The notes under the pieces were generated by a model. The model searched no databases and was not told the DNA's origin. It was given only the letters and a program-made list of their open reading frames with translations. A stretch of 64,000 nucleotides of DNA from the IMG/VR virus record IMGVR_UViG_3300011268_001497, positions 1 to 64,000 of that record, one strand, 5' to 3'. Below, piece after piece: positions 1 to 64,000 of this stretch. Both the position numbers and the translations under genes were made by a program. Numbering within the stretch: position 1 is the stretch's first letter; each line of letters starts with the position of its first letter. The DNA comes from a virus.

Positions 1-84
1 CACCGTGAAATTGCTCTTGAGATCAAGGACATACTGAAGAAGGAAGTTCCAATTATCTACGAAGCCTTTTTCGAGGAAGACTGA
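1..84 (+). CDS. 3' end of an ORF starting upstream of the window (hypothetical protein)
   Basis: Frame 1 open from base 1 to TGA at 82-84 (...HREIALEIKDILKKEVPIIYEAFFEED*); stop overlaps next ATG (ATGA). Confidence 0.35.
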   Translation, partial: HREIALEIKDILKKEVPIIYEAFFEED

Positions 85-275
85 TGCTTAAACCAAAAAC
101 CTATCCCGTGCTCCTGCAAGCCGTAGAGGAGGGCGTCCTCTATGGCTACAACAGGGCTCATAAGCATGTCGAAAAACCAGATGAAATACTACTGGTCGAC
201 AGCATCGTAAAACATACGATGGAATCAATCCTTGAGTGGTTTGAGATTGAGTCTGAATCCAAATTAGACTCCTGA
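84..275 (+). CDS. hypothetical protein (63 aa)
   Basis: ORF track; ATG overlaps preceding stop; same strand as the downstream terminase operon. Confidence 0.45.
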   Translation: MLKPKTYPVLLQAVEEGVLYGYNRAHKHVEKPDEILLVDSIVKHTMESILEWFEIESESKLDS

Positions 276-369
276 ATCCCAGATAGGCATCCTAGCGAGA
301 TTCAGTGATTGGATCTTGGCGGGTCATTGCTACGATTTCAGAAGAGGCTACACTCTGAAGCCTCGTTAC

Positions 370-906
370 ATGAAGCACGAAAGTGCTGATCAATACAAGG
401 CATTGCAAGAGTATATGCATATGGGCGCAGGAAAGCGCTCGTATGAAGCTATTGCAAAGATGTATGGAGTCATCACTGAAACCGTCAAAGAATGGGCCAA
501 GAAGTATTGCTGGGAGAAAAGAACAGCTCAGTGGGACAAAGAGCGAGTTGCAATTGCCTGGCAAAGCGCTGACAAGATAAGAGAGAAGAAACACAAGCAG
601 TCGATCATGGAATTCCGGGATGCCTCTGAGAGGCAGGCTCGGATGATGATGGAGATTTCCGAAGATCTTCTGTGTGTTTTGACCAAGAGAGTTAAAGATG
701 CCCAGGATCGAGGGGAAGATGTTCCATTACCATTGGTCTCTGGTCTTTTGAGGGCTACTGCGAATATTACAGAGCAATCTCGTCAGGCCTGGGCTTCTGC
801 TCTTGGCGTGGAAGACATGTTACAGCTTGTTGAACAAGAGCTTGAAAGAGTACATGTCGAGGAGATTGACGACGATGATGATGACATCATCGAGCTTGAC
901 GAGTAA
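370..906 (+). CDS. putative terminase small subunit / HTH DNA-binding protein
   Basis: ORF 316..906 (TTG), ATG at 370 preferred; HTH-like SYEAIAKMYGVITETVKEWAKKY; acidic tail DDDDDDIIELDE; stop overlaps TerL start (TAATG 904-908); function is from position only. Confidence 0.45.
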   Translation: MKHESADQYKALQEYMHMGAGKRSYEAIAKMYGVITETVKEWAKKYCWEKRTAQWDKERVAIAWQSADKIREKKHKQSIMEFRDASERQARMMMEISEDLLCVLTKRVKDAQDRGEDVPLPLVSGLLRATANITEQSRQAWASALGVEDMLQLVEQELERVHVEEIDDDDDDIIELDE

Positions 907-2429
907 TGGCACAAAAACTAGGTAAAGACTATTTAAGGAGATCGGCTCAAAATCAAGCAATGTTAAAAGCATTGCGAGAGAAAAAGCTGAATACTCGTAA
1001 AAAAGGCGAGAGAGTGCTGTTGCATAAGTTTATCAAGCAGGTATATCCAAACTATAAGTTTTACAAGTTTCACGCAACACTGATAGAACAACTGCAGAAA
1101 ATCATTGATGGAGAGTCGAACCGGTTAATCCTGCAGGTTCCGCCCAGAACCGGTAAGTCATTACTTAGCTCTACCTTGCTGCCGGCGGCGTATCTAAAAG
1201 CGCATCCAGATAGATTTGTTGGCATCTCTTCTTACTCCGCTGAATTAAGCCAAGGATTCTCCAGAAAGGCCAGGGAATTCTTCAGAGAGAGTGGTGGGCA
1301 ACTTGATCCTGCCCAGCAAGCAGTTAATGCTTGGGGAACGCAGGGTGGTGGTGGCCTATGGGCTGCTGGTGTTGGTGGTGCAATTACTGGTCGTTCTGGT
1401 CATTTGTTGATCATCGATGACCCGGTAAAAAATAGAGAGGAAGCGGAAAGTGCCCGCTTAATGGAAAAGCTCTGGGACTGGTATGCATCTACCCTCTATA
1501 CTCGTCTCGAGCCTGAAGTGGGAGCAATTGTGGTTATTCAGACTAGGTGGTCTGAAAACGACATGATTGGACAGCTCATCGAGAATGAGTTCAATGTATC
1601 CGAAAAAGGTAGAGAAAACTGGACGATAGTAGATCTTCCTGCTTTGTACGAAGACCCTGGCAGCCGTCCAAGCCTTCCTGAGCACTGCGAAATAATCGAG
1701 GACTGGAGAACTGAGGAGGGGCAAGCCCTCTGTCCCCAGCGTTACGATGAAGATGACTACGAAAGAATTAGAGAAGCAATCGGGACAAGAGAGTTTGCGG
1801 CTTTGTATCAACAGCGTCCAGCGCCAATTGGAGGCAATATGTTTGATCCAAGCTGGTGGCAATACTATTCACATGATACATTAATACCCGAATTTGATCG
1901 CGTCTTGCTGTCAGTTGACTGTACTTTTACAGATGCAAAGACAAGCGACTTTGTTGTCGGCTTAGTTGTTGGACAGGCTGGTCCGAATTTCTATGTTTTA
2001 GATTTGTACAGAGAAAAGACAGACGTGATTGGCACTATGGCCATGATAGCTAGAATGTACAAAAGACACCAGCTTGACGGTACTGTCATTGAGTTAGCGG
2101 CAAGTGGATATGCCGTTTATCAAATGGCGAAGAAAAAGGTCCCTGGCTTGATTGGTTTTAGACCAGAAAAGAGCAAAGAAGCGAGAGCTGCAGGTATTGT
2201 CCCTGTTGTTGAGGCAGGTAATGTCTATCTTCCCGTCAGCGCCCCGTGGCTTGATGCATTTATAAATGAATTTAGCCTGTTCCCTGCTTCGAAGAATGAC
2301 GACCAAGTTGACGCGCTGACAATGGCGATCAATTATTCCAGCCAGCGTACTGCGCCGCAATTGACTCAGGTTGTCTGGGGGCGTGGCGACAGAATATTAG
2401 ATGACGTAAACACTCTGAATATCTTTTAA
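906..2429 (+). CDS. terL: terminase large subunit
   Basis: 507 aa; Walker A-like VPPRTGKS, Walker B-like HLLIIDDP, IQTRWSENDM and C-terminal nuclease-region NDDQVDAL; typical TerL architecture. Confidence 0.9.
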   Translation: MAQKLGKDYLRRSAQNQAMLKALREKKLNTRKKGERVLLHKFIKQVYPNYKFYKFHATLIEQLQKIIDGESNRLILQVPPRTGKSLLSSTLLPAAYLKAHPDRFVGISSYSAELSQGFSRKAREFFRESGGQLDPAQQAVNAWGTQGGGGLWAAGVGGAITGRSGHLLIIDDPVKNREEAESARLMEKLWDWYASTLYTRLEPEVGAIVVIQTRWSENDMIGQLIENEFNVSEKGRENWTIVDLPALYEDPGSRPSLPEHCEIIEDWRTEEGQALCPQRYDEDDYERIREAIGTREFAALYQQRPAPIGGNMFDPSWWQYYSHDTLIPEFDRVLLSVDCTFTDAKTSDFVVGLVVGQAGPNFYVLDLYREKTDVIGTMAMIARMYKRHQLDGTVIELAASGYAVYQMAKKKVPGLIGFRPEKSKEARAAGIVPVVEAGNVYLPVSAPWLDAFINEFSLFPASKNDDQVDALTMAINYSSQRTAPQLTQVVWGRGDRILDDVNTLNIF

Positions 2430-2461
2430 CCAGTTAAAATGTAGCATAAGTAACTACAAGA

Positions 2462-3085
2462 ATGGCAAGAAAAAGTAGGGAGTTCAAGCTAAGTAAAGAG
2501 CAGCAACGCTTGGCGGCTGAGAATATTAATCTTGCCAGAAGAGAAGCTTGGAAGCTTCAAAGAACTACTGATATTGATTACGATACGCTTGAGGGTGCGG
2601 CACTAGAGGGACTTTGCAAGGCTGCCTACAGATATGATCCATCTTCTGGATACAAGTTCAGCAGTCTTGCCGTGCCAACCATCAGGGGCGAACTACTGCA
2701 TTGGATCAGGGATAGAACCTATGCCATGCGGTTGACTCATAAGATGCGCGAAACGTGGATCAAGGGCCGCAGGCTTGTTTACAGGGGTGTCTGCGACGAA
2801 GACATTGCCAAAGAGCTCAACATTGAAATCTCCGAATGGCAAGAGATCAAAAGCGTATGCTCTGGCCCGCCGCTTGAGTTAAATGATCAGGCCAAGCCTA
2901 CAGAATGCCTCGAACCGGATGAGATCGATTTCGCCGAGGACTTCATGGTAAGAGCTTGGCATGCCTACAGAGCCCTGGATGAACAGGACAAGAGTTCAAT
3001 CATGAATTACTTTTGTAATAGTTCTTCAAGAAACCCGGCCTCTGCTATGTCCAGCTTCTACTACCTCAGCCAAAATAGCCACTGA
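2462..3085 (+). CDS. sigma-70 family RNA polymerase sigma factor (apparently lacking region 4.2)
   Basis: 207 aa; region 2 signature DTLEGAALEGLCKAAYRYDPSSGYKFSSLAVPTIRGELLHWIRDR; region 3-like HTH DEDIAKELNIEISEWQEI; region 4.1-like LDEQDKSSIMNYF; the last 23 aa do not look like a region 4.2 HTH. Confidence 0.75.
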   Translation: MARKSREFKLSKEQQRLAAENINLARREAWKLQRTTDIDYDTLEGAALEGLCKAAYRYDPSSGYKFSSLAVPTIRGELLHWIRDRTYAMRLTHKMRETWIKGRRLVYRGVCDEDIAKELNIEISEWQEIKSVCSGPPLELNDQAKPTECLEPDEIDFAEDFMVRAWHAYRALDEQDKSSIMNYFCNSSSRNPASAMSSFYYLSQNSH

Positions 3086-3167
3086 ATCAGAAGTCTCGAC
3101 TGAGACCAGCAAAAAGGGTTGCGGGCTGCTGTAGTCCCGTTAAGCTGTCTGCAGAGAAAATTCTAAC

Positions 3168-4739
3168 TTGGCGGTATCACCCGATACTATAAATAGAATA
3201 AAGGCCGTTCCATTATCAGCGATACTGGAAAAAGAAGGTGCATATTTAAAGAAAGTAGGCAGAGAATTTGTTACTCATTGTTTATGGCACCAAGACAAGA
3301 ATCCTTCTTTAACAGTAAGTGACGATAAAGGCTTTGTCTTTTGTCATGTATGCCTTGAGCATAATGATGGAATTGGGTATGTAACAAAGAAGCATGGTCT
3401 CAACTTTAGAGAGGCATGTGAAAGAATCGCAAGCATGCAAGGTTTTGAATGCTTGTATGTAGATGAAGATTCTCATGCCAACCAAGAGTATAAGGCTAAA
3501 ATTGAGGCCGAACATGAGAAGGTAAACAATTCTCAGAAAACTTTTAGAGACAATCTTCTTAAATATCCAGAGGCTATTAAGTTTCTCCAAAAAAGAAACA
3601 TATTGCCAGAGACATCAAAAGAGTTCGGAATTGGCTACAATTCTATTCAAAAGAGAATTACGGTGCCTATTCATAACTACATGGGTAAGCATGTCGGTTT
3701 TACAGCTAGGACGATTCTGGAAGATGTAAAGCCAAAATATATTAACACTGAGAATAATGCAATCTTCAATAAGTCTGAAATTGTATTCAACGAGCACCGT
3801 GCTGCTCAGTTTATCAGAGAGGCTGACGAATGCTTGTTCGTCGAGGGCCATCTAGATGTTGTTGCACTCTGGCAGGCTGGTGTAAAGAATGCCGTCGCGC
3901 TGCAGGGAACAGCGTCACCATCTGATTCGATTGTCAGGAGGCTTATCAGGAAGACGCGGAGATTCGCATTATGCATGGATGCGGACGCTGGAGGCCGGAT
4001 CGCAGTCTCTAAATTCTTAGACTCTGTCAAGAGCTATGCGTTGTCAGGTGAGATTGACGTAAAAATAGTAACACTGCCCGACGGCTCTGATCCTGACGAA
4101 TTCATCAAAGAAGGTGGAGACATAAAAGATTTAATTTCAAATGCACCGTCATGGCTTGACTGGATACTTGATACATGGCTGGAAGAGTTGGATTTTAATG
4201 ATAAACTAAAGATCCAGCAAGTTGAGTCACAGCTCAAAGATTTGCTTTCTAAGATTGAAAGCCCTGCTTTGAAGTCTCATTATTTTGACAAAGCTTCTGT
4301 AAGGTTAGCGCAGAACAGACAGTCCGTAGCTGCTGAGATCGCCAAGTCATTCAGGGAGAATCAACCCAAGCAGTCAAGCAGAAAGACTTGGCATAGACCA
4401 GATTCTAGCCATACCCGTAAGGTGGTTGAGAGGAGGATGATGAGACTCTATTTGCATAGGCCAGATTTTAGGTTTGCCTTAGAGCCATTGATGCCCAAGC
4501 TTTCAACGCCTAGTTACTCCTGGCTTTGGGAACGGATTAGTGAGTTAATTCCTCTTTGCTCTGAGGAAGTGTTAGTTGATTGTCTGAAGGGAGTCCTGGC
4601 TGTCGCTGAGCCTTATTATATGCAGCAATTAAGACCATTGCTTTTGCCTAGATTCGCTTTTGAAGATAATGAACTTTCTATAGTTCATATTGAAGACACA
4701 TTATGCAACGATGAGCAAATTGAAGGCATTATAGACTAA
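3168..4739 (+). CDS. dnaG: DNA primase, DnaG-type (zinc finger + TOPRIM)
   Basis: 523 aa; CHC2 zinc finger HCLWHQDKNPSLTVSDDKGFVFCHVC; TOPRIM motifs LFVEGHLDVVAL and CMDADAGGR...LPDGSDPDE; TTG start per ORF track. Confidence 0.85.
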   Translation: MAVSPDTINRIKAVPLSAILEKEGAYLKKVGREFVTHCLWHQDKNPSLTVSDDKGFVFCHVCLEHNDGIGYVTKKHGLNFREACERIASMQGFECLYVDEDSHANQEYKAKIEAEHEKVNNSQKTFRDNLLKYPEAIKFLQKRNILPETSKEFGIGYNSIQKRITVPIHNYMGKHVGFTARTILEDVKPKYINTENNAIFNKSEIVFNEHRAAQFIREADECLFVEGHLDVVALWQAGVKNAVALQGTASPSDSIVRRLIRKTRRFALCMDADAGGRIAVSKFLDSVKSYALSGEIDVKIVTLPDGSDPDEFIKEGGDIKDLISNAPSWLDWILDTWLEELDFNDKLKIQQVESQLKDLLSKIESPALKSHYFDKASVRLAQNRQSVAAEIAKSFRENQPKQSSRKTWHRPDSSHTRKVVERRMMRLYLHRPDFRFALEPLMPKLSTPSYSWLWERISELIPLCSEEVLVDCLKGVLAVAEPYYMQQLRPLLLPRFAFEDNELSIVHIEDTLCNDEQIEGIID

Positions 4740-4753
4740 GCGTAAAAGCTTCC

Positions 4754-4990
4754 TTGTCAAATTTTTACTGGCTAATTGCTTTCTCATTAGCAGTAGCCCT
4801 GATTGACTCATCAGACCTTTACTGTGCCATTGAGGCTGCTCTATTGCATGTGCGGACCTTAATGCTTGATGCCAGGCTTTTTGTAACGTCTTACATTTTG
4901 TACATTAGACTTCAGAGGGAAGCGAAGTCCTTAGGGATTGAGCTCCCAAAATTCAATTACGTTCCAATTCGGCAAAGGTCAGATGTCTAA
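4754..4990 (+). CDS. hypothetical small membrane protein
   Basis: 78-aa ORF with hydrophobic N-terminus (FYWLIAFSLAVALI); non-ATG start, weak support. Confidence 0.3.
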   Translation: MSNFYWLIAFSLAVALIDSSDLYCAIEAALLHVRTLMLDARLFVTSYILYIRLQREAKSLGIELPKFNYVPIRQRSDV

Positions 4991-5129
4991 GCGCACAACA
5001 ACCGTATTTGAATCGGCAGCTCCCAAGCGGACAAGAATCGGTGACGGTCGTCGAGTGCGGACCAACAGAAATCAAGGTCGCGTCAAGCGCAGTTCCCCTC
5101 AAAAGCGCTATCGAGGTCAAGGGCGGTAA
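4983..5129 (+). CDS. hypothetical highly basic small protein (48 aa)
   Basis: ORF 4938..5129, ATG at 4983 overlaps previous stop by 8 nt; Arg/Lys-rich (RTRIGDGRRVRTNRNQGRVKRSSPQKRYRGQGR). Confidence 0.4.
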   Translation: MSKRTTTVFESAAPKRTRIGDGRRVRTNRNQGRVKRSSPQKRYRGQGR

Positions 5130-5411
5130 ATGAACAGGGTGTCAGCTTGCCAGTATGAGACTTTCGAAGTCTACAGATCAGTCAAGAACTCAATCAATGA
5201 GCTTCGGTTGGCTGATGCCCTCTTCCTTTTATTTGATACTCACAAAAATGAACTCAACCGCTGGATTGAAGTAAAAGCGCTCTTACTGCGATCTTGTGCG
5301 ACACATCGAGATTTGAGTGTCGTGTCAGCCCTTCTGGAGTGTTCTCAAAAATCTGATGTCACCCAGTCGGCGGCTCTGATTCCAGGGCTGAAATCATCCA
5401 GGATCTTCTAA
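5130..5411 (+). CDS. hypothetical protein (93 aa)
   Basis: ORF track; ATG directly abuts previous stop (TAAATG). Confidence 0.5.
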   Translation: MNRVSACQYETFEVYRSVKNSINELRLADALFLLFDTHKNELNRWIEVKALLLRSCATHRDLSVVSALLECSQKSDVTQSAALIPGLKSSRIF

Positions 5412-5412
5412 A

Positions 5413-5568
5413 ATGATTACCAGAAACGCGGACAACAAAATCAAAAAGGTCGGCATCGATTCGCCGCCTGGCATTGAAACAAAGCTTGATCCAGCCCGTG
5501 AGACTCATTGGATTAAGTACTGTGAGGAATGCCCAGCAAGTTGTGCTTGCAAAGATTACGACGCCTAG
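5413..5568 (+). CDS. hypothetical small Cys-rich protein (51 aa), below ORF-track cutoff
   Basis: Hand translation: MITRNADNKIKKVGIDSPPGIETKLDPARETHWIKYCEECPASCACKDYDA*; fills the gap between 5411 and the RNR gene. Confidence 0.4.
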   Translation: MITRNADNKIKKVGIDSPPGIETKLDPARETHWIKYCEECPASCACKDYDA

Positions 5569-5616
5569 TTTTTGCGGGCAACCTGCGGTAAACTATTTTC
5601 ACCCCAAACAGGTGAA

Positions 5617-7956
5617 ATGCAAGAGTTTTTGCCAACAGCGCCGAGCGCCGCTGCGGTCTTTTATCGGACCTATTCTCGACGCAAGGCAGATGGAACCAGA
5701 GAGTCCTTCAAGGAGGCGATGAACCGTTGTGTGACGGCAATTGCTAGGACTGGAAAGTTTACTGATGACGAATTCTCTTTAGTCCAAGAACAAGCCTTAA
5801 AGCAGCATTGCTTCCCGTCCGGCCGTGCTTTCTGGGTCGCTGGAACGGAATGGGCTGAAAAGCAGGAGAATTTCAGTGGCTGGTATAACTGTACTAGCAC
5901 TTTGGTTCAGGACCTAGATGCGTTCAAGCTCATCATGGAGCTTGCCATGATGGGTTCGGGGACTGGTGCAATTCTTGAGACAGACGTAATCGAAGCACTG
6001 CCTCCTGTTGTAACCAAATTAAACATTGTCGAAATTATCCCAACTGGCATTAATCCTCCCGAAGCACGCTCTGCGAGCACTGTGATCGACAGGGACAATG
6101 CTGTCAATGCTACAAAAGTTACCGTAGGAGACAGCCGCCAGGGATGGGTTGATGCTTATAGCGCGATCATCCAACTTGCTACTGAATATTCCGATGGAGA
6201 CAATCTGAGTCTCATCGTTGACTTGAGTAACGTAAGGCCCGCTGGAGAGCGCCTGAAGGGCTTTGGAGGTACCGCTAATCCGGTGAAGCTTGAAGACATG
6301 TTTAGGCGTGTCGTGAGCCTGCTGAACGGGGCACAGGGGCGTCAGTTAACAGCGGTGGAGTGCTGCCTGCTGATCGACGAGGCGGCTGCTTGCGTTGTAG
6401 CTGGAAACATCAGAAGATCGGCTGGCATGCGTCAGTTCTCTCAGGATGACGATGAAGCCGCCAATTGCAAGCTGGGTCTTTACACCCAGGATGAAAATGG
6501 CAATTGGAGAGTTGATCCAAAGAAAGAAGCTCTTCGGATGGCGAATCACACACGTTGTTTTCATGACGTGCCTGATTACAAAACCGTAGAAGACTCAATC
6601 CGTCAGCAGTTCTATTCAGGCGAAGGGGCTATTCAGTATGTGCCGGAAGCCATCGCACGTTCTAATGCAGACCTCCTCAATACACAGGAGAAGAAGCTTG
6701 AATTTATTCGGCTTTACCAAAAGGATCGCACGCTGGCTACTGAGTATCTTGAAGCTTTGTGCGAAGAGAACCGGATTCCTGTTGACTTTGAGGAACTGGA
6801 ACATCGGCTGAGACGCTATGGCTTGAATCCTTGCGGCGAAATTACGGGCACTGACTTCCACTGCAACCTGGCAGAGATCCACCTAAATACAATTGATCCT
6901 CATGATACTGAGGCTCAGGACAAGGCATTTACGGCTGGAGCACTGCAGGTATCGGCGTTACTCCATCATGAGTTCTTCCATGAACGCTATCAATACAGCA
7001 GGGAGATCGACCCGATTGTCGGCGTGAGCTTCACTGGCCTGTTCGACTTCTTCGTCCATGCTTTCGGCGCAGAATGGCTTGACTGGATGATGAGAGGCAG
7101 ACCTAATACGGCTGCTGGTCGCAAATTCCTAAAGAAGGAGCAACAGTACCTAACCCGTTGGCGCGATATCGTCCGATTGGAGGTCACCAAGTACTGCAAA
7201 AAGCATGGACTGCGTGTGCCCAACCGCATGACAACAGTGCAGCCCGCTGGCACCAAGAGCCTCCTTACCGGGGCCTCCTCTGGTTGGCATCCCCCTAAAG
7301 CGCAGCGCTTTATTCGTCGCATCACGTTTGGCAAATCGGATCCGCTTGTGTCGGCTCTTCGCGACTGGGGGTACAACGTCATCCCAGCTCAATCTGCAAA
7401 GGATGAAAACGGCAACCTTCTCGATGACATTATGGATGAGCGCGTCCAGGAAGTTCTTGTCGAAATTCCGACTGAAGTCTCTTGGGCCAACAAGGAAGGT
7501 TGTGATCAGTTTGATCTGAGCCAGCTGTCAGCCGAGGCGCAATGGGGCCTGTATATGCAAGTACAGCAGTACTATACAGAGCATAACACCAGTGCCACCA
7601 TTGAGTACAGGGAAAACGAGATCGAAAAACTGTCTCAGTTGATCCATGAATCAATTTCTCATAACACGGGTTACATTTCTGCCGCACTTCTTGCTAGATT
7701 TGATGCGAACGAAACTTTCCCTCGCTTACCGTTTGAACCAATTGATAAGACTGTCTACGATCGTCTCAATGGCGTCGCCGAGTCTTATCGCTCAGCCCTC
7801 CCTCTGATTTTTCAGAAGGACGCAGTTGACTTCCTTGAAGTCTTGAATCAGTACGACACTCCTGACTATGAGCTCAAGGGTGCTGCTGGCTGTGACGGCG
7901 AGAAGTGTTTATCGGAAGCAGAGAAGGATTCTGACCAAGTCGGACAACAGATCTGA
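5617..7956 (+). CDS. nrdJ: ribonucleotide reductase, single large subunit (class II / NrdJ-like)
   Basis: ORF 5572..7956, ATG at 5617 preferred (MQEFLPTAPSAAAVFYRTYSRR); motifs FYRTYSRR, GFGGTANP, finger-loop NPCGEI, C-terminal Cys pair CDGEKC; no beta-subunit-sized gene nearby. Confidence 0.85.
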   Translation: MQEFLPTAPSAAAVFYRTYSRRKADGTRESFKEAMNRCVTAIARTGKFTDDEFSLVQEQALKQHCFPSGRAFWVAGTEWAEKQENFSGWYNCTSTLVQDLDAFKLIMELAMMGSGTGAILETDVIEALPPVVTKLNIVEIIPTGINPPEARSASTVIDRDNAVNATKVTVGDSRQGWVDAYSAIIQLATEYSDGDNLSLIVDLSNVRPAGERLKGFGGTANPVKLEDMFRRVVSLLNGAQGRQLTAVECCLLIDEAAACVVAGNIRRSAGMRQFSQDDDEAANCKLGLYTQDENGNWRVDPKKEALRMANHTRCFHDVPDYKTVEDSIRQQFYSGEGAIQYVPEAIARSNADLLNTQEKKLEFIRLYQKDRTLATEYLEALCEENRIPVDFEELEHRLRRYGLNPCGEITGTDFHCNLAEIHLNTIDPHDTEAQDKAFTAGALQVSALLHHEFFHERYQYSREIDPIVGVSFTGLFDFFVHAFGAEWLDWMMRGRPNTAAGRKFLKKEQQYLTRWRDIVRLEVTKYCKKHGLRVPNRMTTVQPAGTKSLLTGASSGWHPPKAQRFIRRITFGKSDPLVSALRDWGYNVIPAQSAKDENGNLLDDIMDERVQEVLVEIPTEVSWANKEGCDQFDLSQLSAEAQWGLYMQVQQYYTEHNTSATIEYRENEIEKLSQLIHESISHNTGYISAALLARFDANETFPRLPFEPIDKTVYDRLNGVAESYRSALPLIFQKDAVDFLEVLNQYDTPDYELKGAAGCDGEKCLSEAEKDSDQVGQQI

Positions 7957-7959
7957 TCC

Positions 7960-8478
7960 ATGAGCACACTGGTTGACCATCAAATACGGGAACTCTGCCG
8001 TAACTCGGGCCTTGTGGAGACATTTGACCCTGAGATGGTCAACCCAGCCAGTATCGATGTAACGCTTGGCGATACAGTCCTTGTCGAAGGCCGGATCTGC
8101 GGTCCGGAAAGCGAGAGGACTCGTTGGATTCCTGTTGACATAAGCCAGGGGTTCATGCTGACCCCTGGTCAATTTATCCTTGCCCATACGGCTGAGTTTG
8201 TCCGTGTGCCGAACTGGATTGAAGCAATTGTGCAACTAAAAAGTAGCAGAGCAAGAGAAGGTCTTGAACATCTGCTGGCTGGTTACATTGACCCCGGATT
8301 CAATGGGCAAGTGACCCTTGAATTGTTAAATGTCAACCAAAGGCATTCGATTGAACTGATGGCAGGCATGAGGGTCGCTCAGTTGCGATTTAATAGCCTC
8401 GATACGCCACCTCTTCGCTCTTATGCATCAACTGGGCGCTACATGAATGATGTTGGCGCTGTACCCAGCAAAGGCTGA
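7960..8478 (+). CDS. dcd: dCTP deaminase (dUTPase-fold)
   Basis: 172 aa; ASIDVTLGD, FILAHTAEFVRVP, GYIDPGFNGQVTLEL; starts 3 nt after the RNR stop. Confidence 0.85.
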   Translation: MSTLVDHQIRELCRNSGLVETFDPEMVNPASIDVTLGDTVLVEGRICGPESERTRWIPVDISQGFMLTPGQFILAHTAEFVRVPNWIEAIVQLKSSRAREGLEHLLAGYIDPGFNGQVTLELLNVNQRHSIELMAGMRVAQLRFNSLDTPPLRSYASTGRYMNDVGAVPSKG

Positions 8479-8552
8479 AGGTAGACTAATAGGAGTCGCG
8501 TGATGCGGCAAATATTATTCTGCCGAGAAGGCGCCTACCGCTGAGATAGCAA

Positions 8553-10145
8553 ATGCTGGGAGTACCGCATCCGACGAACGATCCGTCGCTTGTTTCTTAC
8601 CATAGACCAGAGCTGATTCGTCAGTTGCCAGCATTAGAGCTTGCGCACCATTGTTGGCATTTGCTCGATAGCACTTATGTCGACAAGAGTGGAAATACAA
8701 GAAATATCAAAGAAAGGTATTTGGTTCAGGAGCCTGCAGAACCAAGAAAGGCTTATGAGGCACGTCTTAATAGATCAACTTACGCCCCCATTTATCGGGA
8801 CAGTATTCGTGCTTATGCTGGACTGCTGAATCGCTTCCAGTTAGTCGATGTCCCTCAGTCGATGCTGGACGCAGAGAAAGATATCGATCTGCAAGGGGAA
8901 AGCATTCAAAGCTTTTACAACCGTTGTGACGAGAAGGCACTAAGAGACGGCGGTGTCTTCATCATGGTTGACATGACGCCTGAAAGTGGCGAAGTCAATT
9001 TCCTTGATGAACAGCAGAATGGAAGACGGCCATATTTAATTATGGTCGAGCGTAGCAATGTAATCAACTGGTCTATTGATTACAGCTCTGGACGTGAGCG
9101 CGTTGGACATGTCACTATTCGGCAATTCCGCCAGCGTCAAATACCCGGTAGCTTTGGTGTAGAACTAGACGCAATTTATCATGTCCTTCGGCCTAATCTG
9201 GTTCAAACATACAGAATGGAGAAGCAGGGGCGCGAGTGGCGTCAGATCCTGGAAAGAGAAGTCGAAACCTCGATCCCAGTGGTCCCTCTCGTCTGGTATG
9301 GCGCAACTGATCCGCACTTTGCGCATGGCGATCTTCCGCTGAACGGATTGGCTGAACTTTCTATCCAGCACTTCCAAATGAGGTCAGACCTTAATGAGTT
9401 GCTGCATAAATGCGCGATGCCAGTGCCGGTTAGAACCGGAGCAAGAATTGGCCCTGACGGAAAACCTGTTCCCTTGATCCTCGGTCCAAATACCGCCGTA
9501 GATCTCGAAGTAGAGGGTGGCAAGTTTGAATTTGCTGAGCCTTCAGGTAGAAGTCTTGAGCGTCACCAGGCTGAAATCAGTCATCTCGAATCCTTGATGG
9601 ATCGCAGTAGCCTGAACTTCCTGTACGGCGCCAATATCAAGACAGCAACAGAAGCATCGTTAAGAGCCTCTCAGATTGCTTCTCAAGTAGCCGCTTTGGT
9701 TCGCAATAAGAGCGCTTCGTTCAACATGGTAATGAAGCTGTGGGCTGCTTACAGCGGGGAGATGGCGCAGCTCATGCCTGAATCCGGCATTGCGATCAAC
9801 GACTCTCTGATCAACCGTCCACTGGGGGCTTCCGAGATTGCACAGTTGGTCAATCTGTACTCGCAGGGTATTCTCTCGAAGAGAACAGTTTTGGATGAGT
9901 TGCAGCGTGGCGGCATCCTGGATCCAGATCTCAAGATCGAGGAGGAGATTACGAGAACTGAAGAGGATCATCAGGATCAGCTCGAAGATTCCATTGATGA
10001 TGAAGTAACAAGACAGGAGGCATTGAATGGAGCCGTACCTGGATCTTCGGATAGCCGTCCAGACTCCAATGACGGTTCTGGGGATTCTATGGATGGAGTA
10101 GATACGCCCGAAAGATCTCAGGCTTCGGCCAGCAGGGCGCAGTAA
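8553..10145 (+). CDS. putative portal protein
   Basis: 530 aa; only portal-sized ORF near the terminase; N-terminal half (KAYEARLNRSTYAPIYRDSIRAYAGLL) recalls DUF4055-type portals; acidic Ser/Asp-rich C-terminal tail; family recalled, not searched. Confidence 0.6.
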   Translation: MLGVPHPTNDPSLVSYHRPELIRQLPALELAHHCWHLLDSTYVDKSGNTRNIKERYLVQEPAEPRKAYEARLNRSTYAPIYRDSIRAYAGLLNRFQLVDVPQSMLDAEKDIDLQGESIQSFYNRCDEKALRDGGVFIMVDMTPESGEVNFLDEQQNGRRPYLIMVERSNVINWSIDYSSGRERVGHVTIRQFRQRQIPGSFGVELDAIYHVLRPNLVQTYRMEKQGREWRQILEREVETSIPVVPLVWYGATDPHFAHGDLPLNGLAELSIQHFQMRSDLNELLHKCAMPVPVRTGARIGPDGKPVPLILGPNTAVDLEVEGGKFEFAEPSGRSLERHQAEISHLESLMDRSSLNFLYGANIKTATEASLRASQIASQVAALVRNKSASFNMVMKLWAAYSGEMAQLMPESGIAINDSLINRPLGASEIAQLVNLYSQGILSKRTVLDELQRGGILDPDLKIEEEITRTEEDHQDQLEDSIDDEVTRQEALNGAVPGSSDSRPDSNDGSGDSMDGVDTPERSQASASRAQ

Positions 10146-10177
10146 ATTTAAGTAGACTAAAGAAACGATTTAGTCAA

Positions 10178-10378
10178 ATGTTCATCGCAAGGTTTTATTT
10201 CAAGCCTGAGCATGCTGACCAATTCTGTTGGCAAGCAGGCCAGAACGTCCAAGAGGCGATCTGGGATGACATTCGGGATCTTATCGCCTTCTGCCAAGAG
10301 GTCGAAGATGCCATTGAAGACTGTGTCGTCTTGACAGCAGATGGTATTCTTCAGCTTAGTCAGATGACTATGCCCTGA
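10178..10378 (+). CDS. hypothetical protein (66 aa)
   Basis: ORF track; stop overlaps next ATG (TGATG). Confidence 0.45.
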   Translation: MFIARFYFKPEHADQFCWQAGQNVQEAIWDDIRDLIAFCQEVEDAIEDCVVLTADGILQLSQMTMP

Positions 10379-10728
10379 TGCACCCATTTGATGCGGGTAA
10401 ATTCATCCGCTCGCCTGGCGGAGGGTTTACCTATGAGGTCCTAGGGCCATGCTGTCAGCTTTATGATAGAGAAGAGCTGCCGTGGCCATGTTGTAGTTTG
10501 CAGTGGCGAGGCAAACAGCCAAGCTGGAATCGTGTCGGCAAGCGATTCGTACCAGACACAGGATCCTCAAGATGCCCCAGCTATGCCGTAGCAGCAAAAG
10601 ACCTACTGGGGAACAGCTGGACTCAGGTGCTGACGGTATATCAGGAACGGCTCACAAAGTATGAAAAAGACTGGTGGTACAGTAGAATTGCACCAGGCAA
10701 GTCGTACCCAGATCATCCGAATGTCTGA
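10378..10728 (+). CDS. hypothetical protein (116 aa, Trp/Cys-rich)
   Basis: ORF track; translationally coupled on both sides. Confidence 0.5.
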   Translation: MHPFDAGKFIRSPGGGFTYEVLGPCCQLYDREELPWPCCSLQWRGKQPSWNRVGKRFVPDTGSSRCPSYAVAAKDLLGNSWTQVLTVYQERLTKYEKDWWYSRIAPGKSYPDHPNV

Positions 10729-10885
10729 AGGCGGATTCGACAAGGATTTTTGGACTCGTGTCCTTGATCAAAATAATCTTGAAAGCCCCGGCTACCATGA
10801 GGCTGTAAGGGATGCCAAGGAGATCAGTCGCCTAAAGAAGCAGGAGAAGCTTAATCCTACAGAAAAGAAGAAGAGCAAGAAATGA
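10721..10885 (+). CDS. hypothetical small protein with Lys-rich tail
   Basis: ORF 10661..10885, ATG at 10721 overlaps previous stop by 8 nt; MSEGGFDKDFWTRVLDQNNLESPGYHEA...KKKSKK. Confidence 0.4.
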   Translation: MSEGGFDKDFWTRVLDQNNLESPGYHEAVRDAKEISRLKKQEKLNPTEKKKSKK

Positions 10886-10916
10886 TAGCGCCGACTTTTG
10901 CTGTTTTTAACTTAAA

Positions 10917-11159
10917 ATGGAAGCAGGTCTTCCATCCGCTTCGCTTCAAATGTCTTCAGATGCAGAGAGCTTTTGGCAGGCGGTCGAAAGGATTGACAAG
11001 TCTTCTGGTGCTTTTGCAGCGCTAGTTTTTATATTGCTCTTTTTGGTACTTTATTTCGGGCTGTCTTTACTGGCAGCTTGGGCTGTCTCGACGACCATAA
11101 ATAGTCCGTTTTGGCTGACGGCTCTTTCTATCTTTCTTCTTAAGCTTGTATTCTCTTGA
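10917..11159 (+). CDS. hypothetical membrane protein (80 aa)
   Basis: Two hydrophobic helices (FAALVFILLFLVLYFGLSLLAAWAV; FWLTALSIFLLKLVF). Confidence 0.45.
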   Translation: MEAGLPSASLQMSSDAESFWQAVERIDKSSGAFAALVFILLFLVLYFGLSLLAAWAVSTTINSPFWLTALSIFLLKLVFS

Positions 11160-11160
11160 A

Positions 11161-11454
11161 ATGAAACAGTCAAGACATGCAAGATATATGCAACAAAAAA
11201 GAAGAGAGAACCGAGATAGGTTAGTCAGTTTATTTGGGGGCAAATGCATTCGCTGTGGATTCGCCGACCATCCCTCTGCTTTTGACTTTCATCATATTGA
11301 CCCCTCAACAAAAGAGATTTCTAGCTCGCTGGCTCAAATGAGTCTTAAGTACGAAAAAGTTGAGAAGGAAGCGGCTAAGTGCATTATGGTTTGCGCCAAC
11401 TGTCATCGCGAAATTCATGCTAGACTTAGCGAGCTACAACGTGAGCCGACGTAG
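11161..11454 (+). CDS. HNH endonuclease
   Basis: ORF 11146..11454, ATG at 11161; CIRCG...FDFHHIDPSTK...CIMVCANCHREIHA; last 10 nt overlap tRNA-Arg. Confidence 0.8.
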   Translation: MKQSRHARYMQQKRRENRDRLVSLFGGKCIRCGFADHPSAFDFHHIDPSTKEISSSLAQMSLKYEKVEKEAAKCIMVCANCHREIHARLSELQREPT

Positions 11455-11517
11455 TTCAGCGGATAGAACAACGCTCTTCTAAAGCGTGTGTCGCAGGTTC
11501 GATTCCTGCCGTCGGTG
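11445..11517 (+). tRNA. tRNA-Arg (anticodon TCT)
   Basis: Hand fold: GCCGACG/CGTCGGT acceptor (one G-U), D arm GTTC..GAAC, anticodon arm ACGCT-CTTCTAA-AGCGT, T arm GCAGG-TTCGATT-CCTGC; CCA encoded at 11518-11520. Confidence 0.85.
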
Positions 11518-11520
11518 CCA

Positions 11521-11593
11521 GCTCCTCTAGCAATCTGGTGAATGCAGCGGACTCATAATCCGCCTTAGGCGAGTTCGATCCTCGCGGGGAGCA
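11521..11593 (+). tRNA. tRNA with CAT anticodon (elongator Met or Ile-lysidine type)
   Basis: Acceptor GCTCCTC/GGGGAGC, anticodon arm GCGGA-CTCATAA-TCCGC, T arm GCGAG-TTCGATC-CTCGC; CCA encoded 11594-11596; no initiator features (no GGG/CCC anticodon stem). Confidence 0.85.
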
Positions 11594-11599
11594 CCACAA

Positions 11600-11682
11600 G
11601 CCACGATGCTGAAACTGGTAAACAGAACGCACTTAAAATGCGTCGGCCCTTGGTCTTACGGGTTCGATTCCCGTTCGTGGCA
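11600..11682 (+). tRNA. tRNA-Leu (anticodon TAA), class II with long variable arm
   Basis: Acceptor GCCACGA/TCGTGGC, anticodon arm ACGCA-CTTAAAA-TGCGT, 14-nt variable arm, T arm ACGGG-TTCGATT-CCCGT; 83 nt; no encoded CCA. Confidence 0.85.
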
Positions 11683-12012
11683 CTAATCAAGCTGCTTTAC
11701 ACCCGCATGCACTTCGGCGTGACAGTTGGCGCAAAGCAGAGCACACTTATCAATTTCGTCTTTCAGCATTTGAATGCTAGCCCTTCTTTCGAGTGCCGAA
11801 ACAGATGCGATCTTGGTAGAAGGATCCCTGTGGTGAAAATGCATTACCCTTGGATGGTATTTAGTATTACAGAGCTCACATGGATTATCCTTGGCATCAA
11901 TAACAAGGTTCCTCTTTGTGATAATCCCGCCTTGCTGGGATCTCGGCTTTTTATTGCGTTTATGCCATTCACGTTGATAGACCCTCTGAGTCTCTCTATC
12001 CTTGTAGGCCAC
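11683..12012 (-). CDS. HNH endonuclease (paralogue of 11161..11454)
   Basis: 109 aa; CELCN...MHFHHRDPSTK...CALLCANCHAEVHA; stop codon abuts the 3' end of tRNA-Leu. Confidence 0.8.
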   Translation of the reverse strand: MAYKDRETQRVYQREWHKRNKKPRSQQGGIITKRNLVIDAKDNPCELCNTKYHPRVMHFHHRDPSTKIASVSALERRASIQMLKDEIDKCALLCANCHAEVHAGVKQLD

Positions 12013-12079
12013 GTCTCGACGCGCTTATCACCTATTGTATCTAAATCGCTTAGAATATGAGCGACCAATATTTGACATT

Positions 12080-12256
12080 ATGAACTGCCCCAAATGCTTA
12101 AACGTTTCCAACTTGATGGGATCAGAGGGGCTGGGCCATACGGTGCGGCGTTGGCGCAGGTGTCCTAAGTGCGATTACAAATTCCATACTTACGAGGTTC
12201 CCGAGCAGAACCTTAAAACGGCTGCGGAATTTGCGCAAAAATCAAATTCAATGTGA
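12080..12256 (+). CDS. NrdR-like zinc-ribbon protein without ATP-cone (58 aa)
   Basis: ORF 12035..12256, ATG at 12080; MNCPKC...GHTVRRWRRCPKCDYKFHTYE matches the N-terminal zinc ribbon of NrdR (M.CP.C...RRRR.C..C..RFTTYE); ends about 20 aa later. Confidence 0.6.
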   Translation: MNCPKCLNVSNLMGSEGLGHTVRRWRRCPKCDYKFHTYEVPEQNLKTAAEFAQKSNSM

Positions 12257-12289
12257 AAAAACTTAAAATGGCGACAGGGTTTGCGCAAA
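12230..12289. repeat. two copies of the 12-mer TTTGCGCAAAAA (palindromic core TTTGCGCAAA) exactly 50 bp apart
   Basis: 12230-12241 and 12280-12291 region; first copy lies in the 3' end of the NrdR-like ORF, second in the spacer upstream of the RlpA-like gene. Confidence 0.6.
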
Positions 12290-12393
12290 AACAAGACTCG
12301 AGGTAAACTATCCCAAGTCGTATTTTTTTTGCGGCTTCAGGCCATGCCTGCCCTGGCATTGGGGATCAATGTCGTTGAGTTCTATTTAAATTA

Positions 12394-12765
12394 TTGAGTA
12401 AAACCATCTTTGCTGCCTGCGTGCTGTTTGGTTGCGCATTCACCACCCAGGTAGGCCCCGCCCATGCCAAGAACATGGGCTGTTCTTTTGCGTCTCATTA
12501 TGGGATTGGAGACGGTTACCATGGTCAACGAACTGCAAGCGGAGAACGGTTCAATGCTTATGGATTAACTGCAGCTCACAGATCTCTGCCATTCGGCACA
12601 AAATTAAAAATCACCGATCAGTCAACCGGTAAAAGCGTAATTGTGCGCATCAATGATCGGGGTCCATACGTTTACGAGAGATCTGTCGATCTCAGCTATG
12701 GTGCATTTTCGGCAATCCGTCATCCAGGTACTGGCGTTACGCGGGTTTGTATTGCTAAAATCTAG
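12394..12765 (+). CDS. secreted RlpA-like double-psi beta-barrel (DPBB) protein, possible lytic transglycosylase
   Basis: 123 aa, TTG start; signal peptide MSKTIFAACVLFGCAFTTQVGPAHA; ASHYG..GYHGQRTASGERFN..TAAHRSLPFGTKLKITD..GKSVIVRINDRGPY. Confidence 0.8.
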   Translation: MSKTIFAACVLFGCAFTTQVGPAHAKNMGCSFASHYGIGDGYHGQRTASGERFNAYGLTAAHRSLPFGTKLKITDQSTGKSVIVRINDRGPYVYERSVDLSYGAFSAIRHPGTGVTRVCIAKI

Positions 12766-12795
12766 TGGGCTACTGCCCATCGTCTGGCACGCTGA

Positions 12796-12818
12796 GCGGG
12801 CTTTGGCCCGCTTTTTTT
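12796..12818 (+). terminator. rho-independent terminator
   Basis: GCGGGC-TTTG-GCCCGC followed by TTTTTTT. Confidence 0.8.
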
Positions 12819-12872
12819 GTTGACAATCTACTGTCCGGGTGCTATGATTGGGGAGATTCATAGGATTATTCC

Positions 12873-13382
12873 ATGCCTCTCAAGCACACACCGGGAAAAA
12901 GACGCACAAATAAAACTCTGACCGAGTTTGCGATCCATGCTGTCGAGGAATATCTCGGCGGATCAAGGGAGCGCTACTGGGAAAAAGGAAACACAGCGGC
13001 CTATGTCGACGACGATATGAGCCTTGTTGTAACACTCGTTGATAAACCCATCCTAAGGATCAAGCGGAAGGACAACAAGCCTGAGCAGGTCAACGTCTAC
13101 GCTGGTGGCGTCTATGACGAGAACGGTAACCCCACGAACCTAACGAGAGAACGACTGAACGGACTACTGGATGCATTGGGTGCGGCACAGGTTATCCCTC
13201 AAAACGTAAGAGTGTCTTATGACCCTTCTTATTCGATGTGCTACCTCCTTCAAGGTGAACAAAGAGTGGCTCTGAATAAAAATTACTGCACCATGGTTGG
13301 GGTCAAGTCACATCCAAACGATTTCTGCATTGGCGACATGGAAATTGTTTCAAGATCAAGGAAACATAATATATCTCAATAA
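12873..13382 (+). CDS. hypothetical protein (169 aa)
   Basis: ORF track; clean ATG after the terminator/intergenic gap. Confidence 0.55.
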   Translation: MPLKHTPGKRRTNKTLTEFAIHAVEEYLGGSRERYWEKGNTAAYVDDDMSLVVTLVDKPILRIKRKDNKPEQVNVYAGGVYDENGNPTNLTRERLNGLLDALGAAQVIPQNVRVSYDPSYSMCYLLQGEQRVALNKNYCTMVGVKSHPNDFCIGDMEIVSRSRKHNISQ

Positions 13383-13386
13383 TATC

Positions 13387-13545
13387 ATGACCAAAAAGCC
13401 AGGTCTTTACGCCAATATCGCTGCCAAACGTAAAAGGATTGAAGCCGGCAGTGATGAACGGATGCGCAAGCCTGGCTCAAAAGGTGCTCCAACTGCTGCC
13501 GATTTTCGTGCTGCCGCAAAAACCGCTAAAAAGAAAAAGAAATGA
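13387..13545 (+). CDS. hypothetical small basic protein (52 aa)
   Basis: ORF 13297..13545, ATG at 13387 right after previous stop; MTKKPGLYANIAAKRKRIEAG...AAKTAKKKKK. Confidence 0.5.
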   Translation: MTKKPGLYANIAAKRKRIEAGSDERMRKPGSKGAPTAADFRAAAKTAKKKKK

Positions 13546-13697
13546 TTTCACGAAAGCCTAGAAAGATGACCACAGCAGAGAAGTATAAGTCTCTGAAGCG
13601 TCAGACTGAACAGGCTGGCATGAAGGTCACTGAAAAAGATGGCAAGCTTGTAGTTTCAAGGAAGAAAAGTGGCAAAGAAAAAAGATCCAAGGCTTGA
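13542..13697 (+). CDS. possible small basic ORF (51 aa), below ORF-track cutoff
   Basis: Hand translation MISRKPRKMTTAEKYKSLKRQTEQAGMKVTEKDGKLVVSRKKSGKEKRSKA*; ATGA overlap with previous stop; overlaps next ORF by 29 nt. Confidence 0.3.
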   Translation: MISRKPRKMTTAEKYKSLKRQTEQAGMKVTEKDGKLVVSRKKSGKEKRSKA

Positions 13698-13959
13698 GCG
13701 AGCTGGTGTTGAAGGCTATAACAAGCCCAAGAGAACGCCGAATCACCCTACGAAAAGTCATATTGTAGTCGCCAAGGACGGAGACAAGGTTAAGACCATT
13801 CGGTTTGGTGAGCAGGGCGCTGAAACTGCTGGTAAGCCAAAGGCTGGCGAGAGCGAAGCAATGAAGGATAAGCGAGCATCATTCAAGGCTCGCCATGCAA
13901 AAAACATTGCAAAAGGCAAAATGTCGGCTGCTTATTGGGCTAATCGTGTCAAATGGTAG
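13669..13959 (+). CDS. hypothetical conserved-looking basic protein (96 aa)
   Basis: GTG start; ...KSHIVVAKDGDKVKTIRFGEQG...ASFKARHAKNIAKGKMSAAYWANRVKW; resembles a small family I recall from marine phages (not verified). Confidence 0.55.
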   Translation: MAKKKDPRLERAGVEGYNKPKRTPNHPTKSHIVVAKDGDKVKTIRFGEQGAETAGKPKAGESEAMKDKRASFKARHAKNIAKGKMSAAYWANRVKW

Positions 13960-13988
13960 AGGAAAACTAAACAAGAATATTAAAATAA

Positions 13989-14759
13989 ATGCCAAACCAG
14001 CATTCTATGGACAAGGACCATATTGTCCTACTGGAAAAGCTGGATCGCATGATTATTATAGCAGAAGGAAGTGATATAGATGAAAGTCTAAGAAGGCGAA
14101 TGTATGCAATACGAAGCCTTTTGGTTGTTCATGCTAACAGATCTAATGATTTGAAAGAAGAGGTAACTGAAATTGTTTCAACAAATAAAACTAAAATTTT
14201 AATTGTTGGGGCATTATTTACTGCTTTAATCGGGGTGCCTTATATCCTTGTTTCAAGAACAACCATAGGCATCCCGAAGGCTATTATGTGCAAGGAATTT
14301 GATACAACCAGTTTTATGTACCCAGGGAAAATTCAGGTATGTATCAATGGTATAACTAAGGCGTATTCGCCAGAAAATGGAGATGCTGAAATTGATTTAA
14401 CATTTATGCAAAGTCCAACAGAAAGAATACAGGCAGACGTTGTATTCTGGTTGGCTGACGAAATCTCTGGCAAAAAAGTTGATTACACAGATGAATACAA
14501 CACAGAAAGAATACGAATCTATGATAAAGGATGGCTTGTTAGTGACAAATCTGAAAAATTTAGCGGATGGAGTAAGCCATTAGTGCCAGCCGATGTCAGA
14601 TCAGATTTATGGAAGTGGGTTCATCATTGCCGCAATCGCTTAATAAGAGATAGGCCTCCAATAGAGGAAGTTGTGCAAGACATGGTTGCACGCTTAGGAG
14701 GTACCATTGCCACTATTGGTAGCATTATTATTACTGCTTATAGATTTTTTAGAGCTTGA
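13989..14759 (+). CDS. hypothetical membrane-anchored protein (256 aa)
   Basis: ORF track; internal TM helix ILIVGALFTALIGVPYILV and C-terminal hydrophobic segment. Confidence 0.55.
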   Translation: MPNQHSMDKDHIVLLEKLDRMIIIAEGSDIDESLRRRMYAIRSLLVVHANRSNDLKEEVTEIVSTNKTKILIVGALFTALIGVPYILVSRTTIGIPKAIMCKEFDTTSFMYPGKIQVCINGITKAYSPENGDAEIDLTFMQSPTERIQADVVFWLADEISGKKVDYTDEYNTERIRIYDKGWLVSDKSEKFSGWSKPLVPADVRSDLWKWVHHCRNRLIRDRPPIEEVVQDMVARLGGTIATIGSIIITAYRFFRA

Positions 14760-15031
14760 TGAAGTAGAGCGATCAGATAATTTTTCAATTCCAAATGTTG
14801 ACAATGCTGCAGTAAAAACTGAAGCTATGAACGCTTCGTCAGGATTTTTTACTAAATTCATGTACCCGGCTGTCAGTAAACCGGCGGACCAGATTAAAAC
14901 ACAACATCTAATTACTGCTGCTATCGTGTTGGGTTGTAATTTTCGGCGTGAAACAGCCATTCAACCTGTACCAAAAGCACATCGCTAGCTTAGGCTCCCC
15001 ATGGAATACTTAACCTGTGTTGGTGGCGGTG

Positions 15032-15133
15032 ATGGATTTTCCCTGGGACGTTGCAATAGGACTGGCAGTGGTATTATCAGGCACATTAGCTGCAATTGTC
15101 TATATCCTTTTGCTTGATCAGATCGAGTCATGA
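15032..15133 (+). CDS. possible very small membrane protein (33 aa)
   Basis: Hand translation MDFPWDVAIGLAVVLSGTLAAIVYILLLDQIES*; ATGA overlap with next ORF. Confidence 0.25.
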   Translation: MDFPWDVAIGLAVVLSGTLAAIVYILLLDQIES

Positions 15134-15309
15134 CGGCAAAGGAAAAGGCACTGTATGCACTATTTCGCGGCAGAATTAATGTCCCAACTGCGGCAAAGCA
15201 CTGCGGACTGGCAACTGAACAGATGAAAGAGGAATTCCGTAATTATGCACGCAAGACCCCAGTCGACGACTGGGAACTTGACATTGTCCCTTGCTGGCCC
15301 TACAGTTGA
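15130..15309 (+). CDS. possible small protein (59 aa), below ORF-track cutoff
   Basis: Hand translation MTAKEKALYALFRGRINVPTAAKHCGLATEQMKEEFRNYARKTPVDDWELDIVPCWPYS*. Confidence 0.35.
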   Translation: MTAKEKALYALFRGRINVPTAAKHCGLATEQMKEEFRNYARKTPVDDWELDIVPCWPYS

Positions 15310-15330
15310 TCGGTCCATCTATAAGCGGTT

Positions 15331-15507
15331 ATGCCGAGCGACGTTGCCGCCTGCATGGATGATCTTTGCCCCTCTAGGGAAAACTGTGTTAGGTACATGA
15401 TGAAAGCCAGCAGGCCCTATCAGTGGTATGCAGCTTTTAGCCATAAAGGCGACTCATGCAACTATTATATTCCGCTAAGGCAAGGTGAACCATCTTCTCC
15501 GCGATAA
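15331..15507 (+). CDS. possible small Cys-containing protein (58 aa), below ORF-track cutoff
   Basis: Hand translation MPSDVAACMDDLCPSRENCVRYMMKASRPYQWYAAFSHKGDSCNYYIPLRQGEPSSPR*. Confidence 0.35.
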   Translation: MPSDVAACMDDLCPSRENCVRYMMKASRPYQWYAAFSHKGDSCNYYIPLRQGEPSSPR

Positions 15508-15694
15508 AATAGCCAGAGAAATGTGGCGAATGTGGGTCGAGGCCAACAGTCCCCATCTTGACGGCAGAAACTGCCCAAGAGAATTCTATTTCATGGCTGA
15601 GATTGCAATGAAATGTGTCTGCAAGGAGCTTGACGACATGATCCTTGATATTGTTAGACAACGCCTCGAAGGCCTCTACGAAACCGAATCCTGA
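15485..15694 (+). CDS. hypothetical protein (69 aa)
   Basis: ORF track, GTG start; overlaps previous small ORF by 23 nt so the start is uncertain. Confidence 0.45.
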   Translation: MNHLLRDKIAREMWRMWVEANSPHLDGRNCPREFYFMAEIAMKCVCKELDDMILDIVRQRLEGLYETES

Positions 15695-15698
15695 CCAC

Positions 15699-15887
15699 AT
15701 GAAAAAAAGCGAGCTTTTCATTGCCTTTTTTGCTGGCTTTGCCGTAACAGTTTCCGCTTACACTATTGAAGGAACAAGAAAGGCTAGTCCGCTCAATCCA
15801 GAGATGATTAAACTTTGCCAACACGGCAATTTTCATCCAAGCTGCGATTCCCATCGTTCCAGTGACGTATCACGCCTGCAACAATAA
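15699..15887 (+). CDS. hypothetical small secreted/membrane protein (62 aa)
   Basis: ORF 15645..15887, ATG at 15699; MKKSELFIAFFAGFAVTVSAYT signal-like N-terminus. Confidence 0.45.
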   Translation: MKKSELFIAFFAGFAVTVSAYTIEGTRKASPLNPEMIKLCQHGNFHPSCDSHRSSDVSRLQQ

Positions 15888-15918
15888 ATAAATTAGTCGT
15901 TAAATACGAAACAAATAT

Positions 15919-15959
15919 CGCCGTTCTGATCAATGCGATCAGGTCGGCGTATTTTTTTT
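15919..15959 (+). terminator. rho-independent terminator
   Basis: CGCCGTTCTGATC-AATGC-GATCAGGTCGGCG followed by TATTTTTTTT. Confidence 0.75.
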
Positions 15960-16019
15960 GTTCGATGTCCCTTTTCACCTAAGGCTTTCGCCCATATTGC
16001 CCAGATTTTACTTCTCACA

Positions 16020-16092
16020 AGCCCCCAGATGGAATTGAACCATCCTCTCCGCTTTACAAGAGCGGTGCATCGCCACTGAATGCTTTAAGGGC
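16020..16092 (-). tRNA. tRNA-Thr (anticodon TGT)
   Basis: Hand fold of reverse complement: acceptor GCCCTTA/TGGGGGC (two G-U), D arm GCAT-TCAGTGGCG-ATGC, anticodon arm CCGCT-CTTGTAA-AGCGG, T arm GATGG-TTCAATT-CCATC; 73 nt. Confidence 0.75.
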
Positions 16093-16121
16093 ATCCCCCA
16101 GTTTACCGGAGGATTCGGGTA

Positions 16122-16421
16122 CTAAAAGGCTCTTGAGAGGCGCTTGCGGGGTCTTAGGACTCGTGTCTTGAAAACCTGCTTCCGAAGGCCAAGGGCTTCT
16201 CGTACTTCAGGGTTCACTACAAACGTAGGGTTGCCAGTCTTCGGAGAGACCCCTTTGCGGCTCAGGAGACCCATCCTGGAGCATAGGTTCATGGTCCGGT
16301 GTTGGATGTGCAGGATCTCCCTGAGGGGCTGGTATTCCCGAGGCTCTGACCCCCTTCTAGTGTAAATGTCAAATTCCTCTACAAAACGACGTTGAGCTGG
16401 TGTGAGTTTGAGATTGGTCAT
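16122..16421 (-). CDS. hypothetical protein, possible winged-helix DNA-binding regulator
   Basis: ORF 16122..16445 (TTG), ATG at 16421 preferred; isolated minus-strand gene facing a 200-bp AT-rich divergent region; the DNA-binding guess is weak. Confidence 0.45.
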   Translation of the reverse strand: MTNLKLTPAQRRFVEEFDIYTRRGSEPREYQPLREILHIQHRTMNLCSRMGLLSRKGVSPKTGNPTFVVNPEVREALGLRKQVFKTRVLRPRKRLSRAF

Positions 16422-16641
16422 GGCCTCGTGTGTTGACCCTAACAATCACAATGTATTCACCAGGGGTAGGGGGTTGTCAAGTCTTAAGGGTGTTTTAATG
16501 ATTGGTCTGACTTATGAATTAAACTATTAACATTAACAACTAATTATCAATCGCGAGGTTTTTGGTTCTATGGTATTCGCCTTTTGAATAAAAGTATGTT
16601 CGATTTAACGACTGTTATAACTTTTGCGCTTTAGGGACTCT

Positions 16642-16884
16642 ATGATGGGGTCCCTTTTTATGTCTAAGCGTGAATTCAACACGCCACATCGCGAGGCGTG
16701 GAACGCCCCAATCCATCAAATACTGAAAGCCATTGATGAACACATGCGGCTTTATATGCAGTCGCATGATCCTTGGCACATAAGCAAGGCTGAGATGTTA
16801 CGTTTATATCTACATGAACTGAAGACTTTTATCCATCGCCAGGAGGGCAAAACTAATGGCATCCAAAGATACGATTTGGAATGA
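16642..16884 (+). CDS. hypothetical protein
   Basis: ORF 16624..16884 (TTG), ATG at 16642 preferred. Confidence 0.45.
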   Translation: MMGSLFMSKREFNTPHREAWNAPIHQILKAIDEHMRLYMQSHDPWHISKAEMLRLYLHELKTFIHRQEGKTNGIQRYDLE

Positions 16885-17194
16885 TGTAGAATCAACTCCA
16901 ACTAGGTTAAAGCTCAATATTTTTAAAGGTATTTATGATAGTTGTAAGACTAGAAATCCTGTAATCGATCTTTTTATTCTATCTTTGCTGGTCTGGCTTG
17001 AAGAAAGGTATATTGACTACAAGACAAAAGTCGCTATTGACATAGCAGAGATTGAGTATCACCATGAAATGGATAAGATTGAAAAGGATTGGAAAGAATC
17101 AGCTGTGATCACAGAATCAAAGTCGTCAACCTCGGAGTTACTTCCCGAAATGCGTATTCGCTCAGCTTGGACTGAAGACGATAAACTGGAATAG
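16856..17194 (+). CDS. hypothetical protein (112 aa) with one TM helix
   Basis: ORF track; PVIDLFILSLLVWL hydrophobic segment. Confidence 0.5.
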   Translation: MASKDTIWNDVESTPTRLKLNIFKGIYDSCKTRNPVIDLFILSLLVWLEERYIDYKTKVAIDIAEIEYHHEMDKIEKDWKESAVITESKSSTSELLPEMRIRSAWTEDDKLE

Positions 17195-17209
17195 TTTCAT
17201 TGACAAAAC

Positions 17210-17605
17210 GTGTCACACCGGAACGGATCTCTAACCTTTGGGCTTGTCCTCGGTGGTGGAGTTTTCCTTTTTGTACTCCTGTTTGGGCTTGGTCCTCTCT
17301 ATGGTGTCTACAGTAAGACTTTGTCAGGCAAGGCTCAACTTCAGGAGGCTGAGTTTACGCGCCAGGTAGCAGTCCTCGAAGCTCAGGCAAAGATGGATTC
17401 TGCCTCCAAGCTTGCTGAAGCTGAGGTGATTCGCGCCCAAGGCGTTGCAAAGGCTAACCAGATCATCGGTGAAAGCCTGAAGGACAATCCTGCCTACCTT
17501 CAATACCTTTGGATCACTGAAGGCGAAAAGGATTCTAATCGCACCGTCTACATGATCCCCAGCAACGGGGGCGCACCTGTTCCTACCTTCGACATCCAAA
17601 AGTAA
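17210..17605 (+). CDS. membrane-anchored SPFH/band-7-like protein (short form)
   Basis: 131 aa, GTG start; N-terminal TM FGLVLGGGVFLFVLLFGL; AEAEVIRAQGVAKANQIIGESLKDNPAYLQYLWI resembles the C-terminal part of prohibitin/HflC-type SPFH domains. Confidence 0.6.
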   Translation: MSHRNGSLTFGLVLGGGVFLFVLLFGLGPLYGVYSKTLSGKAQLQEAEFTRQVAVLEAQAKMDSASKLAEAEVIRAQGVAKANQIIGESLKDNPAYLQYLWITEGEKDSNRTVYMIPSNGGAPVPTFDIQK

Positions 17606-17610
17606 TTATC

Positions 17611-17820
17611 ATGACCGTATCAATCTCCAAAGAGCGTGTTGGCGACATCATTGAAGTTGAGATGACAGTCCGTATGCCGGAGTTCAAAGTCTCTCACTTC
17701 ACGCACGTCGGCCAGTCATTCGATGACTACCGCTATGAAATCATTAATCAAGCTGAGTCCAAGCTTCGCTCCTACATCGAAGCAGCTTCTAAGGCGTATG
17801 AGGGCTGTGAAGATGAATGA
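17611..17820 (+). CDS. hypothetical protein (69 aa)
   Basis: ORF track. Confidence 0.5.
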   Translation: MTVSISKERVGDIIEVEMTVRMPEFKVSHFTHVGQSFDDYRYEIINQAESKLRSYIEAASKAYEGCEDE

Positions 17821-17992
17821 AGATGTCAAATGGCTCAGGGATGAATACGCCATGAAAGCTTTTGAATTTTTTATTCAAAAGTATTTCGACCGGGACTTCG
17901 AAAAGTTCGCCGTTGACTGCGAGCTTGACATCCACGAACTCGTTGCGACCCTGAGCTATCTAATGGCTGACGCTATGATTAAACAACGCTAA
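17813..17992 (+). CDS. hypothetical protein (59 aa)
   Basis: ORF 17723..17992, ATG at 17813 overlaps previous stop (ATGAATGA). Confidence 0.5.
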   Translation: MNEDVKWLRDEYAMKAFEFFIQKYFDRDFEKFAVDCELDIHELVATLSYLMADAMIKQR

Positions 17993-17996
17993 CGTC

Positions 17997-18155
17997 ATGT
18001 CTATTCCATCTACCTATGTTGTCAGGCTCCACTCTAGGGACTCCAGTGAAACTGTTATCGTGTCAGCAGATACAGCTTACCTTGCTGGTGAAATAGCCCT
18101 GAAAAGATTCCCAACATATAAAATCACCTCAATCCTCAAAAAAAAGGAAAACTGA
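17997..18155 (+). CDS. possible small protein (52 aa), below ORF-track cutoff
   Basis: Hand translation MSIPSTYVVRLHSRDSSETVIVSADTAYLAGEIALKRFPTYKITSILKKKEN*; last ORF before the terminator. Confidence 0.35.
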   Translation: MSIPSTYVVRLHSRDSSETVIVSADTAYLAGEIALKRFPTYKITSILKKKEN

Positions 18156-18174
18156 GGTGTTCGAGATGGATCGA

Positions 18175-18196
18175 GGGAGCGAAAGCTCCCTTTTTT
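18175..18196 (+). terminator. rho-independent terminator ending the rightward 16.6-18.2 kb block
   Basis: GGGAGC-GAAA-GCTCCC followed by TTTTTT. Confidence 0.8.
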
Positions 18197-18259
18197 ATTG
18201 CCCAGAAGAGACTGATTACTCTTCAAGTATCTTGAAGAGGAGATTAGCCAGACTAGAGC

Positions 18260-18436
18260 TTATTTCGCCGGCGGCGCTAGTGGGTTCAGGGCCACTTCTA
18301 ATAAAAAGGCCGCAAGATTGGACATCGAGCGACCTTCAGTCATAGCGCGAGAGATGAGGCGATCATTCGTAACCGCAGCGATAGTTATAGTCAAGCGTTG
18401 AGGCTTGCGCTGCAGCTGAGCCAGTTGTACCGACAT
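18260..18436 (-). CDS. ribbon-helix-helix (CopG/Arc/MetJ-like) DNA-binding protein (58 aa)
   Basis: ORF 18260..18544, ATG at 18436 preferred (just after upstream gene end at 18450); KPQRLTITIAAVTNDRLISRAMTEGRSMSNLAAFLLEVAL fits the strand-helix-helix pattern. Confidence 0.6.
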   Translation of the reverse strand: MSVQLAQLQRKPQRLTITIAAVTNDRLISRAMTEGRSMSNLAAFLLEVALNPLAPPAK

Positions 18437-18449
18437 GCTGTGAGCAGAG

Positions 18450-18773
18450 CTAGGGGAAGGGGTTCTCATCATTAGTAATAGCAAGGGTATGAAATGGATT
18501 CCTTGATTCAAAGGCCGCTTCAATTCTATTCCCACAATGATCACAAGTCAAGTCTGTCTCATCCCAATTGATGTCCATTCCAATAACGCACCAGCCATCA
18601 TTGCCAGTGGTCGTACCAATCCAACTACGCTGACTTCCGCAGCATGCATGACACAGCGCTGCACCATCGTTTGTCCTCGCGTATAACGGATACCCGCCGG
18701 GCCATGCATAACGCTCTTTATGGACCTTGTCGGCGATTCTCAGGCTTTTTGATTGTGTTGTCATTTCAACCAA
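18450..18773 (-). CDS. hypothetical Cys-rich protein (107 aa)
   Basis: ORF track; CHACC...CDHC possible metal-binding cysteines. Confidence 0.5.
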   Translation of the reverse strand: MVEMTTQSKSLRIADKVHKERYAWPGGYPLYARTNDGAALCHACCGSQRSWIGTTTGNDGWCVIGMDINWDETDLTCDHCGNRIEAAFESRNPFHTLAITNDENPFP

Positions 18774-19065
18774 TGAGTTCTACATAAATAGGATGGGATT
18801 TTGCTTCCTCAAAAGTTAAGCCGTTCAAAGCTAAAGGCCATCCAAATCGTGTTATTTTATACATCGTACCGTTATTCCATTTCACAAAGGTCACTCGATC
18901 CAGCGGCCACGAGAACCCTGTTGGTACTGTAACGATCTCATCTGTCATTACAGCAGCACGATAGATATGCCCATAACGGGGATACCAATCCTCGCAGAAT
19001 GTTTCATGTGGATATGGATCATCCACAATGAATGAAGGCATGCTCGCAAAACGTGTCGTGGTCAC
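18766..19065 (-). CDS. hypothetical protein (99 aa)
   Basis: ORF track; 4- and 8-nt overlaps with neighbours. Confidence 0.5.
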   Translation of the reverse strand: MTTTRFASMPSFIVDDPYPHETFCEDWYPRYGHIYRAAVMTDEIVTVPTGFSWPLDRVTFVKWNNGTMYKITRFGWPLALNGLTFEEAKSHPIYVELIG

Positions 19066-19361
19066 TCCTCAACCCCTTCAAAGATGGCTTCGTTTTTGTT
19101 TCCGCAGATCCTTAACACCCTTCTGGCATCGAAGCTTCGCCAAGTAGTCTTCCCCTCCTCCTTGTTGCTGATCTCACGAATCCGAAAGATATTCGGATCG
19201 CTACAAGCAGTCCCAGTTCCCTTGATCTCATTGACATCCTTTGGGTTGAATGTCATATCACGAACGTCTCCGTTCTTCTTTACAAATTTAACAGAAACAA
19301 ACCGAGATCCAGATCGTTTGATGATGTCACGAACAATGTCACGACGTGGTGTTCCTTCCAT
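19062..19361 (-). CDS. hypothetical protein (99 aa)
   Basis: ORF track; operon packing. Confidence 0.5.
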   Translation of the reverse strand: MEGTPRRDIVRDIIKRSGSRFVSVKFVKKNGDVRDMTFNPKDVNEIKGTGTACSDPNIFRIREISNKEEGKTTWRSFDARRVLRICGNKNEAIFEGVEE

Positions 19362-19364
19362 GGT

Positions 19365-19592
19365 TCAGCTCCAGCAGTCAGCAATGAATTGGACAACCTG
19401 ATCAAGCGTGTCAAAGTCAGGACTAACCTGCAACTCAGTTGACCGCTCAATAACCTGATAAAAGGCCCCAGGCTGTCCTTCGAAACAGACTACGACCTCC
19501 TTGCCCTGCTTCCGCAGGCTCCAGTTGATCGACTCAAGTGTGGCTTGCATTGAAGGGGAATCCTCCCGTGTGACTCCCCTATCATACACCAC
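19365..19592 (-). CDS. hypothetical protein (75 aa)
   Basis: ORF track. Confidence 0.5.
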   Translation of the reverse strand: MVYDRGVTREDSPSMQATLESINWSLRKQGKEVVVCFEGQPGAFYQVIERSTELQVSPDFDTLDQVVQFIADCWS

Positions 19593-19630
19593 CTCAAGCC
19601 CCTGTCAAGTAGTTGGCTAGGTATAAATAC

Positions 19631-19906
19631 TCATTCTTCGACATCGTCGAACGTATTGATCAGCGCATGCTCCCCAATAACGGCTAATGCCGTCTTGTTC
19701 CATGCCTTCGCAGCCTCGATCTCGTCCACAAAGGCTCCGATATACCACCGCCTTCCCTGGAACGTCAAAGCAGCCCTGTAAGGCTTCTTCGGATCATTGT
19801 TCTTCGAAACACCCTTGTACTTGCTGAACTGAGGCTTGTTCCGTGGCCTGCTCGACAGCTTGATGTAGTGCTCCTTCTCGTCGACATTCCTGAAATAGTA
19901 GCCCAT
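19631..19906 (-). CDS. AP2-domain DNA-binding protein
   Basis: ORF 19631..19924 (GTG) or ATG at 19906; YKGVSKNNDPKKPYRAALTFQGRRWYIGAFVDEIEAAKAWNKTALAVIGEHALIN is an AP2/ERF-type domain. Confidence 0.7.
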   Translation of the reverse strand: MGYYFRNVDEKEHYIKLSSRPRNKPQFSKYKGVSKNNDPKKPYRAALTFQGRRWYIGAFVDEIEAAKAWNKTALAVIGEHALINTFDDVEE

Positions 19907-19992
19907 CTTTAAAACAAAAGACACGCAACTATAGACCCCGACCCCCTTAGCCTTAAAGATTTTATTTTTTCTTAATTATCCAGTAGCCCTTA

Positions 19993-20304
19993 TTAACCAT
20001 CACCTCTGAACCACCTCCTCTTATTCCCAAACCACTCCGCCAATGTCACAGGATCCTGTGGCCCTACCAGATGATCGCTCGGATCTGGCTCCCCTAAATC
20101 TAAAGCCTGACAAAACTCATCCATCTCACTTACCTCTTCCCCTTGGACAGCAGCTCTCCTCGCCTGTCTTAACATCTTGTCAACAGTTGGATTCCTATCC
20201 GCCCACTTCTGCACCCACGTCATATCACTGAACTCTACAGGAGCTCCTAATCGAATCCTCTCACAAATAAATTCAACTCTCTGGCGGGTTTGTGATGAAA
20301 GCAT
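19993..20304 (-). CDS. hypothetical protein (103 aa)
   Basis: ORF track; first gene downstream (leftward) of the long non-coding region. Confidence 0.5.
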   Translation of the reverse strand: MLSSQTRQRVEFICERIRLGAPVEFSDMTWVQKWADRNPTVDKMLRQARRAAVQGEEVSEMDEFCQALDLGEPDPSDHLVGPQDPVTLAEWFGNKRRWFRGDG

Positions 20305-20350
20305 TCCCGCTTTCCGGCTTGCATATTATTCCTTATCCACTTCTCAAACC

Positions 20351-20378
20351 TGTCTCATGAGACCCTCTTGATGAGACA
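20351..20378. promoter_or_regulatory. inverted repeat TGTCTCAT-N12-ATGAGACA upstream of the leftward gene 19993..20304
   Basis: Perfect 8-bp arms at 20351-20358 and 20371-20378, about 50-75 bp upstream of the ATG at 20304. Confidence 0.4.
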
Positions 20379-20474
20379 AAACCATCCCTTCACCCCTTTC
20401 TCAACTCTCTCAAAAGGGTATCTTTAAACTACCCCTAAGGGGTATCCTCAGACAACCCTTTTACCCCAAACGCT

Positions 20475-20538
20475 TTAATGTAATATTATTATCTAGAGTA
20501 TATATATTAATATATATATATTAACTAGATACTACTAG
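20475..20538. repeat. AT-rich palindromic block A
   Basis: TTAATGTAATATTATTATCTAGAGTATATATATTAATATATATATATTAACTAGATACTACTAG; (TA)n arms around a TTAA centre. Confidence 0.7.
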
Positions 20539-20595
20539 CTCTTATCAACTTGGTTAACAAGAACAACAGCCAATACTAAAAATCCTTCCTACCAT

Positions 20596-20614
20596 TGTCC
20601 TCCTTCGGAGGACA
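20596..20614. other. perfect 8-bp hairpin TGTCCTCC-TTC-GGAGGACA followed by TTTCCTTCCTTCCTTTCC
   Basis: Read directly at 20596-20632. Confidence 0.6.
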
Positions 20615-20884
20615 TTTCCTTCCTTCCTTTCCGCCAGCTAATTTTTTTTCTAAAAAAACCTTTTCTCTGTACCCTACACCCCATGGTTTTATCTGAAAGC
20701 CTCTGAGAGGTGTCTAGAAGCCCCTGGAAGACCCTTCTACTACCGCTTGGCTATCTTTCCCTATCCATACCCCCTAGAACCCTGTTACAGAGCCTTACAG
20801 ACCTAACCCCTCTCGCAACACCTAAAACCCTCCCTCAAATCCCTAAAACTGAAAATCATTCTCATCCCTCCAGTACTCATACGA

Positions 20885-20921
20885 CCCTCACCCCCTATAC
20901 CCCCTTAATCCCTTAAATCCC
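20885..20921 (-). other. G-quadruplex-type motif on the minus strand (five C3-5 tracts on +)
   Basis: CCC-TCA-CCCCC-TATA-CCCCC-TTAAT-CCC-TTAAAT-CCC; all loops 3-6 nt, satisfying G3+N1-7 x4 on the complementary strand. Confidence 0.6.
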
Positions 20922-21035
20922 TTCCAATATCTACATCCCCTAATCCAATTAACTACTTACTTACCCCCTTAACTACCCATTTTGATAAGGTTTAATCAGT
21001 TAATCTGATCATTCCTAGTACTACTAACCAGATAA

Positions 21036-21200
21036 GGTAATATGACCTAGTAACTAGTATATATATATTATAATATATATATTAATATATATAATCTAGT
21101 TATAGTATTTAAATACTCTGTATTTAAATACGATTAATCTAGTTATTCTAGTTAACTAATCTATCTAGTAATATTAATCTAGTTATTCCTAGTAATAACC
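21036..21200. repeat. AT-rich block B with iteron-like direct repeats and tandem palindromes
   Basis: TAATCTAGTTAT at 21092, 21135 and 21175 (17-mer ATTAATCTAGTTATTC shared by the last two; diverged copy TTAATCTGATCATTCCTAGTA near 21000); perfect palindrome GTATTTAAATAC at 21105-21116 and 21120-21131; (TA)n run 21056-21095. Confidence 0.75.
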
Positions 21201-21228
21201 CCCTCCCATAACCCTCTCATCCCCCTCT

Positions 21229-21441
21229 TTAACCCCATTTTTGAGGCCTTTCAGCCCCTCGCTGACGGTCAATCCAAAACAGAAAATGCCGCCGAACAGA
21301 CATCCGATTTCCCTTTTTCCCGTCGGCTGATTTTCCCTTTTTAAGATTTCTCAAAATGAGACGCGATGAGACGATGTCCAGGTCTTTGAGTACCTGTCTC
21401 AAACACAGGTACGCAGGAATTGGACCGACCCAGTCCCACAT
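21229..21441 (-). CDS. doubtful hypothetical protein (70 aa)
   Basis: ORF 21229..21558, ATG at 21441; upstream part of the track ORF runs through repeat element E1, so only the short form is plausible. Confidence 0.3.
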   Translation of the reverse strand: MWDWVGPIPAYLCLRQVLKDLDIVSSRLILRNLKKGKSADGKKGNRMSVRRHFLFWIDRQRGAERPQKWG

Positions 21442-21531
21442 CGCCTGACGGCGTGATCGCGAATAATAAGATATAATGATATCGTTATGCCAAGATCTAG
21501 ACCGACCCCGACCGAGTCCTCGCGACGGCGC

Positions 21532-21566
21532 GATCGTGAATGGCGCAAATGCGGCCATTCACGCTC
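21532..21566. repeat. cassette palindrome E1
   Basis: GATCGTGAATGGCGCAAATGCGGCCATTCACGCTC; CGTGAATGGC / GCCATTCACG 10-bp perfect arms. Confidence 0.8.
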
Positions 21567-21570
21567 ACCA

Positions 21571-21592
21571 AATAAAAAAGCCCCGAAGGGCT
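21571..21592 (-). terminator. rho-independent terminator (leftward)
   Basis: Minus strand reads AGCCC-TTCG-GGGCT followed by TTTTTTATTT; overlaps the stop of 21591..21779. Confidence 0.75.
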
Positions 21593-21779
21593 AAGAAGAT
21601 CTTATTCTCCAAGATTCGACCCAATAATGATCATCTGGGCATTCTCGATTCATTTCCTCTATGTGTTCTCTTGCTGCTGACATATTGTCGTAGATATCGC
21701 ATAGCCCCGTGTCGAAAGATTGAACAACGAACACCTCTTTACCGACGGGCCTGAGGACAATAATATCAGAGTTTGTCAT
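21591..21779 (-). CDS. hypothetical protein (62 aa)
   Basis: ORF 21591..21980, ATG at 21779 (14-nt overlap with upstream gene); MTNSDIIVLRPVGKEVFVVQSFDTG... Confidence 0.45.
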   Translation of the reverse strand: MTNSDIIVLRPVGKEVFVVQSFDTGLCDIYDNMSAAREHIEEMNRECPDDHYWVESWRIRSS

Positions 21780-22122
21780 AGCGCCAGCCCCAGCGTGGAA
21801 CGTAAGTGTAAAGATACTCGCAGCCCATGTTAAATGCGAATCGAGCCATTTCGCCGGCAGTAAGCCTACGGGGTTGGCAGTCAAGATCGCCTCTGTCGAT
21901 ATAGTATCTGGGGCCAACCTCCATAACGTTACCATTCCAATCAGTGGTGGCGCTAAGTGTAGACATGCTGCCAGGTGCAATCATCTTGCGGGCCTTCTTT
22001 GCCGTATCGTAACTGGTGGTAAGAATCGCCATTTGGTGCTCTGGATAGCCGTCATAATGACAGTAGACAATGTCATAAGTTGCATCCGGATTGCGTACAG
22101 CAATTGCAGAACGTGTTCCCAT
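21766..22122 (-). CDS. hypothetical protein (118 aa)
   Basis: ORF track; MGTRSAIAVRNPDATYDIVYCHYDGYPEHQ. Confidence 0.55.
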   Translation of the reverse strand: MGTRSAIAVRNPDATYDIVYCHYDGYPEHQMAILTTSYDTAKKARKMIAPGSMSTLSATTDWNGNVMEVGPRYYIDRGDLDCQPRRLTAGEMARFAFNMGCEYLYTYVPRWGWRYDKL

Positions 22123-22124
22123 GA

Positions 22125-22280
22125 TTAACCCTCGATAACTTGAATGTTTTCCTCGTCTAGCCAGTCGTCGAATTCTGGCAGATGAAGATAATCGTCGCCG
22201 TAGCCGATTGGTGAAGGATCGAAGTTGTCGGCGAATTCTTTGTATTCAGCCTTGGCCTGTTCGGCAGTCAACTGGCGCAT
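22125..22280 (-). CDS. possible small acidic protein (51 aa), below ORF-track cutoff
   Basis: Hand translation MRQLTAEQAKAEYKEFADNFDPSPIGYGDDYLHLPEFDDWLDEENIQVIEG*; fills the gap between 22284 and 22122 exactly. Confidence 0.4.
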   Translation of the reverse strand: MRQLTAEQAKAEYKEFADNFDPSPIGYGDDYLHLPEFDDWLDEENIQVIEG

Positions 22281-22283
22281 GAT

Positions 22284-22526
22284 TCAGTCTCCTTCGTTCC
22301 AGAACAGTTCGTATTCAGCGAAGCATCGAATGGCGTTATCGAGATCACCGTAGTGGTACTCCCTTTGAACGTAGAAGTTCTTCTCTACAGCTACCGGGTC
22401 GATGCAGACACCGTACTTTTCTTTCAGTCCGTCGGCGACATAATCGCAGAACTGAGCGAAGCTATCCCAAACGAGTTCCCAGTAGTCAGGGGATTCGAGG
22501 GAGCGGGGGTCGTGGAGGCAGGTCAT
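22284..22526 (-). CDS. hypothetical protein (80 aa)
   Basis: ORF 22284..22556, ATG at 22526 directly preceded by the conserved leader. Confidence 0.55.
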   Translation of the reverse strand: MTCLHDPRSLESPDYWELVWDSFAQFCDYVADGLKEKYGVCIDPVAVEKNFYVQREYHYGDLDNAIRCFAEYELFWNEGD

Positions 22527-22557
22527 GGGAGTGTTCCCTTGCGACTCCCTAATCATA
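22527..22557 (-). promoter_or_regulatory. conserved -10/leader cassette
   Basis: Minus strand: TATGAT-tagggaGTCGCAAGGGAacacTCCC-ATG. Confidence 0.6.
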
Positions 22558-22608
22558 ACGCATCAGCAGCCGGTCAGCCACTCAAGAGCAAATCTTTACA
22601 AAGCGCGT

Positions 22609-22649
22609 GAGCGTGAGTAAGGCCTCGCTTCGCGACGTTACTCACGATC
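22609..22649. repeat. cassette palindrome E2
   Basis: GAGCGTGAGTAAggcctCGCTTCGCGacgTTACTCACGATC; 9-bp arms CGTGAGTAA / TTACTCACG. Confidence 0.8.
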
Positions 22650-22675
22650 AAAATAAAAGGGGCGCTTGGCCCCTT
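22650..22675 (-). terminator. rho-independent terminator (leftward) after 22681..22866
   Basis: Hairpin AAGGGGC-GCTTG-GCCCCTT; minus strand followed by TTTTATTTT. Confidence 0.75.
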
Positions 22676-22680
22676 GTTTA

Positions 22681-22866
22681 TTATTTAATTTTGCAGATCC
22701 TATCTGATAGTTCCTCTAGCCTGTCGGGCTTAAAGTGCCACTTAAGATCTGATAATAGTTCCGGTTCGATAGGTTGATCCTGGACAATTTTCCAGAGAAT
22801 ATCTAAACCGTTGATAATCATTGTCCATTCATTCTTGTTAACAATGATGTGGCGACCTTCATTCAT
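22681..22866 (-). CDS. hypothetical protein (61 aa)
   Basis: ORF 22681..22905 (GTG); ATG at 22866 preceded by GGAG and overlapping the upstream small ORF (ATGAATGA). Confidence 0.5.
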   Translation of the reverse strand: MNEGRHIIVNKNEWTMIINGLDILWKIVQDQPIEPELLSDLKWHFKPDRLEELSDRICKIK

Positions 22867-23011
22867 CTTCAAGCTCCGTGTATTTGTAGGCCTGGATTGT
22901 TTCACCTAGCTTTATGTCTAGGTTTTGGTAGATAGCGTCCGGGATCCATTTTCGGGGATGGGCCGCATTATCATCAAGAGATAGGACGACCCTGATTTCA
23001 TACCGTTTCAT
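22859..23011 (-). CDS. possible small protein (50 aa), below ORF-track cutoff
   Basis: Hand translation MKRYEIRVVLSLDDNAAHPRKWIPDAIYQNLDIKLGETIQAYKYTELEDE*; ATGA overlap with the stop of 23008..23976. Confidence 0.4.
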   Translation of the reverse strand: MKRYEIRVVLSLDDNAAHPRKWIPDAIYQNLDIKLGETIQAYKYTELEDE

Positions 23012-23976
23012 CGTGCTAGCTCTAGAGCGGATTCGTGGGCTTTTTTGATAATCAGTGAGCCAGAGCCAAACAGAGCTGAATGCATACGGTGCTGGTTTGC
23101 ACCCTTGCTGCGCTGCGATGATTCCACCTCAGTTACAGCATTCAGGCCGTGGTAAACCGTACCGCGAACCCCGGCAATATCCATGCCGATGCCATAATGC
23201 CAGGCATGTTCCAGCTTTTTCCATTTCTGGGACAGATCTTCAATGCGACCAGGGCGGTCAACTTTAGCGGGGATAGTGTAGAGGGTTTCCAGCCAATGGC
23301 GATACATATCGAATGACATAGGGGCAGATTGCATTGCCCGATAATCATCGACCACGCTAACGAAGGATTGCCGGGCCATATCAATGGTTTGCAGAACACG
23401 GTCAATTTGCGCGATGTCGTTAGCGGTATGCTTAATGGTGAACTGTTTACCAGTACGGTTAGCGTCAGACTGAGCGAAGCCCAGTGTATTTGCGCACACT
23501 ACGCGAACATTTGTGAACATGCCGCCGAATGCTGTTTTGCCATCGTGGCCGAGGTATCCCACAATATTGCGGTGGATCTTGTCACCAGGCACAACCTCAT
23601 GATCGCTACCCCGCAGGCGGGCAGTGAAGGCCACCTTGGCGCCACCTTTCAAGACGATAACCGTATCCATATCAACCTCCTCGCGAATCGCCTCAGCGAA
23701 GCGCAACAGTTGATTGTTTTGGATAGGCTTGTAATGATCGGAGGCCCTGCCTAGGATCGTGCGGGTATCAGGCCGCCAGATGACCCGGTCATTCGGCATA
23801 TCAATATATTCGCCGTCAGCCGGGTTGGCTGCCATGCGGATAGCCTGGACAGGAAATAAAGCACCGGCGCGGGTAAAGGCTTCGCTTGCTGGCAGCGTGC
23901 CCTCTACAACTTCACCAAGACCATGCCATGCGGCCTGGCCATTCATCATGATGCCGGAAGTGAACTCGTGAGCCAT
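23008..23976 (-). CDS. DUF932-like phage/plasmid protein
   Basis: 322 aa; N-terminal GQAAWHGLG and central NVRVVCANTLGF resemble the DUF932 / TIGR03299 family as I recall it; not searched. Confidence 0.6.
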   Translation of the reverse strand: MAHEFTSGIMMNGQAAWHGLGEVVEGTLPASEAFTRAGALFPVQAIRMAANPADGEYIDMPNDRVIWRPDTRTILGRASDHYKPIQNNQLLRFAEAIREEVDMDTVIVLKGGAKVAFTARLRGSDHEVVPGDKIHRNIVGYLGHDGKTAFGGMFTNVRVVCANTLGFAQSDANRTGKQFTIKHTANDIAQIDRVLQTIDMARQSFVSVVDDYRAMQSAPMSFDMYRHWLETLYTIPAKVDRPGRIEDLSQKWKKLEHAWHYGIGMDIAGVRGTVYHGLNAVTEVESSQRSKGANQHRMHSALFGSGSLIIKKAHESALELAR

Positions 23977-24009
23977 GGGAGGATTTCCTCTCGGGACCCC
24001 TTTACTATA
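23977..24009 (-). promoter_or_regulatory. conserved -10/leader cassette (variant)
   Basis: Minus strand: TATAGT-aaaggGGTCCCGAGAGGAaatcCTCCC-ATG. Confidence 0.55.
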
Positions 24010-24069
24010 CAGCAGACTGAGCCAGAACGCAGTGGAATCACAAAACTTAACAAAGGACTGGCGCCGTGT

Positions 24070-24110
24070 GACCGTGATAAACGTCGCTTCGCGAGGCCTT
24101 TATCACGATC
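24070..24110. repeat. cassette palindrome E3
   Basis: GACCGTGATAAAcgtCGCTTCGCGaggccTTTATCACGATC; 9-bp arms; interior is the inverse of the E2 interior. Confidence 0.8.
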
Positions 24111-24120
24111 TCGATCCTTA

Positions 24121-24151
24121 AATATAAAATAGGGGACTGATTTAGCCCCCT
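24121..24151 (-). terminator. probable terminator (leftward) after 24160..24891
   Basis: Minus strand: AGGGGGCTAAATCAGTCCCCT followed by ATTTTATATT. Confidence 0.6.
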
Positions 24152-24159
24152 AAAGTAAT

Positions 24160-24891
24160 TCAAACTAGTTGGACATGTTTCTTGCCGGAACCGTGTGCTT
24201 CGACCCATATATCTTGCTTACCGCCATCGCATAATTTGCAAGTGATACATTGTGCCATTGATTGCTCAATTGTGGCCGGGCATTGCTTCCCGAAAGAATT
24301 ATTTTTAGCGCCGACAGGTAGCACGCTAAATGTATGCCAGCCATGAGCAGTTGCCTCCAGATAATCATTGAAACCATCGCAAGATGCCTGAAAATATTTT
24401 TTATAAAGTTGGGCGAATTGTTGCCGCCATTGGTGAGTGTACCCGGTATGCGCCTTGGCGAAGCGATTGAAGAACTCAAAAACAGAGAAGGGAATCAGCG
24501 CAGGGTCACCATAAGCTCCCCAGCGGATTGAACGCCCTTTAAGCATCTTCTGTACGGCTTCAATGTTATCAAGGGCCGGCGGATAGCAGCCGCGATGGTA
24601 TGCTTTCCAGATGCTATTTGGCGACTGGCCAACATTAACATAGCAGGATCTTTTTTTTGTTTCAGGATTTTTTCTGTGGATACAATCGCCGCAGATAGAA
24701 TAATCCGCACCGATCTCAATAGCCTCAACCGGATTAATGTCCCGCAGCATAATCCAGACCTGGCACATATTGCCCGTCTTGCGATTCGTGCTTTCTAAAG
24801 TAACAATAGCGACACACTCTTTACCATCAATCAGGGAGGGGAATTCGGCGAGGACGTAACCCTTGGGCGCTTGCTTTTTGTTGGATTGCAT
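24160..24891 (-). CDS. hypothetical Cys-rich protein (243 aa)
   Basis: ORF track; cysteine clusters ICGDCIH, CYVN, CITCKLCDG suggest metal binding; no family recognised. Confidence 0.55.
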   Translation of the reverse strand: MQSNKKQAPKGYVLAEFPSLIDGKECVAIVTLESTNRKTGNMCQVWIMLRDINPVEAIEIGADYSICGDCIHRKNPETKKRSCYVNVGQSPNSIWKAYHRGCYPPALDNIEAVQKMLKGRSIRWGAYGDPALIPFSVFEFFNRFAKAHTGYTHQWRQQFAQLYKKYFQASCDGFNDYLEATAHGWHTFSVLPVGAKNNSFGKQCPATIEQSMAQCITCKLCDGGKQDIWVEAHGSGKKHVQLV

Positions 24892-25090
24892 TTTGCTGTT
24901 TGTTGTTGAGATGATTTAGGACACGGTAAGCCACTTCAAAAAATAAATATCCCACAAAAACCAGGGGAATATATAAAGAAATGGCGGCGATGATGGGGAA
25001 GAAAATGAACGCGACTGATTGAACAATCGGAGCCGGTACGGTTAAGCCTTCCTCTGGAATGATGTAAACAGGTGGCGCCGGTGGTGGCAT
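24827..25090 (-). CDS. hypothetical small membrane protein (87 aa)
   Basis: ORF track; two hydrophobic helices (VAFIFFPIIAAISLYIPLVFVGYLFF); preceded by leader variant; 65-nt overlap with the next gene makes the 3' part uncertain. Confidence 0.4.
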   Translation of the reverse strand: MPPPAPPVYIIPEEGLTVPAPIVQSVAFIFFPIIAAISLYIPLVFVGYLFFEVAYRVLNHLNNKQQNAIQQKASAQGLRPRRIPLPD

Positions 25091-25124
25091 AAGGGGAGTG
25101 TTCCCGTGTTGCTCTGTCAGTGTA
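25091..25124 (-). promoter_or_regulatory. -10/leader cassette (variant)
   Basis: Minus strand: TACACT-gacagagcaacacGGGAacacTCCCctt-ATG. Confidence 0.45.
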
Positions 25125-25235
25125 GCCTAAACATCCGGCCAGCGCAAGACAACGCCTATTCATCGCCGGCATGGTATAAGGGTATAACGCTACTGTTTTG
25201 GAATGGTTAGAAATCGTTACAGAAGGAGGCTGCGT

Positions 25236-25276
25236 GAGCGTGATCAACGCTTCGCGGAGCGACGTTGGTCACGATC
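25236..25276. repeat. cassette palindrome E4 (in the divergent region between leftward and rightward units)
   Basis: GAGCGTGATCAACGCTTCGCGgagcgaCGTTGGTCACGATC; arms CGTGATCAACG / CGTTGGTCACG with one G-T. Confidence 0.8.
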
Positions 25277-25303
25277 AGGAAACTTAAAGCAGAAATATTT
25301 TTT

Positions 25304-25477
25304 ATGATGGATTTCGAAGACAAGATCAAGCTCGTCAGAGAAAAAGCACAGGCATATGTCGACATTAAAAAGGCGGAAGCCTTTGAGGCGCAGATTAAAG
25401 CGTATGAAATGCAGTTAGAAAGAATCAAGCAGAACCCGTCTTTGATGGAACCAAAGTCATCGTCTAAAATGAACTGA
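25304..25477 (+). CDS. hypothetical coiled-coil protein (57 aa)
   Basis: ORF 25265..25477 (TTG inside E4); ATG at 25304 preferred. Confidence 0.45.
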   Translation: MMDFEDKIKLVREKAQAYVDIKKAEAFEAQIKAYEMQLERIKQNPSLMEPKSSSKMN

Positions 25478-25524
25478 TATAGCGATTGGTATCGGTTTGA
25501 GAAAAGATGTCCGCCTGTCGGCGT

Positions 25525-25562
25525 GACCGTGAATGGCGGTCGCACGACCATCGTTCACGATC
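25525..25562. repeat. cassette element E5
   Basis: GACCGTGAATGGCGGTCGCACGACCATCGTTCACGATC followed by AATTTTTATTA. Confidence 0.8.
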
Positions 25563-25602
25563 AATTTTTATTACGGCCCTCGCTTTCGGGTGGGGGCTTT
25601 GC

Positions 25603-25633
25603 TATGATTAAGAGGTCCCAAGGGAGTAGTCCC
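25603..25633 (+). promoter_or_regulatory. conserved -10/leader cassette
   Basis: TATGAT-taagagGTCCCAAGGGAgtagTCCC-GTG; preceded by GC hairpin GGCCCTCG..CGGGTGGGGGC. Confidence 0.6.
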
Positions 25634-25831
25634 GTGACTTCCAATCAGCTGAACGCCCAATGCGCCGAGATCCTTGATGCAATGGAGGTTCTGGTTGCTC
25701 GTTTCGACAGTCTGCGCAATCTGGCTAGTGATGACGCGTGGGATGCGGCATGCACTGAGAAGCCCTATCTCGACCTGCTTTCAGATATAGAGTACGAGGT
25801 TGAACAGGCTCTGGAGGCGATTCGCGTTTGA
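25634..25831 (+). CDS. hypothetical acidic protein (65 aa)
   Basis: ORF 25523..25831; upstream part of the track ORF runs through E5 and the leader, so GTG at 25634 right after the leader is preferred. Confidence 0.45.
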   Translation: MTSNQLNAQCAEILDAMEVLVARFDSLRNLASDDAWDAACTEKPYLDLLSDIEYEVEQALEAIRV

Positions 25832-25864
25832 TCGTGACTGGCGGTACGACCATCGTTCACGCTC
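25830..25864. repeat. cassette element E6
   Basis: GATCGTGACTGGCGGTACGACCATCGTTCACGCTC; the TGA stop of the preceding ORF (25829-25831) is part of TGATCGTGA. Confidence 0.8.
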
Positions 25865-25908
25865 AGATAATTTTTGTTTCAGGCCTTGCTAAAGGGCTCG
25901 GCCTTCTG

Positions 25909-25939
25909 TATTCTTGAAAAGTACCAAGGGAATCATCCC
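25909..25939 (+). promoter_or_regulatory. conserved -10/leader cassette
   Basis: TATTCT-tgaaaagTACCAAGGGAatcaTCCC-ATG; preceded by hairpin AGGCC..GGCCT. Confidence 0.55.
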
Positions 25940-26125
25940 ATGAACTCTGCACTTCTGGATCGCGGCCTCCTGCCTTTCGACAAGCTCAACATTGCCTTCT
26001 GCGCCCGCCAGCGAGCCGTGCTCAATACGCGGACTAGCGAGGAGTTCGAGGGCGAATACAACACGGCTCACCTGTGGATGCGCCATACGCTGCAAACCAT
26101 GGGAGGCAGGAACTGGAGCTACTGA
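25940..26125 (+). CDS. hypothetical protein (61 aa), paralogue of 27316..27528
   Basis: ORF 25874..26125, ATG at 25940 after leader; FDKLNIAFCARQRAV matches FDWLNLAHCATQRAM in the minus-strand ORF 27316..27528 (10/15 identical). Confidence 0.5.
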   Translation: MNSALLDRGLLPFDKLNIAFCARQRAVLNTRTSEEFEGEYNTAHLWMRHTLQTMGGRNWSY

Positions 26126-26137
26126 AACTGCGAGCTT

Positions 26138-26173
26138 GATCGTGACTGGCGCCTGCGACCATCGTTCACGCTC
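26138..26173. repeat. cassette element E7
   Basis: GATCGTGACTGGCGCCTGCGACCATCGTTCACGCTC; nearly identical to E6 except the centre. Confidence 0.8.
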
Positions 26174-26198
26174 ACTAAATACCAACGAGGGAAACCCC

Positions 26199-26432
26199 AT
26201 GACCGTCACTGCTAAGTCCACCAAGGCTGAGATCCTGGCCGCCTACGAGGCACTGAAAGCTCAGCAAGAATCCCAGACCATCACTTGGCCCCTTGTCGTC
26301 AGCACAGCCCGCACCGTAGCCCGCGAGACTCACCTGCTGGTTGTCGACGTTCAGAAGGGCGTAACCCTTGCAGCGCAATGGATCTCGGGAATAGTTGCCG
26401 AGCTGACCAAACCAGTGCTACACTCGGCTTGA
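26199..26432 (+). CDS. hypothetical protein (77 aa)
   Basis: ORF 25992..26432, ATG at 26199 preceded by caacgaGGGAaaCCCC (short leader variant) 25 nt after E7. Confidence 0.45.
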   Translation: MTVTAKSTKAEILAAYEALKAQQESQTITWPLVVSTARTVARETHLLVVDVQKGVTLAAQWISGIVAELTKPVLHSA

Positions 26433-26466
26433 TCGTGATTGACGCCTGCGGCCATTGTTCACGCTC
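26431..26466. repeat. cassette element E8
   Basis: GATCGTGATTGACGCCTGCGGCCATTGTTCACGCTC; preceding stop TGA (26430-26432) embedded in TGATCGTGA. Confidence 0.8.
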
Positions 26467-26509
26467 AGAAAACTTTTATTACGGCCTCGCTCAAGCGGGG
26501 CCTTTGCTG

Positions 26510-26540
26510 TATGATGGAGGAGTCCCAGGGAATAATCCCG
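26510..26540 (+). promoter_or_regulatory. conserved -10/leader cassette
   Basis: TATGAT-ggaggaGTCCCAGGGAataaTCCCg-ATG; preceded by 8-bp hairpin GGCCTCGC-TCAA-GCGGGGCC. Confidence 0.6.
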
Positions 26541-26819
26541 ATGTCACGCACCACCGACTTCATCATCGATCTTGAGGATGCCCAGCTTGCGGCTGACCTT
26601 GCCTCGTATCAAACTGCAGGCCAGCTCTGCGTTCTCAGCAATCTCGTCTGGCGTGCCGGTCGACAAGAGGGTCCGTCTCTCGATGTGCCGTTGGCTGGAA
26701 TCGAACAGCACTGGATCGATGCCATGCGCGACCAGCTCCGGGAAGCACTGGTTTGCCTGGATGAACTGCAGGCTGCGAACGAGGCTCTGGAGTGTGAGAG
26801 AGGTCTCGCTACCGTCTGA
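26541..26819 (+). CDS. hypothetical protein (92 aa)
   Basis: ORF 26439..26819, ATG at 26541 after leader; N-terminus MSRTTDFII resembles MSATTDHIL of 26980..27246. Confidence 0.5.
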   Translation: MSRTTDFIIDLEDAQLAADLASYQTAGQLCVLSNLVWRAGRQEGPSLDVPLAGIEQHWIDAMRDQLREALVCLDELQAANEALECERGLATV

Positions 26820-26849
26820 TCGTGACGCCTGCGGCCATTGTTCACGCTC
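26818..26849. repeat. cassette element E9 (5-nt shorter copy of E8)
   Basis: GATCGTGACGCCTGCGGCCATTGTTCACGCTC; preceding stop TGA (26817-26819) embedded. Confidence 0.8.
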
Positions 26850-26932
26850 ATTAGCATAACTTATCAATCAGGGCCGACCGATCAGGATCGCTTATCATTA
26901 CAAAAGTTCACAAAAACTTTTTCACTAAAAAG

Positions 26933-26956
26933 CCCCCAGTACAGATGTACTAGGGG
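26933..26956. terminator. probable bidirectional terminator between convergent units
   Basis: CCCCCAGTAC-AGAT-GTACTAGGGG flanked by AAAAAG upstream and TGAATTGTTT downstream. Confidence 0.6.
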
Positions 26957-26979
26957 TGAATTGTTTATACTTAGCAGGC

Positions 26980-27246
26980 TTAGCGTTGTTGTTGATTAAG
27001 GTGTCGGTTGAGTGTAAACAATTGGGCGTGCCAATCAGTGATGGCGTCGACGCAAGATCCTACCGAATCGATGTCAAGATCTGTGCAGGGCATCAGATTA
27101 TTTATCAGCATTGTTGAAACGTCAAGCAATGCCATTCGGTAGAAGAACCTCTCTGAATCATTGAGCGAAGCGTACATGGGATTTGCTTCGATTAGCTGTT
27201 CGATCAGTTCAGCCTGAGAGAGGATGTGGTCGGTGGTTGCGCTCAT
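26980..27246 (-). CDS. hypothetical protein (88 aa)
   Basis: ORF 26980..27312, ATG at 27246 directly after leader. Confidence 0.5.
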   Translation of the reverse strand: MSATTDHILSQAELIEQLIEANPMYASLNDSERFFYRMALLDVSTMLINNLMPCTDLDIDSVGSCVDAITDWHAQLFTLNRHLNQQQR

Positions 27247-27277
27247 GGGATTGTTCCCTTGGGACTCCTTTATTATA
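27247..27277 (-). promoter_or_regulatory. conserved -10/leader cassette
   Basis: Minus strand: TATAAT-aaaggaGTCCCAAGGGAacaaTCCC-ATG; preceded by hairpin AGGGG..CCCCT (27284-27305). Confidence 0.65.
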
Positions 27278-27315
27278 GAGGGTAGGGGCCACTGGTGCGA
27301 CCCCTGTAACAAGTC

Positions 27316-27528
27316 TTAGTACTTTGCTGCCTTCTTCGCCAGCGCTCGGGCTGCGTGATATTCGCTGTAGAATCCGTCATGAGACAGGCCGGCCTGAGCC
27401 ATGGCCCGTTGGGTTGCGCAGTGTGCGAGGTTGAGCCAATCGAACAGGCTCAGTTCTTCGTCTGTCTTATCACCGCACCGCCAGACGGCGAGGTTGAGAT
27501 CAGCGAGGTGGGAATCAGTGAGGGCCAT
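27316..27528 (-). CDS. hypothetical protein (70 aa), paralogue of 25940..26125
   Basis: ORF 27316..27639 (GTG), ATG at 27528 after leader; shares FD.LN.A.CA.QRA and EY..A motifs with 25940..26125. Confidence 0.5.
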   Translation of the reverse strand: MALTDSHLADLNLAVWRCGDKTDEELSLFDWLNLAHCATQRAMAQAGLSHDGFYSEYHAARALAKKAAKY

Positions 27529-27581
27529 GGGGATCTCCCCTTGGGACCCCTCTAGTATAGCGCAATGGATGGGCGTGTCAA
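27529..27581 (-). promoter_or_regulatory. near-consensus sigma-70-type promoter plus conserved leader
   Basis: Minus strand: TTGACA-N16-TATACT-agagGGGTCCCAAGGGGagatCCCC-ATG. Confidence 0.7.
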
Positions 27582-27627
27582 CAATGTTACGAGATGTGAC
27601 GTGGTGGCGTGGTGGTGGTGGATGGTG

Positions 27628-27659
27628 TAGGATGGGCACATCACCAAGGGAGCATTCCC
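27628..27659 (+). promoter_or_regulatory. -10-like hexamer plus conserved leader (rightward)
   Basis: TAGGAT-gggcacatCACCAAGGGAgcatTCCC-ATG; back-to-back with the leftward promoter at 27554-27581. Confidence 0.5.
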
Positions 27660-27893
27660 ATGAGACCCTTCCTCCTTGCCGCCGCCTTCTCCTGTGGATC
27701 TGCCATGGCAGGGGTGTTCTACCTCAGCAGCATGGCAACCCCCATCATCAGCGAAGCTCGGGCAGAGAAGCTCGGTGCATACTGCGAGGCAGGTGTGCCC
27801 GAAGCATGCGAGATCCTAGCGGCCGAGTCGAATGGACAGTGTGCCGGACCCTCGGGCAGTGGCTGCCTCTATAACAGTAGCGTTATGAGGTGA
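27660..27893 (+). CDS. hypothetical secreted Cys-rich small protein (77 aa)
   Basis: ORF 27609..27893, ATG at 27660 after leader; signal-like MRPFLLAAAFSCGSAMA; 6 further cysteines. Confidence 0.5.
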   Translation: MRPFLLAAAFSCGSAMAGVFYLSSMATPIISEARAEKLGAYCEAGVPEACEILAAESNGQCAGPSGSGCLYNSSVMR

Positions 27894-27904
27894 TGTGCAG
27901 CACG

Positions 27905-27924
27905 GGTGGTACAGGCGTACCACC
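27905..27924 (+). other. perfect 8-bp hairpin GGTGGTAC-AGGC-GTACCACC after 27660..27893
   Basis: Read directly; T-run (TTTTTT) lies about 20 nt downstream, so terminator function is uncertain. Confidence 0.4.
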
Positions 27925-28000
27925 CCCCACCCCCGAAAATTCCTTTTTTAGTGCCAAAGCAACCCCCTCAGGTTTTCTGAGAAAATTTCCGAAACCGAAA

Positions 28001-28159
28001 ATGCCACTTTCAAAATTGACCACCAAGTTTTTGATTATTATTTTTATGATGACGTTATTTAGTGGAGTAGCGGAGGCTAAGCGAGAGAAGAGTGAGCAGA
28101 AGTGGAGGAGTTGTTGGGTGACGAGGGGCAATGTAAGGACGAGGGTTATTTGTCAATAA
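28001..28159 (+). CDS. possible small secreted basic peptide (52 aa)
   Basis: ORF 27890..28159, ATG at 28001; MPLSKLTTKFLIIIFMMTLFSGVAEA then KREKSEQKWRSCWVTRGNVRTRVICQ; a stop-free + frame is unusual in C-poor sequence where all three stops are frequent. Confidence 0.3.
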   Translation: MPLSKLTTKFLIIIFMMTLFSGVAEAKREKSEQKWRSCWVTRGNVRTRVICQ

Positions 28160-28316
28160 GGGAGGAGAGGTGATTTAGTTTAAGGAGGATATAGGAGAGG
28201 AGAGGGGTACCGATGAGGGAGGAGTAGAGAGCGATACGGATTTCATGTTGGCGGATTTTATCGTCCATTTGGCGTAGGAGCCAGGGAGTTATGGTGGGGT
28301 CAGAGGAGGTTTCGAT

Positions 28317-28341
28317 GGGGTCTGGGCGACGGGATTGGGGG
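28317..28341 (+). other. canonical G-quadruplex motif on the + strand
   Basis: GGGG-TCT-GGG-CGAC-GGG-ATT-GGGGG. Confidence 0.65.
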
Positions 28342-28654
28342 TTAGAGGTCATGATCAGGCGATAGAGCGAAGGTAGTCGCGTTGTTTTGGGGTAAGGAGA
28401 GGGAGGAGGCGGAGGAGGAGTTTTTTAGAGGGATCTAGGTCTAGGGTTGAGTACATAGTGGATAGGATTTGTTTAATTGCGATAGTGTAAGAGGATTGGA
28501 TAGCGAGGTAGAGGGCGAGGGTGAGGGTTAATTGTTGATGCATTGGATAGGAGTAGAGTTATATGATTAATTCTAGGGCAATATTAGGAAAACTAGTGGT
28601 TATTTACGAATAAAAGTATGAATATTGGAAGTATAAGGGGAGTAAGTAGGCATT

Positions 28655-29056
28655 ATGGCGACATTAGACACTAGTTATGGGTGGGTTGCCGGTGATGTGG
28701 AGCGTATTTTGCTTGCTCTTGACTTAGGGATTGGTGGTTATACGATTAGTGAGATGACGGTGTGTTGTAATAAGTTAGGGGAGACGAGTTCAACGCTTGT
28801 TGGGAGGGTGAGAGAGCTTTTAGGGGAGTATGACGATGCGATTGAGGTGCAAAAGGGGTTAGGAGTGAGTGAGGATGCGGGGAGGACGTTAATCAAGGCT
28901 GATGTATTGGAGTGGGAGGTAGATAAGGGGGGTCGATTTGAGGCAATTATGAGGGAAAAGGGAAGGATTAATGATGAATTGCTTAAGATATTTGCATTTT
29001 GTCCGCTAGCATTTGGCGGTTCCAGTAGAAATAGCACGTCACTTATCAGGTCTTAG
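28655..29056 (+). CDS. hypothetical protein (133 aa) encoded in C-depleted DNA
   Basis: ORF track; a 133-codon stop-free frame on the C-poor strand is very unlikely by chance; protein is Gly/Glu/Leu/Val-rich as expected from C-poor codons. Confidence 0.6.
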   Translation: MATLDTSYGWVAGDVERILLALDLGIGGYTISEMTVCCNKLGETSSTLVGRVRELLGEYDDAIEVQKGLGVSEDAGRTLIKADVLEWEVDKGGRFEAIMREKGRINDELLKIFAFCPLAFGGSSRNSTSLIRS

Positions 29057-29058
29057 TC

Positions 29059-29238
29059 ATGATTCACCCCGAGAATGGAGAGGGGTTAAATGAGATTATT
29101 GATTTTGTAGAGAGGCAGGAGATGATTGATGTATGGTGTAAGGGATGTAGTATGTTTCGTAAGGCAAATAGTGCTTATGCGAAGTATTTAAATGGAGAGA
29201 TTAATGGATGTAGGTTTTGCAGAGAGGATAATGCGTAA
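29059..29238 (+). CDS. possible small zinc-ribbon-like protein (59 aa), below ORF-track cutoff
   Basis: Hand translation MIHPENGEGLNEIIDFVERQEMIDVWCKGCSMFRKANSAYAKYLNGEINGCRFCREDNA*; CxxC...CxxC. Confidence 0.4.
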   Translation: MIHPENGEGLNEIIDFVERQEMIDVWCKGCSMFRKANSAYAKYLNGEINGCRFCREDNA

Positions 29239-29239
29239 A

Positions 29240-29347
29240 ATGCTGACAGAGGAGGATTTAGAGGGATTAATGGAGAGGGCTAAGAGTCTTAAGATGATGG
29301 AGTTATTTGAGGAGCCGAGCAGTTATGAGGATGAGGAGGAGGAGTAA
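29240..29347 (+). CDS. possible very small acidic protein (35 aa)
   Basis: Hand translation MLTEEDLEGLMERAKSLKMMELFEEPSSYEDEEEE*; starts 1 nt after previous stop. Confidence 0.3.
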   Translation: MLTEEDLEGLMERAKSLKMMELFEEPSSYEDEEEE

Positions 29348-29417
29348 AGATTTCGTTAACAATTGAGGTAAACTGAATAAGTCCAAAAGTTTGGGCTTGT
29401 TCTTACTTATTACTTCA

Positions 29418-30497
29418 ATGACTGCTACACTTTCACGCCAGCAGCCAGTAAACCAATGGGACTCATTCTGCGAATGGGTAACGAGCACTTCAAACCGTCT
29501 TTATGTGGGTTGGTTTGGTGTTTTGATGATTCCTTGCTTGCTAGCTGCGACGACTTGCTTTATCCTTGCGTTCATTGCTGCCCCACCGGTTGACATTGAT
29601 GGCATCAGGGAGCCCGTTGCTGGTTCGTTGCTTTATGGCAACAATATTATTTCTGGGGCTGTTGTACCCTCTAGTAACGCTATTGGTTTACACTTTTATC
29701 CAATTTGGGAGGCGTCGGGTTTAGAGGAATGGTTATATAATGGTGGGCCTTATCAGTTGGTTGTATTTCATTTTCTGATTGGTGTTTTTGCATATGCTGG
29801 TCGGGAATGGGAGCTTAGCTACCGACTTGGTATGCGTCCTTGGATTTTTGTTGCCTACCTCGCCCCTGTTGCTGCTGCTACTGCAGTGTTCCTCGTCTAT
29901 CCGTTTGGACAGGGTTCCTTCAGTGATGGTATGCCTCTTGGCATTTCAGGAACATTTAATTACATGCTTGTTTTTCAGGCGGAGCATAATATCCTCATGC
30001 ACCCCTTCCATATGCTTGGGGTGGCTGGTGTATTTGGGGGTTCTTTGTTCTCTGCTATGCATGGATCTTTGGTCACTTCTAGTCTCGTTCGCGAGACGAC
30101 TGAAGAAGTAAGTCAGAACTATGGCTACAAATTTGGGCAAGAAGAAGAGACGTATAACATTGTTGCCGCTCATGGCTACTTTGGCCGTCTTATTTTTCAA
30201 TATGCTTCTTTTAACAATAGCAGGAGCTTACACTTCTTCCTTGCTGCCTGGCCTGTTGTTGGCATTTGGTTTGCTGCTCTTGGTGTTAGCACCATGGCTT
30301 TCAACCTGAATGGCTTTAATTTCAACCAATCGCTTCTTGACAACAATGGTCGGGTGGTTAATACTTGGGCTGATGTACTTAATAGAGCTAACCTTGGTTT
30401 TGAGGTAATGCATGAGCGCAATGCTCATAACTTCCCTCTTGATCTTGCTTCTGCCAGCACGGTTAATGTTGCATTAACTGCTCCTGAAATTGGTTGA
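29418..30497 (+). CDS. psbA: photosystem II reaction-centre protein D1
   Basis: ORF 29391..30497, canonical start MTATLSRQQ at 29418; near-complete match to D1 throughout ([53 protein letters not shown] plus C-terminal extension); uninterrupted. Confidence 0.97.
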
Positions 30498-30526
30498 CAC
30501 TCTTTTAGGTTTAGCCTAGTTAAACT

Positions 30527-30551
30527 GGGGGCATGACGCCCCCTTTTTTTT
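30527..30551 (+). terminator. rho-independent terminator after psbA
   Basis: GGGGGC-ATGAC-GCCCCC followed by TTTTTTTT. Confidence 0.85.
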
Positions 30552-30878
30552 ATGCAGACAGGAGATTACGCTTTAGCACTGTATCGGATTTTACAAAATC
30601 TTGAGATAGTTTTTTTTGATGATCACGAGTATTCTATGAACGCTATTAGCCATTGGCTGCACAGTGGCATATTCGAAGAAACTGACGAAGGTGAAGCAGA
30701 AAATATTTTTAATAGGAATGCTTTCAAAATTGGGTGGAAACTTGCTCTTGGCGAGCCATTCGATGCCGATAGTCAGCATTTAGACCAATTATGCTCCTCT
30801 ATAAAAGCCGCACGAGATCTTTTTCCGAAAGATGAAGATGGATTTATTAAATTAAGCTCATCCGATGATAAAACATGA
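30552..30878 (+). CDS. hypothetical protein (108 aa)
   Basis: ORF track; ATG immediately after the T-run. Confidence 0.5.
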   Translation: MQTGDYALALYRILQNLEIVFFDDHEYSMNAISHWLHSGIFEETDEGEAENIFNRNAFKIGWKLALGEPFDADSQHLDQLCSSIKAARDLFPKDEDGFIKLSSSDDKT

Positions 30879-31015
30879 AGAATCAGGATACTGGCAAGCT
30901 GCTTGAAATTTGCTATTTAACGTGGCCAAATTTAACTCCACCACAATCTAAAGAAAAGATTAAGTTGGTGCCTGGTATTCCACGAGACATTGCACCACCG
31001 GCTAAGGCGGGGTAA
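30875..31015 (+). CDS. possible small protein (46 aa)
   Basis: Hand translation MKNQDTGKLLEICYLTWPNLTPPQSKEKIKLVPGIPRDIAPPAKAG*; ATGA overlap with previous stop. Confidence 0.3.
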   Translation: MKNQDTGKLLEICYLTWPNLTPPQSKEKIKLVPGIPRDIAPPAKAG

Positions 31016-31034
31016 TATCCGTGGGGACGAGGGA

Positions 31035-31060
31035 GGCTCCGGGAAACCGGGGCCTTTTTT
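31035..31060 (+). terminator. rho-independent terminator
   Basis: GGCTCCGG-GAAA-CCGGGGCC followed by TTTTTT. Confidence 0.75.
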
Positions 31061-31104
31061 ATGTCTTGACGGATCTATTAGACTGGGTCGACCTCAGAAT
31101 TGCC

Positions 31105-31302
31105 ATGAGCAACTCTTCTCAATCCTCGTCCGGCAGCATTGGTTTTCCTGGGCTTTTGACTATTTTATTTGTCGGCCTAAAGTTGACAGGACACCTTTCC
31201 TGGTCTTGGGTTTGGGTGCTGTCTCCGATCTGGATTTCTTTCCTGGTTGGCTTGACTGCTCTTGCAATCATTTATCTGGCGGCGCTCTGGAGTGTCAAAT
31301 GA
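31105..31302 (+). CDS. hypothetical small membrane protein (65 aa)
   Basis: ORF 31021..31302, ATG at 31105; GLLTILFVGLKLTGHLSWSWVWVLSPIWISFLVGLTALAIIYLAAL (two TM helices). Confidence 0.55.
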   Translation: MSNSSQSSSGSIGFPGLLTILFVGLKLTGHLSWSWVWVLSPIWISFLVGLTALAIIYLAALWSVK

Positions 31303-31508
31303 ACGACATTGAATCAATGCTTCCGTCAAATGAGCAAATCGGCCGTTGGGAGGCCGAGTATTTTGACGAAGGAGAAAACTTCGACATGATATTGATCGAA
31401 GCATACAAGGCTGGCTATCAAGCATGTGAAGCAAAGTATGTGGCTGCCATGGCAGAAATTGTTAATCCATTGGATTTAGGTATTGAGCTTGAGGATGACA
31501 ATGACTGA
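31299..31508 (+). CDS. hypothetical acidic protein (69 aa)
   Basis: Internal ATG of ORF 30990..31508; ATGA overlap with previous stop. Confidence 0.5.
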   Translation: MNDIESMLPSNEQIGRWEAEYFDEGENFDMILIEAYKAGYQACEAKYVAAMAEIVNPLDLGIELEDDND

Positions 31509-31725
31509 AGAACAAATCAGCCTTTTGCGTCACTTGATCAAACAAGAGATTGACGCTTCCCAGATCGACGGCATGGAACATGGTGCCTGGGGTTGGGCAG
31601 ATCAACAGCTAGAAAAAGGATGGAAATGTTTCAAAGATAGCTTTAATGAAATTAATGCTTTAGTTGCACTTGAAGGTCTCTATGCCAACAACGATGTTGG
31701 CATGAAAAACCTTGCTGACAATTAG
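31495..31725 (+). CDS. hypothetical protein
   Basis: ORF 31483..31725 (TTG); ATG at 31495 or 31501; start uncertain. Confidence 0.5.
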   Translation: MTMTEEQISLLRHLIKQEIDASQIDGMEHGAWGWADQQLEKGWKCFKDSFNEINALVALEGLYANNDVGMKNLADN

Positions 31726-31749
31726 GTCTACGCACTACGAGGTTCAACA

Positions 31750-32106
31750 ATGACTCAAGAACACCCAATCACTCCGCCGCCTGAGCTGGTGCAGGCTTTT
31801 CTGCGCAGCAATCCATCTACCCCGGCGGAAATGACTTATGAGCAGTTCATCGCCACACGCTTCGCCCGCTGGGGCGCTGATCAGGAGCTAGAGGCGTGCA
31901 AAGAGTGGGTGAGCTGGAGACATTCGCGCCATGAATCCGATGAGCTTCTTTTTGCCCGCCGCCCCAAGCCGCCGAGCTTGAAGGAGCAGGCGCTACAGGC
32001 GTTGTACCGCTTTGACGACACCGAAGGACACAAGGGTTTGACGCCTGAGCAAATCGCTGAGGACTTCGTTCTCATCCGCCGCGCTCTTGAATCCCTGCCC
32101 GATTAG
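31750..32106 (+). CDS. hypothetical protein (118 aa)
   Basis: ORF track. Confidence 0.55.
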   Translation: MTQEHPITPPPELVQAFLRSNPSTPAEMTYEQFIATRFARWGADQELEACKEWVSWRHSRHESDELLFARRPKPPSLKEQALQALYRFDDTEGHKGLTPEQIAEDFVLIRRALESLPD

Positions 32107-32120
32107 TCCGATTAGCTATC

Positions 32121-32336
32121 ATGTCTGACATTAAGTTCTACAAACTCGACGCTGCGTTTGCAAGCCTCAATCAGTTTGACACGTTCGCCAAGCCCGAAGA
32201 TTTCATTGAAGTGTCTTTATGGCATAACTGTGAGGGATTCGATGTTCATTTGAGTACCCACAATGATCAATCCTTCAAGCTCACATGGGGCGAATACAAG
32301 GCGCTGAAAAAGGTTATCAAGGAATTGGACAAATGA
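32121..32336 (+). CDS. hypothetical protein (71 aa)
   Basis: ORF track. Confidence 0.5.
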   Translation: MSDIKFYKLDAAFASLNQFDTFAKPEDFIEVSLWHNCEGFDVHLSTHNDQSFKLTWGEYKALKKVIKELDK

Positions 32337-32593
32337 CCAATCTTTCCCCTGTAGCGCAAGCGGTGCTCGACACTACCTACAACACCTTTGATTTGCAGGA
32401 TTCGCTTTCTTTGCGGAAGACGGTTGCTGCTGCATTACGAACCGCCGCACTAAAACTCCATTGCGAAGAGGTGGAAACGTGTGGTGGAGCATCTTATGCC
32501 CTGGTGATTGAGGTGGATGACCTGCTTGCTATTGCCGACGAACTTGAAATCGGATCTTACAAGTTGAATCCTCCGGAATCTCCAGATAGTTGA
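32333..32593 (+). CDS. hypothetical protein (86 aa)
   Basis: ORF 32285..32593, ATG at 32333 overlapping previous stop (ATGA). Confidence 0.5.
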   Translation: MTNLSPVAQAVLDTTYNTFDLQDSLSLRKTVAAALRTAALKLHCEEVETCGGASYALVIEVDDLLAIADELEIGSYKLNPPESPDS

Positions 32594-32629
32594 ATTTTCA
32601 CCCAAAACCCTTCTTCATTTTTCTTGAAA

Positions 32630-32995
32630 ATGTCCAACGACAAACTGGTGATCACCTACACCACTCAAGACAACAGGATCAGTGAGCTTGACGATCCTTA
32701 TTGTGATTTCAAGTTTGAAATTGAGGTTGATCCATCGGATATGTCGTCCCATCAGCTAATGGCTGTATTTGCCAAGGTTCTAGCGGCAATTGGTTACAGC
32801 GAATTTTCAATCATGAAAGGGGCTTGCAGCTTAGCGTTCAACGAAATGCGAGACACGGAGATGATGTATAAACTTGTTAAAGAATATGAACTTGACGAAA
32901 TTCCTGAGGATTTCAAGGCGCAAAAGGAGCGTAAAAAGATGCACGAAAGCGTAAACTATAGTAGTAAAGATAATGACGGCTATGAACCTTGCTGA
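32630..32995 (+). CDS. hypothetical protein
   Basis: ORF 32624..32995 (TTG), ATG at 32630. Confidence 0.5.
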   Translation: MSNDKLVITYTTQDNRISELDDPYCDFKFEIEVDPSDMSSHQLMAVFAKVLAAIGYSEFSIMKGACSLAFNEMRDTEMMYKLVKEYELDEIPEDFKAQKERKKMHESVNYSSKDNDGYEPC

Positions 32996-33299
32996 ATATT
33001 ATTTTAAACATGTAATTCCAACAGGCTGGCGGACTATTGGGTCCGCCTTTCGTGTATGGAAGGACTTGATGACTGACAATTATGCAGATTACGCACTACT
33101 AGTGGAGGACGATCCGCTTCAGGAGTGTTTGGGATGGTTTTGGGTGGTGCTTGGCGAGGATAATGTGTACCCAAAAGCCTTCTTGGAGGACCTGCAAGAG
33201 CTTGTGAGGCGCGTTGATGCAGGCGAAGTAGACTTAGTACCATTCGAGAGTATCAAAGGTCTTCTGGGGGATTTAAACGACGTGACTGAGGAGGAATGA
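32973..33299 (+). CDS. hypothetical protein (108 aa)
   Basis: ORF track; 23-nt overlap with previous ORF. Confidence 0.5.
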   Translation: MTAMNLAEYYFKHVIPTGWRTIGSAFRVWKDLMTDNYADYALLVEDDPLQECLGWFWVVLGEDNVYPKAFLEDLQELVRRVDAGEVDLVPFESIKGLLGDLNDVTEEE

Positions 33300-33308
33300 C
33301 CCATCGGA

Positions 33309-33707
33309 ATGTTTGATTATTTCCGGTCCTCTTACGACCTAGGAGAAGGTTTTACTGACGTTCAGTGTCAGACAAAAGACTTAGAAGTTGGCATCGGTGG
33401 GACAATGAGCCGGTATTGGCTTTCCCCTGCCGGCCATCTTTATTTAATGAGCTATCGTGGCACTCATAGTTTTGAAATTATCGAAGAAGACGATCCAGAA
33501 TATAATGAAAGTATGAAGTTTTTAAACTACCGATGGGTGCCAACCGGACTTCATGGTCGGGTTCAGCCTTATCACATCACAGCCTATGTGGAGGTTTATC
33601 CCGAGAGATGGGAGGGAGAGTGGCAGGATTGGCCACGGTTGAAACTTCATTTTAAGAGTGGTAAGCTAGTCGAGTATCGCCGCTGCCTGCGTGATGAAGC
33701 TTTTTGA
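33309..33707 (+). CDS. hypothetical protein (132 aa)
   Basis: ORF track. Confidence 0.55.
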   Translation: MFDYFRSSYDLGEGFTDVQCQTKDLEVGIGGTMSRYWLSPAGHLYLMSYRGTHSFEIIEEDDPEYNESMKFLNYRWVPTGLHGRVQPYHITAYVEVYPERWEGEWQDWPRLKLHFKSGKLVEYRRCLRDEAF

Positions 33708-33927
33708 GTTGAAGTATCACGAAGACTTTGGTCATGAGTATCATTTGATACTATTTCGTCGAGGCAAGTGGTGCTTCTTTCAGGCTACGTTTCACCTGAA
33801 CGACCTGGGTGGTGGCCCCTATGTTCAAATCTCGCTTGGCGGCGGTCGCTTCTTTCAGCTCATGGCCTGGGCTGGTCGCCTAGGCGTCGACATGGAACTC
33901 TTCTCTCAGGTTTGGGATTTAGTATGA
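33691..33927 (+). CDS. hypothetical protein (78 aa)
   Basis: ORF track. Confidence 0.45.
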   Translation: MMKLFELKYHEDFGHEYHLILFRRGKWCFFQATFHLNDLGGGPYVQISLGGGRFFQLMAWAGRLGVDMELFSQVWDLV

Positions 33928-34205
33928 TGGTTTTTTACGTTATCGACTACTTCGCGACTGGCGAGGGTCGAACGATTTGGCTTTATGTAGCAAAGTGCTA
34001 CGACAAAAAGGAGGCAGAGCTGTCTAAGAAGGACTTCAAGAGCTCCGTTGGGCGCTATTACGCTGAAGGCATCGAAGAGTATGACCAAGACAGTTTCATC
34101 TGTGAATACGGTCATCTGGTCTCTGAGAATGTATTAAGAATGATTATGGAAGATTCCTTCGGTGGCTTTGTTTATAAGCAAGAATTGCACATCAATGCAT
34201 CATGA
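33924..34205 (+). CDS. hypothetical protein (93 aa)
   Basis: ORF 33768..34205, ATG at 33924 overlapping previous stop (ATGA). Confidence 0.5.
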   Translation: MMVFYVIDYFATGEGRTIWLYVAKCYDKKEAELSKKDFKSSVGRYYAEGIEEYDQDSFICEYGHLVSENVLRMIMEDSFGGFVYKQELHINAS

Positions 34206-34414
34206 GAGGGCTATATGGTTGGGGGCTATTAACCGGCTTTGGGCTTGGATGTCTTTACTTTCTCAGTACAACCTTATTGCAGTCACCCCAAAATGGGGTG
34301 AAGACACCCCGTTTTGAAGTGGTTGACAATTATAAGGGTTGCGATGTCGTTCGGTGGGAGCCTTCAGGTTACGCTGAATACAAATTCTTTCTTGATTGTA
34401 GGACAAAAGAATGA
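34202..34414 (+). CDS. hypothetical small membrane protein (70 aa)
   Basis: ORF track; N-terminal TM YGWGLLTGFGLGCLYFL. Confidence 0.5.
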   Translation: MRGLYGWGLLTGFGLGCLYFLSTTLLQSPQNGVKTPRFEVVDNYKGCDVVRWEPSGYAEYKFFLDCRTKE

Positions 34415-34587
34415 CAATTCAGGTTGTTGAAACGGAACACGGTTTCGAAATTACATGGGATCCTAATGATCCTGTCGAGTCTGTTCTTAGCGAGTGGACA
34501 GAAGAAGTATTCATGAAAGTCATCATGGATGCGGCTAGAGATGTATTAGCAGAGCACACTTTTGAGGGGGACTTTCTGGAAAAATAA
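34411..34587 (+). CDS. possible small acidic protein (58 aa), below ORF-track cutoff
   Basis: Hand translation MTIQVVETEHGFEITWDPNDPVESVLSEWTEEVFMKVIMDAARDVLAEHTFEGDFLEK*; ATGA overlap; preferred over the antisense track ORF 34419..34661. Confidence 0.45.
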   Translation: MTIQVVETEHGFEITWDPNDPVESVLSEWTEEVFMKVIMDAARDVLAEHTFEGDFLEK

Positions 34588-34738
34588 GGCACGTTCATTC
34601 GCTGTTTCCGAATGGCGAACGGAAGTAAGCCGACTTTTACTCGTATTCTCAATAAATTCATTTTATTGAGAATCCTGATAGCCGACTGAAGGAACGCGCT
34701 TTTGGTGTATGATTCACTACAAAGCGGAGGACTTCATC

Positions 34739-34897
34739 ATGACAATCGCGACCTATCGCGGCGTCAAGTATGACACCAAGGCTCCCAAAGAGGAGTACGT
34801 TGCCTGGCTTGACATGGTTCAAGCGCAAGCTGGTGGGCACCTGATCTACAGGGGCCATGACTACAAGGCCAACCATGGGGTTAAAGCCAATGGTTGA
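34739..34897 (+). CDS. small cyanobacterial-type protein (DUF4278-like)
   Basis: ORF 34709..34897, ATG at 34739; MTIATYRGVKYDTKAP...IYRGHDY matches the M..TYRG..Y pattern I associate with DUF4278; not searched. Confidence 0.5.
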   Translation: MTIATYRGVKYDTKAPKEEYVAWLDMVQAQAGGHLIYRGHDYKANHGVKANG

Positions 34898-34985
34898 ACT
34901 CGTAATGATCCAAAGGGCCTTGCAGGCCAAGAAACGCCGTCAAGAGCTGCTTTATCAGCGCTGGCTGCTTAGTTTATGAGATTGA

Positions 34986-35010
34986 GCCCCGGAAACGGGG
35001 CTTTTCTTTT
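34986..35010 (+). terminator. rho-independent terminator ending the rightward 30.5-35 kb block
   Basis: GCCCCG-GAAA-CGGGGC followed by TTTTCTTTT. Confidence 0.8.
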
Positions 35011-35011
35011 A

Positions 35012-35079
35012 AGGCACTTCCAGGAATCGAACCTGGCATTCTAGGCTATATGCCTAACGTGTTCCAACACTAAAGCGCC
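35012..35079 (-). tRNA. tRNA-like element with aberrant D and anticodon loops (possible TAT anticodon or pseudo-tRNA)
   Basis: Reverse complement: acceptor GGCGCTT/AAGTGCC, D arm GTGT-TGGA-ACAC (4-nt loop), anticodon arm TTAGG-CATATAG-CCTAG (A at position 33), canonical T arm CCAGG-TTCGATT-CCTGG; 68 nt. Confidence 0.45.
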
Positions 35080-35258
35080 GAATCCCCTTTAAGAAAGGGG
35101 CAGGAAGTGATAAACCCCCTGGCCCACCGAGATGGGACTTAGTCTGCAAACCGAGTATTAGAGGACTTGGCTTGGGATAGATGGCTGAGGCGTAGGTATG
35201 CACCGACAGTCGGGCTGGCGAACCAGGCGTAACGACCCAGGGGCCTCAGCTCTATCAA
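35080..35258 (-). other. structured non-coding stretch downstream of the metallophosphoesterase gene
   Basis: Perfect hairpin CCCCTTT-AAG-AAAGGGG (35084-35100); long-range inverted repeat GCTGAGGC (35184-35191) / GCCTCAGC (35243-35250) enclosing a CTGG-TTCG-CCAG tetraloop hairpin on the minus strand. Confidence 0.45.
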
Positions 35259-35792
35259 TCACATTATACCAAGATCTTGCAGTTCTTTGCGGACAACGTT
35301 CCAGGAAATTGGCGTGTAATCAATATGCTCAACGCATACGTTGTAATACCTCAGATCCGGCATGCCGGTTTGTTCGTCAGGAACAGTCCTGTAATGCAGG
35401 TGACCATGAATATTCGCGGCATAACGTGTCAAATTGACAGGATGAACTGGGACATGGGTTAAAATACAGCGATCTAAATAATGACATCCACGGATATCTC
35501 TAAAGTGGGTTGTATAGTCCGACATTTTAAATATATCATGGTTACCCCTGATTAATACTTTGTCGCCATTAAGCCTTTCAAGGACCTGTAAGCCTCGCCT
35601 AGGGATCGCTACATCACCTAGGTGGTAGACCTTGTCAGAAGGCCCTACAACGCGATTCCAGCGCGAAATCAGCTCTTCCTCCATTTCAAACACATCATCC
35701 CATGGCCTGAGAGGTGTTCCGTCGTCGCGCATAAATCTGCAGACGTTGCCATGCCCGAAATGGGTGTCAGAAATCAGGAACGTTTCAGCCAT
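35259..35792 (-). CDS. metallophosphoesterase (calcineurin-like phosphatase superfamily)
   Basis: 177 aa; ordered motifs ISDTHFGH, HLGDV, IRGNHD, THVPVH, IHGHLH. Confidence 0.85.
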   Translation of the reverse strand: MAETFLISDTHFGHGNVCRFMRDDGTPLRPWDDVFEMEEELISRWNRVVGPSDKVYHLGDVAIPRRGLQVLERLNGDKVLIRGNHDIFKMSDYTTHFRDIRGCHYLDRCILTHVPVHPVNLTRYAANIHGHLHYRTVPDEQTGMPDLRYYNVCVEHIDYTPISWNVVRKELQDLGIM

Positions 35793-35841
35793 AGGGCTAT
35801 TCTACCGTCGTCGGCAACATAGTCTAGGGCTCTTTTGTGGC

Positions 35842-36345
35842 ATGGCAAGTCCATTACTTGAATATGCCAACAGTCTCCTAAGGGTTGAGACACAAGAGGA
35901 CGTTTCTATTGTCAATGGCAGGCCGACAATAACAAGTAGCTCCATTTATGTAGTGCGTTGTTACATCACGAGACAGCAGTACAGTGGTGTAACTTCAGGA
36001 TCAAAGAGATTGCCTCTGGAGTCCCAGCTTGAGGGCAGAATGCTGCCAGGTGCCAGCGGTGATCAGTTTTACTACAGAGGATATGTGCTCCAGAAGCTAG
36101 AGCTACCTTCTGGTGTCGACTGGTTAGACGATCTTAGTGCGTATCAGTTTACGGATGTCACGACCCAGGAAGAGTTTTTACTGCCTGGAAAAGAACTGGA
36201 CTTTAAGTTTGGCAATGACTCTGCCATGAAGGCTGTTGTGCAGCGCTCTAGCGGCAAGTATGGCGGTGAAGGCATCGATAAGATCCTTTATCCAGCACTA
36301 GGCGGCGTCGAGATTCAGTTGACTGGCGGTGAGATTCAGAGCTAA
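35842..36345 (+). CDS. hypothetical structural-module protein (167 aa)
   Basis: ORF 35632..36345 overlaps the minus-strand phosphoesterase; ATG at 35842 preferred; first gene of the tail block. Confidence 0.55.
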   Translation: MASPLLEYANSLLRVETQEDVSIVNGRPTITSSSIYVVRCYITRQQYSGVTSGSKRLPLESQLEGRMLPGASGDQFYYRGYVLQKLELPSGVDWLDDLSAYQFTDVTTQEEFLLPGKELDFKFGNDSAMKAVVQRSSGKYGGEGIDKILYPALGGVEIQLTGGEIQS

Positions 36346-36911
36346 TGGCTAAGAAGCGTTCTTCCAAGAGCTTCTCGGCAACAGATCAGGTTTTCAATAG
36401 AATTGAGACACTGCAGGCCAAGAAGAATAAGTCTTTAAAAGCATCGATTAAGACAGGCGTTGAGGTCACCTCTTTTGCTGATCTCGACAGACTCAAAGAG
36501 CAGTTTCCTAAGATTGTCAGCAAAGCATCCCAGAAGACAATTAAATTGGTTGCGGTAGAGCTTGAAGCTGCGCTTGATCGCGCAATGATGGCAAAGGCGT
36601 GGCAGTGGGATTATGGTGATGGGGATATCATTGACACTGGAGAGCTGAAGGACTCTTTGAGACTTGTTGTTGATTCTGCTGGAGATATTTATGTCTTTTA
36701 TAATGCAGAACATGCAGCGATTGTTCATTATGGTGGATACATTCATCCATACGGCAATCCAAGAGTGCAGATCTATATGCCAGCCAGACCATGGATCACA
36801 TCTGTGCTTAACGGTGGCGGTCCAGTAGATAAATTTGACTTTGAAGGAGTTTATGAGAGGATTTTCGTCCCGGAACTTAAGAACCTGATGAAGTCAGCTG
36901 GAATTACATGA
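36345..36911 (+). CDS. hypothetical virion protein, possible head-tail joining / tail completion protein
   Basis: 188 aa; TAATG overlap with previous gene; function from position only. Confidence 0.5.
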   Translation: MAKKRSSKSFSATDQVFNRIETLQAKKNKSLKASIKTGVEVTSFADLDRLKEQFPKIVSKASQKTIKLVAVELEAALDRAMMAKAWQWDYGDGDIIDTGELKDSLRLVVDSAGDIYVFYNAEHAAIVHYGGYIHPYGNPRVQIYMPARPWITSVLNGGGPVDKFDFEGVYERIFVPELKNLMKSAGIT

Positions 36912-36941
36912 AGTTAGGCATCCTATGCCGCTTGGTATAGA

Positions 36942-37478
36942 TTGATGGCATTACTTCCTTTTGTTGTTCAACCCAAGAAGAACACGGAGACAGTTCGCCT
37001 TGGTAATGAAGAAATTGGAGTAATTGAGATTAAGAGAAAGGGCTACTTAAGCGTTGCTGAGAAGACCTTTGTTGATAACGTAATGCAGGGATCTGACGGC
37101 GTTGCAGCGCTGGTTCAGCTTGCGAATAAGATTTCAAGGGAACGTGAAGTCAGTCCAGAGAAGGCCTATATTGCTATCACTGAAGTTATGGGCGGCCTTG
37201 CGACTGAAGGACTTGAGCAGGAAGTAGCTGTAGAATATGCGACTGAGATTGCAGAGATTTCCACCCGGATGACCGAAGCTATTCAGCGTCGCGCCATTGC
37301 CGCTACTACCGTATTAATTCAGACTAGAATTAACCACGAATGGACTGTTCAGGATACTTTGACACTTGACCCTGAGCTTCTGACGGAATTTACTGCGCTT
37401 TACGATAGAGAAGAGCAACGTGAGCCGGTGGAGCCAGAGAAGCGTGAGGAAGAAGCCAAAGAAATTGTGGGAAAGTAA
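36942..37478 (+). CDS. tail assembly chaperone (gpG-like, zero-frame product)
   Basis: 178 aa, acidic C-terminus; ends with slippery G GGA AAG directly before TAA; -1 frame open from 37448 to 38116. Confidence 0.7.
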   Translation: MMALLPFVVQPKKNTETVRLGNEEIGVIEIKRKGYLSVAEKTFVDNVMQGSDGVAALVQLANKISREREVSPEKAYIAITEVMGGLATEGLEQEVAVEYATEIAEISTRMTEAIQRRAIAATTVLIQTRINHEWTVQDTLTLDPELLTEFTALYDREEQREPVEPEKREEEAKEIVGK

Positions 37479-38116
37479 ATTCTGGGGAATGGGGAGTTCC
37501 TATTCCCTTTGAAAAGATATATTGGGAATTAAAGTATTTATATGCGGGGGACCCTGAGTTTTCGCTGGAGAACTACGCCTCGCTTCCGTTTCAATATGTA
37601 TTAGAAGCCTACTCGAATGGGGCCAAGGAGCGTCAGTCTGGACTGCACTCCAGCGAAGCTCCCGTCTCATTGCTGTGCTCGATTATAGCTAACGCAAACA
37701 GGGATTCTAAGAAGCGCAGAGAGCCCTATAAGATGGAGGACTTCTTCCTCTATCAACCGAGGGATTCCAGGAATCTTCCTTCTTCTGTCTATGGTGCTGC
37801 TGCACTTGAGTTAATCAGACTTGGATTAATGCCATCCTGGAGTCTGTTTGCCTTTAAGGCACTTAAAGAAGCTGCTGCCGGCGCTCCGCCTGAACTTGTG
37901 GCTTTTGTTGGCAAGGATGTGATGATTCTTGCTCCATCTATATTAGATGGAGAGATAATGGGAATGATTATCGCTCTCGAATCTTCGTATCTTAAGGTCA
38001 GAGATCTTGAGTCCCCTTGCGGACGCAAGGTTCGAGTAAGGGTCCCGAAGATGCTGGGGAAGTTCTGCGCAGAAGAGAACTTGGTTATGCCGCTTGTTGA
38101 CAGACAAAAGAACTGA
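36942..38116 (+). CDS. tail assembly chaperone frameshift fusion (gpGT-like, -1 shift at 37475)
   Basis: The -1 frame has no stop from 37448 to 38116 and no ATG/GTG/TTG start before 37670, yet translates to protein-like sequence (GKVNSGEWGVPIPFEKIYWELKYLYAGDPEF...); predicted fusion about 391 aa. Confidence 0.6.
37469..37475 (+). promoter_or_regulatory. -1 programmed ribosomal frameshift slippery heptamer G GGA AAG
   Basis: Zero-frame codons GTG GGA AAG TAA; same heptamer as the phage lambda G/GT site. Confidence 0.65.
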
Positions 38117-38507
38117 TTCGAGCAGTCATATCGGTCGGGCCTTGCTGGGTTTTGTGATAACCAATCTCAAGCCAGTCCTTGATTTTCTGCTCTTTAATGG
38201 CATCGTAAAAGGTTTGCCTTTGATACCACGTCTTCCAGTCTTCACTTCCCTTTGCGTGATTACAGCTTTTGCAAGCCGGCACGCAATTACTGGTTCGATC
38301 TTCTCCTCCCCTGACCTTTGGTCTGACGTGATCAAGGGTTAGGCTTTTGTCGTCTATTGGCGGGGTTCCGCAATAGGCGCAGCAGTTATTCCAAGCGTTT
38401 TTAATGGACTGACGCCAAAGGCCTTTGGCCTCCTTATTAGTCATGGCTTCAAGATTGTAAAGGTAATCTTTGACCGTCTCGCGGGTCGGAATCGCCTTGG
38501 AAATCAT
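38085..38507 (-). CDS. HNH endonuclease (free-standing, opposite strand inside the tail module)
   Basis: 140 aa; CCAYCG...LTLDHVRPKVRGGEDRTSNCVPACKSCNHAKG; 3' end overlaps the GT ORF by 32 nt (convergent). Confidence 0.85.
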   Translation of the reverse strand: MISKAIPTRETVKDYLYNLEAMTNKEAKGLWRQSIKNAWNNCCAYCGTPPIDDKSLTLDHVRPKVRGGEDRTSNCVPACKSCNHAKGSEDWKTWYQRQTFYDAIKEQKIKDWLEIGYHKTQQGPTDMTARISSFVCQQAA

Positions 38508-38629
38508 TGAAGCTGTGTGTAGACAATCTCGTTGAAGAGCGAGGCAATTGGGCTTCTCATAAAGCGCTTCTGCGATTGTCTTATTTATGATTCCTTGGCT
38601 GGCAGACTAAAACACAGTTGGTGCAGGGC

Positions 38630-39088
38630 ATGTCCCAAGTATTTGCGACAACACCAGAAGTAATATATAATGTATTGTCGAATGATAGTACATTCACAGA
38701 TTTGCTGGGAACGTATACCTTTAAAGGCGGCAGTACTGCTAATTCTATTGCAATATTAACGCCAGGGATGCAGCTTCCGCTTGTGGAGTCTCAGGTAGGA
38801 CTGGAATGCATTATTCATGACTCTGGCGATATCACTAGAAAAGACTATATAAATGATGAGGCTAACTTTAGTACAACATGGAAACTGTTCCTAGTTGTAT
38901 GGGACCCTGCGACCGGTTCAGACTTAGACGCTGCTGTCAAACGTGTCATGCATCTTTTTCATGGCGCAACATCTATTGAAACTCTGGCGGTTGCTCAAGG
39001 TCTAAGAGCAAGGGTGCAAACCATGGTGATGATTCCTGAGAAGAGCGGGATCCATCAAGATGCCATTGATATTTTAGACAATATATAA
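38630..39088 (+). CDS. hypothetical tail protein, possible tail terminator/completion protein
   Basis: ORF 38618..39088 (TTG), ATG at 38630; sits just upstream of the tail tube candidate. Confidence 0.5.
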   Translation: MSQVFATTPEVIYNVLSNDSTFTDLLGTYTFKGGSTANSIAILTPGMQLPLVESQVGLECIIHDSGDITRKDYINDEANFSTTWKLFLVVWDPATGSDLDAAVKRVMHLFHGATSIETLAVAQGLRARVQTMVMIPEKSGIHQDAIDILDNI

Positions 39089-39182
39089 GGACAAAAGGTA
39101 GGTTACCGTTTGTAGGAACACTACGTTAGTGGGGTGAATCCCCCGATTTTGCTCTGTTTTCCGGGATTCCGGTAATTCACCC

Positions 39183-39815
39183 ATGGCCAATTACTCTGCA
39201 GCCTTTGGCTACGACGTTTATATCCTCCCGCTGCTCTCCAGCGAGGTTGATGTTGCTTTTAATGGTATTACCTCCGGCACTGGCACATCCAGTAGCACCG
39301 CTTTCCTGAAGACCGATAGCCTTGCTGCTGGTGATGGCGGCAATATCGCAGCTTCTGATTCCACCGTTTCTTTCAACTCCTCCACCGGTATCTTCACGGT
39401 TGAGAGCAATGCTTATAACATGGACGGCACTGACAAGCCGTTCCGCCTGTATGGTCTGACCAACGCTTCGCTTGAGACAGACACCAACGCTGAAGACGTT
39501 TTAACCTACGACGACGAGACTCGTGGTTTCAACACTTCGATTGCTACCTCCAAATCCTGGAGTGTGACCCTCGAAGGTGTGGCTGACTTCAAGGATGCCG
39601 CTTATCAGATTCTGCGTCTGACTGAGCAGAACACTGTGGCAAACAGCCTGCGCGTGAAGTTCGTGCGTGTTGGTCCTACCGGCACTAGCGAGACCATCTA
39701 CGGTTACGGCACCCTTAGCGGCTATTCTGAGTCGGTGGAAGCTGGCTCGATTGTGTCCTGGTCTGCCGATCTGGTTGGTTACGGCGCTTACAAGCTCGAT
39801 ATCGACGCCAACTGA
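39183..39815 (+). CDS. putative major tail (tube) protein
   Basis: 210 aa immediately upstream of the tape measure; strongly biased G/C-ending codons like the capsid gene; own strong terminator. Confidence 0.6.
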   Translation: MANYSAAFGYDVYILPLLSSEVDVAFNGITSGTGTSSSTAFLKTDSLAAGDGGNIAASDSTVSFNSSTGIFTVESNAYNMDGTDKPFRLYGLTNASLETDTNAEDVLTYDDETRGFNTSIATSKSWSVTLEGVADFKDAAYQILRLTEQNTVANSLRVKFVRVGPTGTSETIYGYGTLSGYSESVEAGSIVSWSADLVGYGAYKLDIDAN

Positions 39816-39836
39816 GCTACTTGAAAACACCCAAAG

Positions 39837-39859
39837 CCCCGCTCCGGCGGGGTTTTTTT
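39837..39859 (+). terminator. rho-independent terminator between tail tube and tape measure genes
   Basis: CCCCGC-TCCG-GCGGGG followed by TTTTTTT. Confidence 0.85.
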
Positions 39860-39890
39860 GTTGGCAGACTAATTTAGCTTTTTACGGCTA

Positions 39891-42800
39891 ATGCTTGAGA
39901 TCCCAATTAAGGTAGGAGTTACCAAGGATCAAGCACAGCGAGCCATTGAGGATTTCGTTAACGGTGCTCGGGATAATCTTAATGATATTGTAGGTGCTGG
40001 TAACTTTAATATTGATGTCGAGGTTGACTTTACAGCTACTGGTGGCAAGGAAGTAACTGCTCAGTATAGCCAAATAAAAACAGAAGCTTCGAAGTACGAA
40101 GCTCAGCTTGAGAAGAATTCCAGGACTCAGAAGGAATCAATTACAAGCTTAAGACAGTCTGTCAACAGTTTAAAGCAGCAAAGAGATGCTTTAAATCAGA
40201 CCAATCCTGCGTGGGCCAATTATAACAAGCTAGTTCTTGAAGCGCAAGAAAAGCTTCGTGCTGCTAGCGGCATCCAGAAGGGCAGTCTTACGGATTTAAG
40301 ACGCCAACGTGAAGAACTGACCAAACTCAGGGATGCTACTGCTCGCTTCCCAACTGGTCCTGGAGGGAAAGCTTCAGGCCCAACATGGAATCAGTTAAAT
40401 AAGGAGATCGGAGAGCTGAACAGGCAGATTAACGCTGCCACACCAGGGTTCAGCAAGTTCTTCAGTGTTCTAAGTAAGGTCGCGACTGTACAGGCGGGCT
40501 TTACTGCCTTGACAGCAGGCATTTCTTCGATTGGCGGCCTTGTTAATGCTTACGTTGGCAGGATCAAGCAGGTTGAAGGTTTTACGCTGGCGTTGAAGAA
40601 CGTTGGCTTATCCTCTGCCGAAGCAAACGGCTACTTAAGGGAATCAACTCAGATTGCAACAGACCTGGGCGCTCCTGTGCAGCAGGTGGAGAAAGGATTC
40701 AAGAGGATGCTTCCAGCCTTGAGAGCTGTAGGCACCTCTGCCGCCGACTCCAGTAAGTTTATTACTGGCCTTACTGCCAGAACACAGGTTCTAGGCTTGT
40801 CAACCGATGAATCAGGGAGACTGTTCGAAGCCTTCGCTCAGGTGCTGTCTAAAGGCAAACTGCAGGCGGAAGAATTAAACCAACAGATTTCTGAACTTGA
40901 TGGTAGCTTCAGAACTCAGTTAGCGGATGCCGTTGGTGTTTCGACCGAAGCACTTACTGAGCTGATCTCAGAGGGCGCAATTACTGCACCTGTATTTGTT
41001 CAGGCTTTCCTGAAAATGGAAAATGGCGTGGACGCGCTGCAGAAGAGAATCAAAGAAGGTAATGCTACTATTCAGCAGCTTCAAAATAACATCAGCAATA
41101 TTAGCGTTAAGAATCTTGAGACTATTGGCCGCGCTATCGAGCCGGGGATCAAGTCATTCCTGGAACTGACTAATCAGGTTGTTACATTCATCCGAGAGTT
41201 CTTAAAGACAGAGCAATTCAAGACAATAACAACTGTATTTAATCAGGTCGCTAAATCTCTTGAAAATATAACCAAAGGGTTTCTTGCTGCCCTCAAGGTT
41301 GTTATAGCAATTACTGAGCCAATCTTTAGAGTTGTCAACGCAGTTCTTGGCCTGGGCAAAGAGTTTGGCGGACTGATAGGTATTGTTACAACCTTGCTGG
41401 CGGCTCTGGCTGGCTTCAGGTTGATGCAAACCATCGGTGGATGGGTTGACGGTCTTAAGCAAAGATTTGCGACGTTACAGACAGAGGCAACAAAAACTGC
41501 TGCTGCGACCGAAAGATTCCAAAAAGTAGCTGGCAATACAACACTTAGCAACCTGACAAGACAGGCCCTTGTTGGAAGTGAAGTCTTTAAGCAGCTAGGT
41601 CAGAGCATTATTACTGCAGGGGCTAATCTGCTTGGCTTTAAAACGAAAGCTGAGGGTGCCTCCAGAGTAACAACTGGCTTTGATACCGCAGCATCCGATC
41701 TTGCCAGTACTGCTGGCAACCTTTCATCGACTCTTGGTGGATCCGCTCAGGGCGTCGACGGTTTCAATAAGGCAGTTGGCGATGGAGCTAAGTCAACGGG
41801 CTCTTTCTCAAGATCGGCTCAAATCACGGCAAAGTATTCTCTTGACTTTGGCCGCGCATTAGGCTGGACTGCTGGGGAGTCTGCGAGATTCCTTCGCACT
41901 GCCAAAGAGAGCGGTCCTGTTGTTTATGGACTTGCGCGGGGGTTTGCTTTTGGTGCTGGCATTGTTGGCAAGCTTCAGACTGCATTTGGTTCGCTAGTTA
42001 CAGGTCTTAGATCATTTGGCAGTGTTGCAAACTCTACCAATGCTCAGGTTGGCGGCTTAGGTAGAACTGCTCAACTTACGGCTAAATATAATCTTGAATT
42101 TGGACGCGCCTTAGGCTGGTCTGCTGGTGAAACAGCCAAGTTCTTGCGGTTAGCGAAAGAAGGCGGCCCCGTCATGAGCGGACTTGCCAGAGCGGCCGGA
42201 ACAGGTATCACTGCATTCCAAGGTTTTGGACGTGCTGTTGGGGCCGTAAAGGTTGGACTGAGCGGGCTGGGGAGTCTGGCTAAAGGCGTTGGCCAGAACC
42301 TGGCGCTAGCGCTTTCGGAAATATTTAATCCGGCCACGATGGCCATAATGATGATTGGTAATTTGATTCAGATTTGGCAGGCGTCTGGTCAGGCTGCAAA
42401 GGAAGTTAAGGCTTTATATGCTGAGTCACTTGATACTCTTCGAATGGGGTACGAGAAAGCTACTAAGAAGTCAACTGAGTATGGTAAAGCTTCTTCTACT
42501 TCTACGAAAAGCACGACCAAGGATTTAGATAAACAAAACAAAGCTACGGAAAGGTCAGGCTGGGGTTGGACTGCTGCTACTGTGGCTCTCGGTGCCGCTG
42601 CGGTCGCTGCAGTTGTTCTTACTGGTGGCCTAGCTGCGGCTGCGGCTGCTGGTGTTGCTGCTGCTGGTGGCACCGCTGCAGCTGCCGCTGCTGCTGGTGC
42701 TGCTGCAGTTGCTAGCACACAGGGGATGCTGCTTCTTGGCGCCGGAGCCGCAGCGGCCGGTGGGGCTTTGCTTACAACCAAGCAGGCTGTGAAGGAATTA

Positions 42801-44564
42801 CAGACCAGTGCCAGAGGAAAGCAATGGCTTGAAAGCACTAAAGAATTTAATGTTCAGCTTACCAAGAACAATCAAGCCATAAAAGACCTGAATATTAGCA
42901 CAGGAACACTGGACTTTAGCAAGTTTGCGGAAGGTTCTACCAACCTTCAAAGAATTGGCGATGCTCTCCTGGCTAATTATGCTGGAACCAAACAGCAGAT
43001 TTCTGAAAACGAAGAGTTAATTAAATCTGAATTAGCGAAAGTTGCTCCAAATAAGCTGCTGATTGAACAGGCAAGACAGCAAAACGCTCAACTGCAGGAT
43101 ACTTTGGTCAAGCAGAAGCTGCTTCTAGATGCTTATAATGCAGAAATTGCCGCCAGAGTCAGAAAAGGGCAGGCAGTCAACTACGAGTCGATGTCGCTAG
43201 AGGAGCTCATCCAGCTTCAGGATACATCAATCAAGCAAGTTGAAAAGCTGCGAGAAGTTCAGGGTTTAGCAATTAAGGGCTTCTCTGATCTTCAGGGTGA
43301 CTTAATGGGTCTAGGTACGTCTGGCGTGGCTGCAATGGTTTCTACTATTGACGCTATCGCTGAAAGAGAGCTTGATGGCCTTGATAAGACAGATATCAGA
43401 AGAAAGGCAATCATTCAACAGCAGCTTGAGGCACAGCTCAAGCAAAACGCTTTCGAGGAAAGGCTTGGCCAGTTGCGCCTTAAGCTTCAAAATACAATTG
43501 CTGTCAATGAAGCAAAAATTCAACAAGCTCGCCTTGAGGCGGAGGCAAAAATTGCAGAAGCCCAGGGTAATGTCGACCTTGCTCAAGCCTATAGAGAGGC
43601 TGCACAGGCTCAGGGATCAATTATTCAAGGCTTAAATCTGCAATACAAGATTGAAAGCGGTGTCTTAAGTCTACAGAAAGAAGCAAAAGATCAAGCCGTC
43701 TTGACAAAGGGCACACAAGAAGGCATCTCTCAAGCAGTCTTTGACCGCTATGGAGTTGAGAAAAAGGGTATTGACGAGGTTAGCGGACGAATGGATGGCT
43801 ACATCGGAGAAGTTGAAAATCTGGCTGCAGGCTATGGAACTGCTGCGGAGAACGCTTCGGATGTTGCTACAAACCTTGAGCTTGAGGGAATTAAAAATAG
43901 TGTCAAGCCTATCGAAGAGATGGCGAAGCGTCTAGAGGATGCCAAGCAGGAACTTGGCAAGGCGACGACTGAAGCGCAAAAGATGGCTGAGTACTCTACG
44001 ACTGCATCTGATAACTCCAAGAGTCTGGCCGACAACATGGGTGTAGCTTATAAAAACACTGCAGCCACCAGAGGAGAAATGGAAAAGATGAAAAGCCTTA
44101 TCAATAGCGCACCGAAAGTTCAAGGGCAAAGAGCGCTTGGCGGACCTGTTCAGGCTGGTCAGCAATACACCGTTAACGACGGTGGCGGTCGGGAAGGTTT
44201 TGTCAACAAGTTTGGCAAATTCAGCATGCTGCCTCCTGGTCGCAATATTACCTGGACAGCCCCTTCGAGCGGTGTTGTTATTCCTACACCACTGGTTAAT
44301 GCTTACAAGCAAAACTCTGTTGTTAATAATGACATCAAGAATGTCAATCAGCGCTCCGTGACTCGTAACAGCGTTGATCCGAGTGCGTTGGCAGCAGCTA
44401 CTTCTGGCAACCTAAGCAAGCGAAACGGCTCTTCGATGGCAGGTGCTAGCAACACCCAGCGAATCACCAATAACATCACCATCCAGAGCCAGCAGCCCGT
44501 CATGGACGCTTCCAAGATCATGGCTAACGTGTCACGCATGCGTGCTCGCAGGAGGCCCTTCTGA
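39891..44564 (+). CDS. tail tape measure protein
   Basis: 1557 aa; coiled-coil-rich; tandem ~80-aa repeats (AQITAKYSLDFGRALGWTAGESARFLRTAKESGPV / AQLTAKYNLEFGRALGWSAGETAKFLRLAKEGGPV); Ala/Gly-rich hydrophobic segment. Confidence 0.9.
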   Translation: MLEIPIKVGVTKDQAQRAIEDFVNGARDNLNDIVGAGNFNIDVEVDFTATGGKEVTAQYSQIKTEASKYEAQLEKNSRTQKESITSLRQSVNSLKQQRDALNQTNPAWANYNKLVLEAQEKLRAASGIQKGSLTDLRRQREELTKLRDATARFPTGPGGKASGPTWNQLNKEIGELNRQINAATPGFSKFFSVLSKVATVQAGFTALTAGISSIGGLVNAYVGRIKQVEGFTLALKNVGLSSAEANGYLRESTQIATDLGAPVQQVEKGFKRMLPALRAVGTSAADSSKFITGLTARTQVLGLSTDESGRLFEAFAQVLSKGKLQAEELNQQISELDGSFRTQLADAVGVSTEALTELISEGAITAPVFVQAFLKMENGVDALQKRIKEGNATIQQLQNNISNISVKNLETIGRAIEPGIKSFLELTNQVVTFIREFLKTEQFKTITTVFNQVAKSLENITKGFLAALKVVIAITEPIFRVVNAVLGLGKEFGGLIGIVTTLLAALAGFRLMQTIGGWVDGLKQRFATLQTEATKTAAATERFQKVAGNTTLSNLTRQALVGSEVFKQLGQSIITAGANLLGFKTKAEGASRVTTGFDTAASDLASTAGNLSSTLGGSAQGVDGFNKAVGDGAKSTGSFSRSAQITAKYSLDFGRALGWTAGESARFLRTAKESGPVVYGLARGFAFGAGIVGKLQTAFGSLVTGLRSFGSVANSTNAQVGGLGRTAQLTAKYNLEFGRALGWSAGETAKFLRLAKEGGPVMSGLARAAGTGITAFQGFGRAVGAVKVGLSGLGSLAKGVGQNLALALSEIFNPATMAIMMIGNLIQIWQASGQAAKEVKALYAESLDTLRMGYEKATKKSTEYGKASSTSTKSTTKDLDKQNKATERSGWGWTAATVALGAAAVAAVVLTGGLAAAAAAGVAAAGGTAAAAAAAGAAAVASTQGMLLLGAGAAAAGGALLTTKQAVKELQTSARGKQWLESTKEFNVQLTKNNQAIKDLNISTGTLDFSKFAEGSTNLQRIGDALLANYAGTKQQISENEELIKSELAKVAPNKLLIEQARQQNAQLQDTLVKQKLLLDAYNAEIAARVRKGQAVNYESMSLEELIQLQDTSIKQVEKLREVQGLAIKGFSDLQGDLMGLGTSGVAAMVSTIDAIAERELDGLDKTDIRRKAIIQQQLEAQLKQNAFEERLGQLRLKLQNTIAVNEAKIQQARLEAEAKIAEAQGNVDLAQAYREAAQAQGSIIQGLNLQYKIESGVLSLQKEAKDQAVLTKGTQEGISQAVFDRYGVEKKGIDEVSGRMDGYIGEVENLAAGYGTAAENASDVATNLELEGIKNSVKPIEEMAKRLEDAKQELGKATTEAQKMAEYSTTASDNSKSLADNMGVAYKNTAATRGEMEKMKSLINSAPKVQGQRALGGPVQAGQQYTVNDGGGREGFVNKFGKFSMLPPGRNITWTAPSSGVVIPTPLVNAYKQNSVVNNDIKNVNQRSVTRNSVDPSALAAATSGNLSKRNGSSMAGASNTQRITNNITIQSQQPVMDASKIMANVSRMRARRRPF

Positions 44565-44971
44565 TGGCATCTGGGACCCTCTCCATCAGTTATGGCGGAC
44601 ACACTGTAACGTTTGATAAGTTCTCAGACGACACAGTACCTGGAACCTTTCTTGACGAAGCAACGATACAGTTCACGCAAACTGGTTTAGCTTATTCCAG
44701 CGGGCCTGTTCGTAGAATGAAAAAAGTATTTTCCATTTCTTCTTTTATTACTAAAGAGCAATGGAATTCTTTACTGAGCCTACACTCTGCATGGGATGGA
44801 GCAAGGGCAAGTGGTAGTGCGGTAGCGGAAGTAGTAATAACAAATGGATTGCTTAATCCATCTTCGCCTGTGGTTACGAAAGGCTTTTTTACTGCACAGC
44901 CTCAAATTCAGAAGGTGGCTCCCTCGAATAATTCAATCTTCCTGACGACCTTCGTGCTGCAGGAGACGTAA
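44564..44971 (+). CDS. minor tail protein (135 aa)
   Basis: ATGA overlap with the tape measure stop; position corresponds to distal tail/minor tail genes. Confidence 0.55.
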   Translation: MASGTLSISYGGHTVTFDKFSDDTVPGTFLDEATIQFTQTGLAYSSGPVRRMKKVFSISSFITKEQWNSLLSLHSAWDGARASGSAVAEVVITNGLLNPSSPVVTKGFFTAQPQIQKVAPSNNSIFLTTFVLQET

Positions 44972-47900
44972 ATGGCATATATCAATACAGCAACAAAAAA
45001 CTTTGTTTATGTAAACAATATTGATGTCAGCGAGAATGTAATACAGGGTTCTGTATCTGAAGAATCCCCCCTCGCTTCTAATATTATTTCATCGACAGGA
45101 GAATTAACGCTTGGCGGCTTCTCCAACGCTTTCTCTGTTTACGACTTTCATAAGACTCAGTTCCCGGTTGGCAGCAAGGTAAAAATCTATTGCCAGCTTG
45201 ATGACGGCCAGCTGTATCTTCATCCTCGCGGAACGCTTTACGTTATCAACTCGTCCGTTGATATTAATGCAGAGCAGCTTAAGCTTGAAATAGGCTGTTC
45301 TCTTGCTTTTTTAAAGCAGTACGAATCAAGCTACACGAGTTCTGTTCAGTCATTGTTTGGCTTTGCTCCGGCAGGTCATAAGAATGTAGTTGACTACGAT
45401 AACTATGATCTTGGGACGTTAGATCAGTTACTCAAAGCTTACGGGATAACTATCTATCAAGACAAGTGGGGAAATATTCAGCAGATCGAAGAATTCCCAA
45501 CGTCTGACACTGCATCGAAGATCACGTTTTATGATCTTTATAGTAGTATCAATATTGAATCAACTGGCGGAGACTTCATCTCTGCCGACAGGCTAGAGGC
45601 GACCTTTAGTGTCGATATTCCCGTAACGGAAGCAGATGTTGACGACGACCAAGACAATGATGGTATCCCTGACGCTGAAGATGATGATATCGATGGGGAT
45701 GATATTCTCAACACGGTCGATCCAGACACTGGTAACGATGGAATTCTGGATGAAAAGGATTCTGATGGGGACGGAACTTCTGACAGCTTAGATAAAGACG
45801 ATGATGACAATGATATCCCAGATATTGAGGAACCGGAAAAGCCGAAGGAGGAAGAGATTCCCGATGAACCTGATGGCGAAACCCCTCCACCGAGCTGGGA
45901 CGAAGCTTCAATTGAGAAGACGATCAATTATAGTGGAATACGAGTCAAGCCTGATGACGATTATAATCTGATTACAAATGGCGAATATGGAATTGATGGC
46001 TTAGGGCTTACCACTGACAAAGGAAGCGGGACTAAATGGATTCCGGCGAATTGTGGTAGTTATAGAAAACCCATAACAGAAGAACAAAAAAAGCAAGACA
46101 TCGTCTTTCCTTACTTGAAGCATGCATTGTCTGCTGAAGCTTTTAGCGATGATCCCGGAAGCGCTAAGACGGCAACCAGATCGATCTCCTATTATGAAGC
46201 CATAGGAAATCAGATAAGCAGCTCAAGATCGGAGGAATATAGCCTATCGCAAGAGTATGCCTCTGGCCCAATTAATGCTTACTGTGAATCGGTTGTAAAC
46301 GTTTTCAATGGCCACAAAGACTGGGCAAATGAAGTGTTTAAAGAGGCAGCGGAATTCGCGAAGCAAGCAGTTGAGGCCGCTGAAGAGTCTCTTTATTTGC
46401 GTGCAGGTAAGCCAGAGAATGAGCCATATACGAAGAAAGAAGAAAGACTACAGAATGCGGCCTTGTTTTATTTCTGCTTAAAAGATGACAGAATTGACTG
46501 GGGACTTAAAGGTCTAAGGACTGGTTTATTTTTCTTGAGATATGGTTGCGAGAGTTTAGCTACCTCTGGCACTCTTTGGAATTTATCATCTGCTACTGAT
46601 ACTACCTATGAATATTACACTTCTGGCCAGCAAAGTCGAGTTGTAACCAAAACATATGTCCATATCTGCACTCTTGACTGGGTCAAGAATCGCCATACAT
46701 TTGATTATTTAAGTGTAAAGAACAATGGCAATGTAATGCCAAATCTGTACCTGCCTAATGAGCTGGTTGAATCAACTACGCAAATTGTAGAGTATAGTTA
46801 CTTTAAAACATATACAGAGGAACGCACAACTTTCGTTGATCATATTAATCCAGCCAATAGCACCGTTTCCGTCAAAAGGTCAAGCAATACTTCAGCTAAT
46901 CCAGAGATGTCTCCCAATGAGGAGCAGGCAGATCTTGGTTTAAAAGAAGAGGATCCTACCGGTAGCTCTACATCCTACAATCCAGTTGAGTCGGATACCG
47001 ATAACGATGGAACCAAGGACTGGATGGACTTTGACAAAGATAATGATGGAATCTCTGACGAAGAGGATGAAGACGCAAATGCTAATGGTATTATCGACGA
47101 AGAGGAAGAGGAGCAGCCTGAAGACACGATAGTTGAGACTCAGACAGCTAAATATTGTGACGATAAAACGGAATCAACCGATATTACAGTTTCATATGCA
47201 AATGTGAGTTCCAGTACCATACAAAGTGGCGGCGCCTGGTTCGGCAACAAGAGGACATCGGTAGAGTCTGTGTCCTTCCCGATCCAGTTCAAGCCTACCG
47301 TCGGCATTGAAGTTGCTGGAGTTTGCATTAAGCCTAATTATAACTCTGTCATTGCTTCAAGAGAGGCTCTGGTTCGTCGTTACCTACAACGCCAGATGTT
47401 GAAGTCTGTCGGCGATAATCTTGGCTTCCGCGTCACTGAAAAGATGCGTGCCAATCTTTTTGAATACTACCCATACTATCCTTGCGACCTTCAATTATCT
47501 TCCATCAACAAGACTTTCAGATGCAGATCTGCAGCCTCTACTTGGGCTTTTGATTCAACCAATGCAATATGCAGCATTGATCTCTTTGTAATCAAGGAAG
47601 TTCAAAATGCGGTCTTTAGTGATCCTTTCGCGAACACAGTTCATGCTTATACGTCTGGATCAAGTAATGCTTATTTTTCAACTCAAAACCTGAATATCCC
47701 GGAGACTGCTCAGCAAATTGAGATTATGTCTTTACCCGAGAATGGGGAGCTGATCTTCAATGGTCTATCAGTTGAGCTGTCTCAAGTCATTGATGTTCAG
47801 GATATTACTAGCTCGAACTTCTACTTCGTACCAAATTCCAGCTCCTCTACTCGGATTTCCTTCCTTTATCAAGCTTACAATTACGATGGAGATGCGATTA

Positions 47901-48472
47901 GCTCGGTCGAGTCAATTTATCCACGCCTTCCTTCCGGTGAGCCAATATCTTTAGAGCTTTATAAAGCTGATGGGGGAGATTTTGTTGAACTTTCTTCGAC
48001 CAACGGAACTGACCTTAATGGAGGCGATTTCGATTCCGGAGCAGCCAATTCGATCAGGGCATTCAATGGTGGAGATTTCGATAGAGGTGGTTCTGCTTAC
48101 AATCAACTACCTTCGGATCCGACCACGATTCCACGCGGCAACAACTCCGTAAACACTGAAGAGGAGTACGGATCTGTTGTGGTTGATGCTGGCGGCAATG
48201 CCATTTCAACTGTACTTCTCCCTGGCGCAGAAGGTGATGCTGTCTCTGTTTTCAATGAAGCTGTTGACACCGAGGTTATTGACAAGATCAGTGTCGCCCT
48301 GTCTGAACATCATTATACCTTTATTGGCTTCAATTATGGCGTATTCCAGAACGATGTCTTAGGTTACAATATTGACTTCGGCTCAATAGACGAGCCAAGT
48401 GTTGAAGATCTAGACTTCAGTGGCATTGTAGACTATGTCGAGCCTTCGTTTAGCTCTGGGCTTCTTGACTAG
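44972..48472 (+). CDS. large tail/baseplate protein with two clusters of thrombospondin type 3-like Ca-binding repeats
   Basis: 1166 aa; DQDNDGIPDAEDDDIDGDDILNTVDPDTGNDGILDEKDSDGDGTSDSLDKDDDDNDIPD and DTDNDGTKDWMDFDKDNDGISDEEDEDANANGIIDEE (DxDxDG-type loops). Confidence 0.7.
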   Translation: MAYINTATKNFVYVNNIDVSENVIQGSVSEESPLASNIISSTGELTLGGFSNAFSVYDFHKTQFPVGSKVKIYCQLDDGQLYLHPRGTLYVINSSVDINAEQLKLEIGCSLAFLKQYESSYTSSVQSLFGFAPAGHKNVVDYDNYDLGTLDQLLKAYGITIYQDKWGNIQQIEEFPTSDTASKITFYDLYSSINIESTGGDFISADRLEATFSVDIPVTEADVDDDQDNDGIPDAEDDDIDGDDILNTVDPDTGNDGILDEKDSDGDGTSDSLDKDDDDNDIPDIEEPEKPKEEEIPDEPDGETPPPSWDEASIEKTINYSGIRVKPDDDYNLITNGEYGIDGLGLTTDKGSGTKWIPANCGSYRKPITEEQKKQDIVFPYLKHALSAEAFSDDPGSAKTATRSISYYEAIGNQISSSRSEEYSLSQEYASGPINAYCESVVNVFNGHKDWANEVFKEAAEFAKQAVEAAEESLYLRAGKPENEPYTKKEERLQNAALFYFCLKDDRIDWGLKGLRTGLFFLRYGCESLATSGTLWNLSSATDTTYEYYTSGQQSRVVTKTYVHICTLDWVKNRHTFDYLSVKNNGNVMPNLYLPNELVESTTQIVEYSYFKTYTEERTTFVDHINPANSTVSVKRSSNTSANPEMSPNEEQADLGLKEEDPTGSSTSYNPVESDTDNDGTKDWMDFDKDNDGISDEEDEDANANGIIDEEEEEQPEDTIVETQTAKYCDDKTESTDITVSYANVSSSTIQSGGAWFGNKRTSVESVSFPIQFKPTVGIEVAGVCIKPNYNSVIASREALVRRYLQRQMLKSVGDNLGFRVTEKMRANLFEYYPYYPCDLQLSSINKTFRCRSAASTWAFDSTNAICSIDLFVIKEVQNAVFSDPFANTVHAYTSGSSNAYFSTQNLNIPETAQQIEIMSLPENGELIFNGLSVELSQVIDVQDITSSNFYFVPNSSSSTRISFLYQAYNYDGDAISSVESIYPRLPSGEPISLELYKADGGDFVELSSTNGTDLNGGDFDSGAANSIRAFNGGDFDRGGSAYNQLPSDPTTIPRGNNSVNTEEEYGSVVVDAGGNAISTVLLPGAEGDAVSVFNEAVDTEVIDKISVALSEHHYTFIGFNYGVFQNDVLGYNIDFGSIDEPSVEDLDFSGIVDYVEPSFSSGLLD

Positions 48473-48499
48473 GCACACTAGTACAGCTTATGGGTTTAA

Positions 48500-48919
48500 A
48501 TGGCTGCAGTAGTCTTGAGCTATTTAGCCAGAAGGGCTGAGCAGTTTTATGTAAATAAAACATATCAATTTCTGCTGTTAAACGTTACAACAACAGCCAC
48601 GTTTGGCGCGACCGCGAGCTACAATGACATTCTGCCTTATGAGCTTACTTCGGAAGACGGGGGGTATAGCAGGATTGAATTTACCTATGCTTCTTCAGAC
48701 ATAGTAACGACCTCTTCTGGTATTCGGCTAAAGAGAAAAACGGCAAGATTTGTGCATGATAATTCGCAGAGTACTTTGCGCTATACGCATTACGCGATTG
48801 TAGAAAGAGCCAACGATAGCTACTACCTTGTTAAGGTCGAGGCAATGCCCAGTCGTGTGATATTGACGAATGGCATGATATCGGAAATCTCTACTAGACT
48901 CACAATTCCAACAATCTAA
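48500..48919 (+). CDS. hypothetical tail protein (139 aa)
   Basis: ORF track; in tail block. Confidence 0.55.
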   Translation: MAAVVLSYLARRAEQFYVNKTYQFLLLNVTTTATFGATASYNDILPYELTSEDGGYSRIEFTYASSDIVTTSSGIRLKRKTARFVHDNSQSTLRYTHYAIVERANDSYYLVKVEAMPSRVILTNGMISEISTRLTIPTI

Positions 48920-49185
48920 TGACAACAGGAAAGGATCTGGTTGAGTTTTTAGCACAGACGGCCCAAGAGAACCGCCTGAAGACTATCGAGAACGTTTATT
49001 ACGGCAAAGGAGGCTTGGCTTCAAACTTCAAGGCTGAATGGCGAGGTTTTGAAAAGAATAACAAGAGCACAGTTAAAGTGCAAGGTAAGTTGATGAATGT
49101 AAGGACAATTGGTACTGTTGGCATTCAAAAAGGCGCCCAGACTGTTTTGCGTGTTGGCCAGGGAATGCTAGCCGCAAACTGGTGA
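48919..49185 (+). CDS. hypothetical tail protein (88 aa)
   Basis: ORF track; TAATG overlap. Confidence 0.5.
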   Translation: MTTGKDLVEFLAQTAQENRLKTIENVYYGKGGLASNFKAEWRGFEKNNKSTVKVQGKLMNVRTIGTVGIQKGAQTVLRVGQGMLAANW

Positions 49186-49186
49186 C

Positions 49187-51082
49187 ATGAGTCTTTACGA
49201 TAATATCAAAGCTTATTCCGATAATGCTCGGATGTTAATGCTGGCTAAACTTAGCCAGATGAATCAAGGTGCTACCATTGGAAGATTTATAGGATACACT
49301 TCGTCAGGGAAAAAGCTTTTTGAGGTCAATGGTAAGATTGTTGTCGCAAAGTCAACAGGCCAGATAGACGTATCTGAATACCATAAAGTCGTCATTGACG
49401 AAGCCGGAACAGCAGAATATCAAAAGAAGAAGAAAAAGAAACCTGAGAAGCCGAAGCAGAAGAAAAGAGCAGCAAAGCGCCAAGCGAAACCGAAACCAGG
49501 CAGAGTTCATATTTTTGAAGATGATCAGCCTGGCAGCTATTTAGTTAAGTACAGCGTGGATCCTAATAGTATGTTTGACTTTTGGGGCTGGCGATTGAAT
49601 TTTAATGGACTTTATACTCAAAACACAAGCGGCTCTGCTACTCAGGTTATACCTAAAAACGACTGGGATCCCTTTTTTGATCCAAGCAAGCTGGTTATAT
49701 TTTGTAGAACTTTTACCAATACCGATACCGGAGGATTTCCTCCTGATTTTGCCGAAGCTAATGCTTCCATTGGAACAGTCACTTCGTCTTCTTCCGGTGA
49801 TAGAGTTACATCTATTAATGGTGGCATCCAATATGGATATCAAAACCAGTCAGTAAACTGCTCAAGTGGCCCGCTGGATTTTAGCTATGCAGTAGCTAGC
49901 AGTGGTAGCTATGCTTTTGATCCAGACCCAAGCATTTTTTATTCTTTTGAAGGGGGCTTGCTTGAGTTTAAGCCAGCTGCCCATACCCCTTCTCTGGATG
50001 GCACGTCAGTAATTTTGAATGGAGTCAGAAGTATAAAAGATTGGGTTGGTGGTAATGTTCTGTTCGCAACTTTTATCGTATCAACTGCCGACTTGAGTGT
50101 AATAAGAGATGAAAATGGTGAAGCCGCGACTCTTCCTGTTGCAGAGTATAGTTCTTTAAAGACAAGGTATGTTGGCAAGATTAGATCTTACTTTATGCAC
50201 ATGCGCCTTGATATGTCAGATGGAACGTATGAGGTAAGAACAACGCTTGCGTCTGACATGGCTCCCGATCGCTTTAGGGATGATTATTTATTTTATGTAG
50301 ATCTAAGTTTTACAGACGTAAATGATGAAGAATATCCTGTTGCTAATTTTTCCTACGATTTATTTGATCTTAGGGACTGGTCAACGATTGCTGATGACGC
50401 TTTCGAAGATGACTGGATTTATGGTTTTCGAGATTTCTTTAAGGCTCATGCTAGTGACCTGAATTTTATACAGAGAGGGTATTACTTGGATTTTCTTAAA
50501 TCAAATCCAGCAGTCAATAGCCCGAATGATTTCAATAACCTCGCTTCCATCGAGTTCATGTTCAGCAGTCAGACGCTTTCGCCATATCTAGTTGATCTGG
50601 GCTACGAAAACCTTGAAAGTGTTTTGGCTGACTCAAGGCAAAAGACATCGGCAATTCTTCAATCTACAGATGAAGCAATTCCCGTAAAGAATTTTTTTGG
50701 CGGCACAGAAGATATTATTAGTTTTATACTAGCAGCTTTATACAAATACCCGACTGGGGTTTACCCTGGTGGCGCTATTAAGTCTGGATTCAAGTTGAGC
50801 TGGAAAGACCAAGATGCCAGCGATATTCTCGAAGAAAACGGAATAGAATTTCAGGGGGATCCAATTGCCTGCCTATTCCCCGCGAATATAGGCTTCAATC
50901 CTAGGCCCCAGGTGCCTGGACGCGGTAGTCCAAGTTATATAGCAGCACGAGCCTGGTTTCCTCCTTTCACTCAGGAAATAGAATCTCCGCCTCTATCTTC
51001 TGATGGCGTACCAGAAGGATTGGATCGGGACACCCCAGGAGTGTTGACCTACTTATGGCAACCAACGATCATATTATTTTGA
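49187..51082 (+). CDS. hypothetical tail protein (631 aa)
   Basis: ORF track; Lys-rich linker KKKKKKPEKPKQKKRAAKRQAKPKP near the N-terminus. Confidence 0.6.
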   Translation: MSLYDNIKAYSDNARMLMLAKLSQMNQGATIGRFIGYTSSGKKLFEVNGKIVVAKSTGQIDVSEYHKVVIDEAGTAEYQKKKKKKPEKPKQKKRAAKRQAKPKPGRVHIFEDDQPGSYLVKYSVDPNSMFDFWGWRLNFNGLYTQNTSGSATQVIPKNDWDPFFDPSKLVIFCRTFTNTDTGGFPPDFAEANASIGTVTSSSSGDRVTSINGGIQYGYQNQSVNCSSGPLDFSYAVASSGSYAFDPDPSIFYSFEGGLLEFKPAAHTPSLDGTSVILNGVRSIKDWVGGNVLFATFIVSTADLSVIRDENGEAATLPVAEYSSLKTRYVGKIRSYFMHMRLDMSDGTYEVRTTLASDMAPDRFRDDYLFYVDLSFTDVNDEEYPVANFSYDLFDLRDWSTIADDAFEDDWIYGFRDFFKAHASDLNFIQRGYYLDFLKSNPAVNSPNDFNNLASIEFMFSSQTLSPYLVDLGYENLESVLADSRQKTSAILQSTDEAIPVKNFFGGTEDIISFILAALYKYPTGVYPGGAIKSGFKLSWKDQDASDILEENGIEFQGDPIACLFPANIGFNPRPQVPGRGSPSYIAARAWFPPFTQEIESPPLSSDGVPEGLDRDTPGVLTYLWQPTIILF

Positions 51083-51113
51083 CAAGGTATCCTAGTAAAG
51101 CTTTTAGAGATAA

Positions 51114-52202
51114 ATGCCTCTCCAGCTCAGAAAGGGAACTGAAGCAGAAAGGACATCTGGCAATTTCGTCCCTGCTGTTGGAGAGCCTGTTTATACTGTT
51201 GATACTAAAAGAATTTTTGTTGGAGACGGACTGACTCCAGGTGGCAATTCGATTCTGTCTGGAATCAACTTAAGCGATGTTGGTGATGTTACGCTAAATA
51301 GCGAAAACTTTGCCACCATAACGCAGGTTCAGGTAACTTCTAATACTGTCCTAGTTACAACTGCTACTTCCCATCCATTTAATGCTGGCGATATTGTAAG
51401 TGTTACGCTTACCACGAATACGGCATTAAACGGAGCCTACGCTATTGGCCTGACGGCACTCCCGAATCAATTTACGTTTACAAAGACAACAGCAGACCTT
51501 GCGTCTGTTTCGGATCTTGGCAGGGCTCAAGAGATTACGACAGACGGCTCTGTTTTGACCTGGAATGCAGAGCAGAATGCGTGGGTCAACTTGCCTCCAG
51601 TTACTAGTATTTCCGCCTTAGAAGACGTTGCACTTACTAACTTGTCAGACGGCGAGATTTTAGTATATAATAATACTCTATCGAAATGGGAAAATGGACC
51701 CGTTGCAACTACTCTGGAAGCGCTTAGTGACGTAAATATTGCTAGCCCTGCAGACAATCAAGTTCTCGTCTATGATTCAACAACTTCTGCTTGGCAAAAC
51801 GAAACGCTCTCATTTTCTGGATTAGGCAGTAGATCGACGGCTTCGGCAACCACTGCATCTATCGCCGATAACGTGTCTGCTAACATTCAAATTACAGGGT
51901 TTAAGTCGTACATGCTGATGTCTGTCTCTGTGACAGCAGGATGCATAGTTACACTGTACACAAGCTCTGCGGCTAGAACAGCCGATAGTTCAAGGCTGTA
52001 TTACATCGACCCATTGCCAGGCAGTGGTGTTGTTGCTGAAATTATATTCAGCTCTGCTGCTACTCAAGTTATCACTCCTTCTTTGCTTGGCTTTAATGAT
52101 GACGCCACTCCATCTAATAACATATACGCAAGGGTGACCAACAGGTCTGGCGCATCTGCAGCTATCACTGTTACTTTGAAGCTCCTTCGACTGGAGGCAT
52201 GA
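51114..52202 (+). CDS. tail fibre-like protein
   Basis: 362 aa; N-terminus LQLRKGTEAERTSGNFVPAVGEPVYTVDTKRIFVGDGLTPGG (fibre N-terminal module) plus repeats L.DV....P.DNQVLVYDS..SAWQN. Confidence 0.6.
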   Translation: MPLQLRKGTEAERTSGNFVPAVGEPVYTVDTKRIFVGDGLTPGGNSILSGINLSDVGDVTLNSENFATITQVQVTSNTVLVTTATSHPFNAGDIVSVTLTTNTALNGAYAIGLTALPNQFTFTKTTADLASVSDLGRAQEITTDGSVLTWNAEQNAWVNLPPVTSISALEDVALTNLSDGEILVYNNTLSKWENGPVATTLEALSDVNIASPADNQVLVYDSTTSAWQNETLSFSGLGSRSTASATTASIADNVSANIQITGFKSYMLMSVSVTAGCIVTLYTSSAARTADSSRLYYIDPLPGSGVVAEIIFSSAATQVITPSLLGFNDDATPSNNIYARVTNRSGASAAITVTLKLLRLEA

Positions 52203-54415
52203 TGGAACTCAAGGAATATGTCGTCACGGTTTATAACGCTGAGGATCTCGGATCTATATATGAAGAGCTCGAAGCTAACTCAGGATCAGAGTTTATTCCC
52301 GATAGAGCTTGCGAGTGCCGTATTCGCCGACCACTGAGCAGAAATACCCACTATTATCTCACCGACGAAGAAGCTGCAAGATTAAAGCAGGATCCGCGAG
52401 TATGGGATGTTGATTTGACTCCAGAGGCATTGGGTATCGAAGTTCGGCGCTTTGAATATGCCGTGACCCAGAGTGGAGACTTTGATAAGAGTGCTTATGC
52501 AGACTCTAATAGCATTCAGTGGGGTCTGTATCGAAATTTCCAGGATGCACATGACTCCACATGGGCAATAGACGAAAATCCTGTTGTAAACAGAACTATT
52601 AACTATAACCTGACGGGCAAAGATGTTGATATCGTTATTGTCGATGACACCATAGATCCCATGCATCCTGAATGGAGTTCCACTCTAGACGGCACTGGCG
52701 ATAGTCGCTTTAAAGAAATTGACTGGTTTGGCCTTTACAGCAGTGCTGTAGACATACTGGACAATGACTCACAGACCGTACCAACTTATAAGTATTTATA
52801 TCACGTTAGCGATGATGACTCTCATGGACACTGCGTAGCTTCGTGCGCCGCCGGCAGCCGCCATGGGATGGCGAAAGATGCAAATATATACAATTTAGAG
52901 TTCAATCGACCCAAAATGGCAACATTTGCTGCAAGTACTAGCGGTAGCGTCATGACGGTTACTTACGTTTATCCAGACAGTCAGCCTTTAGTAGTTGGAG
53001 GTAGGATTGAGGGTCCTGGGATCTTCGGCTCTCGTACTATTTCTTCGTTTGGCACCGGGACAGGGAGAGTTGGTACATACAACCTGAGCTCTGCGGTAGA
53101 TGAAAACCGGTCGAGAGGAATCTTTACGCGCAAATGGACGGGAAGCGACTGGAGTCTACTTATGTTTGATTACCTAAGAGTATTCCACCGGAAAAAACCA
53201 ATCAACCCAGAGACGGGTAAGAGAAATCCTACAATTGCTAATTGCAGCTTTGGTTCCAGCTATGGATTCACGACTAGCAGCATTACTCAAGTTGTACACA
53301 GGGGTACAACCTACACCCCTTCAAACTTTACGCCATGGACAGCGCAAAATTTAAATAGCACATTTGGAGTACCTTATGAGTACTCTACAGTATCATACGT
53401 TCCTGCTATAAATACTGCAACAAAGGCAGATATTCAAGATGCTGTAAATGATGGTATCCTTTTTGTTCAAGCTGCTGGAAATAATGATCAGAAGATTGTC
53501 AAAAGCACAAATGTTGATTATAACAATACAGTGAGATACGGCGGAACGAACTATTACTATAACAGAGGGGACACGATGCAAAATATGGCAGACACTATCA
53601 TAGCCGGCTCCTGTACATCGAAATCATTAAACTTTAAGACTAGCTTCAGTGGATGGGGGGACAGAGTCGATGTATTTGCGGCCGGTGAAAACGTTTCTTG
53701 CGCTTCTGTTCTTTCGAAAGAAATAGGCTATATTAATCGAGTTGAGGTGAATAATAATGTGGCAACTTTTAGAATCGACTTGCCAACTTATGAACAGAGT
53801 GACCTGCTCTTTAATCTTTGGGGTAAAGAAGTTTGGATCAGTATTGATCAGGGGGCGACCATACCTCAAGGAGTTTATACGATTGAATCAATTCAATATG
53901 AGCCACTTAAGATTTATGCGACTTTGTTTAGTATTAACATAACACATCCCAATGTGCCTCAAACTAGTTCTAGCGGCATCTTGATTGGCAGTTATCAAGA
54001 CGATGGTAGGTATCCATTAGATACAAGAGACTTTCTAACATATCAAACATCAATTAGTGGCACTAGTTTTTCGGCTCCAAATGTAACCGGTCTCCTCGCT
54101 TGCTGGATGCAAGTCTACAGGAGGATGGATTACTTCACTGCTTGGGGTTTGTTACTTGACAAGGGAGCGTATGGCAACATGCTTGACTCAGGTACATCAA
54201 GCTACTCAACTGGCGAGGCTCTTGGTGGAGCCCCTAATCTTATTGCTGGATACGAAAACGACCCAGAATTTTATCCAAACGCCGACGAGAGGTTTACCGA
54301 AGGCTTGGTATATCCAAAAACAAATTACAAAAGCCGTTTTGATGTTCTTTTCAGGTCGACCGATTATACAAATGTTAAGTACATGGGCTTTCCTAGGATT
54401 TCCGTTTTGCGATAG
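52199..54415 (+). CDS. tail protein with subtilisin-like (S8) serine peptidase domain
   Basis: 738 aa; catalytic-type motifs in order: Asp VDIVIVDDTIDPMHPEW, His DDDSHGHCVASCAAG, oxyanion Asn FVQAAGNND, Ser SISGTSFSAPNVTGLLA. Confidence 0.75.
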   Translation: MMELKEYVVTVYNAEDLGSIYEELEANSGSEFIPDRACECRIRRPLSRNTHYYLTDEEAARLKQDPRVWDVDLTPEALGIEVRRFEYAVTQSGDFDKSAYADSNSIQWGLYRNFQDAHDSTWAIDENPVVNRTINYNLTGKDVDIVIVDDTIDPMHPEWSSTLDGTGDSRFKEIDWFGLYSSAVDILDNDSQTVPTYKYLYHVSDDDSHGHCVASCAAGSRHGMAKDANIYNLEFNRPKMATFAASTSGSVMTVTYVYPDSQPLVVGGRIEGPGIFGSRTISSFGTGTGRVGTYNLSSAVDENRSRGIFTRKWTGSDWSLLMFDYLRVFHRKKPINPETGKRNPTIANCSFGSSYGFTTSSITQVVHRGTTYTPSNFTPWTAQNLNSTFGVPYEYSTVSYVPAINTATKADIQDAVNDGILFVQAAGNNDQKIVKSTNVDYNNTVRYGGTNYYYNRGDTMQNMADTIIAGSCTSKSLNFKTSFSGWGDRVDVFAAGENVSCASVLSKEIGYINRVEVNNNVATFRIDLPTYEQSDLLFNLWGKEVWISIDQGATIPQGVYTIESIQYEPLKIYATLFSINITHPNVPQTSSSGILIGSYQDDGRYPLDTRDFLTYQTSISGTSFSAPNVTGLLACWMQVYRRMDYFTAWGLLLDKGAYGNMLDSGTSSYSTGEALGGAPNLIAGYENDPEFYPNADERFTEGLVYPKTNYKSRFDVLFRSTDYTNVKYMGFPRISVLR

Positions 54416-54433
54416 GTAACCTAGCGCGTCTTA

Positions 54434-54449
54434 AAGGGAGTGAGTCCCT
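54434..54449 (+). promoter_or_regulatory. leader-like motif AAGGGAgtgagTCCC upstream of the scaffold gene
   Basis: cttaAAGGGAGTGAGTCCCtaacaacATG; same GGGA-N-TCCC design as the early-cassette leaders but 7 nt from the ATG. Confidence 0.4.
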
Positions 54450-54455
54450 AACAAC

Positions 54456-55193
54456 ATGGCCGAAGAAAACACTCAAACATCCGAGATGGATGTAGTGAGC
54501 CAGGATACAGCTCAATCTGATTCTGGGCAAGACGTAAAGACGTACTCGCCAGACGAAGTAGCAAACTTGATGAAAGCCTTGCGTTCCGAGCGCGAAGCCC
54601 GGAAAACATACGAAAGGCAAATCAAGGAGAAAGAACAGCAGCTTGAAAAGTTTGCTGAAATCAATCCGGCTGAGTATCAAAAGCTTCAAGCTGATGCAGC
54701 ACGGGCCGCTGAAATTGAATCTCGCTACGGCGAATCAATTCGGGCAATCGAAGAGAAATACGGTCGTCAGGCCGCAGAGGCTGAAGCTAAGGCACGAGAA
54801 GCCGAGAGCAGGATTAACGAATTCCAAAAGAGATACGCATTGGAGAAGGTGTTTATCTCTGCCGGCGGCCGAACCGATGCTGCTGATGGAGTTTCGTTCT
54901 TTGACATGTTCGCCGAGCAGCTTAGCAGCCGGTTTAGACAGGAGATCGACGGTTCCTTGACTGTTGTCGATGGGCAAGGCGATCCAATCCTGGACAGCGA
55001 AACCGGCAAGCGAATCACTCCAGACGAGTATATTACAAGCTTCAAAGTTCACCCTGTTTACGGCACCTTCTTCAAGGGTGTTAAGGGCTCTGGTGCTGGC
55101 TTGAACTATGCTGGGACTGACAGTAATGGTATGCCCGTAGAGGATCTATCCGGCTTGTCGAGAGACGAGTTGTTCATGAGAGCATTCGGATAA
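54456..55193 (+). CDS. putative scaffolding protein
   Basis: 245 aa; acidic N-terminus, long charged coiled-coil; directly upstream of the capsid gene. Confidence 0.6.
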   Translation: MAEENTQTSEMDVVSQDTAQSDSGQDVKTYSPDEVANLMKALRSEREARKTYERQIKEKEQQLEKFAEINPAEYQKLQADAARAAEIESRYGESIRAIEEKYGRQAAEAEAKAREAESRINEFQKRYALEKVFISAGGRTDAADGVSFFDMFAEQLSSRFRQEIDGSLTVVDGQGDPILDSETGKRITPDEYITSFKVHPVYGTFFKGVKGSGAGLNYAGTDSNGMPVEDLSGLSRDELFMRAFG

Positions 55194-55203
55194 ATAGCAG
55201 AAG

Positions 55204-55223
55204 GCCCCGAAAGGGGCTTTTTT
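55204..55223 (+). terminator. rho-independent terminator
   Basis: GCCCC-GAAA-GGGGC followed by TTTTTT. Confidence 0.8.
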
Positions 55224-55377
55224 ATTGGGAAGAATAAAGATTTTGGAACTATATGTTAGAAAGCACCCGGTTTTGACTGGCCGTGATGGTTAGACAGGCA
55301 GGGTGTTCCGATGTCGGGGCGAGACGCTCTGAACACGTTTCACCTTTCCTTTTTGCCCATCAAGGAGTCCATCTAAA

Positions 55378-56280
55378 ATGGCTTTAAATCTGTCCGAAGC
55401 CAAGAAGCACGCCCGTAATCCCCAAGAGCTGGCTGTTGTTTCTGAGCTTGCCGCCGGCCCTCTGCTGAGCGTTCTTCCTTTCCGTGACATCCAGGGCAAT
55501 GGCCTGTTCTGGAAGCGTGAGGAGTCCCTCGGCGACGTGGGTTTCCGTAACTACAACGCTACCTATGGCGAAGCCTATGCCGAGGTGAGCCAGCAGTCTG
55601 AGAGCCTCCGTCTGTTCGGTGGCGACATCAAGATTGACCGTGCCATCCTCGACCTCGAAGGCGCTGAGTCCCGTGCCTATCAGGTGCAGGCTAAGACCCG
55701 TGCAATGCGTCTGGCTTGGGAATCGCTGTTCATCAATGGCGACTCCAACCAGTCCCCCAGTGAGTTCGACGGTCTTGCCGCTCGTCTGCCTGCCGGCGAT
55801 TATGCCAGCAACAGCCAGGTGATCCGTAACGCTTCCAGCGCTGCTGCTCTGGATCTGGGCGCTCTGGACGAGGCTATCGATGCTGTGGATGCCCAGGGTG
55901 GCACCAAGTATCTGGTTATGTCGAAGTCGGCTCGCCGTCATCTGACTGCCGCTGCTCGTAGCACCAACCAGATTACAATCAACCGGAATGATTTCGGTTA
56001 CCAGCAGATGGAGTATGCTGGTCTGCCCGTGATCGAGCTTGATCGTGATCATCAGAACGCTCCCATCCTGGATGCGTCTCCTTCTGATCAGTCGATCTAT
56101 GTGGTGACCTTCGGCAACGACCTGCTGACCGGCATCCAGAACGGTGGCATCCAAGTGCGTGACCTTGGTGAATCCACTGCTTCTCCTCAGGTTGTGATCC
56201 GCGTTGAGTGGTACTGCGGTCTGGCAATGATCAACGGTCGTGCCGCTGCTCGTCTGACCAATGTGAACGCTACCGCCTGA
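55378..56280 (+). CDS. major capsid protein (HK97-fold type)
   Basis: 300 aa after scaffold; capsid-like motifs (SPSEFDGLAARL, YLVMSKSARRHL); very strong G/C-ending codon bias; terminators on both sides. Confidence 0.8.
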   Translation: MALNLSEAKKHARNPQELAVVSELAAGPLLSVLPFRDIQGNGLFWKREESLGDVGFRNYNATYGEAYAEVSQQSESLRLFGGDIKIDRAILDLEGAESRAYQVQAKTRAMRLAWESLFINGDSNQSPSEFDGLAARLPAGDYASNSQVIRNASSAAALDLGALDEAIDAVDAQGGTKYLVMSKSARRHLTAAARSTNQITINRNDFGYQQMEYAGLPVIELDRDHQNAPILDASPSDQSIYVVTFGNDLLTGIQNGGIQVRDLGESTASPQVVIRVEWYCGLAMINGRAAARLTNVNATA

Positions 56281-56310
56281 TTCCGTTAAACTGGAAGAGT
56301 GTGAGGGGCA

Positions 56311-56339
56311 ACGGGGGACTTCGGTCCCTCGTTTTTTTT
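56311..56339 (+). terminator. rho-independent terminator after the capsid gene
   Basis: ACGGGGGAC-TTCG-GTCCCTCGT followed by TTTTTTT. Confidence 0.85.
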
Positions 56340-56418
56340 GTGAATAATTAGGAAACATACTGTAGAACCAAGGTCAGACTACGCTGTAGGCGTTGGTTTT
56401 AAACTCTCTTTTAACATT

Positions 56419-56769
56419 ATGGCCGCTAAGTCTACCGGGCTTTTCCCCCGCGAAAAATTTGATCTCGACGCCAATATGGTCGTGACTACGTCCGACCGCG
56501 ATCCTGGTGTCACCCTGAAGTACATCAAGACCATCCGCTGCATCCTGATCGGTGCCAGCATCACTGGCAACGCAACCGTGACCTTCAACGTGGGCGGCCG
56601 TGACGTGGTGTTCGGCGCTGGCGATCTGGATGAGAACGGCGTGGGCATTGCCCATGTTCGTGGCGCTCTGTGCGACGCTGACAACCTCGTGAAGTACACC
56701 ATTGCCGCCGGTACTGGTGCCGCTTCCGTGGGCGCCGCCTATCTGGACGTTGTGGAGAACGTGGCCTGA
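56419..56769 (+). CDS. hypothetical virion protein, possible capsid decoration protein
   Basis: 116 aa; capsid-like codon bias; own terminator; function from size and position only. Confidence 0.45.
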   Translation: MAAKSTGLFPREKFDLDANMVVTTSDRDPGVTLKYIKTIRCILIGASITGNATVTFNVGGRDVVFGAGDLDENGVGIAHVRGALCDADNLVKYTIAAGTGAASVGAAYLDVVENVA

Positions 56770-56792
56770 TCTTTGATCAGCCGGAATAATAA

Positions 56793-56816
56793 GGGTGGCT
56801 TAGGTCACCCTTTTTT
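56793..56816 (+). terminator. rho-independent terminator
   Basis: GGGTGGCTTAGGTCACCC followed by TTTTTT. Confidence 0.75.
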
Positions 56817-56819
56817 ATT

Positions 56820-57038
56820 ATGCATTTACCGGAGCTTCCTACCGTATTCGTCAAGGCCGGCGAAGAGCGTAAGGTTTATTTCACCGTTCAAGCTCGCGAA
56901 CTGTTGGCGCAGGGGTGGGTAGAAAAAACTGAAGTGCCTCCGACTCCGGTCGTCGAGGAAAAAAAAGAAACAGCAAAACCTGAGCCAAAGACTCGCGGGA
57001 CTAAGGCAAAGGTTGAATTCATTGAGGAAGATAAGTGA
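56820..57038 (+). CDS. hypothetical protein (72 aa)
   Basis: ORF track. Confidence 0.45.
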   Translation: MHLPELPTVFVKAGEERKVYFTVQARELLAQGWVEKTEVPPTPVVEEKKETAKPEPKTRGTKAKVEFIEEDK

Positions 57039-57220
57039 GTCAAGAGATTGAGTACCTAGCAGGGCCTAGATACATCGATGGAGTCAATTTAGATATTGAC
57101 ATCGTTGCGGCCCATCCTGAGATCAAGGTTCGCGATGTAGCTGATCCCGTGAACGATGGCAGTCTGGGTACTCCTTCTTATGTCCAGAGCGCGACGAATA
57201 AAGACGGTTCCATGTTCTGA
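57035..57220 (+). CDS. hypothetical protein (61 aa)
   Basis: ORF track; GTGA overlap with previous stop. Confidence 0.45.
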   Translation: MSQEIEYLAGPRYIDGVNLDIDIVAAHPEIKVRDVADPVNDGSLGTPSYVQSATNKDGSMF

Positions 57221-57249
57221 GCGGAAGACTAACAAAAAGAAAAGTCAAA

Positions 57250-57543
57250 GTGGCAGCTAAAGGACGGACGGCAAAGTTTTACGCTTCGAATCCTGAGGCG
57301 TATAAAAAGAAGCTGGCCTACGATAAAAAGAGAAATGCAAGGCCTGACCGCAAGGAATATAGAGCTGAATTAGCTAAAGAAAGAAGAGCTCGTGGAATCA
57401 TGGGCAAAGGCGGGAAGGATGTTAGTCATACCGCTGGCGGCGGATTCAAGCTTGAAGATCCCAGCAAGAATAGAGCTAGAAATGGCCATGGCAATAATGG
57501 TCGATTAGCGCCAGGCAAAGGTACTAGAAAGGCGAAGAAGTAA
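57250..57543 (+). CDS. hypothetical basic protein (97 aa)
   Basis: GTG start; FYASNPEAYKKKLAYDKKRNARPDRKEYRAELAKERRARG...GKDVSH; resembles a small family I recall from marine phages (not verified). Confidence 0.5.
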   Translation: MAAKGRTAKFYASNPEAYKKKLAYDKKRNARPDRKEYRAELAKERRARGIMGKGGKDVSHTAGGGFKLEDPSKNRARNGHGNNGRLAPGKGTRKAKK

Positions 57544-57617
57544 GATTGACCTGTTTGAGTTGCTTAAAAAGGATACAAGGGCCGTATAAGGAATACTAGT
57601 CTAGCTTTTTTCGGTTG

Positions 57618-59021
57618 ATGCCAGCCCCAGCTAATCGCGCTAAGATTCAGCTTGCCAGGGGTAATTATGCTAATATTGCTGCAGGCATTGCCGATCTCGT
57701 TGATGGCGAACTCTGTTACGCAAGAGACCAGAATAAGCTTTATATTTTAAGTAATAACAACTTAACTCCCATATCGTCTGACGGTAGCGGTGGGGGTAGT
57801 ATTGATCCTGCTTATCTGCTTGAAACAATTCAAGATGCGATTGGCAGCAGTATTACGGCTGGCACAAATATTACTGTTTCGTATAACGATACAACTGGTA
57901 AGACCACAATTAATTCCACGGCCTCCGGAACGGGTGGGTCGACAAATCTTGATGGATTAACAGATGTACAAATCCAGTCTGTCTTAAATAATCAGATTTT
58001 AAGATACGACTCAGCTACGGCGCAGTGGAAGAACGTAACCCCAAACTACTTAACATCTGTTTCAGCATCTAATCTGAATTCGATTTCAGTCAATGCTTTA
58101 GCTGATGTTGACACTGTCAGCTCTGCTCCCCAGTCGGGAAATGTGCTGTCATGGAATGGTACGAACTGGGTTCCGTATTCTATTCCCGCTGACTCCGACA
58201 CATTACACACTGTAACCGGCAGAGGATCAAGTACAACTAATAACATTACCGTCGGCAAGGCATTCTTCAAGAATACATACAATAACATTGGGGATCTTCC
58301 TAGTGCGTCTGCCAACACGGGCATGTTTGCCGAGGTTGCAGCGACAGGTAAGGCTTATTATTCAACTGGTGGAGCCTGGGTTGAGCTTCATAGTGGTATA
58401 CACAACTTAAACGATCTTGGTGACGTTGATGTTACTTCAACGCTTCCCGAGAACAACGATGTCCTTGCTTATGATCAAGCGACATCAAGCTGGAAGTCAA
58501 AAGGGTTCTCAATTGATGGTCTGACAGATGTTGACACAACATCAAGTTCTCCGATCACCAATAATCTGCTGAAGTATAACGGCACTAAATGGGTGCCAAG
58601 TGATATCAGCATCAATAACTTGAATGATGTTGACACTGCTTCTGTAGCACCGAACAGTGGCGATGTACTCAAGTACAATTCACTGACTGGACAATGGGTT
58701 CCTGGGCCTGCGCCGTCGGCTTCCGTTGTCTTAGTTCCCGATGCGCCTAGCGATGGCGTTCATTACCTGAGACTTAATAATTCATGGGTCTCCCTGGTAG
58801 CCGCCTTGGCGGAGTTGGGTATTGATGCTGGACAGGCTGCAGCTTCGCCGCCGGCAGTAAATACTTCAACTTCTACAACTACAGGTTCTAGTGGTACTGT
58901 CGGTACATATGTTCCAGAAGCACCTGATGATGGCGGAGCGTATGTCAGAAAGAATTCAACTTGGATGACGCTTCAATCGGCATTGGCTGAAATTGGTATA
59001 GATGCAGGCACAGTAACCTGA
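57618..59021 (+). CDS. tail fibre protein with ~32-aa repeats
   Basis: ORF 57615..59021 (TTG), ATG at 57618; N-terminal IQLARGNYANIAAGIADLVDGELCYARDQNKLYI; five repeats of L.DVD..S..P..G.VL.YN...W. Confidence 0.65.
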   Translation: MPAPANRAKIQLARGNYANIAAGIADLVDGELCYARDQNKLYILSNNNLTPISSDGSGGGSIDPAYLLETIQDAIGSSITAGTNITVSYNDTTGKTTINSTASGTGGSTNLDGLTDVQIQSVLNNQILRYDSATAQWKNVTPNYLTSVSASNLNSISVNALADVDTVSSAPQSGNVLSWNGTNWVPYSIPADSDTLHTVTGRGSSTTNNITVGKAFFKNTYNNIGDLPSASANTGMFAEVAATGKAYYSTGGAWVELHSGIHNLNDLGDVDVTSTLPENNDVLAYDQATSSWKSKGFSIDGLTDVDTTSSSPITNNLLKYNGTKWVPSDISINNLNDVDTASVAPNSGDVLKYNSLTGQWVPGPAPSASVVLVPDAPSDGVHYLRLNNSWVSLVAALAELGIDAGQAAASPPAVNTSTSTTTGSSGTVGTYVPEAPDDGGAYVRKNSTWMTLQSALAEIGIDAGTVT

Positions 59022-59052
59022 TCAGGAATACTAGAACAGCTCAATCCGGCCA

Positions 59053-59490
59053 ATGCCCCTTTCATCTGGACGAATAAAAGTCAAGATTTTAAGGGGCACT
59101 TACAACGCTATCGCGAGCTCTGTCGCAAGTCTTTCCGATGGAGAGCTTTGCTACGCAACTGATCAAAATAGACTTTATATAGTCGAGGGTACGACCCTCA
59201 CAAGTCTTGATTATACGGTTGATTCAGACTTAATCGAAAAGGTCCAAGATGTAATTGGATCTTCGATTGTTGCTGGATCCGGTATTAGCGTAAGCTATAA
59301 TGACAGCTTAGGACAAATAACAGTTGGCTATAATGGGACCAATGGAATTACTCAGCTTGCTCAAGCCACTGATGTCGATGTAAGCGCAAAGACAGATAAA
59401 AGCGTGCTTGTCTACGATCAGTCTGCTGGCAAGTTTGTTGCAAATTCAGCGAACACAGTTATAACACTTACCGACGGCGGAAATTTCTGA
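59053..59490 (+). CDS. short tail fibre paralogue (145 aa)
   Basis: N-terminus IKVKILRGTYNAIASSVASLSDGELCYATDQNRLYIVEG is close to that of 57618..59021. Confidence 0.55.
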   Translation: MPLSSGRIKVKILRGTYNAIASSVASLSDGELCYATDQNRLYIVEGTTLTSLDYTVDSDLIEKVQDVIGSSIVAGSGISVSYNDSLGQITVGYNGTNGITQLAQATDVDVSAKTDKSVLVYDQSAGKFVANSANTVITLTDGGNF

Positions 59491-59540
59491 AAAGTCGTTA
59501 GGGTTATGGAAATATATTATGGCGCCCATTAGCTGTTTTC

Positions 59541-61118
59541 ATGGCCAACACTTTACGGATCAAAAGAAGAGTCAGCGGTAACGCTGGCGCTCCAACCTCA
59601 CTTGCGAATGCAGAATTAGCCTTTAACGAGGTCGATTCTACACTTTATTATGGACAAGGCACAGGTGGTGCTGGTGGTACTGCATCTAGCGTAATTGCAA
59701 TTGCAGGTCCTGGCACATTCGTAACCAAGTCTGGTGCTCAAACCGTTGATGGCAACAAGACTTTTACCGGTACTGTAGACCTTAGCGGTGCAAGCGTCAG
59801 TGGATTTACTGCTGGCGGCAATGTTACCGTTACCGGCAATCTGACAGTCGAAGGCACCACTACTTCGGTGTCGTCTGTTAACCTCGAAGTCGAAGACAAG
59901 AATATCGAGCTCGGCAAAGTTGCCACTCCGACTGACACTACTGCTGCCGGCGGTGGTATCACCCTTCTTGGCGCTTCGAACAAGACCTTCCGCTGGTTGG
60001 ACGGTACAGATGCTTGGACATCTTCCGAGAATCTTGACCTGGAAAATGGCAAGAGCTACTACGTTGATGGCGCTGAAGTCCTGAGCAAGACCGCTCTGGG
60101 TTCTGGCGTGGTTGATTCGAGCCTGACTTCGGTCGGGACGATTGATACCGGTGTGTGGCAAGGTTCGACCATCGCGGTGGGTTATGGCGGTACTGGCCTT
60201 ACTGGCTCTTATGCCAATGGCGAACTGCTGATTGGTAACGCTTCGGGAGGCCTGAGCAAGTCGACCCTTACCGAGGGTTATGGCATCAGCATCACCAACG
60301 ACAGCGGCGCAATCACCATTGCTGCTACTGGCGTTCTGTTTACTGCTGATGACGGTCTGTCGCTGACCGGCGAATCGCTGAACCTTGATCTCAAGGCCAA
60401 CGGCGGTGCTGTGATTGAAAGCGGCAAGCTGGCGATTGATCTCGGTGCTTCCAGCCTGACTGGCACTCTGGCAGTGGGCGATGGTGGTACTGGCGCTACC
60501 GACGCCTCTGGTGCTCGCACCAACCTGGGCCTGGTTATCGGTACCGACGTTCAGGCTTACGACGCTAACATTGTTAGCGATGGCAGCTATGTCCATACCG
60601 ACGAGAACTTCACTAGCTCCCACAAATTGAAGCTGGAAGGGATTGAACCTGGGGCTGAAGTCAACGTCCAGTCTGACTGGAATGCAGAGGGCGGTGATGC
60701 CTATATCGCCAACAAGCCGTCACTCGGCACTGCCGCTGCACAGGACAGCACCGCCTTCGCCACTGCGGCTCAGGGCCTGCTTGCCGACTCTGCTCTGCAG
60801 CCCGGTGACATTGGCAGCAGCGTTCAGGCCTACGACGCTCAGCTGGACACTCTGTCTGGAATGGCTTCTGGCGCTGCCAGCGCTCTTGCACTGCTGACCC
60901 AGTCTGAAGTCGAGATCCTCGACGGCGCAGTTGTTACAACTGCTGAGCTGAACATTCTGGATGGCGGTACCAGCGCTACTGCCACAACTCTGGCTCTTAG
61001 CGACCGTATGGTTGTGAACGATGCCGGCACCATGGTGCAGGTAGCCCTGGAAGATCTGGTGAGCTTCTTCGAAGACGGCAGCGCTTCTGGTTTCAGCCTC
61101 GACGGTGGTGAGTTCTGA
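59541..61118 (+). CDS. tail fibre protein, Gly/Thr/Ala-rich
   Basis: 525 aa; N-terminus LRIKRRVSGNAGAPTSLANAELAFNEVDSTLYYGQG; strong G/C-ending codon bias. Confidence 0.65.
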   Translation: MANTLRIKRRVSGNAGAPTSLANAELAFNEVDSTLYYGQGTGGAGGTASSVIAIAGPGTFVTKSGAQTVDGNKTFTGTVDLSGASVSGFTAGGNVTVTGNLTVEGTTTSVSSVNLEVEDKNIELGKVATPTDTTAAGGGITLLGASNKTFRWLDGTDAWTSSENLDLENGKSYYVDGAEVLSKTALGSGVVDSSLTSVGTIDTGVWQGSTIAVGYGGTGLTGSYANGELLIGNASGGLSKSTLTEGYGISITNDSGAITIAATGVLFTADDGLSLTGESLNLDLKANGGAVIESGKLAIDLGASSLTGTLAVGDGGTGATDASGARTNLGLVIGTDVQAYDANIVSDGSYVHTDENFTSSHKLKLEGIEPGAEVNVQSDWNAEGGDAYIANKPSLGTAAAQDSTAFATAAQGLLADSALQPGDIGSSVQAYDAQLDTLSGMASGAASALALLTQSEVEILDGAVVTTAELNILDGGTSATATTLALSDRMVVNDAGTMVQVALEDLVSFFEDGSASGFSLDGGEF

Positions 61119-61198
61119 TTTAAATAGGTAAACTTATGGGGGTCTTGTTTCTACAAGGCCCTTTTAAACCCTGCTACATAGCAAACAAAGGGAGCCAC

Positions 61199-61456
61199 AT
61201 GGCTAACACGATCAAAATACGCCGTAGCGGCGTTCCGGGAAAGGTCCCAACTGCCAGCGATCTGCAGTTGGGCGAGCTTGGATTAAATTATTACGACGGC
61301 AAGCTCTATACCAAGAAATCTGTCAGCGGTGTCGAAAGTATCGTCGAACTAAGCGGAGGCAGTTCAGGCGGGGGATTGTTGAACGAGATCGATGGGGGGA
61401 GTTCAGCAAGCGTCTTTACAACCGGCATGACAATTCTTGATGGAGGTGCAGCCTGA
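61199..61456 (+). CDS. short fibre-module protein (85 aa)
   Basis: ORF 61136..61456, ATG at 61199 preceded by AAAGGGAG; MANTIKIRRSGVPGKVPTASDLQLGELGLNYYDGKLYTK. Confidence 0.5.
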   Translation: MANTIKIRRSGVPGKVPTASDLQLGELGLNYYDGKLYTKKSVSGVESIVELSGGSSGGGLLNEIDGGSSASVFTTGMTILDGGAA

Positions 61457-64000
61457 TGTCTGTTCGTATTCAACTGCGCCGTGACACGGCAGCCAACTGG
61501 ACTGCGACAAACCCCACACTGACGCAGGGAGAGCCCGGCTACGAAACTGACACGGGCAAAATCAAGTACGGCGACGGCACAACGGCGTGGAACAGCCTGA
61601 GTTACGCCACAACCGGAGGAAGCTCGGGAGGATCATCCCGGCAGATCGGTGAAGTTATTCAAAGCTACGCCACGCCGAGCGGCGGAACTTGGTTGGAGCC
61701 TGGCGGAAAGTATCTGAAGGCGAGCTACCCAGAACTCGCCAGCGCCATGGGATCAATTCCTGATTTTGGGGACTCTGCACCACATCAGAACGCGCTGCCT
61801 CACTACTGGCAAGGACATAATACAGCAAACAACTTTACCTTCAGTTGCTACAAATATGCAACAGACGGCACCACACACGTTCTCGCAGCCCATGGAGGCA
61901 TACTTTCATCTTCAGACGGCGTAAATTGGACGATCAGGCCCATTTCAGCAAGCCCGAACACCGTCCCGCCGCAGATAAACGAAGTTAGGTATCTAAACGG
62001 CAGCTTCATTGCTGTAAATGCCAACGGAAGTGTATTCCATAGCTCGGACGGCGTAAGTTGGACATCCATGTTCCTGGCTGAAGCCTTCTCGCTTAAGTCG
62101 ATTGCATATGGAAATGGCAGATACGTTATCGTCGGCTATAGCAGCCGCATCTATTCGGCAACATCCGTAAATGGCGAATGGACTAGACAGGATCCAAGAA
62201 CACAAAGCTCGCGAGAAATTCATAGGGTAATCTACGCAAACGGGATTTTTGTTGCGGTAGGAAGCAGCTATCTAGCAACTTCTCCAGATGGGATCACATG
62301 GACGAATGTCAGTGAATCATTCGGGACATTTCAGGACATAGCCTACGGGGCCGGCCTATTCGTTGCAGTCGGCAGTTCTGGAACCTGTCGAACTTCATCA
62401 GACGGAATAACCTGGACATCTAGAACGATTCAAAGCTCTACGTCATTTGAGCAGATCATTTTTGCAAACGGCAAGTTTGCAGTAGTCGGCAATGGTAATT
62501 CAGCCGGGCACTTCTTTACCTCGACAGACGGGATAACCTGGACGGTTGCATCAACTCCGCTTACTGGGGGACTGTCAACTATCGGCCTAAGGTGTCTAAC
62601 ATGGACCGGGACTGAGTACGTTTGCGCGGGCGATCAGGGTCGCTGGCTTACTTCGCCTGATGGTGTAACTTTCACTATAAACGTCGATACTTCACTTACC
62701 GCCTTTCATAGCGTCTTCGTTGCAGGCTCCACGAAGGTATTTGTTGGAGTCGACGCGACATCAAAAGTTTCTGCGGACGGATCTCGGTCTGTGCTTTCGC
62801 AACAAAACTGGGCGCTGGCAAATTATGGATTGGAAAACAGTATTGCACACAATGGATCTAATCTTTATGCTTTTGTAACTAATTCGACAATTCTAACTTC
62901 CAGCGACGGCAACAACTGGACAAAAGCTTACGATATCAACCTGGCGTCAAGCACGCTTCACGGCGTCTGGTTCTTGAATGGTCTATGGCTAACTGTCAGT
63001 CGAACAGGAACGATATACACTTCGTCTGATGGGATTTCATGGACTAGACGACTGTTACTAGCGGCTACAGCAAATGACCATCTAATCGCCTATGGTAATG
63101 GCTATTATGTAATGACAGGCGGTTCAAATGCTTACTGGAGCACCGATGGAATTACGTGGAGTGCAGCGGTTTCGCTAGGTGGCATCACTATTGCCGATCT
63201 TATCTTTGCAGGCGGCCAGTTTGTCATCGTTGGAAACGGAGCCGGAGGGGCTCGGACAGCGACAAACCCAGCGACGTGGACTACTCCTACTGTTTCAATT
63301 ATTAGTTCGCACATAGTCAATAACAAGATTTCCTACCTGAACGGCTTATACTTTATCTCAACTCATACCGGTCGCATTTATACATCTCCTGATGCAATCA
63401 CTTGGACGGAGCGTGTGTCCGCAGGTGCATTAACCATCCATAAGGTTGTATGGACAGGATCGGCCTACGTCACAGGCGGTCAATCAGGCTTAATATTAAC
63501 ATCTCCTGATGGAATCACTTGGACGAACCGAACGATTAACTATAACGCCAACATCGCTCAGATTCAGTCGCTAGGGACTAAGGTTATTGCAAGCCACAAC
63601 GCTCTATATGGACCGCTTGTTTCAAGCGATAATGGATTAACTTGGAGCAATCCATTGCTTTATAACACGACAAATCAGGGTGGTTGCTCGGTTGTTAATA
63701 ACACTGCGTTCCATCGCTTTAGCGCGTCGTCGGTAGGCGCTATTTATTCATCCAGCGATGGAGTAGAGTGGAAGGTTGCAGCAAACGTTCCTCCAAAGTA
63801 CGACACTGTAGTCAGATTTGAAAAACTTAATAATCTCTATTTTATCGCTCACGGAACGGGAGTCTCAGTCTCTTCGGATGCTGTTAGTTGGACTTTCATA
63901 GATAGCCTGCCGGCACCGATTACATCAACAACTTCCACAGTCTTTTTCGCTTATGGCGGGGGCACTTATATGGCTATTTTCTATGGAAATCAAAATGAAT
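61456..64000 (+). CDS. large tail fibre / receptor-binding protein with Asp-box (BNR) repeats, 3' end outside the window
   Basis: Not in the ORF track because no stop is reached; hand translation is stop-free from ATG 61456 to 64000; N-terminus MSVRIQLRRDTAANWTATNPTLTQGEPGYETDTGKIKYGDGTTAWNSL; about 15 repeats of S.DG..W (SSDGVNWT, SPDGITWT, STDGITWS...) alternating with YGNG.YV.VG-type strands. Confidence 0.75.
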   Translation, partial: MSVRIQLRRDTAANWTATNPTLTQGEPGYETDTGKIKYGDGTTAWNSLSYATTGGSSGGSSRQIGEVIQSYATPSGGTWLEPGGKYLKASYPELASAMGSIPDFGDSAPHQNALPHYWQGHNTANNFTFSCYKYATDGTTHVLAAHGGILSSSDGVNWTIRPISASPNTVPPQINEVRYLNGSFIAVNANGSVFHSSDGVSWTSMFLAEAFSLKSIAYGNGRYVIVGYSSRIYSATSVNGEWTRQDPRTQSSREIHRVIYANGIFVAVGSSYLATSPDGITWTNVSESFGTFQDIAYGAGLFVAVGSSGTCRTSSDGITWTSRTIQSSTSFEQIIFANGKFAVVGNGNSAGHFFTSTDGITWTVASTPLTGGLSTIGLRCLTWTGTEYVCAGDQGRWLTSPDGVTFTINVDTSLTAFHSVFVAGSTKVFVGVDATSKVSADGSRSVLSQQNWALANYGLENSIAHNGSNLYAFVTNSTILTSSDGNNWTKAYDINLASSTLHGVWFLNGLWLTVSRTGTIYTSSDGISWTRRLLLAATANDHLIAYGNGYYVMTGGSNAYWSTDGITWSAAVSLGGITIADLIFAGGQFVIVGNGAGGARTATNPATWTTPTVSIISSHIVNNKISYLNGLYFISTHTGRIYTSPDAITWTERVSAGALTIHKVVWTGSAYVTGGQSGLILTSPDGITWTNRTINYNANIAQIQSLGTKVIASHNALYGPLVSSDNGLTWSNPLLYNTTNQGGCSVVNNTAFHRFSASSVGAIYSSSDGVEWKVAANVPPKYDTVVRFEKLNNLYFIAHGTGVSVSSDAVSWTFIDSLPAPITSTTSTVFFAYGGGTYMAIFYGNQNE

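Follow-up and report, generated by a model that had tools for sequence, protein, structure and literature searches.

Two described systems are the nearest analogues of the elements reported here: the promoter-early stem-loop (PeSL) cassettes of the T4-type phages RB49 and phi1 (Arbiol et al. 2010, PMC2839356), and the start-associated sequences (SAS) of Cluster K mycobacteriophages (Pope et al. 2011, PMC3203893). Like a PeSL, each of our elements belongs to an intergenic composite, about 100 bp long, that contains an upstream stop codon, an AT-rich tract, a stem-loop (often between or overlapping the -35 and -10 positions), a sigma-70-like promoter, a Shine-Dalgarno (SD) sequence and an ATG. 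In both cases the units are clustered in a hyperplastic region of ORFans, and indel or replacement junctions between related genomes fall inside them (three junctions here). Arbiol et al. speculated that the GGGG...CCCC stems of PeSLs could be bound by a protein (PMC2839356). Circular excision products (mini-circles) are a further mark of PeSLs. However, our units, which have no sequence similarity to PeSLs, belong to a cyanobacterial siphovirus, have a leader fixed at 19 nt with a covarying hairpin over the SD sequence and the start codon, and carry an additional inverted-repeat (IR) element at their 5' edge.

The likeness to SAS is an analogy of position only. SAS are short asymmetric motifs in which an SD-like core is flanked by a G-rich and a C-rich end that are complementary to each other; they lie a few nucleotides before the starts of unrelated genes in the non-structural part of the genome (11-19 copies per genome), and at about half of the copies an imperfect inverted repeat with a variable spacer lies upstream. 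They are absent from host genomes, and the present motif likewise had no cyanobacterial genome match. The function of SAS was still unknown in 2025. Pope et al. saw no pairing support for the ESAS repeats (PMC3203893), whereas both hairpins here show compensatory changes. Moreover, the sequences are unrelated (the SAS consensus GGGATAGGAGCCC, at up to two mismatches, had no match in the window, the 64,000-nt stretch of viral DNA analysed here), the SD of SAS lies between the GGG and CCC ends and outside the stem, and SAS have no fixed link to a -10 hexamer.

Hairpins that occlude a ribosome-binding site are familiar from the MS2 replicase operator, the T4 e and soc early transcripts and the Synechocystis hsp17 RNA thermometer. 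They too are small stem-loops that place the SD in one arm, with the start codon inside or beside the opposite arm, and initiation requires melting. However, each of them serves a single gene and is triggered by coat protein, by a late promoter inside the hairpin or by heat, whereas here a dozen genes share one design with a non-conserved loop. The stoperators of Cluster A mycobacteriophages, in the outline cited by Pope et al. (PMC3203893), resemble our units in being many short asymmetric intergenic sites oriented with transcription; as outlined there, they are duplex-DNA repressor sites of conserved sequence, whereas here it is the pairing that is conserved.

Promoter-leader units in the window

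The phage of the window is a relative of the Synechococcus siphovirus S-CBS2. Searching for CCAAGGGANNNNTCCC at up to two mismatches gave 18 matches, as compared to 4.4 ± 2.3 (maximum 11) in shuffled sequences, none of 100 of which reached 18; the motif is real. Eight of its copies are strong and four weaker; they lie at 12.8 kb and at 19.5-27.7 kb, and all strong copies fall in the latter region, which is flanked by the replication/packaging and structural modules. The unit consists of a sigma-70-type -10 hexamer (TAnnnT), a 6-nt spacer, GUC with the G as presumed +1, and then C-CA-A-GGGA-N4-UCCC-A-UG; about a dozen small genes of unknown function each have a promoter and 19-base leader of this one kind. 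Nine of the encoded ORFs had no match in Pfam and none that is credible in PHROG, where a single match (E = 0.004) was to a family of unknown function. Rfam covariance models found nothing at E up to 1 in positions 19000-29500, nor at gathering scores in the region.

Ten start codons had been listed in an earlier note as preceded by a conserved leader, and all ten carry the element as described. On the minus strand, TATGAT-taggga-GTCGCAAGGGAacacTCCC-ATG (22524-22557; 49.6 bits with a covariance model) heads a minus-strand operon; the unit of a DUF932 gene (23974-24009; 21.1 bits) has the stem GAGG/CCUC; TATAAT-aaagga-GTCCCAAGGGAacaaTCCC-ATG (27244-27277; 54.1 bits) has an ortholog with GGGG/CCCC on the related contig L017; and TTGACA-N16-TATACT-agaggg-GTCCCAAGGGGagatCCCC-ATG (27526-27581) has a compensated stem and matches the covariance model. 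A weaker minus-strand unit, TACACT-gacaga-GCAACACGGGAacacTCCCcttATG (25088-25124), has a gap of 3 nt between hairpin and start, and its ortholog lies at 3705-3742 of L017. The plus-strand units are TATGAT-taagag-GTCCCAAGGGAgtagTCCC-GTG (25603-25636; 47.9 bits), TATTCT-tgaaaa-GTACCAAGGGAatcaTCCC-ATG (25909-25942), with the stems GAGA/UCUC and GGGU/ACCC in orthologous leaders, TATGAT-ggagga-GTCCCAGGGAataaTCCCg-ATG (26510-26543; 34 bits) and TAGGAT-gggcaca-TCACCAAGGGAgcatTCCC-ATG (27628-27662; a partial match of 19.1 bits), which is divergent from the 27581 unit. At start 26199, the hairpin and start codon (GAGGGAAACCCC-ATG, 26187-26201, plus strand) occur without a promoter, immediately 3' of an IR element, and the ortholog stems are GAGG/CCUC and GAGA/UCUC.

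The list of ten was incomplete. A further minus-strand copy precedes the start at 19550 (TTGACA-N16-TATGAT, aggggA, GTCACACGGGAggatTCCCcttcaATG; 19548-19608), with a hairpin-to-start gap of 5 nt and a weak covariance-model match of 9.1 bits, and a diverged plus-strand copy is present at 12843-12875, outside positions 22527-27659, where a terminator T-run is followed by TTGACA-N17-TATGAT-tgggga-GATTCATAGGAttatTCC-ATG (whole unit 12820-12875; 9.4 bits). A looser copy reported near 54434 proved not to be a member: it lacks a -10, has a hairpin that stops 7 nt short of the ATG, and is missed by the covariance model.

The -10-like hexamers had been placed 5-14 nt upstream of the motif. The spacing from -10 to GTCCC is tighter, exactly 6 nt in eight window copies and 7 nt in one (27660), and the 26199 copy has no -10. 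Hexamer positions T1, A2 and T6 together with G13 are invariant in all 22 gapless copies, whereas the bases inside the hexamer and those of the 6-nt spacer are free to vary. Most likely, host RNA polymerase with its primary sigma factor would initiate at the invariant G, about 7 nt after the -10, giving a 19-nt 5' UTR, in agreement with the very short shared 5' UTR proposed before.

Matches to TTGACA of at least 4/6 at a distance of 16-18 nt were found in 17 of 38 copies (13% in the background), and perfect ones in 8 of 38 (0.3%). Two window units, not a single one as had been claimed, have a perfect TTGACA (27581-27576 and 19608-19603), and both score 11/12 in a promoter scan. TTGCCA is often present in the 5' arm of a GC hairpin, 17 nt upstream of the -10. 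A GC stem-loop lies between the -35 and -10 positions on the plus strand (26483-26502) and is followed by the terminator-like TTTGCTGTAT; similar ones are at about 25574-25597 and 25881-25905. Stem-loops of this kind with T-rich tails overlap the promoters of 25634, 25940, 26541, 27246, 12873 and many relatives, while in other copies a putative terminator is placed further upstream. The proposal that a GC hairpin replaces the -35 and thereby points to the phage sigma factor finds no support, as -35 matches are enriched and often lie within the hairpin, and a sigma factor without region 4 is not needed.

The leader hairpin

RNAalifold, unaided, predicts ((.((((....)))).)) for the leader, and the only SD-like purines of the leader sit in the 5' arm. 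The comparison of copies supports the view that the four inner pairs of the GGGA/UCCC stem are maintained by compensatory change. Among 39 distinct copies, 98.7% of the cells are paired as compared to 94.1 ± 0.5 in shuffles, in an alignment that had been fitted to the model and with several copies being kin by descent; 11 cells carry double changes, with 1.8 ± 1.2 in shuffles. Covariation occurs in three of the four inner pairs, slid controls collapse, and swapping arms between copies lowers stability (P ~5e-5). Compensated stems, including those in leaders of orthologous genes, are GGGG/CCCC, GAGG/CCUC, GAGA/UCUC and GGGU/ACCC; in independent orthologous leaders, a 5'-arm A has a U as its partner, and a 5'-arm U has an A. 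In two copies (L007 and L102), the loop-closing pair is an A.C mismatch. The stem is predicted by RNAfold and RNAalifold to be extended by CA:UG across an A.A mismatch, which would pair the last two bases of the start codon; these pairs cannot covary because the AUG is fixed. The idea that the upstream UCCC is a second partner for GGGA found no support, since it does not covary: it stays UCCC when GGGA becomes GGGG, GAGG or GAGA, and the loop would be only 2 nt. As the short UTR is shared and a compensated hairpin covers its SD-like purines, the leader is more than a plain ribosome-binding site, in line with the earlier note.

The 5' arm is the purine arm in every copy, and the loop is not conserved. 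Pairing explains neither the strong conservation of the 5' GUC(C) nor the conservation of the A that faces the first base of AUG. As promoter-less copies retain CCAAGRGR-N4-YCYC-ATG and lack GTC, GTC goes with the promoter and the hairpin with the start codon. In three or four copies (19550, 25090 and position 13006 of contig L011), the hairpin is 3-11 nt away from the start codon; there, the hairpin is unable to occlude the AUG and the purines are too distant for an SD role.

The hairpin is weak, about -5 to -7 kcal/mol. The median minimum free energy of the start region is -6.1 kcal/mol for the leaders and -3.45 for the other window genes (p = 2e-4), a contrast confounded by the higher G+C content of the leaders (0.57 versus 0.45). 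For the start codon, the probability of being unpaired is predicted at about 0.5, marginally below that of other genes (p = 0.06), the starts of which are A/T-rich, SD-less and less structured. The 19-nt UTR would fold with the SD-like purines as the 5' arm and the start codon's U and G in the 3' arm. Such a hairpin most likely acts in cis, making translation initiation uniform and damped and leaving the start region structured, rich in G+C and thereby less exposed to nucleases.

The wider cassette and competing explanations

The units are parts of cassettes that are paralogous along about 110 bp and comprise, from 5' to 3', the stop codon of the upstream gene, the IR element, an AT-rich tract, a GC stem-loop (in many cases with the -35-like hexamer), the promoter and the leader. 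This larger portable cassette, with gene exchange between phages, was absent from the earlier account. The IR element, GAnCGTGA-[variable hairpin]-TCACGnTC, is present in nine copies, at 21532-21567, 22609-22650 (some 50 nt ahead of the 22526 unit's -10), 24070-24111 (upstream of the 23976 unit), 25236-25277, 25525-25563 (inverted relative to the next four, and 40 nt ahead of the 25634 unit's -10), 25830-25865 (with the TGA stop of the upstream ORF within tTGATCGTGA), 26138-26174, 26431-26467 and 26818-26850. The last two mark opposite edges of a segment, 26470-26823, that is missing in L017 with the junction inside the IR element. L017 also lacks 27278-27526, with the junction inside the leader unit, and homology between the window and contig L067 ends at the post-leader ATG, beyond which a different gene follows. 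Going by these three junctions, a small sample, genes appear to be gained, lost and exchanged between related phages at the units, whose near-identity would let them double as homology patches for gene insertion, deletion and replacement.

The explanation that we favor, with a probability of roughly 0.55, is that the motif makes up the 3' half of a portable expression cassette of about 110 bp, which provides a promoter, a cis-acting leader hairpin and a homology patch before small ORFan genes. A doubtful alternative is that the hairpin serves as the operator of a factor acting in trans, either an sRNA or an RNA-binding protein of phage or host, that would switch the translation of all cassette genes on or off together. 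T4 RegA and the MS2 coat protein act in this manner at single sites, and the anatomy is that of the MS2 replicase operator, with the SD in the 5' arm and the AUG in the 3' arm. The recurrence of one structure before unrelated ORFs and across diverged phages, and the conservation of GUC(C) and of the A opposite AUG's A, also favor an operator. However, the variable loop and a stem free to change as long as pairing holds argue against sequence-specific recognition, and a candidate RNA-binding protein was not found (the window contains no homolog of the RNase III-like gene of S-CRES3). About as doubtful is a compound version, in which a dedicated phage or host factor would read the 5' GUCC tail and the stem as the shared operator of a translational regulon, switching all cassette-borne ORFans in concert, and the flanking IR elements would be folded recombination sites; if true, the phage would own an integron-like system that captures genes and expresses them at once.

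It is quite unlikely that the element works as DNA, either as a +1 to +20 operator for a phage repressor of early promoters, similar to a stoperator, or as the target of a recombination protein. The TCCC-AA-GGGA dyad does overlap the inferred start site, the purine-rich spacer often yields GGAGTCC or GGGGTCCC palindromes, junctions between genomes fall within the unit, and Arbiol et al. raised protein binding for the PeSL stems (PMC2839356). However, about half of the copies lack the spacer palindrome, compensatory changes preserve pairing rather than sequence, the purines always in the 5' arm suggest a strand-specific (RNA) constraint, and the hairpin stays beside the ATG in promoter-less copies. 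The half-sites are also only 6 bp apart, too close for the usual helix-turn-helix dimer. Just as unlikely, and already disfavoured, is an ordinary promoter and ribosome-binding site whose similarity is a by-product of recent cassette duplication or gene conversion, with pairing incidental to the composition of a purine-rich SD and a C-rich spacer. The cassettes are clearly paralogous, and a G-rich arm pairs with nearly any pyrimidine arm (94% of cells even in shuffles), but motif positions are invariant against a randomised background of spacer, loop and inner -10 bases, A/U and U/A swaps are matched in independent orthologous leaders, double changes far exceed those in shuffles, and arm swapping destabilises the stem. 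The least probable explanation is that the block downstream of the -10 belongs to a promoter for the phage sigma factor (2462-3085), which may lack region 4; Pfam detects Sigma70_r2 alone in this protein. A good -35 is missing in about half of the copies and the spacing from the -10 to the motif is rigid, as such a promoter would have it; against this, 8 of 38 copies have a perfect TTGACA at 16-17 nt and many of the others a TTGCCA-like hexamer, and the hairpin part survives without any promoter. Moreover, promoters with only a -10 are commonplace in marine picocyanobacteria. A different motif, ACTAGTAMAGCTT, precedes the structural genes and is the better candidate for the phage sigma factor.

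Distribution in related phages

A search in related phages and in the host had been suggested. The 185,579 bacterial species genomes contained 25 motif matches, none with the unit architecture and none cyanobacterial. Related phages have similar copies on about 14 contigs, of metagenome or viral origin. The structure precedes at least ten unrelated ORFs and is conserved across phages with proteins only 35-85% identical. A -10 exactly 6 nt upstream accompanies 17 of 104 metagenome matches and two of seven viral matches; the contigs that carry these have a G+C content of 40-59% (40-53% for those from metagenomes), and all of them share genes with the window.

Copies of the motif and their promoter

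With up to two mismatches allowed, CCAAGGGANNNNTCCC occurred 18 times in the window, compared with 4.4 ± 2.3 times in shuffled sequences (none of 100 shuffles reached 18), the observed count being partly inflated by matches of this near-palindromic motif on the opposite strand. The start codons between 22526 and 27660 to which the earlier note had assigned a conserved leader all carry the element, read in the gene direction. An additional copy at 19550 (−) has a full promoter, TTGACA-N16-TATGAT, and a diverged copy lies at 12843-12875 (+). The "looser copy" proposed at 54434 was not counted: it lacks a −10, 7 nt separate the end of its hairpin from the ATG, and it escaped the covariance model.

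In the 22 copies whose alignment is gapless, the −10 hexamer (TAnnnT) never varies at positions 1, 2 and 6. The G that follows it at exactly 7 nt, CAAGGG, CCC and the start-codon TG are likewise invariant, whereas the other three bases of the hexamer, the spacer of 6 nt and the loop of 4 nt differ freely from copy to copy. An A in second place and a T in sixth mark TAnnnT as a −10 of the sigma-70 family, and promoters of this type start at a purine 7 nt downstream of the −10. Read from the sequence, the transcript would start as GUCCCAAGGGA-N4-UCCC-AUG, with a 19-nt leader.

The occurrence of a GC hairpin in place of the −35 hexamer had been regarded as possibly relevant to a phage sigma factor. 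Such a factor is encoded at 2462-3085 (+), with 61% identity to S-CRES3 gp21, and Pfam detected Sigma70 region 2 only in this protein, region 4 not being found. Canonical −35 hexamers proved to be strongly enriched: 17 of 38 copies match TTGACA in at least four of six positions at a distance of 16-18 nt, and 8 of 38 match it perfectly, whereas the values for all TAnnnT sites in the same loci are 13% and 0.3%. Where a GC stem-loop lies upstream, its T-rich tail extends into the −10 and its 5′ arm often carries TTGCCA or TTGCTA at a spacing of exactly 17 nt, so the hexamer often lies within the hairpin itself. Together with the enrichment, this means that no sigma factor ignoring the −35 needs to be invoked.

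A second motif, ACTAGTA(C/A)AGCTT, was observed at 39868, 48477, 51091, 57595 and 59030 (+), about 10-12 nt before ATGs of the structural module (genes starting at 39891, 48500, 51114, 57615 and 59053). This motif may act as a late promoter or as start context, and may be what the phage sigma factor recognises.

Pairing in the leader hairpin

RNAfold places GGGA-N4-UCCC in a stem for nearly every copy and, when a few coding bases are added, often lengthens this stem, with the preceding CA pairing with the start-codon UG across an A·A mismatch. The same structure, ((.((((....)))).)), was obtained by RNAalifold from the alignment alone. As the motif was preset in the metagenome scan, less biased copies were sought by anchoring on the −10 and GTCCCAAGG only and then applying a covariance model; the model-based alignment was used because MAFFT, when given all copies, misplaced the indel-bearing variants. 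These searches added stems of GGGG/CCCC, GAGG/CCUC, AGAGG/CCUCU, GAGA/UCUC and GGGU/ACCC. Among the 39 distinct copies, 98.7% of cells held standard pairs (94.1 ± 0.5% when shuffled) and 11 cells had changed on both sides (1.8 ± 1.2 when shuffled), counts that have to be read in light of an alignment fitted to the model, of common descent among the copies, and of the ability of most pyrimidine arms to pair with a G-rich arm. Covariation was seen in three of the four inner pairs, and the signal collapsed when the partner was slid by one to three columns. Joining the 5′ half of one copy to the 3′ half of another weakened the mean folding energy from −5.16 to −4.49 kcal/mol (P ~5e-5).

The strongest single argument for the hairpin is the compensated stem differences between leaders of orthologous genes, compared here with loci of related phages on metagenome or viral contigs (L numbers). 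The window has GGGA/UCCC in the 25940 family, with GAGA/UCUC in L017 and GGGU/ACCC in L048; in the 27246 family, with GGGG/CCCC in L017; and in the 22526 family, with AGAGG/CCUCU in L048. In the 26199 family, GGG/CCC in the window corresponds to GAGG/CCUC and GAGA/UCUC in relatives. The upstream UCCC, which had been put forward as a second partner of GGGA, would leave a 2-nt loop and stays unchanged whatever the GGGA arm becomes; this pairing, lacking covariation, was dropped. The purine arm is the 5′ arm in all copies, which argues that it is constrained both to pair and to remain Shine-Dalgarno (SD)-like.

A −10 is missing from the 26199 family, in which an inverted-repeat (IR) element comes directly before the hairpin and ATG. 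The copies of this family have kept CCAAGRGR-N4-YCYC-ATG and lost GTC, which indicates that GTC is tied to the initiation of transcription, and the hairpin to the start codon.

The other gene starts of the window (n = 22) are A/T-rich and less structured, with SD-like purines mostly absent. The median folding energy of positions −20 to +12 is −3.45 kcal/mol for these starts and −6.1 kcal/mol for the motif copies (p = 2e-4), a comparison confounded by G+C content (0.45 and 0.57, respectively), and predicted start-codon accessibility differed only marginally (p = 0.06). Given this marginal difference and the confounding, the hairpin would most likely act as a modest barrier, not as a lock.

A copy at 13006-13052 (+) of L011 retains the promoter and the GGGAauuaUCCC hairpin, with the ATG 11 nt further downstream; in this copy, the distance of the hairpin is fixed relative to the promoter and not to the start codon.

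The larger cassette and its rearrangement

The promoter is preceded by an AT-rich tract (AAnnTTTTGTTAC-like), and this in turn by the IR element, which consists of GAnCGTGA, a variable hairpin of 16-31 nt and TCACGnTC(ACGC), 33-47 nt overall. Its base is conserved and its inner stems covary. Nine copies are present in the window (21532-21567, 22609-22650, 24070-24111, 25236-25277, 25525-25563, 25830-25865, 26138-26174, 26431-26467 and 26818-26850) and dozens in relatives (L012, L017, L048, L061, L067, L102 and L107). The element sits directly behind stop codons, often with its first bases inside that of the preceding ORF (tTGATCGTGA), and 40-60 nt before the next −10; for the 25090 unit this distance is about 110 nt. 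It might stabilise 3′ ends or act as a site of processing or recombination. No Rfam family matched the cassette region even at E = 1, and the ORFs served by the cassettes matched nothing in Pfam; their sole PHROG match (E = 0.004, to a family of unknown function) was not credible.

DNA comparison of the window with its relatives yielded three breakpoint cases. L017 lacks window positions 27278-27526 (a 70-aa gene, 27316-27528); the window units on either side, 27241-27277 and 27523-27559, both align to the one leader unit of L017 (1504-1538). L017 also lacks 26470-26823 (gene 26541 and its promoter), and one L017 IR element (1932-1967) aligns to both IR elements flanking this segment, placing the indel junction inside the IR. 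Homology between the window and L067 over 26134-26539 stops at the ATG after the leader. Beyond this point comes a different gene, and L067 has its 26541 homolog elsewhere. Gene order varies among L012, L017, L048 and L067. This pattern of junctions and gene orders matches the account by Arbiol et al. of the promoter-early stem-loop (PeSL) cassettes of T4-type phages (PMC2839356), which also share the composite layout and ORFan context but, unlike the present cassettes, have neither a defined leader hairpin nor an IR element. The present cassettes carry PeSL-style modular shuffling beyond T4-type coliphages, into the little-studied siphoviruses of cyanobacteria.

Distribution, related systems and genomic setting

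The exact motif with a −10 six nt upstream was found in 2 of 7 viral-contig matches and 17 of 104 metagenome matches. The contigs with a correctly spaced −10 are all 40-59% G+C and encode homologs of window genes from the cassette region (35-89% identity). About 85 of the 104 metagenome matches, on high-G+C contigs, were dismissed as chance. Among 185,579 bacterial and archaeal species (one genome each) there were 25 matches, none cyanobacterial and none with the architecture, and these were likewise attributed to chance only.

The full motif was not found in S-CBS2 or S-CRES3, although looser relatives are present in both, and our literature search found no description of it in S-CBS2-like phages. 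In S-CRES3 (31000-33000, minus strand), the small genes gp63-gp68 share a CAAAGGAC-N3-GATCC-ATG leader and a CATACT −10, which suggests lineage-specific versions of one cassette idea. Three S-CRES3 proteins (RNase III-like, SPT5-like and RpoD-like) are without a homolog in the window and so could not be linked to the elements.

Hairpins that cover a ribosome-binding site, such as the MS2 operator, act in a way similar to that predicted here but are single-gene devices. The host lineage is thought to depend little on SD pairing, which would make this set of phage genes, whose SD-like leader is strong and structured, a useful probe of translation initiation in picocyanobacteria. The promoter-leader unit of ~35 nt is also a compact candidate expression part for Synechococcus. 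The start-associated sequences (SAS/ESAS) of Cluster K mycobacteriophages resemble the motif in start-codon placement, copy number, G/C-complementary ends, a host genome without the motif and an inverted repeat alongside, but the SAS consensus had no match in the window. SAS have had no assigned function since 2011 (PMC3203893), and a hairpin covering both SD and AUG, with natural compensatory mutants, offers a concrete structural hypothesis for start-codon-associated phage motifs.

The large terminase (906-2429) shares 74-79% identity with its counterparts in the Synechococcus siphoviruses S-CRES3, S-CBS2 and S-CRES1/2. Other genes in the window are those for a class II ribonucleotide reductase, a portal-like protein and a major capsid protein, as well as psbA. 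No match was obtained by megablast of 22000-28000 in a set of 50,697 phage records, by tblastn of ORF 49187-51082, or by searching viral contigs for related loci with the DUF932 protein. The cassette region consists of small ORFs on both strands, with packaging and replication genes on one side and psbA and structural genes on the other; GC skew passes from −0.32 (20000-22000) to +0.44 (28000-30000), a coding-strand switch around this region. A full psbA is present at 29391-30497 (+) of this S-CBS2-like siphovirus (Photo_RC, 9e-89) and also in L011 and L052 (88-89% amino acid identity); one paper had proposed that psbA/psbD are absent from cyanosiphoviruses (PMC6157547). A glutamine riboswitch (RF01739) was detected at 34590-34700 (+), its Rfam score of 40.8 bits exceeding the gathering score of 35. 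Three neighbouring tRNA genes begin with one at 11445-11520 (+) that has the anticodon CUA (labelled Pyl by ARAGORN, amber-suppressor-like; Rfam tRNA score 67.8 bits), the others being Met and Leu-UAA, and additional tRNA genes are located at 16020-16092 (−) and 35012-35079 (−).

Follow-up and report, generated by a model that had tools for sequence, protein, structure and literature searches.

The + strand of a cyanosiphovirus genome avoids cytosine over a domain that ends just upstream of psbA. Very probably this domain is anchored to a conserved sequence element, fixed to one DNA strand, variable in strength along a continuum on which high values recur among relatives, and kept by selection against C. 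It is explained neither by biased mutation nor by a foreign origin or protein-level selection. The domain was analyzed in a window of 64,000 nts, by which we mean the whole stretch of DNA under study. The phage is an S-CBS2/S-CRES-like cyanosiphovirus, and psbA together with an S-CBS2-like TerL suggests a cyanobacterial host. A serious possibility, though short of a probable one, is that S-CBS2-like cyanosiphoviruses have a conserved cytosine-avoidance domain, anchored in position, which serves the transcript described below and of which the segment represents the extreme form. No description of such a domain was found in the literature.

Composition and borders of the cytosine-poor domain

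The features that define the domain and its mirror image are the following:

28030..29350, no strand: cytosine-avoidance domain with genes of both strands and intergenic DNA, recognized by composition, borders, relatives and apparently purged C gains
29375..29402, + strand: terminator-like hairpin at the domain end, just 5′ of psbA; an analogous site exists in relative L004
29418..30497, + strand: psbA, of normal composition (third-position C.21, G.19), bounding the domain
19700..21300, no strand: mirror-image domain, + strand G-poor, with a sharp inner edge at ~21.3 kb and leftward decay
19993–20304, − strand: ORF103, within the mirror-image domain
20484–20537 and 21048–21102: (TA)n palindromes of the mirror-image domain, with CTAGTTA repeats; the iteron-like repeats of the window lie at this domain

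The + strand of the domain consists of A.278, C.081, G.366 and T.275, which corresponds to a GC skew of +0.638. It holds 107 C in 1321 nts, and the resulting density (~4.9 C per 60 nts) bears out the 1–6 C per 60 nts given in a preliminary description of this DNA. In 500-nt windows over the whole 64 kb, the mean GC skew is 0.057 (sd 0.134), against which the value of the domain is far from unremarkable; only two regions exceed |0.35|, namely 19.7–21.0 kb (negative) and 27.9–29.0 kb (positive). The skew is found both in the part made of non-coding DNA and minus-strand genes (+0.684 in 28030–28654) and in the part occupied by + strand ORFs (+0.593 in 28655–29347). Both borders are sharp, the left one at ~28000–28030 and the right one at ~29300–29350, just 5′ of psbA. 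The preliminary description had rightly placed the end of the segment before a psbA of normal composition. As for its start, the depletion holds from ~28030 onward but not for 27895–28029, a stretch rich in C (C.31, G.18) that houses a conserved non-coding element.

The block of opposite polarity announced in the same description does exist, with a skew maximum of −0.79. Its core is made of 840 nts of non-coding DNA, and a homologous core is present in L004 and L165. A canonical terminator sequence on the minus strand, read from the sequence at ~21575–21597, lies upstream of this left block. In both blocks the G-rich strand is the non-template strand for outward transcription, and the 6.7 kb separating them have the highest GC content of the window.

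The skew follows the strand and not the genes

28146..28352, − strand: m68 (68 aa), a real gene with a G-poor sense strand, whose N-terminal codons include the G4 motif described below
28355..28543, − strand: m62 (62 aa), a real gene, orthologue of S-CRES3 gp74
28544..28654, no strand: intergenic region from which m62 and ORF133 diverge; rich in A/T, it remains poor in C (4.5%)
28655..29056, + strand: ORF133, coding for a conserved, all-helical protein
29059..29238, + strand: ORF59, a conserved small CxxC...CxxC protein with >80 syntenic homologues
29192..29347, + strand: ORF51, conserved in two close relatives, with a weak PHROG match

Two minus-strand ORFs of the domain, previously regarded as doubtful, turned out to be real, judging from their homologues and from their substitution rates by codon position. 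m68 has homologues in 8 relatives, with 42–81% identity and indels that keep the frame, and rates of.13/.05/.27 at the three codon positions; the corresponding rates of m62 are.21/.12/.42, and its ~45 orthologues are in minus orientation in every case. All three + strand ORFs had been considered real. This stands for ORF133 and ORF59, which have many homologues, while ORF51 is not confirmed as coding: the comparison with its two close relatives gave no coding signature in the substitution pattern, and ORF51 may be a gene or else a conserved signal located 5′ of psbA. The argument that long + strand frames are improbable by chance proved sound for frames of at least 134 codons (P ~5e-4 at the composition of the domain). 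The syntenic homologues of the 133-aa protein include S-CBS2 gp011 and S-CRES3 gp75, each encoded by the gene that opens the head-tail structural operon. ORF133 has no Pfam or PHROG family and no PDB sequence match, and its sole fold match is its own S-CBS2 homologue. As predicted, the proteins of the domain use a constrained alphabet, in which the amino acids requiring C (P, H, Q, T, A) drop from ~25–30% to 8–18% and the codons shift to TTR for Leu and to AGR for Arg.

The preliminary claim that the skew is strand-fixed and not gene-fixed can be demonstrated directly with the real minus-strand genes. The sense strands of m62, of m68 and of the minus-oriented ORFs of the ORF103 (103-aa) family are pyrimidine-rich and G-poor; fourfold sites of m62, for instance, contain G.02 and C.54 in the sense strand. 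Inside the domain of relatives the ORF103 family is found in both orientations, and the + strand is G-rich each time. The skew is therefore bound to DNA strand and position, regardless of gene direction. Across the m62 orthologues the + strand GC skew ranges from −0.39 to +0.73 (+0.39 to −0.73 in the sense strand). Purine loading of sense strands was discarded as an explanation, since the excess does not follow the sense strand in m62, m68 and the minus-oriented ORF103-family ORFs.

A conserved element marks the onset of the skew

ORF133, ORF59, m62 and m68 are syntenic over >100 relatives, and the segment is found next to psbA in relatives as well. Among these relatives the skew varies continuously from −0.14 to +0.8, and 76 orthologues form a continuum; high skew recurs independently on the tree, with the same polarity in all independent lineages. 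It is maximal at the onset, fades over 1.5–2.5 kb in relatives without psbA (L005, L058), and ends abruptly where a terminator-like hairpin and then psbA follow; the skew is confined to 1.3–2.8 kb. A recent insertion from a donor of the same composition could be suspected from the atypical composition and from the ~330 nts by which the window exceeds the L001–L006 clade. This origin can hardly be entertained, because synteny is intact and the skew values are continuous: all genes of the block are syntenic orthologues in S-CBS2, S-CRES3 and >100 metagenomic relatives, orthologue composition spans from normal to extreme, and the extra gene m68 is kept in the closest relatives. The preliminary description had named such an insertion as grounds for its own refutation, so this outcome speaks in its favour.

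The C-rich stretch preceding the domain and the first nucleotides of the domain itself contain:

27904..27925, no strand: operator-like GTAC palindrome/hairpin with perfect 9-bp arms, GGGTGGTAC-AGGC-GTACCACCC
27923..27936, + strand: Box 1 of a bipartite element, CCCCCCACCCCCGA, kept in 52 distinct relatives, unskewed ones included
27957..27995, + strand: Box 2 (aaGCAACCCCCTC) with the inverted repeat CTCAG-GTTTT-CTGAG and an A/T-rich tail; the skew starts just downstream
28016..28044, + strand: sigma-70-like promoter match TTGACC-17-TATTTT, a weak match to the consensus located exactly where C depletion starts

The Box 2 consensus is GCAnCCCCCTC, and in every skewed relative the onset of the skew lies directly 3′ of Box 1/Box 2. 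At this site a leftward gene cassette meets the rightward structural operon, and the skew changes from negative to positive. At the position of the palindrome, alignments of relatives display AGTAC-N4-GTACT, i.e., a compensatory change, and L004 and L165 carry the same GTAC palindromes at the opposite end of the cassette. Operator-like palindromes are thus common to both cassette ends, which we count for shared control sites. Iteron arrays and AT-rich tracts adjoin the element in a lineage-specific manner (L004, L006, L057, L060).

Contig ends are unevenly distributed around the element, with 35 of the 76 falling within 1 kb upstream and 2 of the 76 within 1 kb downstream; one 62-kb contig ends 1.17 kb upstream. 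The start points of contigs are scattered, with no single site, and the long contigs L165 and L166 run straight through the region. The promoter scan yielded 3 matches vs. 2.7 expected in shuffles, which is not significant alone; the terminator scan gave counts no better than shuffles, and Rfam had no match in 27000–30000 at E up to 1. The words TCTCA/TGAGA cluster at both inner edges of the blocks, a suggestive pattern with weak statistics. The phage also carries its own sigma factor gene. Its product, the RHH protein of 18260–18544 and the AP2-like ORF97 are candidate ligands of Box 1/Box 2 and of the GTAC palindromes.

Cytosines arise in the domain but apparently do not persist

Substitutions were counted in shallow comparisons, polarized with an outgroup by parsimony, using flanking DNA of the same genomes as a control; these counts were used in place of a deep-tree parsimony spectrum, which was set aside as biased. 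Among young variants, C gains and losses amount to 38:5 and 34:6 in the block, vs. 58:50 in flanking DNA (Fisher p = 5e-4). The input is normal, as T>C changes per T are.045 in the block and.041 in the control, and C>T changes per C are not raised (.027 vs..062). From these counts the mutational C equilibrium in the block would be ~0.3 (lower bound ~0.17), vs. an actual value of 0.07; for flanking DNA the same method gives 0.22 vs. an actual 0.19. Moreover, C remains at 7–11% throughout a clade that has diverged to saturation at synonymous sites. C thus seems to arise normally but to fail to persist, which points to purifying selection keeping C out of the + strand or, equivalently, G out of the − strand; this inference is based on parsimony and on few C losses (5–6). 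Less skewed relatives could have contributed some of the C gains by recombination. There is no excess of singletons among the C gains. No avoided sequence context was detected, and selection appears to act on C itself. Its target would be C avoidance and not G gain, G gains (56) and losses (48–52) in the block being balanced.

A strand-asymmetric mutational process near an origin or a strong promoter, by deamination of C on the + strand or oxidation of G on the − strand while the damaged strand stays persistently single-stranded, would explain the gradient from a fixed point and the continuous amplitude, and the fourfold changes on the − strand (G to T, G to C) resemble guanine oxidation. We regard it as very improbable. 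At fourfold sites, skewed orthologues differ from unskewed ones by a fall of C from.27 to.05, by +.12 each in A and G, and by a nearly unchanged T (.34 in unskewed,.32 in skewed orthologues). Replacement of C by purines rather than by T, together with a C>T rate per C that is not elevated, excludes cytosine deamination. A scheme in which guanines of an exposed minus strand are oxidized, together with a long terminal repeat and resection, fitted the spectrum but was rejected as young variants show no raised loss; in addition, the DNA separating the blocks is the most GC-rich of the window. Indeed, any such process is hard to reconcile with C losses per site that are not raised, C gains that are normal, an equilibrium far above the actual C content, and normal psbA synonymous sites within the same range of distances. 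A shortage of CTP or dCTP was also dismissed, because the class II RNR and the dCTP deaminase of the phage convert a surplus of C nucleotides and imply no shortage. Relatives of the dCTP deaminase were found at 4 loci in the scan, none of them on ORF133-bearing contigs (a small sample). No DNA-modification genes were found in the 64-kb window.

G-quadruplexes and R-loops

28317..28341, + strand: canonical G4 motif (G3+N1-7 x4), to which base composition and m68's Pro/Arg/Ser codons give rise as a by-product

The G4 motif noticed earlier is present, but its significance is not upheld. At this G content the probability of at least one motif is 0.31–0.35 in shuffles; the motif is missing in 14 of the 19 blocks of relatives and is lost in L163, the closest long relative. 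A function as G4 was thus rejected, the motif being expected by chance, not conserved and contained within m68 codons. Nor are the G-tracts richer than composition predicts, with 38 runs of G3+ observed vs. 40.8 expected. The R-loop or G4 reading implied by the preliminary description is weakened accordingly, as selection appears to concern C while G gains and losses are in balance.

In such a reading, a rightward G-rich RNA would hybridize to the C-rich template, with G4 structures on the displaced strand, and this zone would prime replication or regulate expression; both the zone and these roles seem improbable to us. The very high GC skew downstream of a plausible start site (albeit a weak consensus match) and the G-rich non-template strand for outward transcription in both blocks would be in keeping with an R-loop, and ColE1 RNA II, mitochondrial CSB II and T4 origins are precedents. 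The similarity to known R-loop zones (CpG-island promoters, immunoglobulin switch regions, ColE1 RNA II, CSB II) extends to the kb-scale, strand-fixed excess of G from a start site on the non-template strand. However, in the present case G runs and G4 motifs stay at the level of composition, most relatives have no motif, and selection appears to bear on C and not on G-richness. Furthermore, T (U in the RNA) shows no depletion, despite rU:dA being the weakest of the hybrid pairs, and the amplitude (0.6–0.8) is far greater than in typical R-loop zones.

Structure of the single strands and possible functions

Folding of the − strand RNA gave a mean of −8.3 kcal/mol per 150 nts, vs. −33.5 for GC-matched controls, and the block supplies 16 of the 20 least-structured − strand windows of the 64 kb. 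For + RNA the values are −26.8 vs. −36.4 kcal/mol per 150 nts. The − strand is therefore essentially structure-free, and the structure of the + strand is weakened.

We suggest that the selected trait resides in the single strands that a polymerase moving outward from the element synthesizes or exposes, as a C-poor nascent strand and a G-poor template would form no G-C hairpins. According to this model, a rightward primary transcript would begin at the element with a leader of ~0.6 kb, antisense to m68 and m62, extend into ORF133, ORF59 and ORF51, and stop at the hairpin before psbA. The near absence of C would keep the 5′-proximal kb clear of stable structures and of hairpins that act as terminators. 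The mirror block would do the same for a leftward unit, and the high G content, the G4 motif and the unusual protein alphabets would be by-products. Some considerations speak against this transcript: to obtain an unstructured + RNA, removing G is more effective than removing C, and the + RNA still folds. In addition, to our knowledge the avoidance of RNA structure on a kb scale has no established precedent.

Iterons, AT-rich tracts and the switch in sign suit a replication-related element equally well. The conserved element and its iterons could constitute an origin or a fixed site of initiation or cutting for replication or recombination; the G-poor strands (the − strand to the right of the element, the + strand to the left of the mirror edge) would then be outward leading-strand templates or resected 3′ tails, selected as hairpin-free single-stranded DNA. 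We judge this rather unlikely, even though several observations agree with it: the lineage-specific repeats by the element, the (TA)n palindromes of the mirror block, the independence of the skew from gene orientation, its fading with distance, the structure-free − strand and the clustering of contig ends upstream. On the other hand, no initiator protein was identified, contig starts are scattered, and the high-GC DNA between the blocks misfits a terminal repeat exposed on both strands. Likewise, psbA synonymous sites at 0.8–1.8 kb from the onset are unaffected, and a boundary set by a transcription terminator fits this better than an effect of distance alone. Alternatively, a C-free strand could be restriction-proof, e.g., as the first DNA entering the cell, since it offers no GC-containing palindromes and few asymmetric restriction or methylation sites in either orientation. 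Selection on C itself, the lack of an avoided context and of any specific enriched oligomer, and a hotspot of contig ends that could be a physical end are all compatible with this, and the first-step-transfer region of T5 and the leading end of T7 are precedents. Nevertheless, it appears quite improbable that restriction is the cause, as a single cut elsewhere would be just as fatal unless the DNA enters in stages, a symmetric requirement does not predict the same polarity in all independent lineages, and the long contigs L165 and L166 read through the region.

A Chi- or KOPS-like polar oligomer was discarded, as no G-rich word is over-represented and the enriched words are conserved coding words. 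A directional design based on Rho and rut sites was likewise abandoned. Leftward RNA from the block, extremely C-rich and G-poor, does carry the signature of rut and rightward RNA is the opposite; however, cyanobacteria, the presumed host group, are without Rho (PMC12642595), so that the known reader of rut is absent.

Comparison with known compositional asymmetries and implications

The skew switch at replication origins of bacterial chromosomes and of some phages shares with this locus the change of sign by iterons and AT-rich DNA and the irrelevance of gene orientation; the present one differs in being local and not replichore-wide, ~10x stronger, and not mutational, as T stays level and C is lost at no higher rate. 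In vertebrate mitochondrial DNA, too, one base is depleted on one strand to ~5% at synonymous sites and protein composition is distorted. There the asymmetry is a genome-wide deamination spectrum (C>T, A>G) that tracks single-stranded time, whereas here C is replaced by purines in a local domain apparently maintained by selection. Szybalski's transcription-direction rule, or purine loading, would agree with a + strand that is 64% purine and bears the majority of the genes, but the rule is violated inside the domain by the pyrimidine-loaded m62, m68 and ORF103 orthologues. Engineered three-letter sequences (the G-less cassette, DNA nanotechnology codes) lack one member of the G/C pair and hence G-C hairpins, and the − strand is similar; unlike them, the domain is natural and encodes five or six proteins on both strands, and an analogy in function is conjectural.

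Local base composition is usually taken as a passive trace of mutation or of foreign origin. We tentatively propose, as a possibility more than an expectation, that the avoidance of a single base on one strand over a kb scale is a previously unrecognized cis-acting compositional element in phages. Such a selected "three-letter" domain might override the coding needs of the genes of both strands, might reflect a direction-specific single-strand process that needs a C-free product or a G-free template, and might have arisen repeatedly under the same pressure in a widespread group of marine cyanophages; each of these extensions is equally tentative. The process could be the start of outward transcription or replication at a control element, or could involve an as yet undescribed factor or defence of the host with specificity for one base.

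Should this be confirmed, the domain would show clearly, in a natural genome, that a physical or enzymatic need at the level of the strand can outweigh codon and amino-acid preference over >1 kb. It would also provide a sequence-only handle on control regions, i.e., starts of transcription or replication, in uncultured phages, with the caution that G4 motifs or an "alien" composition should not be taken at face value. Finally, it would indicate a base-specific process in cyanobacteria, organisms that are devoid of Rho and in which transcription termination is poorly understood.

Composition and gene content of the C-poor block

The large terminase encoded in the window shares 74-79% identity with its counterparts from S-CBS2 and S-CRES1-3, which are Synechococcus siphoviruses. 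Other genes in the window include psbA, tail tube and HNH genes and those for a DnaG-type primase, a portal protein, a sigma-70-family factor (2462-3085; region 2 alone detected) and a dCTP deaminase (7960-8478), whose gene adjoins that of a class II ribonucleotide reductase. At 11445-11520, ARAGORN calls an amber-suppressor-type tRNA (anticodon CTA, labelled Pyl), adjoining tRNA-Met and tRNA-Leu(TAA); tRNA-Thr(TGT) lies at 16020-16092 and tRNA-Ile(TAT) at 35012-35079. Gene direction is rightward to ~17.6 kb, reverses to leftward between 18.2 and 27.6 kb (the cassette) and is rightward once more from 28.65 kb.

Between 28030 and 29350 the + strand contains A.278, C.081, G.366 and T.275, a GC skew of +0.64 as compared to +0.056 for the whole window (C.222, G.249); the C depletion noticed in the preliminary description is thus confirmed, and is stronger than supposed. 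Across the 64 kb, skew in 500-nt windows has a mean of 0.057 (sd 0.134), and its absolute value exceeds 0.35 at two sites only, namely this block and one of opposite sign at ~19.7-21.0 kb (the left block). At 200-nt resolution, the block displays a sharp left edge at ~28.0 kb, a plateau between +0.54 and +0.74 and an abrupt fall at ~29.3 kb, directly upstream of psbA. The segment had been described as starting at 27895; this holds from 28030 onward, whereas the first 135 nt (27895-28029) are C-rich (C.31, G.18) and carry a conserved non-coding element. The features of the region are listed below.

Features at and within the block (rates refer to codon positions 1/2/3)
27923-27936: Box 1, consensus aCCCCCC[A/G]CCCCGA
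27957-27995: Box 2 plus A/T-rich tail, consensus gCAGnCCCCTC, ~20 nt spacer to Box 1
28146-28352, - strand: m68 (68 aa), real gene, rates.13/.05/.27
28355-28543, - strand: m62 (62 aa), real gene, rates.21/.12/.42
28655-29056, + strand: ORF133, chance of so long an open frame on this stop-rich strand P ~5e-4
Within the block, + strand: ORF59, conserved CxxC...CxxC protein, syntenic in >80 loci

The minus-strand frames, previously held to be doubtful, are genuine genes, as indicated by their codon-position rates and homologues. m62 is the orthologue of S-CRES3 gp74 and is found ~250 nt upstream of ORF133 in ~45 loci, in minus orientation every time, while eight close relatives carry homologues of m68 whose indels keep the frame. 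Three + strand ORFs had been taken as real: homologues and synteny bear this out for ORF133 and ORF59, but not for the putative ORF51, which is kept in two close relatives and has rates (.13/.17/.15) without a coding substitution pattern. ORF133 has >190 database homologues, its loci being 76 viral and 80 metagenomic; the counterparts S-CBS2 gp011 and S-CRES3 gp75 are each first in the head-tail operon. Its predicted model is all-helical (pLDDT 76), and the fold matches its own S-CBS2 homologue and nothing else. In the L001-L004 clade of relatives' contigs, a small + strand ORF of skewed composition, missing from the window, lies between m62 and ORF133 (L004 9868-9960; L002 ~2119-2210) and specifies a hydrophobic peptide, MT[I/V]YVCSGLMF[V/I]LFVG[V/I]IIGLE...

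Skew follows strand and position and recurs among relatives

At third positions, the block's + strand genes have C at.065 (genome baseline.23) and G at.34 (baseline.21), and the sense strand of m62 and m68 mirrors this (G.04, C.53). Over m62 orthologues, + strand skew ranges from -0.39 (L055) to +0.73 (window). Furthermore, a 103-aa gene of the left block (19993-20304, -) has homologues within the relatives' right-hand domain in both orientations: plus in L005 (974-1264, + strand skew +0.56), minus in L057 (2282-2557, +0.37) and L016 (9264-9539, +0.49). The skew therefore belongs to the DNA strand and position rather than to the genes, so that the strand-fixed character proposed earlier is demonstrated with real genes in both orientations. 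The occurrence of the 103-aa gene in either orientation also shows that it is a mobile member of the skewed neighbourhood and that rearrangement around the conserved element is frequent.

Among 76 ORF133 orthologues, skew forms a continuum between -0.14 and +0.65. Orthologues with higher skew more often use C-free synonymous codons (Leu TTR, rho.80; Arg AGR, rho.62) and contain fewer of the amino acids P, H, Q, T and A, whose codons require C (rho -.64); the correlation of skew with lower genome GC is weak (rho -.47). Extreme skew fills a deep clade (the window, L001-L007 and others) whose members are only ~60% identical in protein and arises again independently in L058; intermediate values are dispersed over the tree. 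The skew is a quantitative, recurrent trait, and an origin as foreign DNA is rejected given its continuity and its recurrence on the tree. In gene-aligned profiles the onset is abrupt, 250-600 nt upstream, and is often preceded by a short negative stretch. The same block adjoins psbA in close relatives, as had been asked of them, and there the skew stops abruptly, whereas in the absence of the psbA insertion (L005, L058, L008/9, L017, L057) it tails off gradually, reaching 1.5-2.5 kb into the structural gene region. Another genome with a mirror-polarity block is L041 (85.8 kb): positions 1-900 are strongly negative (-0.47), contain an inverted ORF59 homologue and lie ~9 kb upstream of an unskewed ORF133 homologue.

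Evidence for selection against C

Fourfold sites of ORF133 contain A.22, C.27, G.17 and T.34 in unskewed orthologues as compared to A.34, C.05, G.29 and T.32 in skewed ones. Here C is replaced by purines with no rise in T, which excludes cytosine deamination; at m62 sense-strand fourfold sites G drops from.35 to.02, chiefly to C. Young substitutions were then polarised over ~1180 nt of the block by taking two shallow sister sub-clades as mutual outgroups, internal identity being at least 90% in each. In the block, C gains exceed losses by 38 to 5 (p = 2.5e-7), while G gains and losses are 56 and 52, giving no sign of selection on G-richness itself. Compared with 2.2 kb of flanking normal-composition DNA from the same genomes, C gains:losses are 34:6 in the block and 58:50 in the control (Fisher p = 5e-4), counts obtained by parsimony, with few C losses and some C's perhaps imported by recombination; singletons are not enriched among C gains. 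T>C per T is equal (block.045, control.041), and the block has no excess of C>T per C (.027 vs.062). From these rates, mutational equilibrium C would be ~.22 in the control (actual.19) and ~.31 in the block (lower bound ~.17), where the actual value is.07. Since C is gained at a normal rate and yet has remained at 7-11% throughout a clade whose synonymous divergence is saturated, newly arisen C's must be purged, a pattern indicating that purifying selection acts against + strand C. In the searchable literature, we came across no description of a selection-maintained single-base-avoidance domain.

A conserved element at the block onset and its relation to the left block

Preceding the m62 3' end, the bipartite Box 1/Box 2 element is found in 52 distinct relatives, skewed and unskewed alike, and the window skew begins directly downstream of it. 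AGTAC-N4-GTACT palindromes flank Box 1 in many lineages; the window version, GGTAC-N4-GTACC, is a compensatory variant inside a 9-bp perfect hairpin (27904-27925). Directly upstream of Box 1, some lineages carry iteron arrays of their own (L004 9230-9500, L006 9520-9660, L057 2055-2150, L060 9180-9440), that of L060 comprising ~20 direct and inverted copies of TCTCAGACAA/TTCCTGAGA; CTCAG-N5-CTGAG at 27967-27981 of the window is an inverted pair of the same word. In the window, a small predicted secreted Cys-containing peptide (MRPFLLAAAFSCGSAMAG...; 27660-27893, +) directly precedes Box 1, with a counterpart at ~560-705 of the closest relative, L163.

Contig ends pile up near the ORF133 homologue, 35 of 76 viral contigs ending within 1 kb upstream as compared to 2 of 76 downstream. 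For instance, L163 (62 kb) ends 1.17 kb upstream and L068 begins exactly at Box 1; the remaining contig starts are scattered. Either a hypervariable/iteron region that breaks assembly or a nearby physical end accounts for the pile-up.

L004 and L165 have a cluster of these GTAC palindromes where the leftward cassette ends on its far side. Next to it is a non-coding, G-poor stretch that contains a (TA)n palindrome and is homologous to the left-block core of the window. Both cassette ends thus look like commonly controlled regions facing outward. A non-coding stem-loop, GATGGCC-N24-GGCCATC, is also conserved at that far end (L004 6300-6350, L165 6875-6920); the strong hairpin seen in the window, TGTCCTCC-TTCG-GGAGGACA (~20597-20616), differs from it. 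The left-block edges bear two tight TGAGAC/GTCTCA word clusters (20352-20377 and 21349-21401), including the palindrome GTCTCATGAGAC and TCTCAAAATGAGA, as well as a GTACCTGT...ACAGGTAC palindrome (~21385-21410), with weak statistics (2 inverted pairs vs 0.97 expected). A 97-aa product (19631-19924, -) resembles, by eye, a DNA-binding domain of the AP2 type (YKGV...W.A...G...IG.F...EAA.A.N..A) and has no Pfam match at E up to 0.01.

Candidate functions

The emphasis first placed on G-quadruplexes (G4) and G-tracts proved wrong. The one G4 motif (28317-28341) is at chance level and sits in the N-terminal codons of m68, is lost in L163, and no motif occurs in the blocks of 14 of 19 relatives; G runs are not enriched, and G4 can be dismissed as the driver. 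The block shows no enriched polar oligomer and no match to an Rfam family. A Rho/rut design, which the composition fits perfectly, is ruled out because cyanobacteria lack Rho (PMC12642595).

A strand that lacks C cannot self-pair through G-C, nor can its complement. Mean folding energies per 150 nt are -8.3 kcal/mol for RNA of the block's - strand (GC-matched controls, -33.5) and -26.8 kcal/mol, against -36.4, for that of the + strand. Each block extends outward from a sharp inner edge, its G-poor strand being the template for synthesis in that direction. The right block starts at a promoter-like match (28016-28044) and ends at a terminator-like hairpin (29375-29402), such matches being no more frequent than in shuffled sequence; read leftward, the left block directly follows a canonical terminator sequence on the minus strand (~21575-21597). 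On account of the weak strand folding and this geometry we propose, with modest confidence, that the block forms the 5'-proximal portion of a unit transcribed outward. Nearly as good is a replication- or recombination-linked element, consistent with the iterons and AT-rich DNA, the switch in skew sign and the massing of contig ends directly upstream (35/76 vs 2/76). R-loop formation, site avoidance and a mutational origin are weaker explanations.

On the transcription-unit reading, the RNA, nearly free of C and made on a G-free template, would stay without stable hairpins, and m68 and m62 would be embedded antisense in the leader of the outward transcript.
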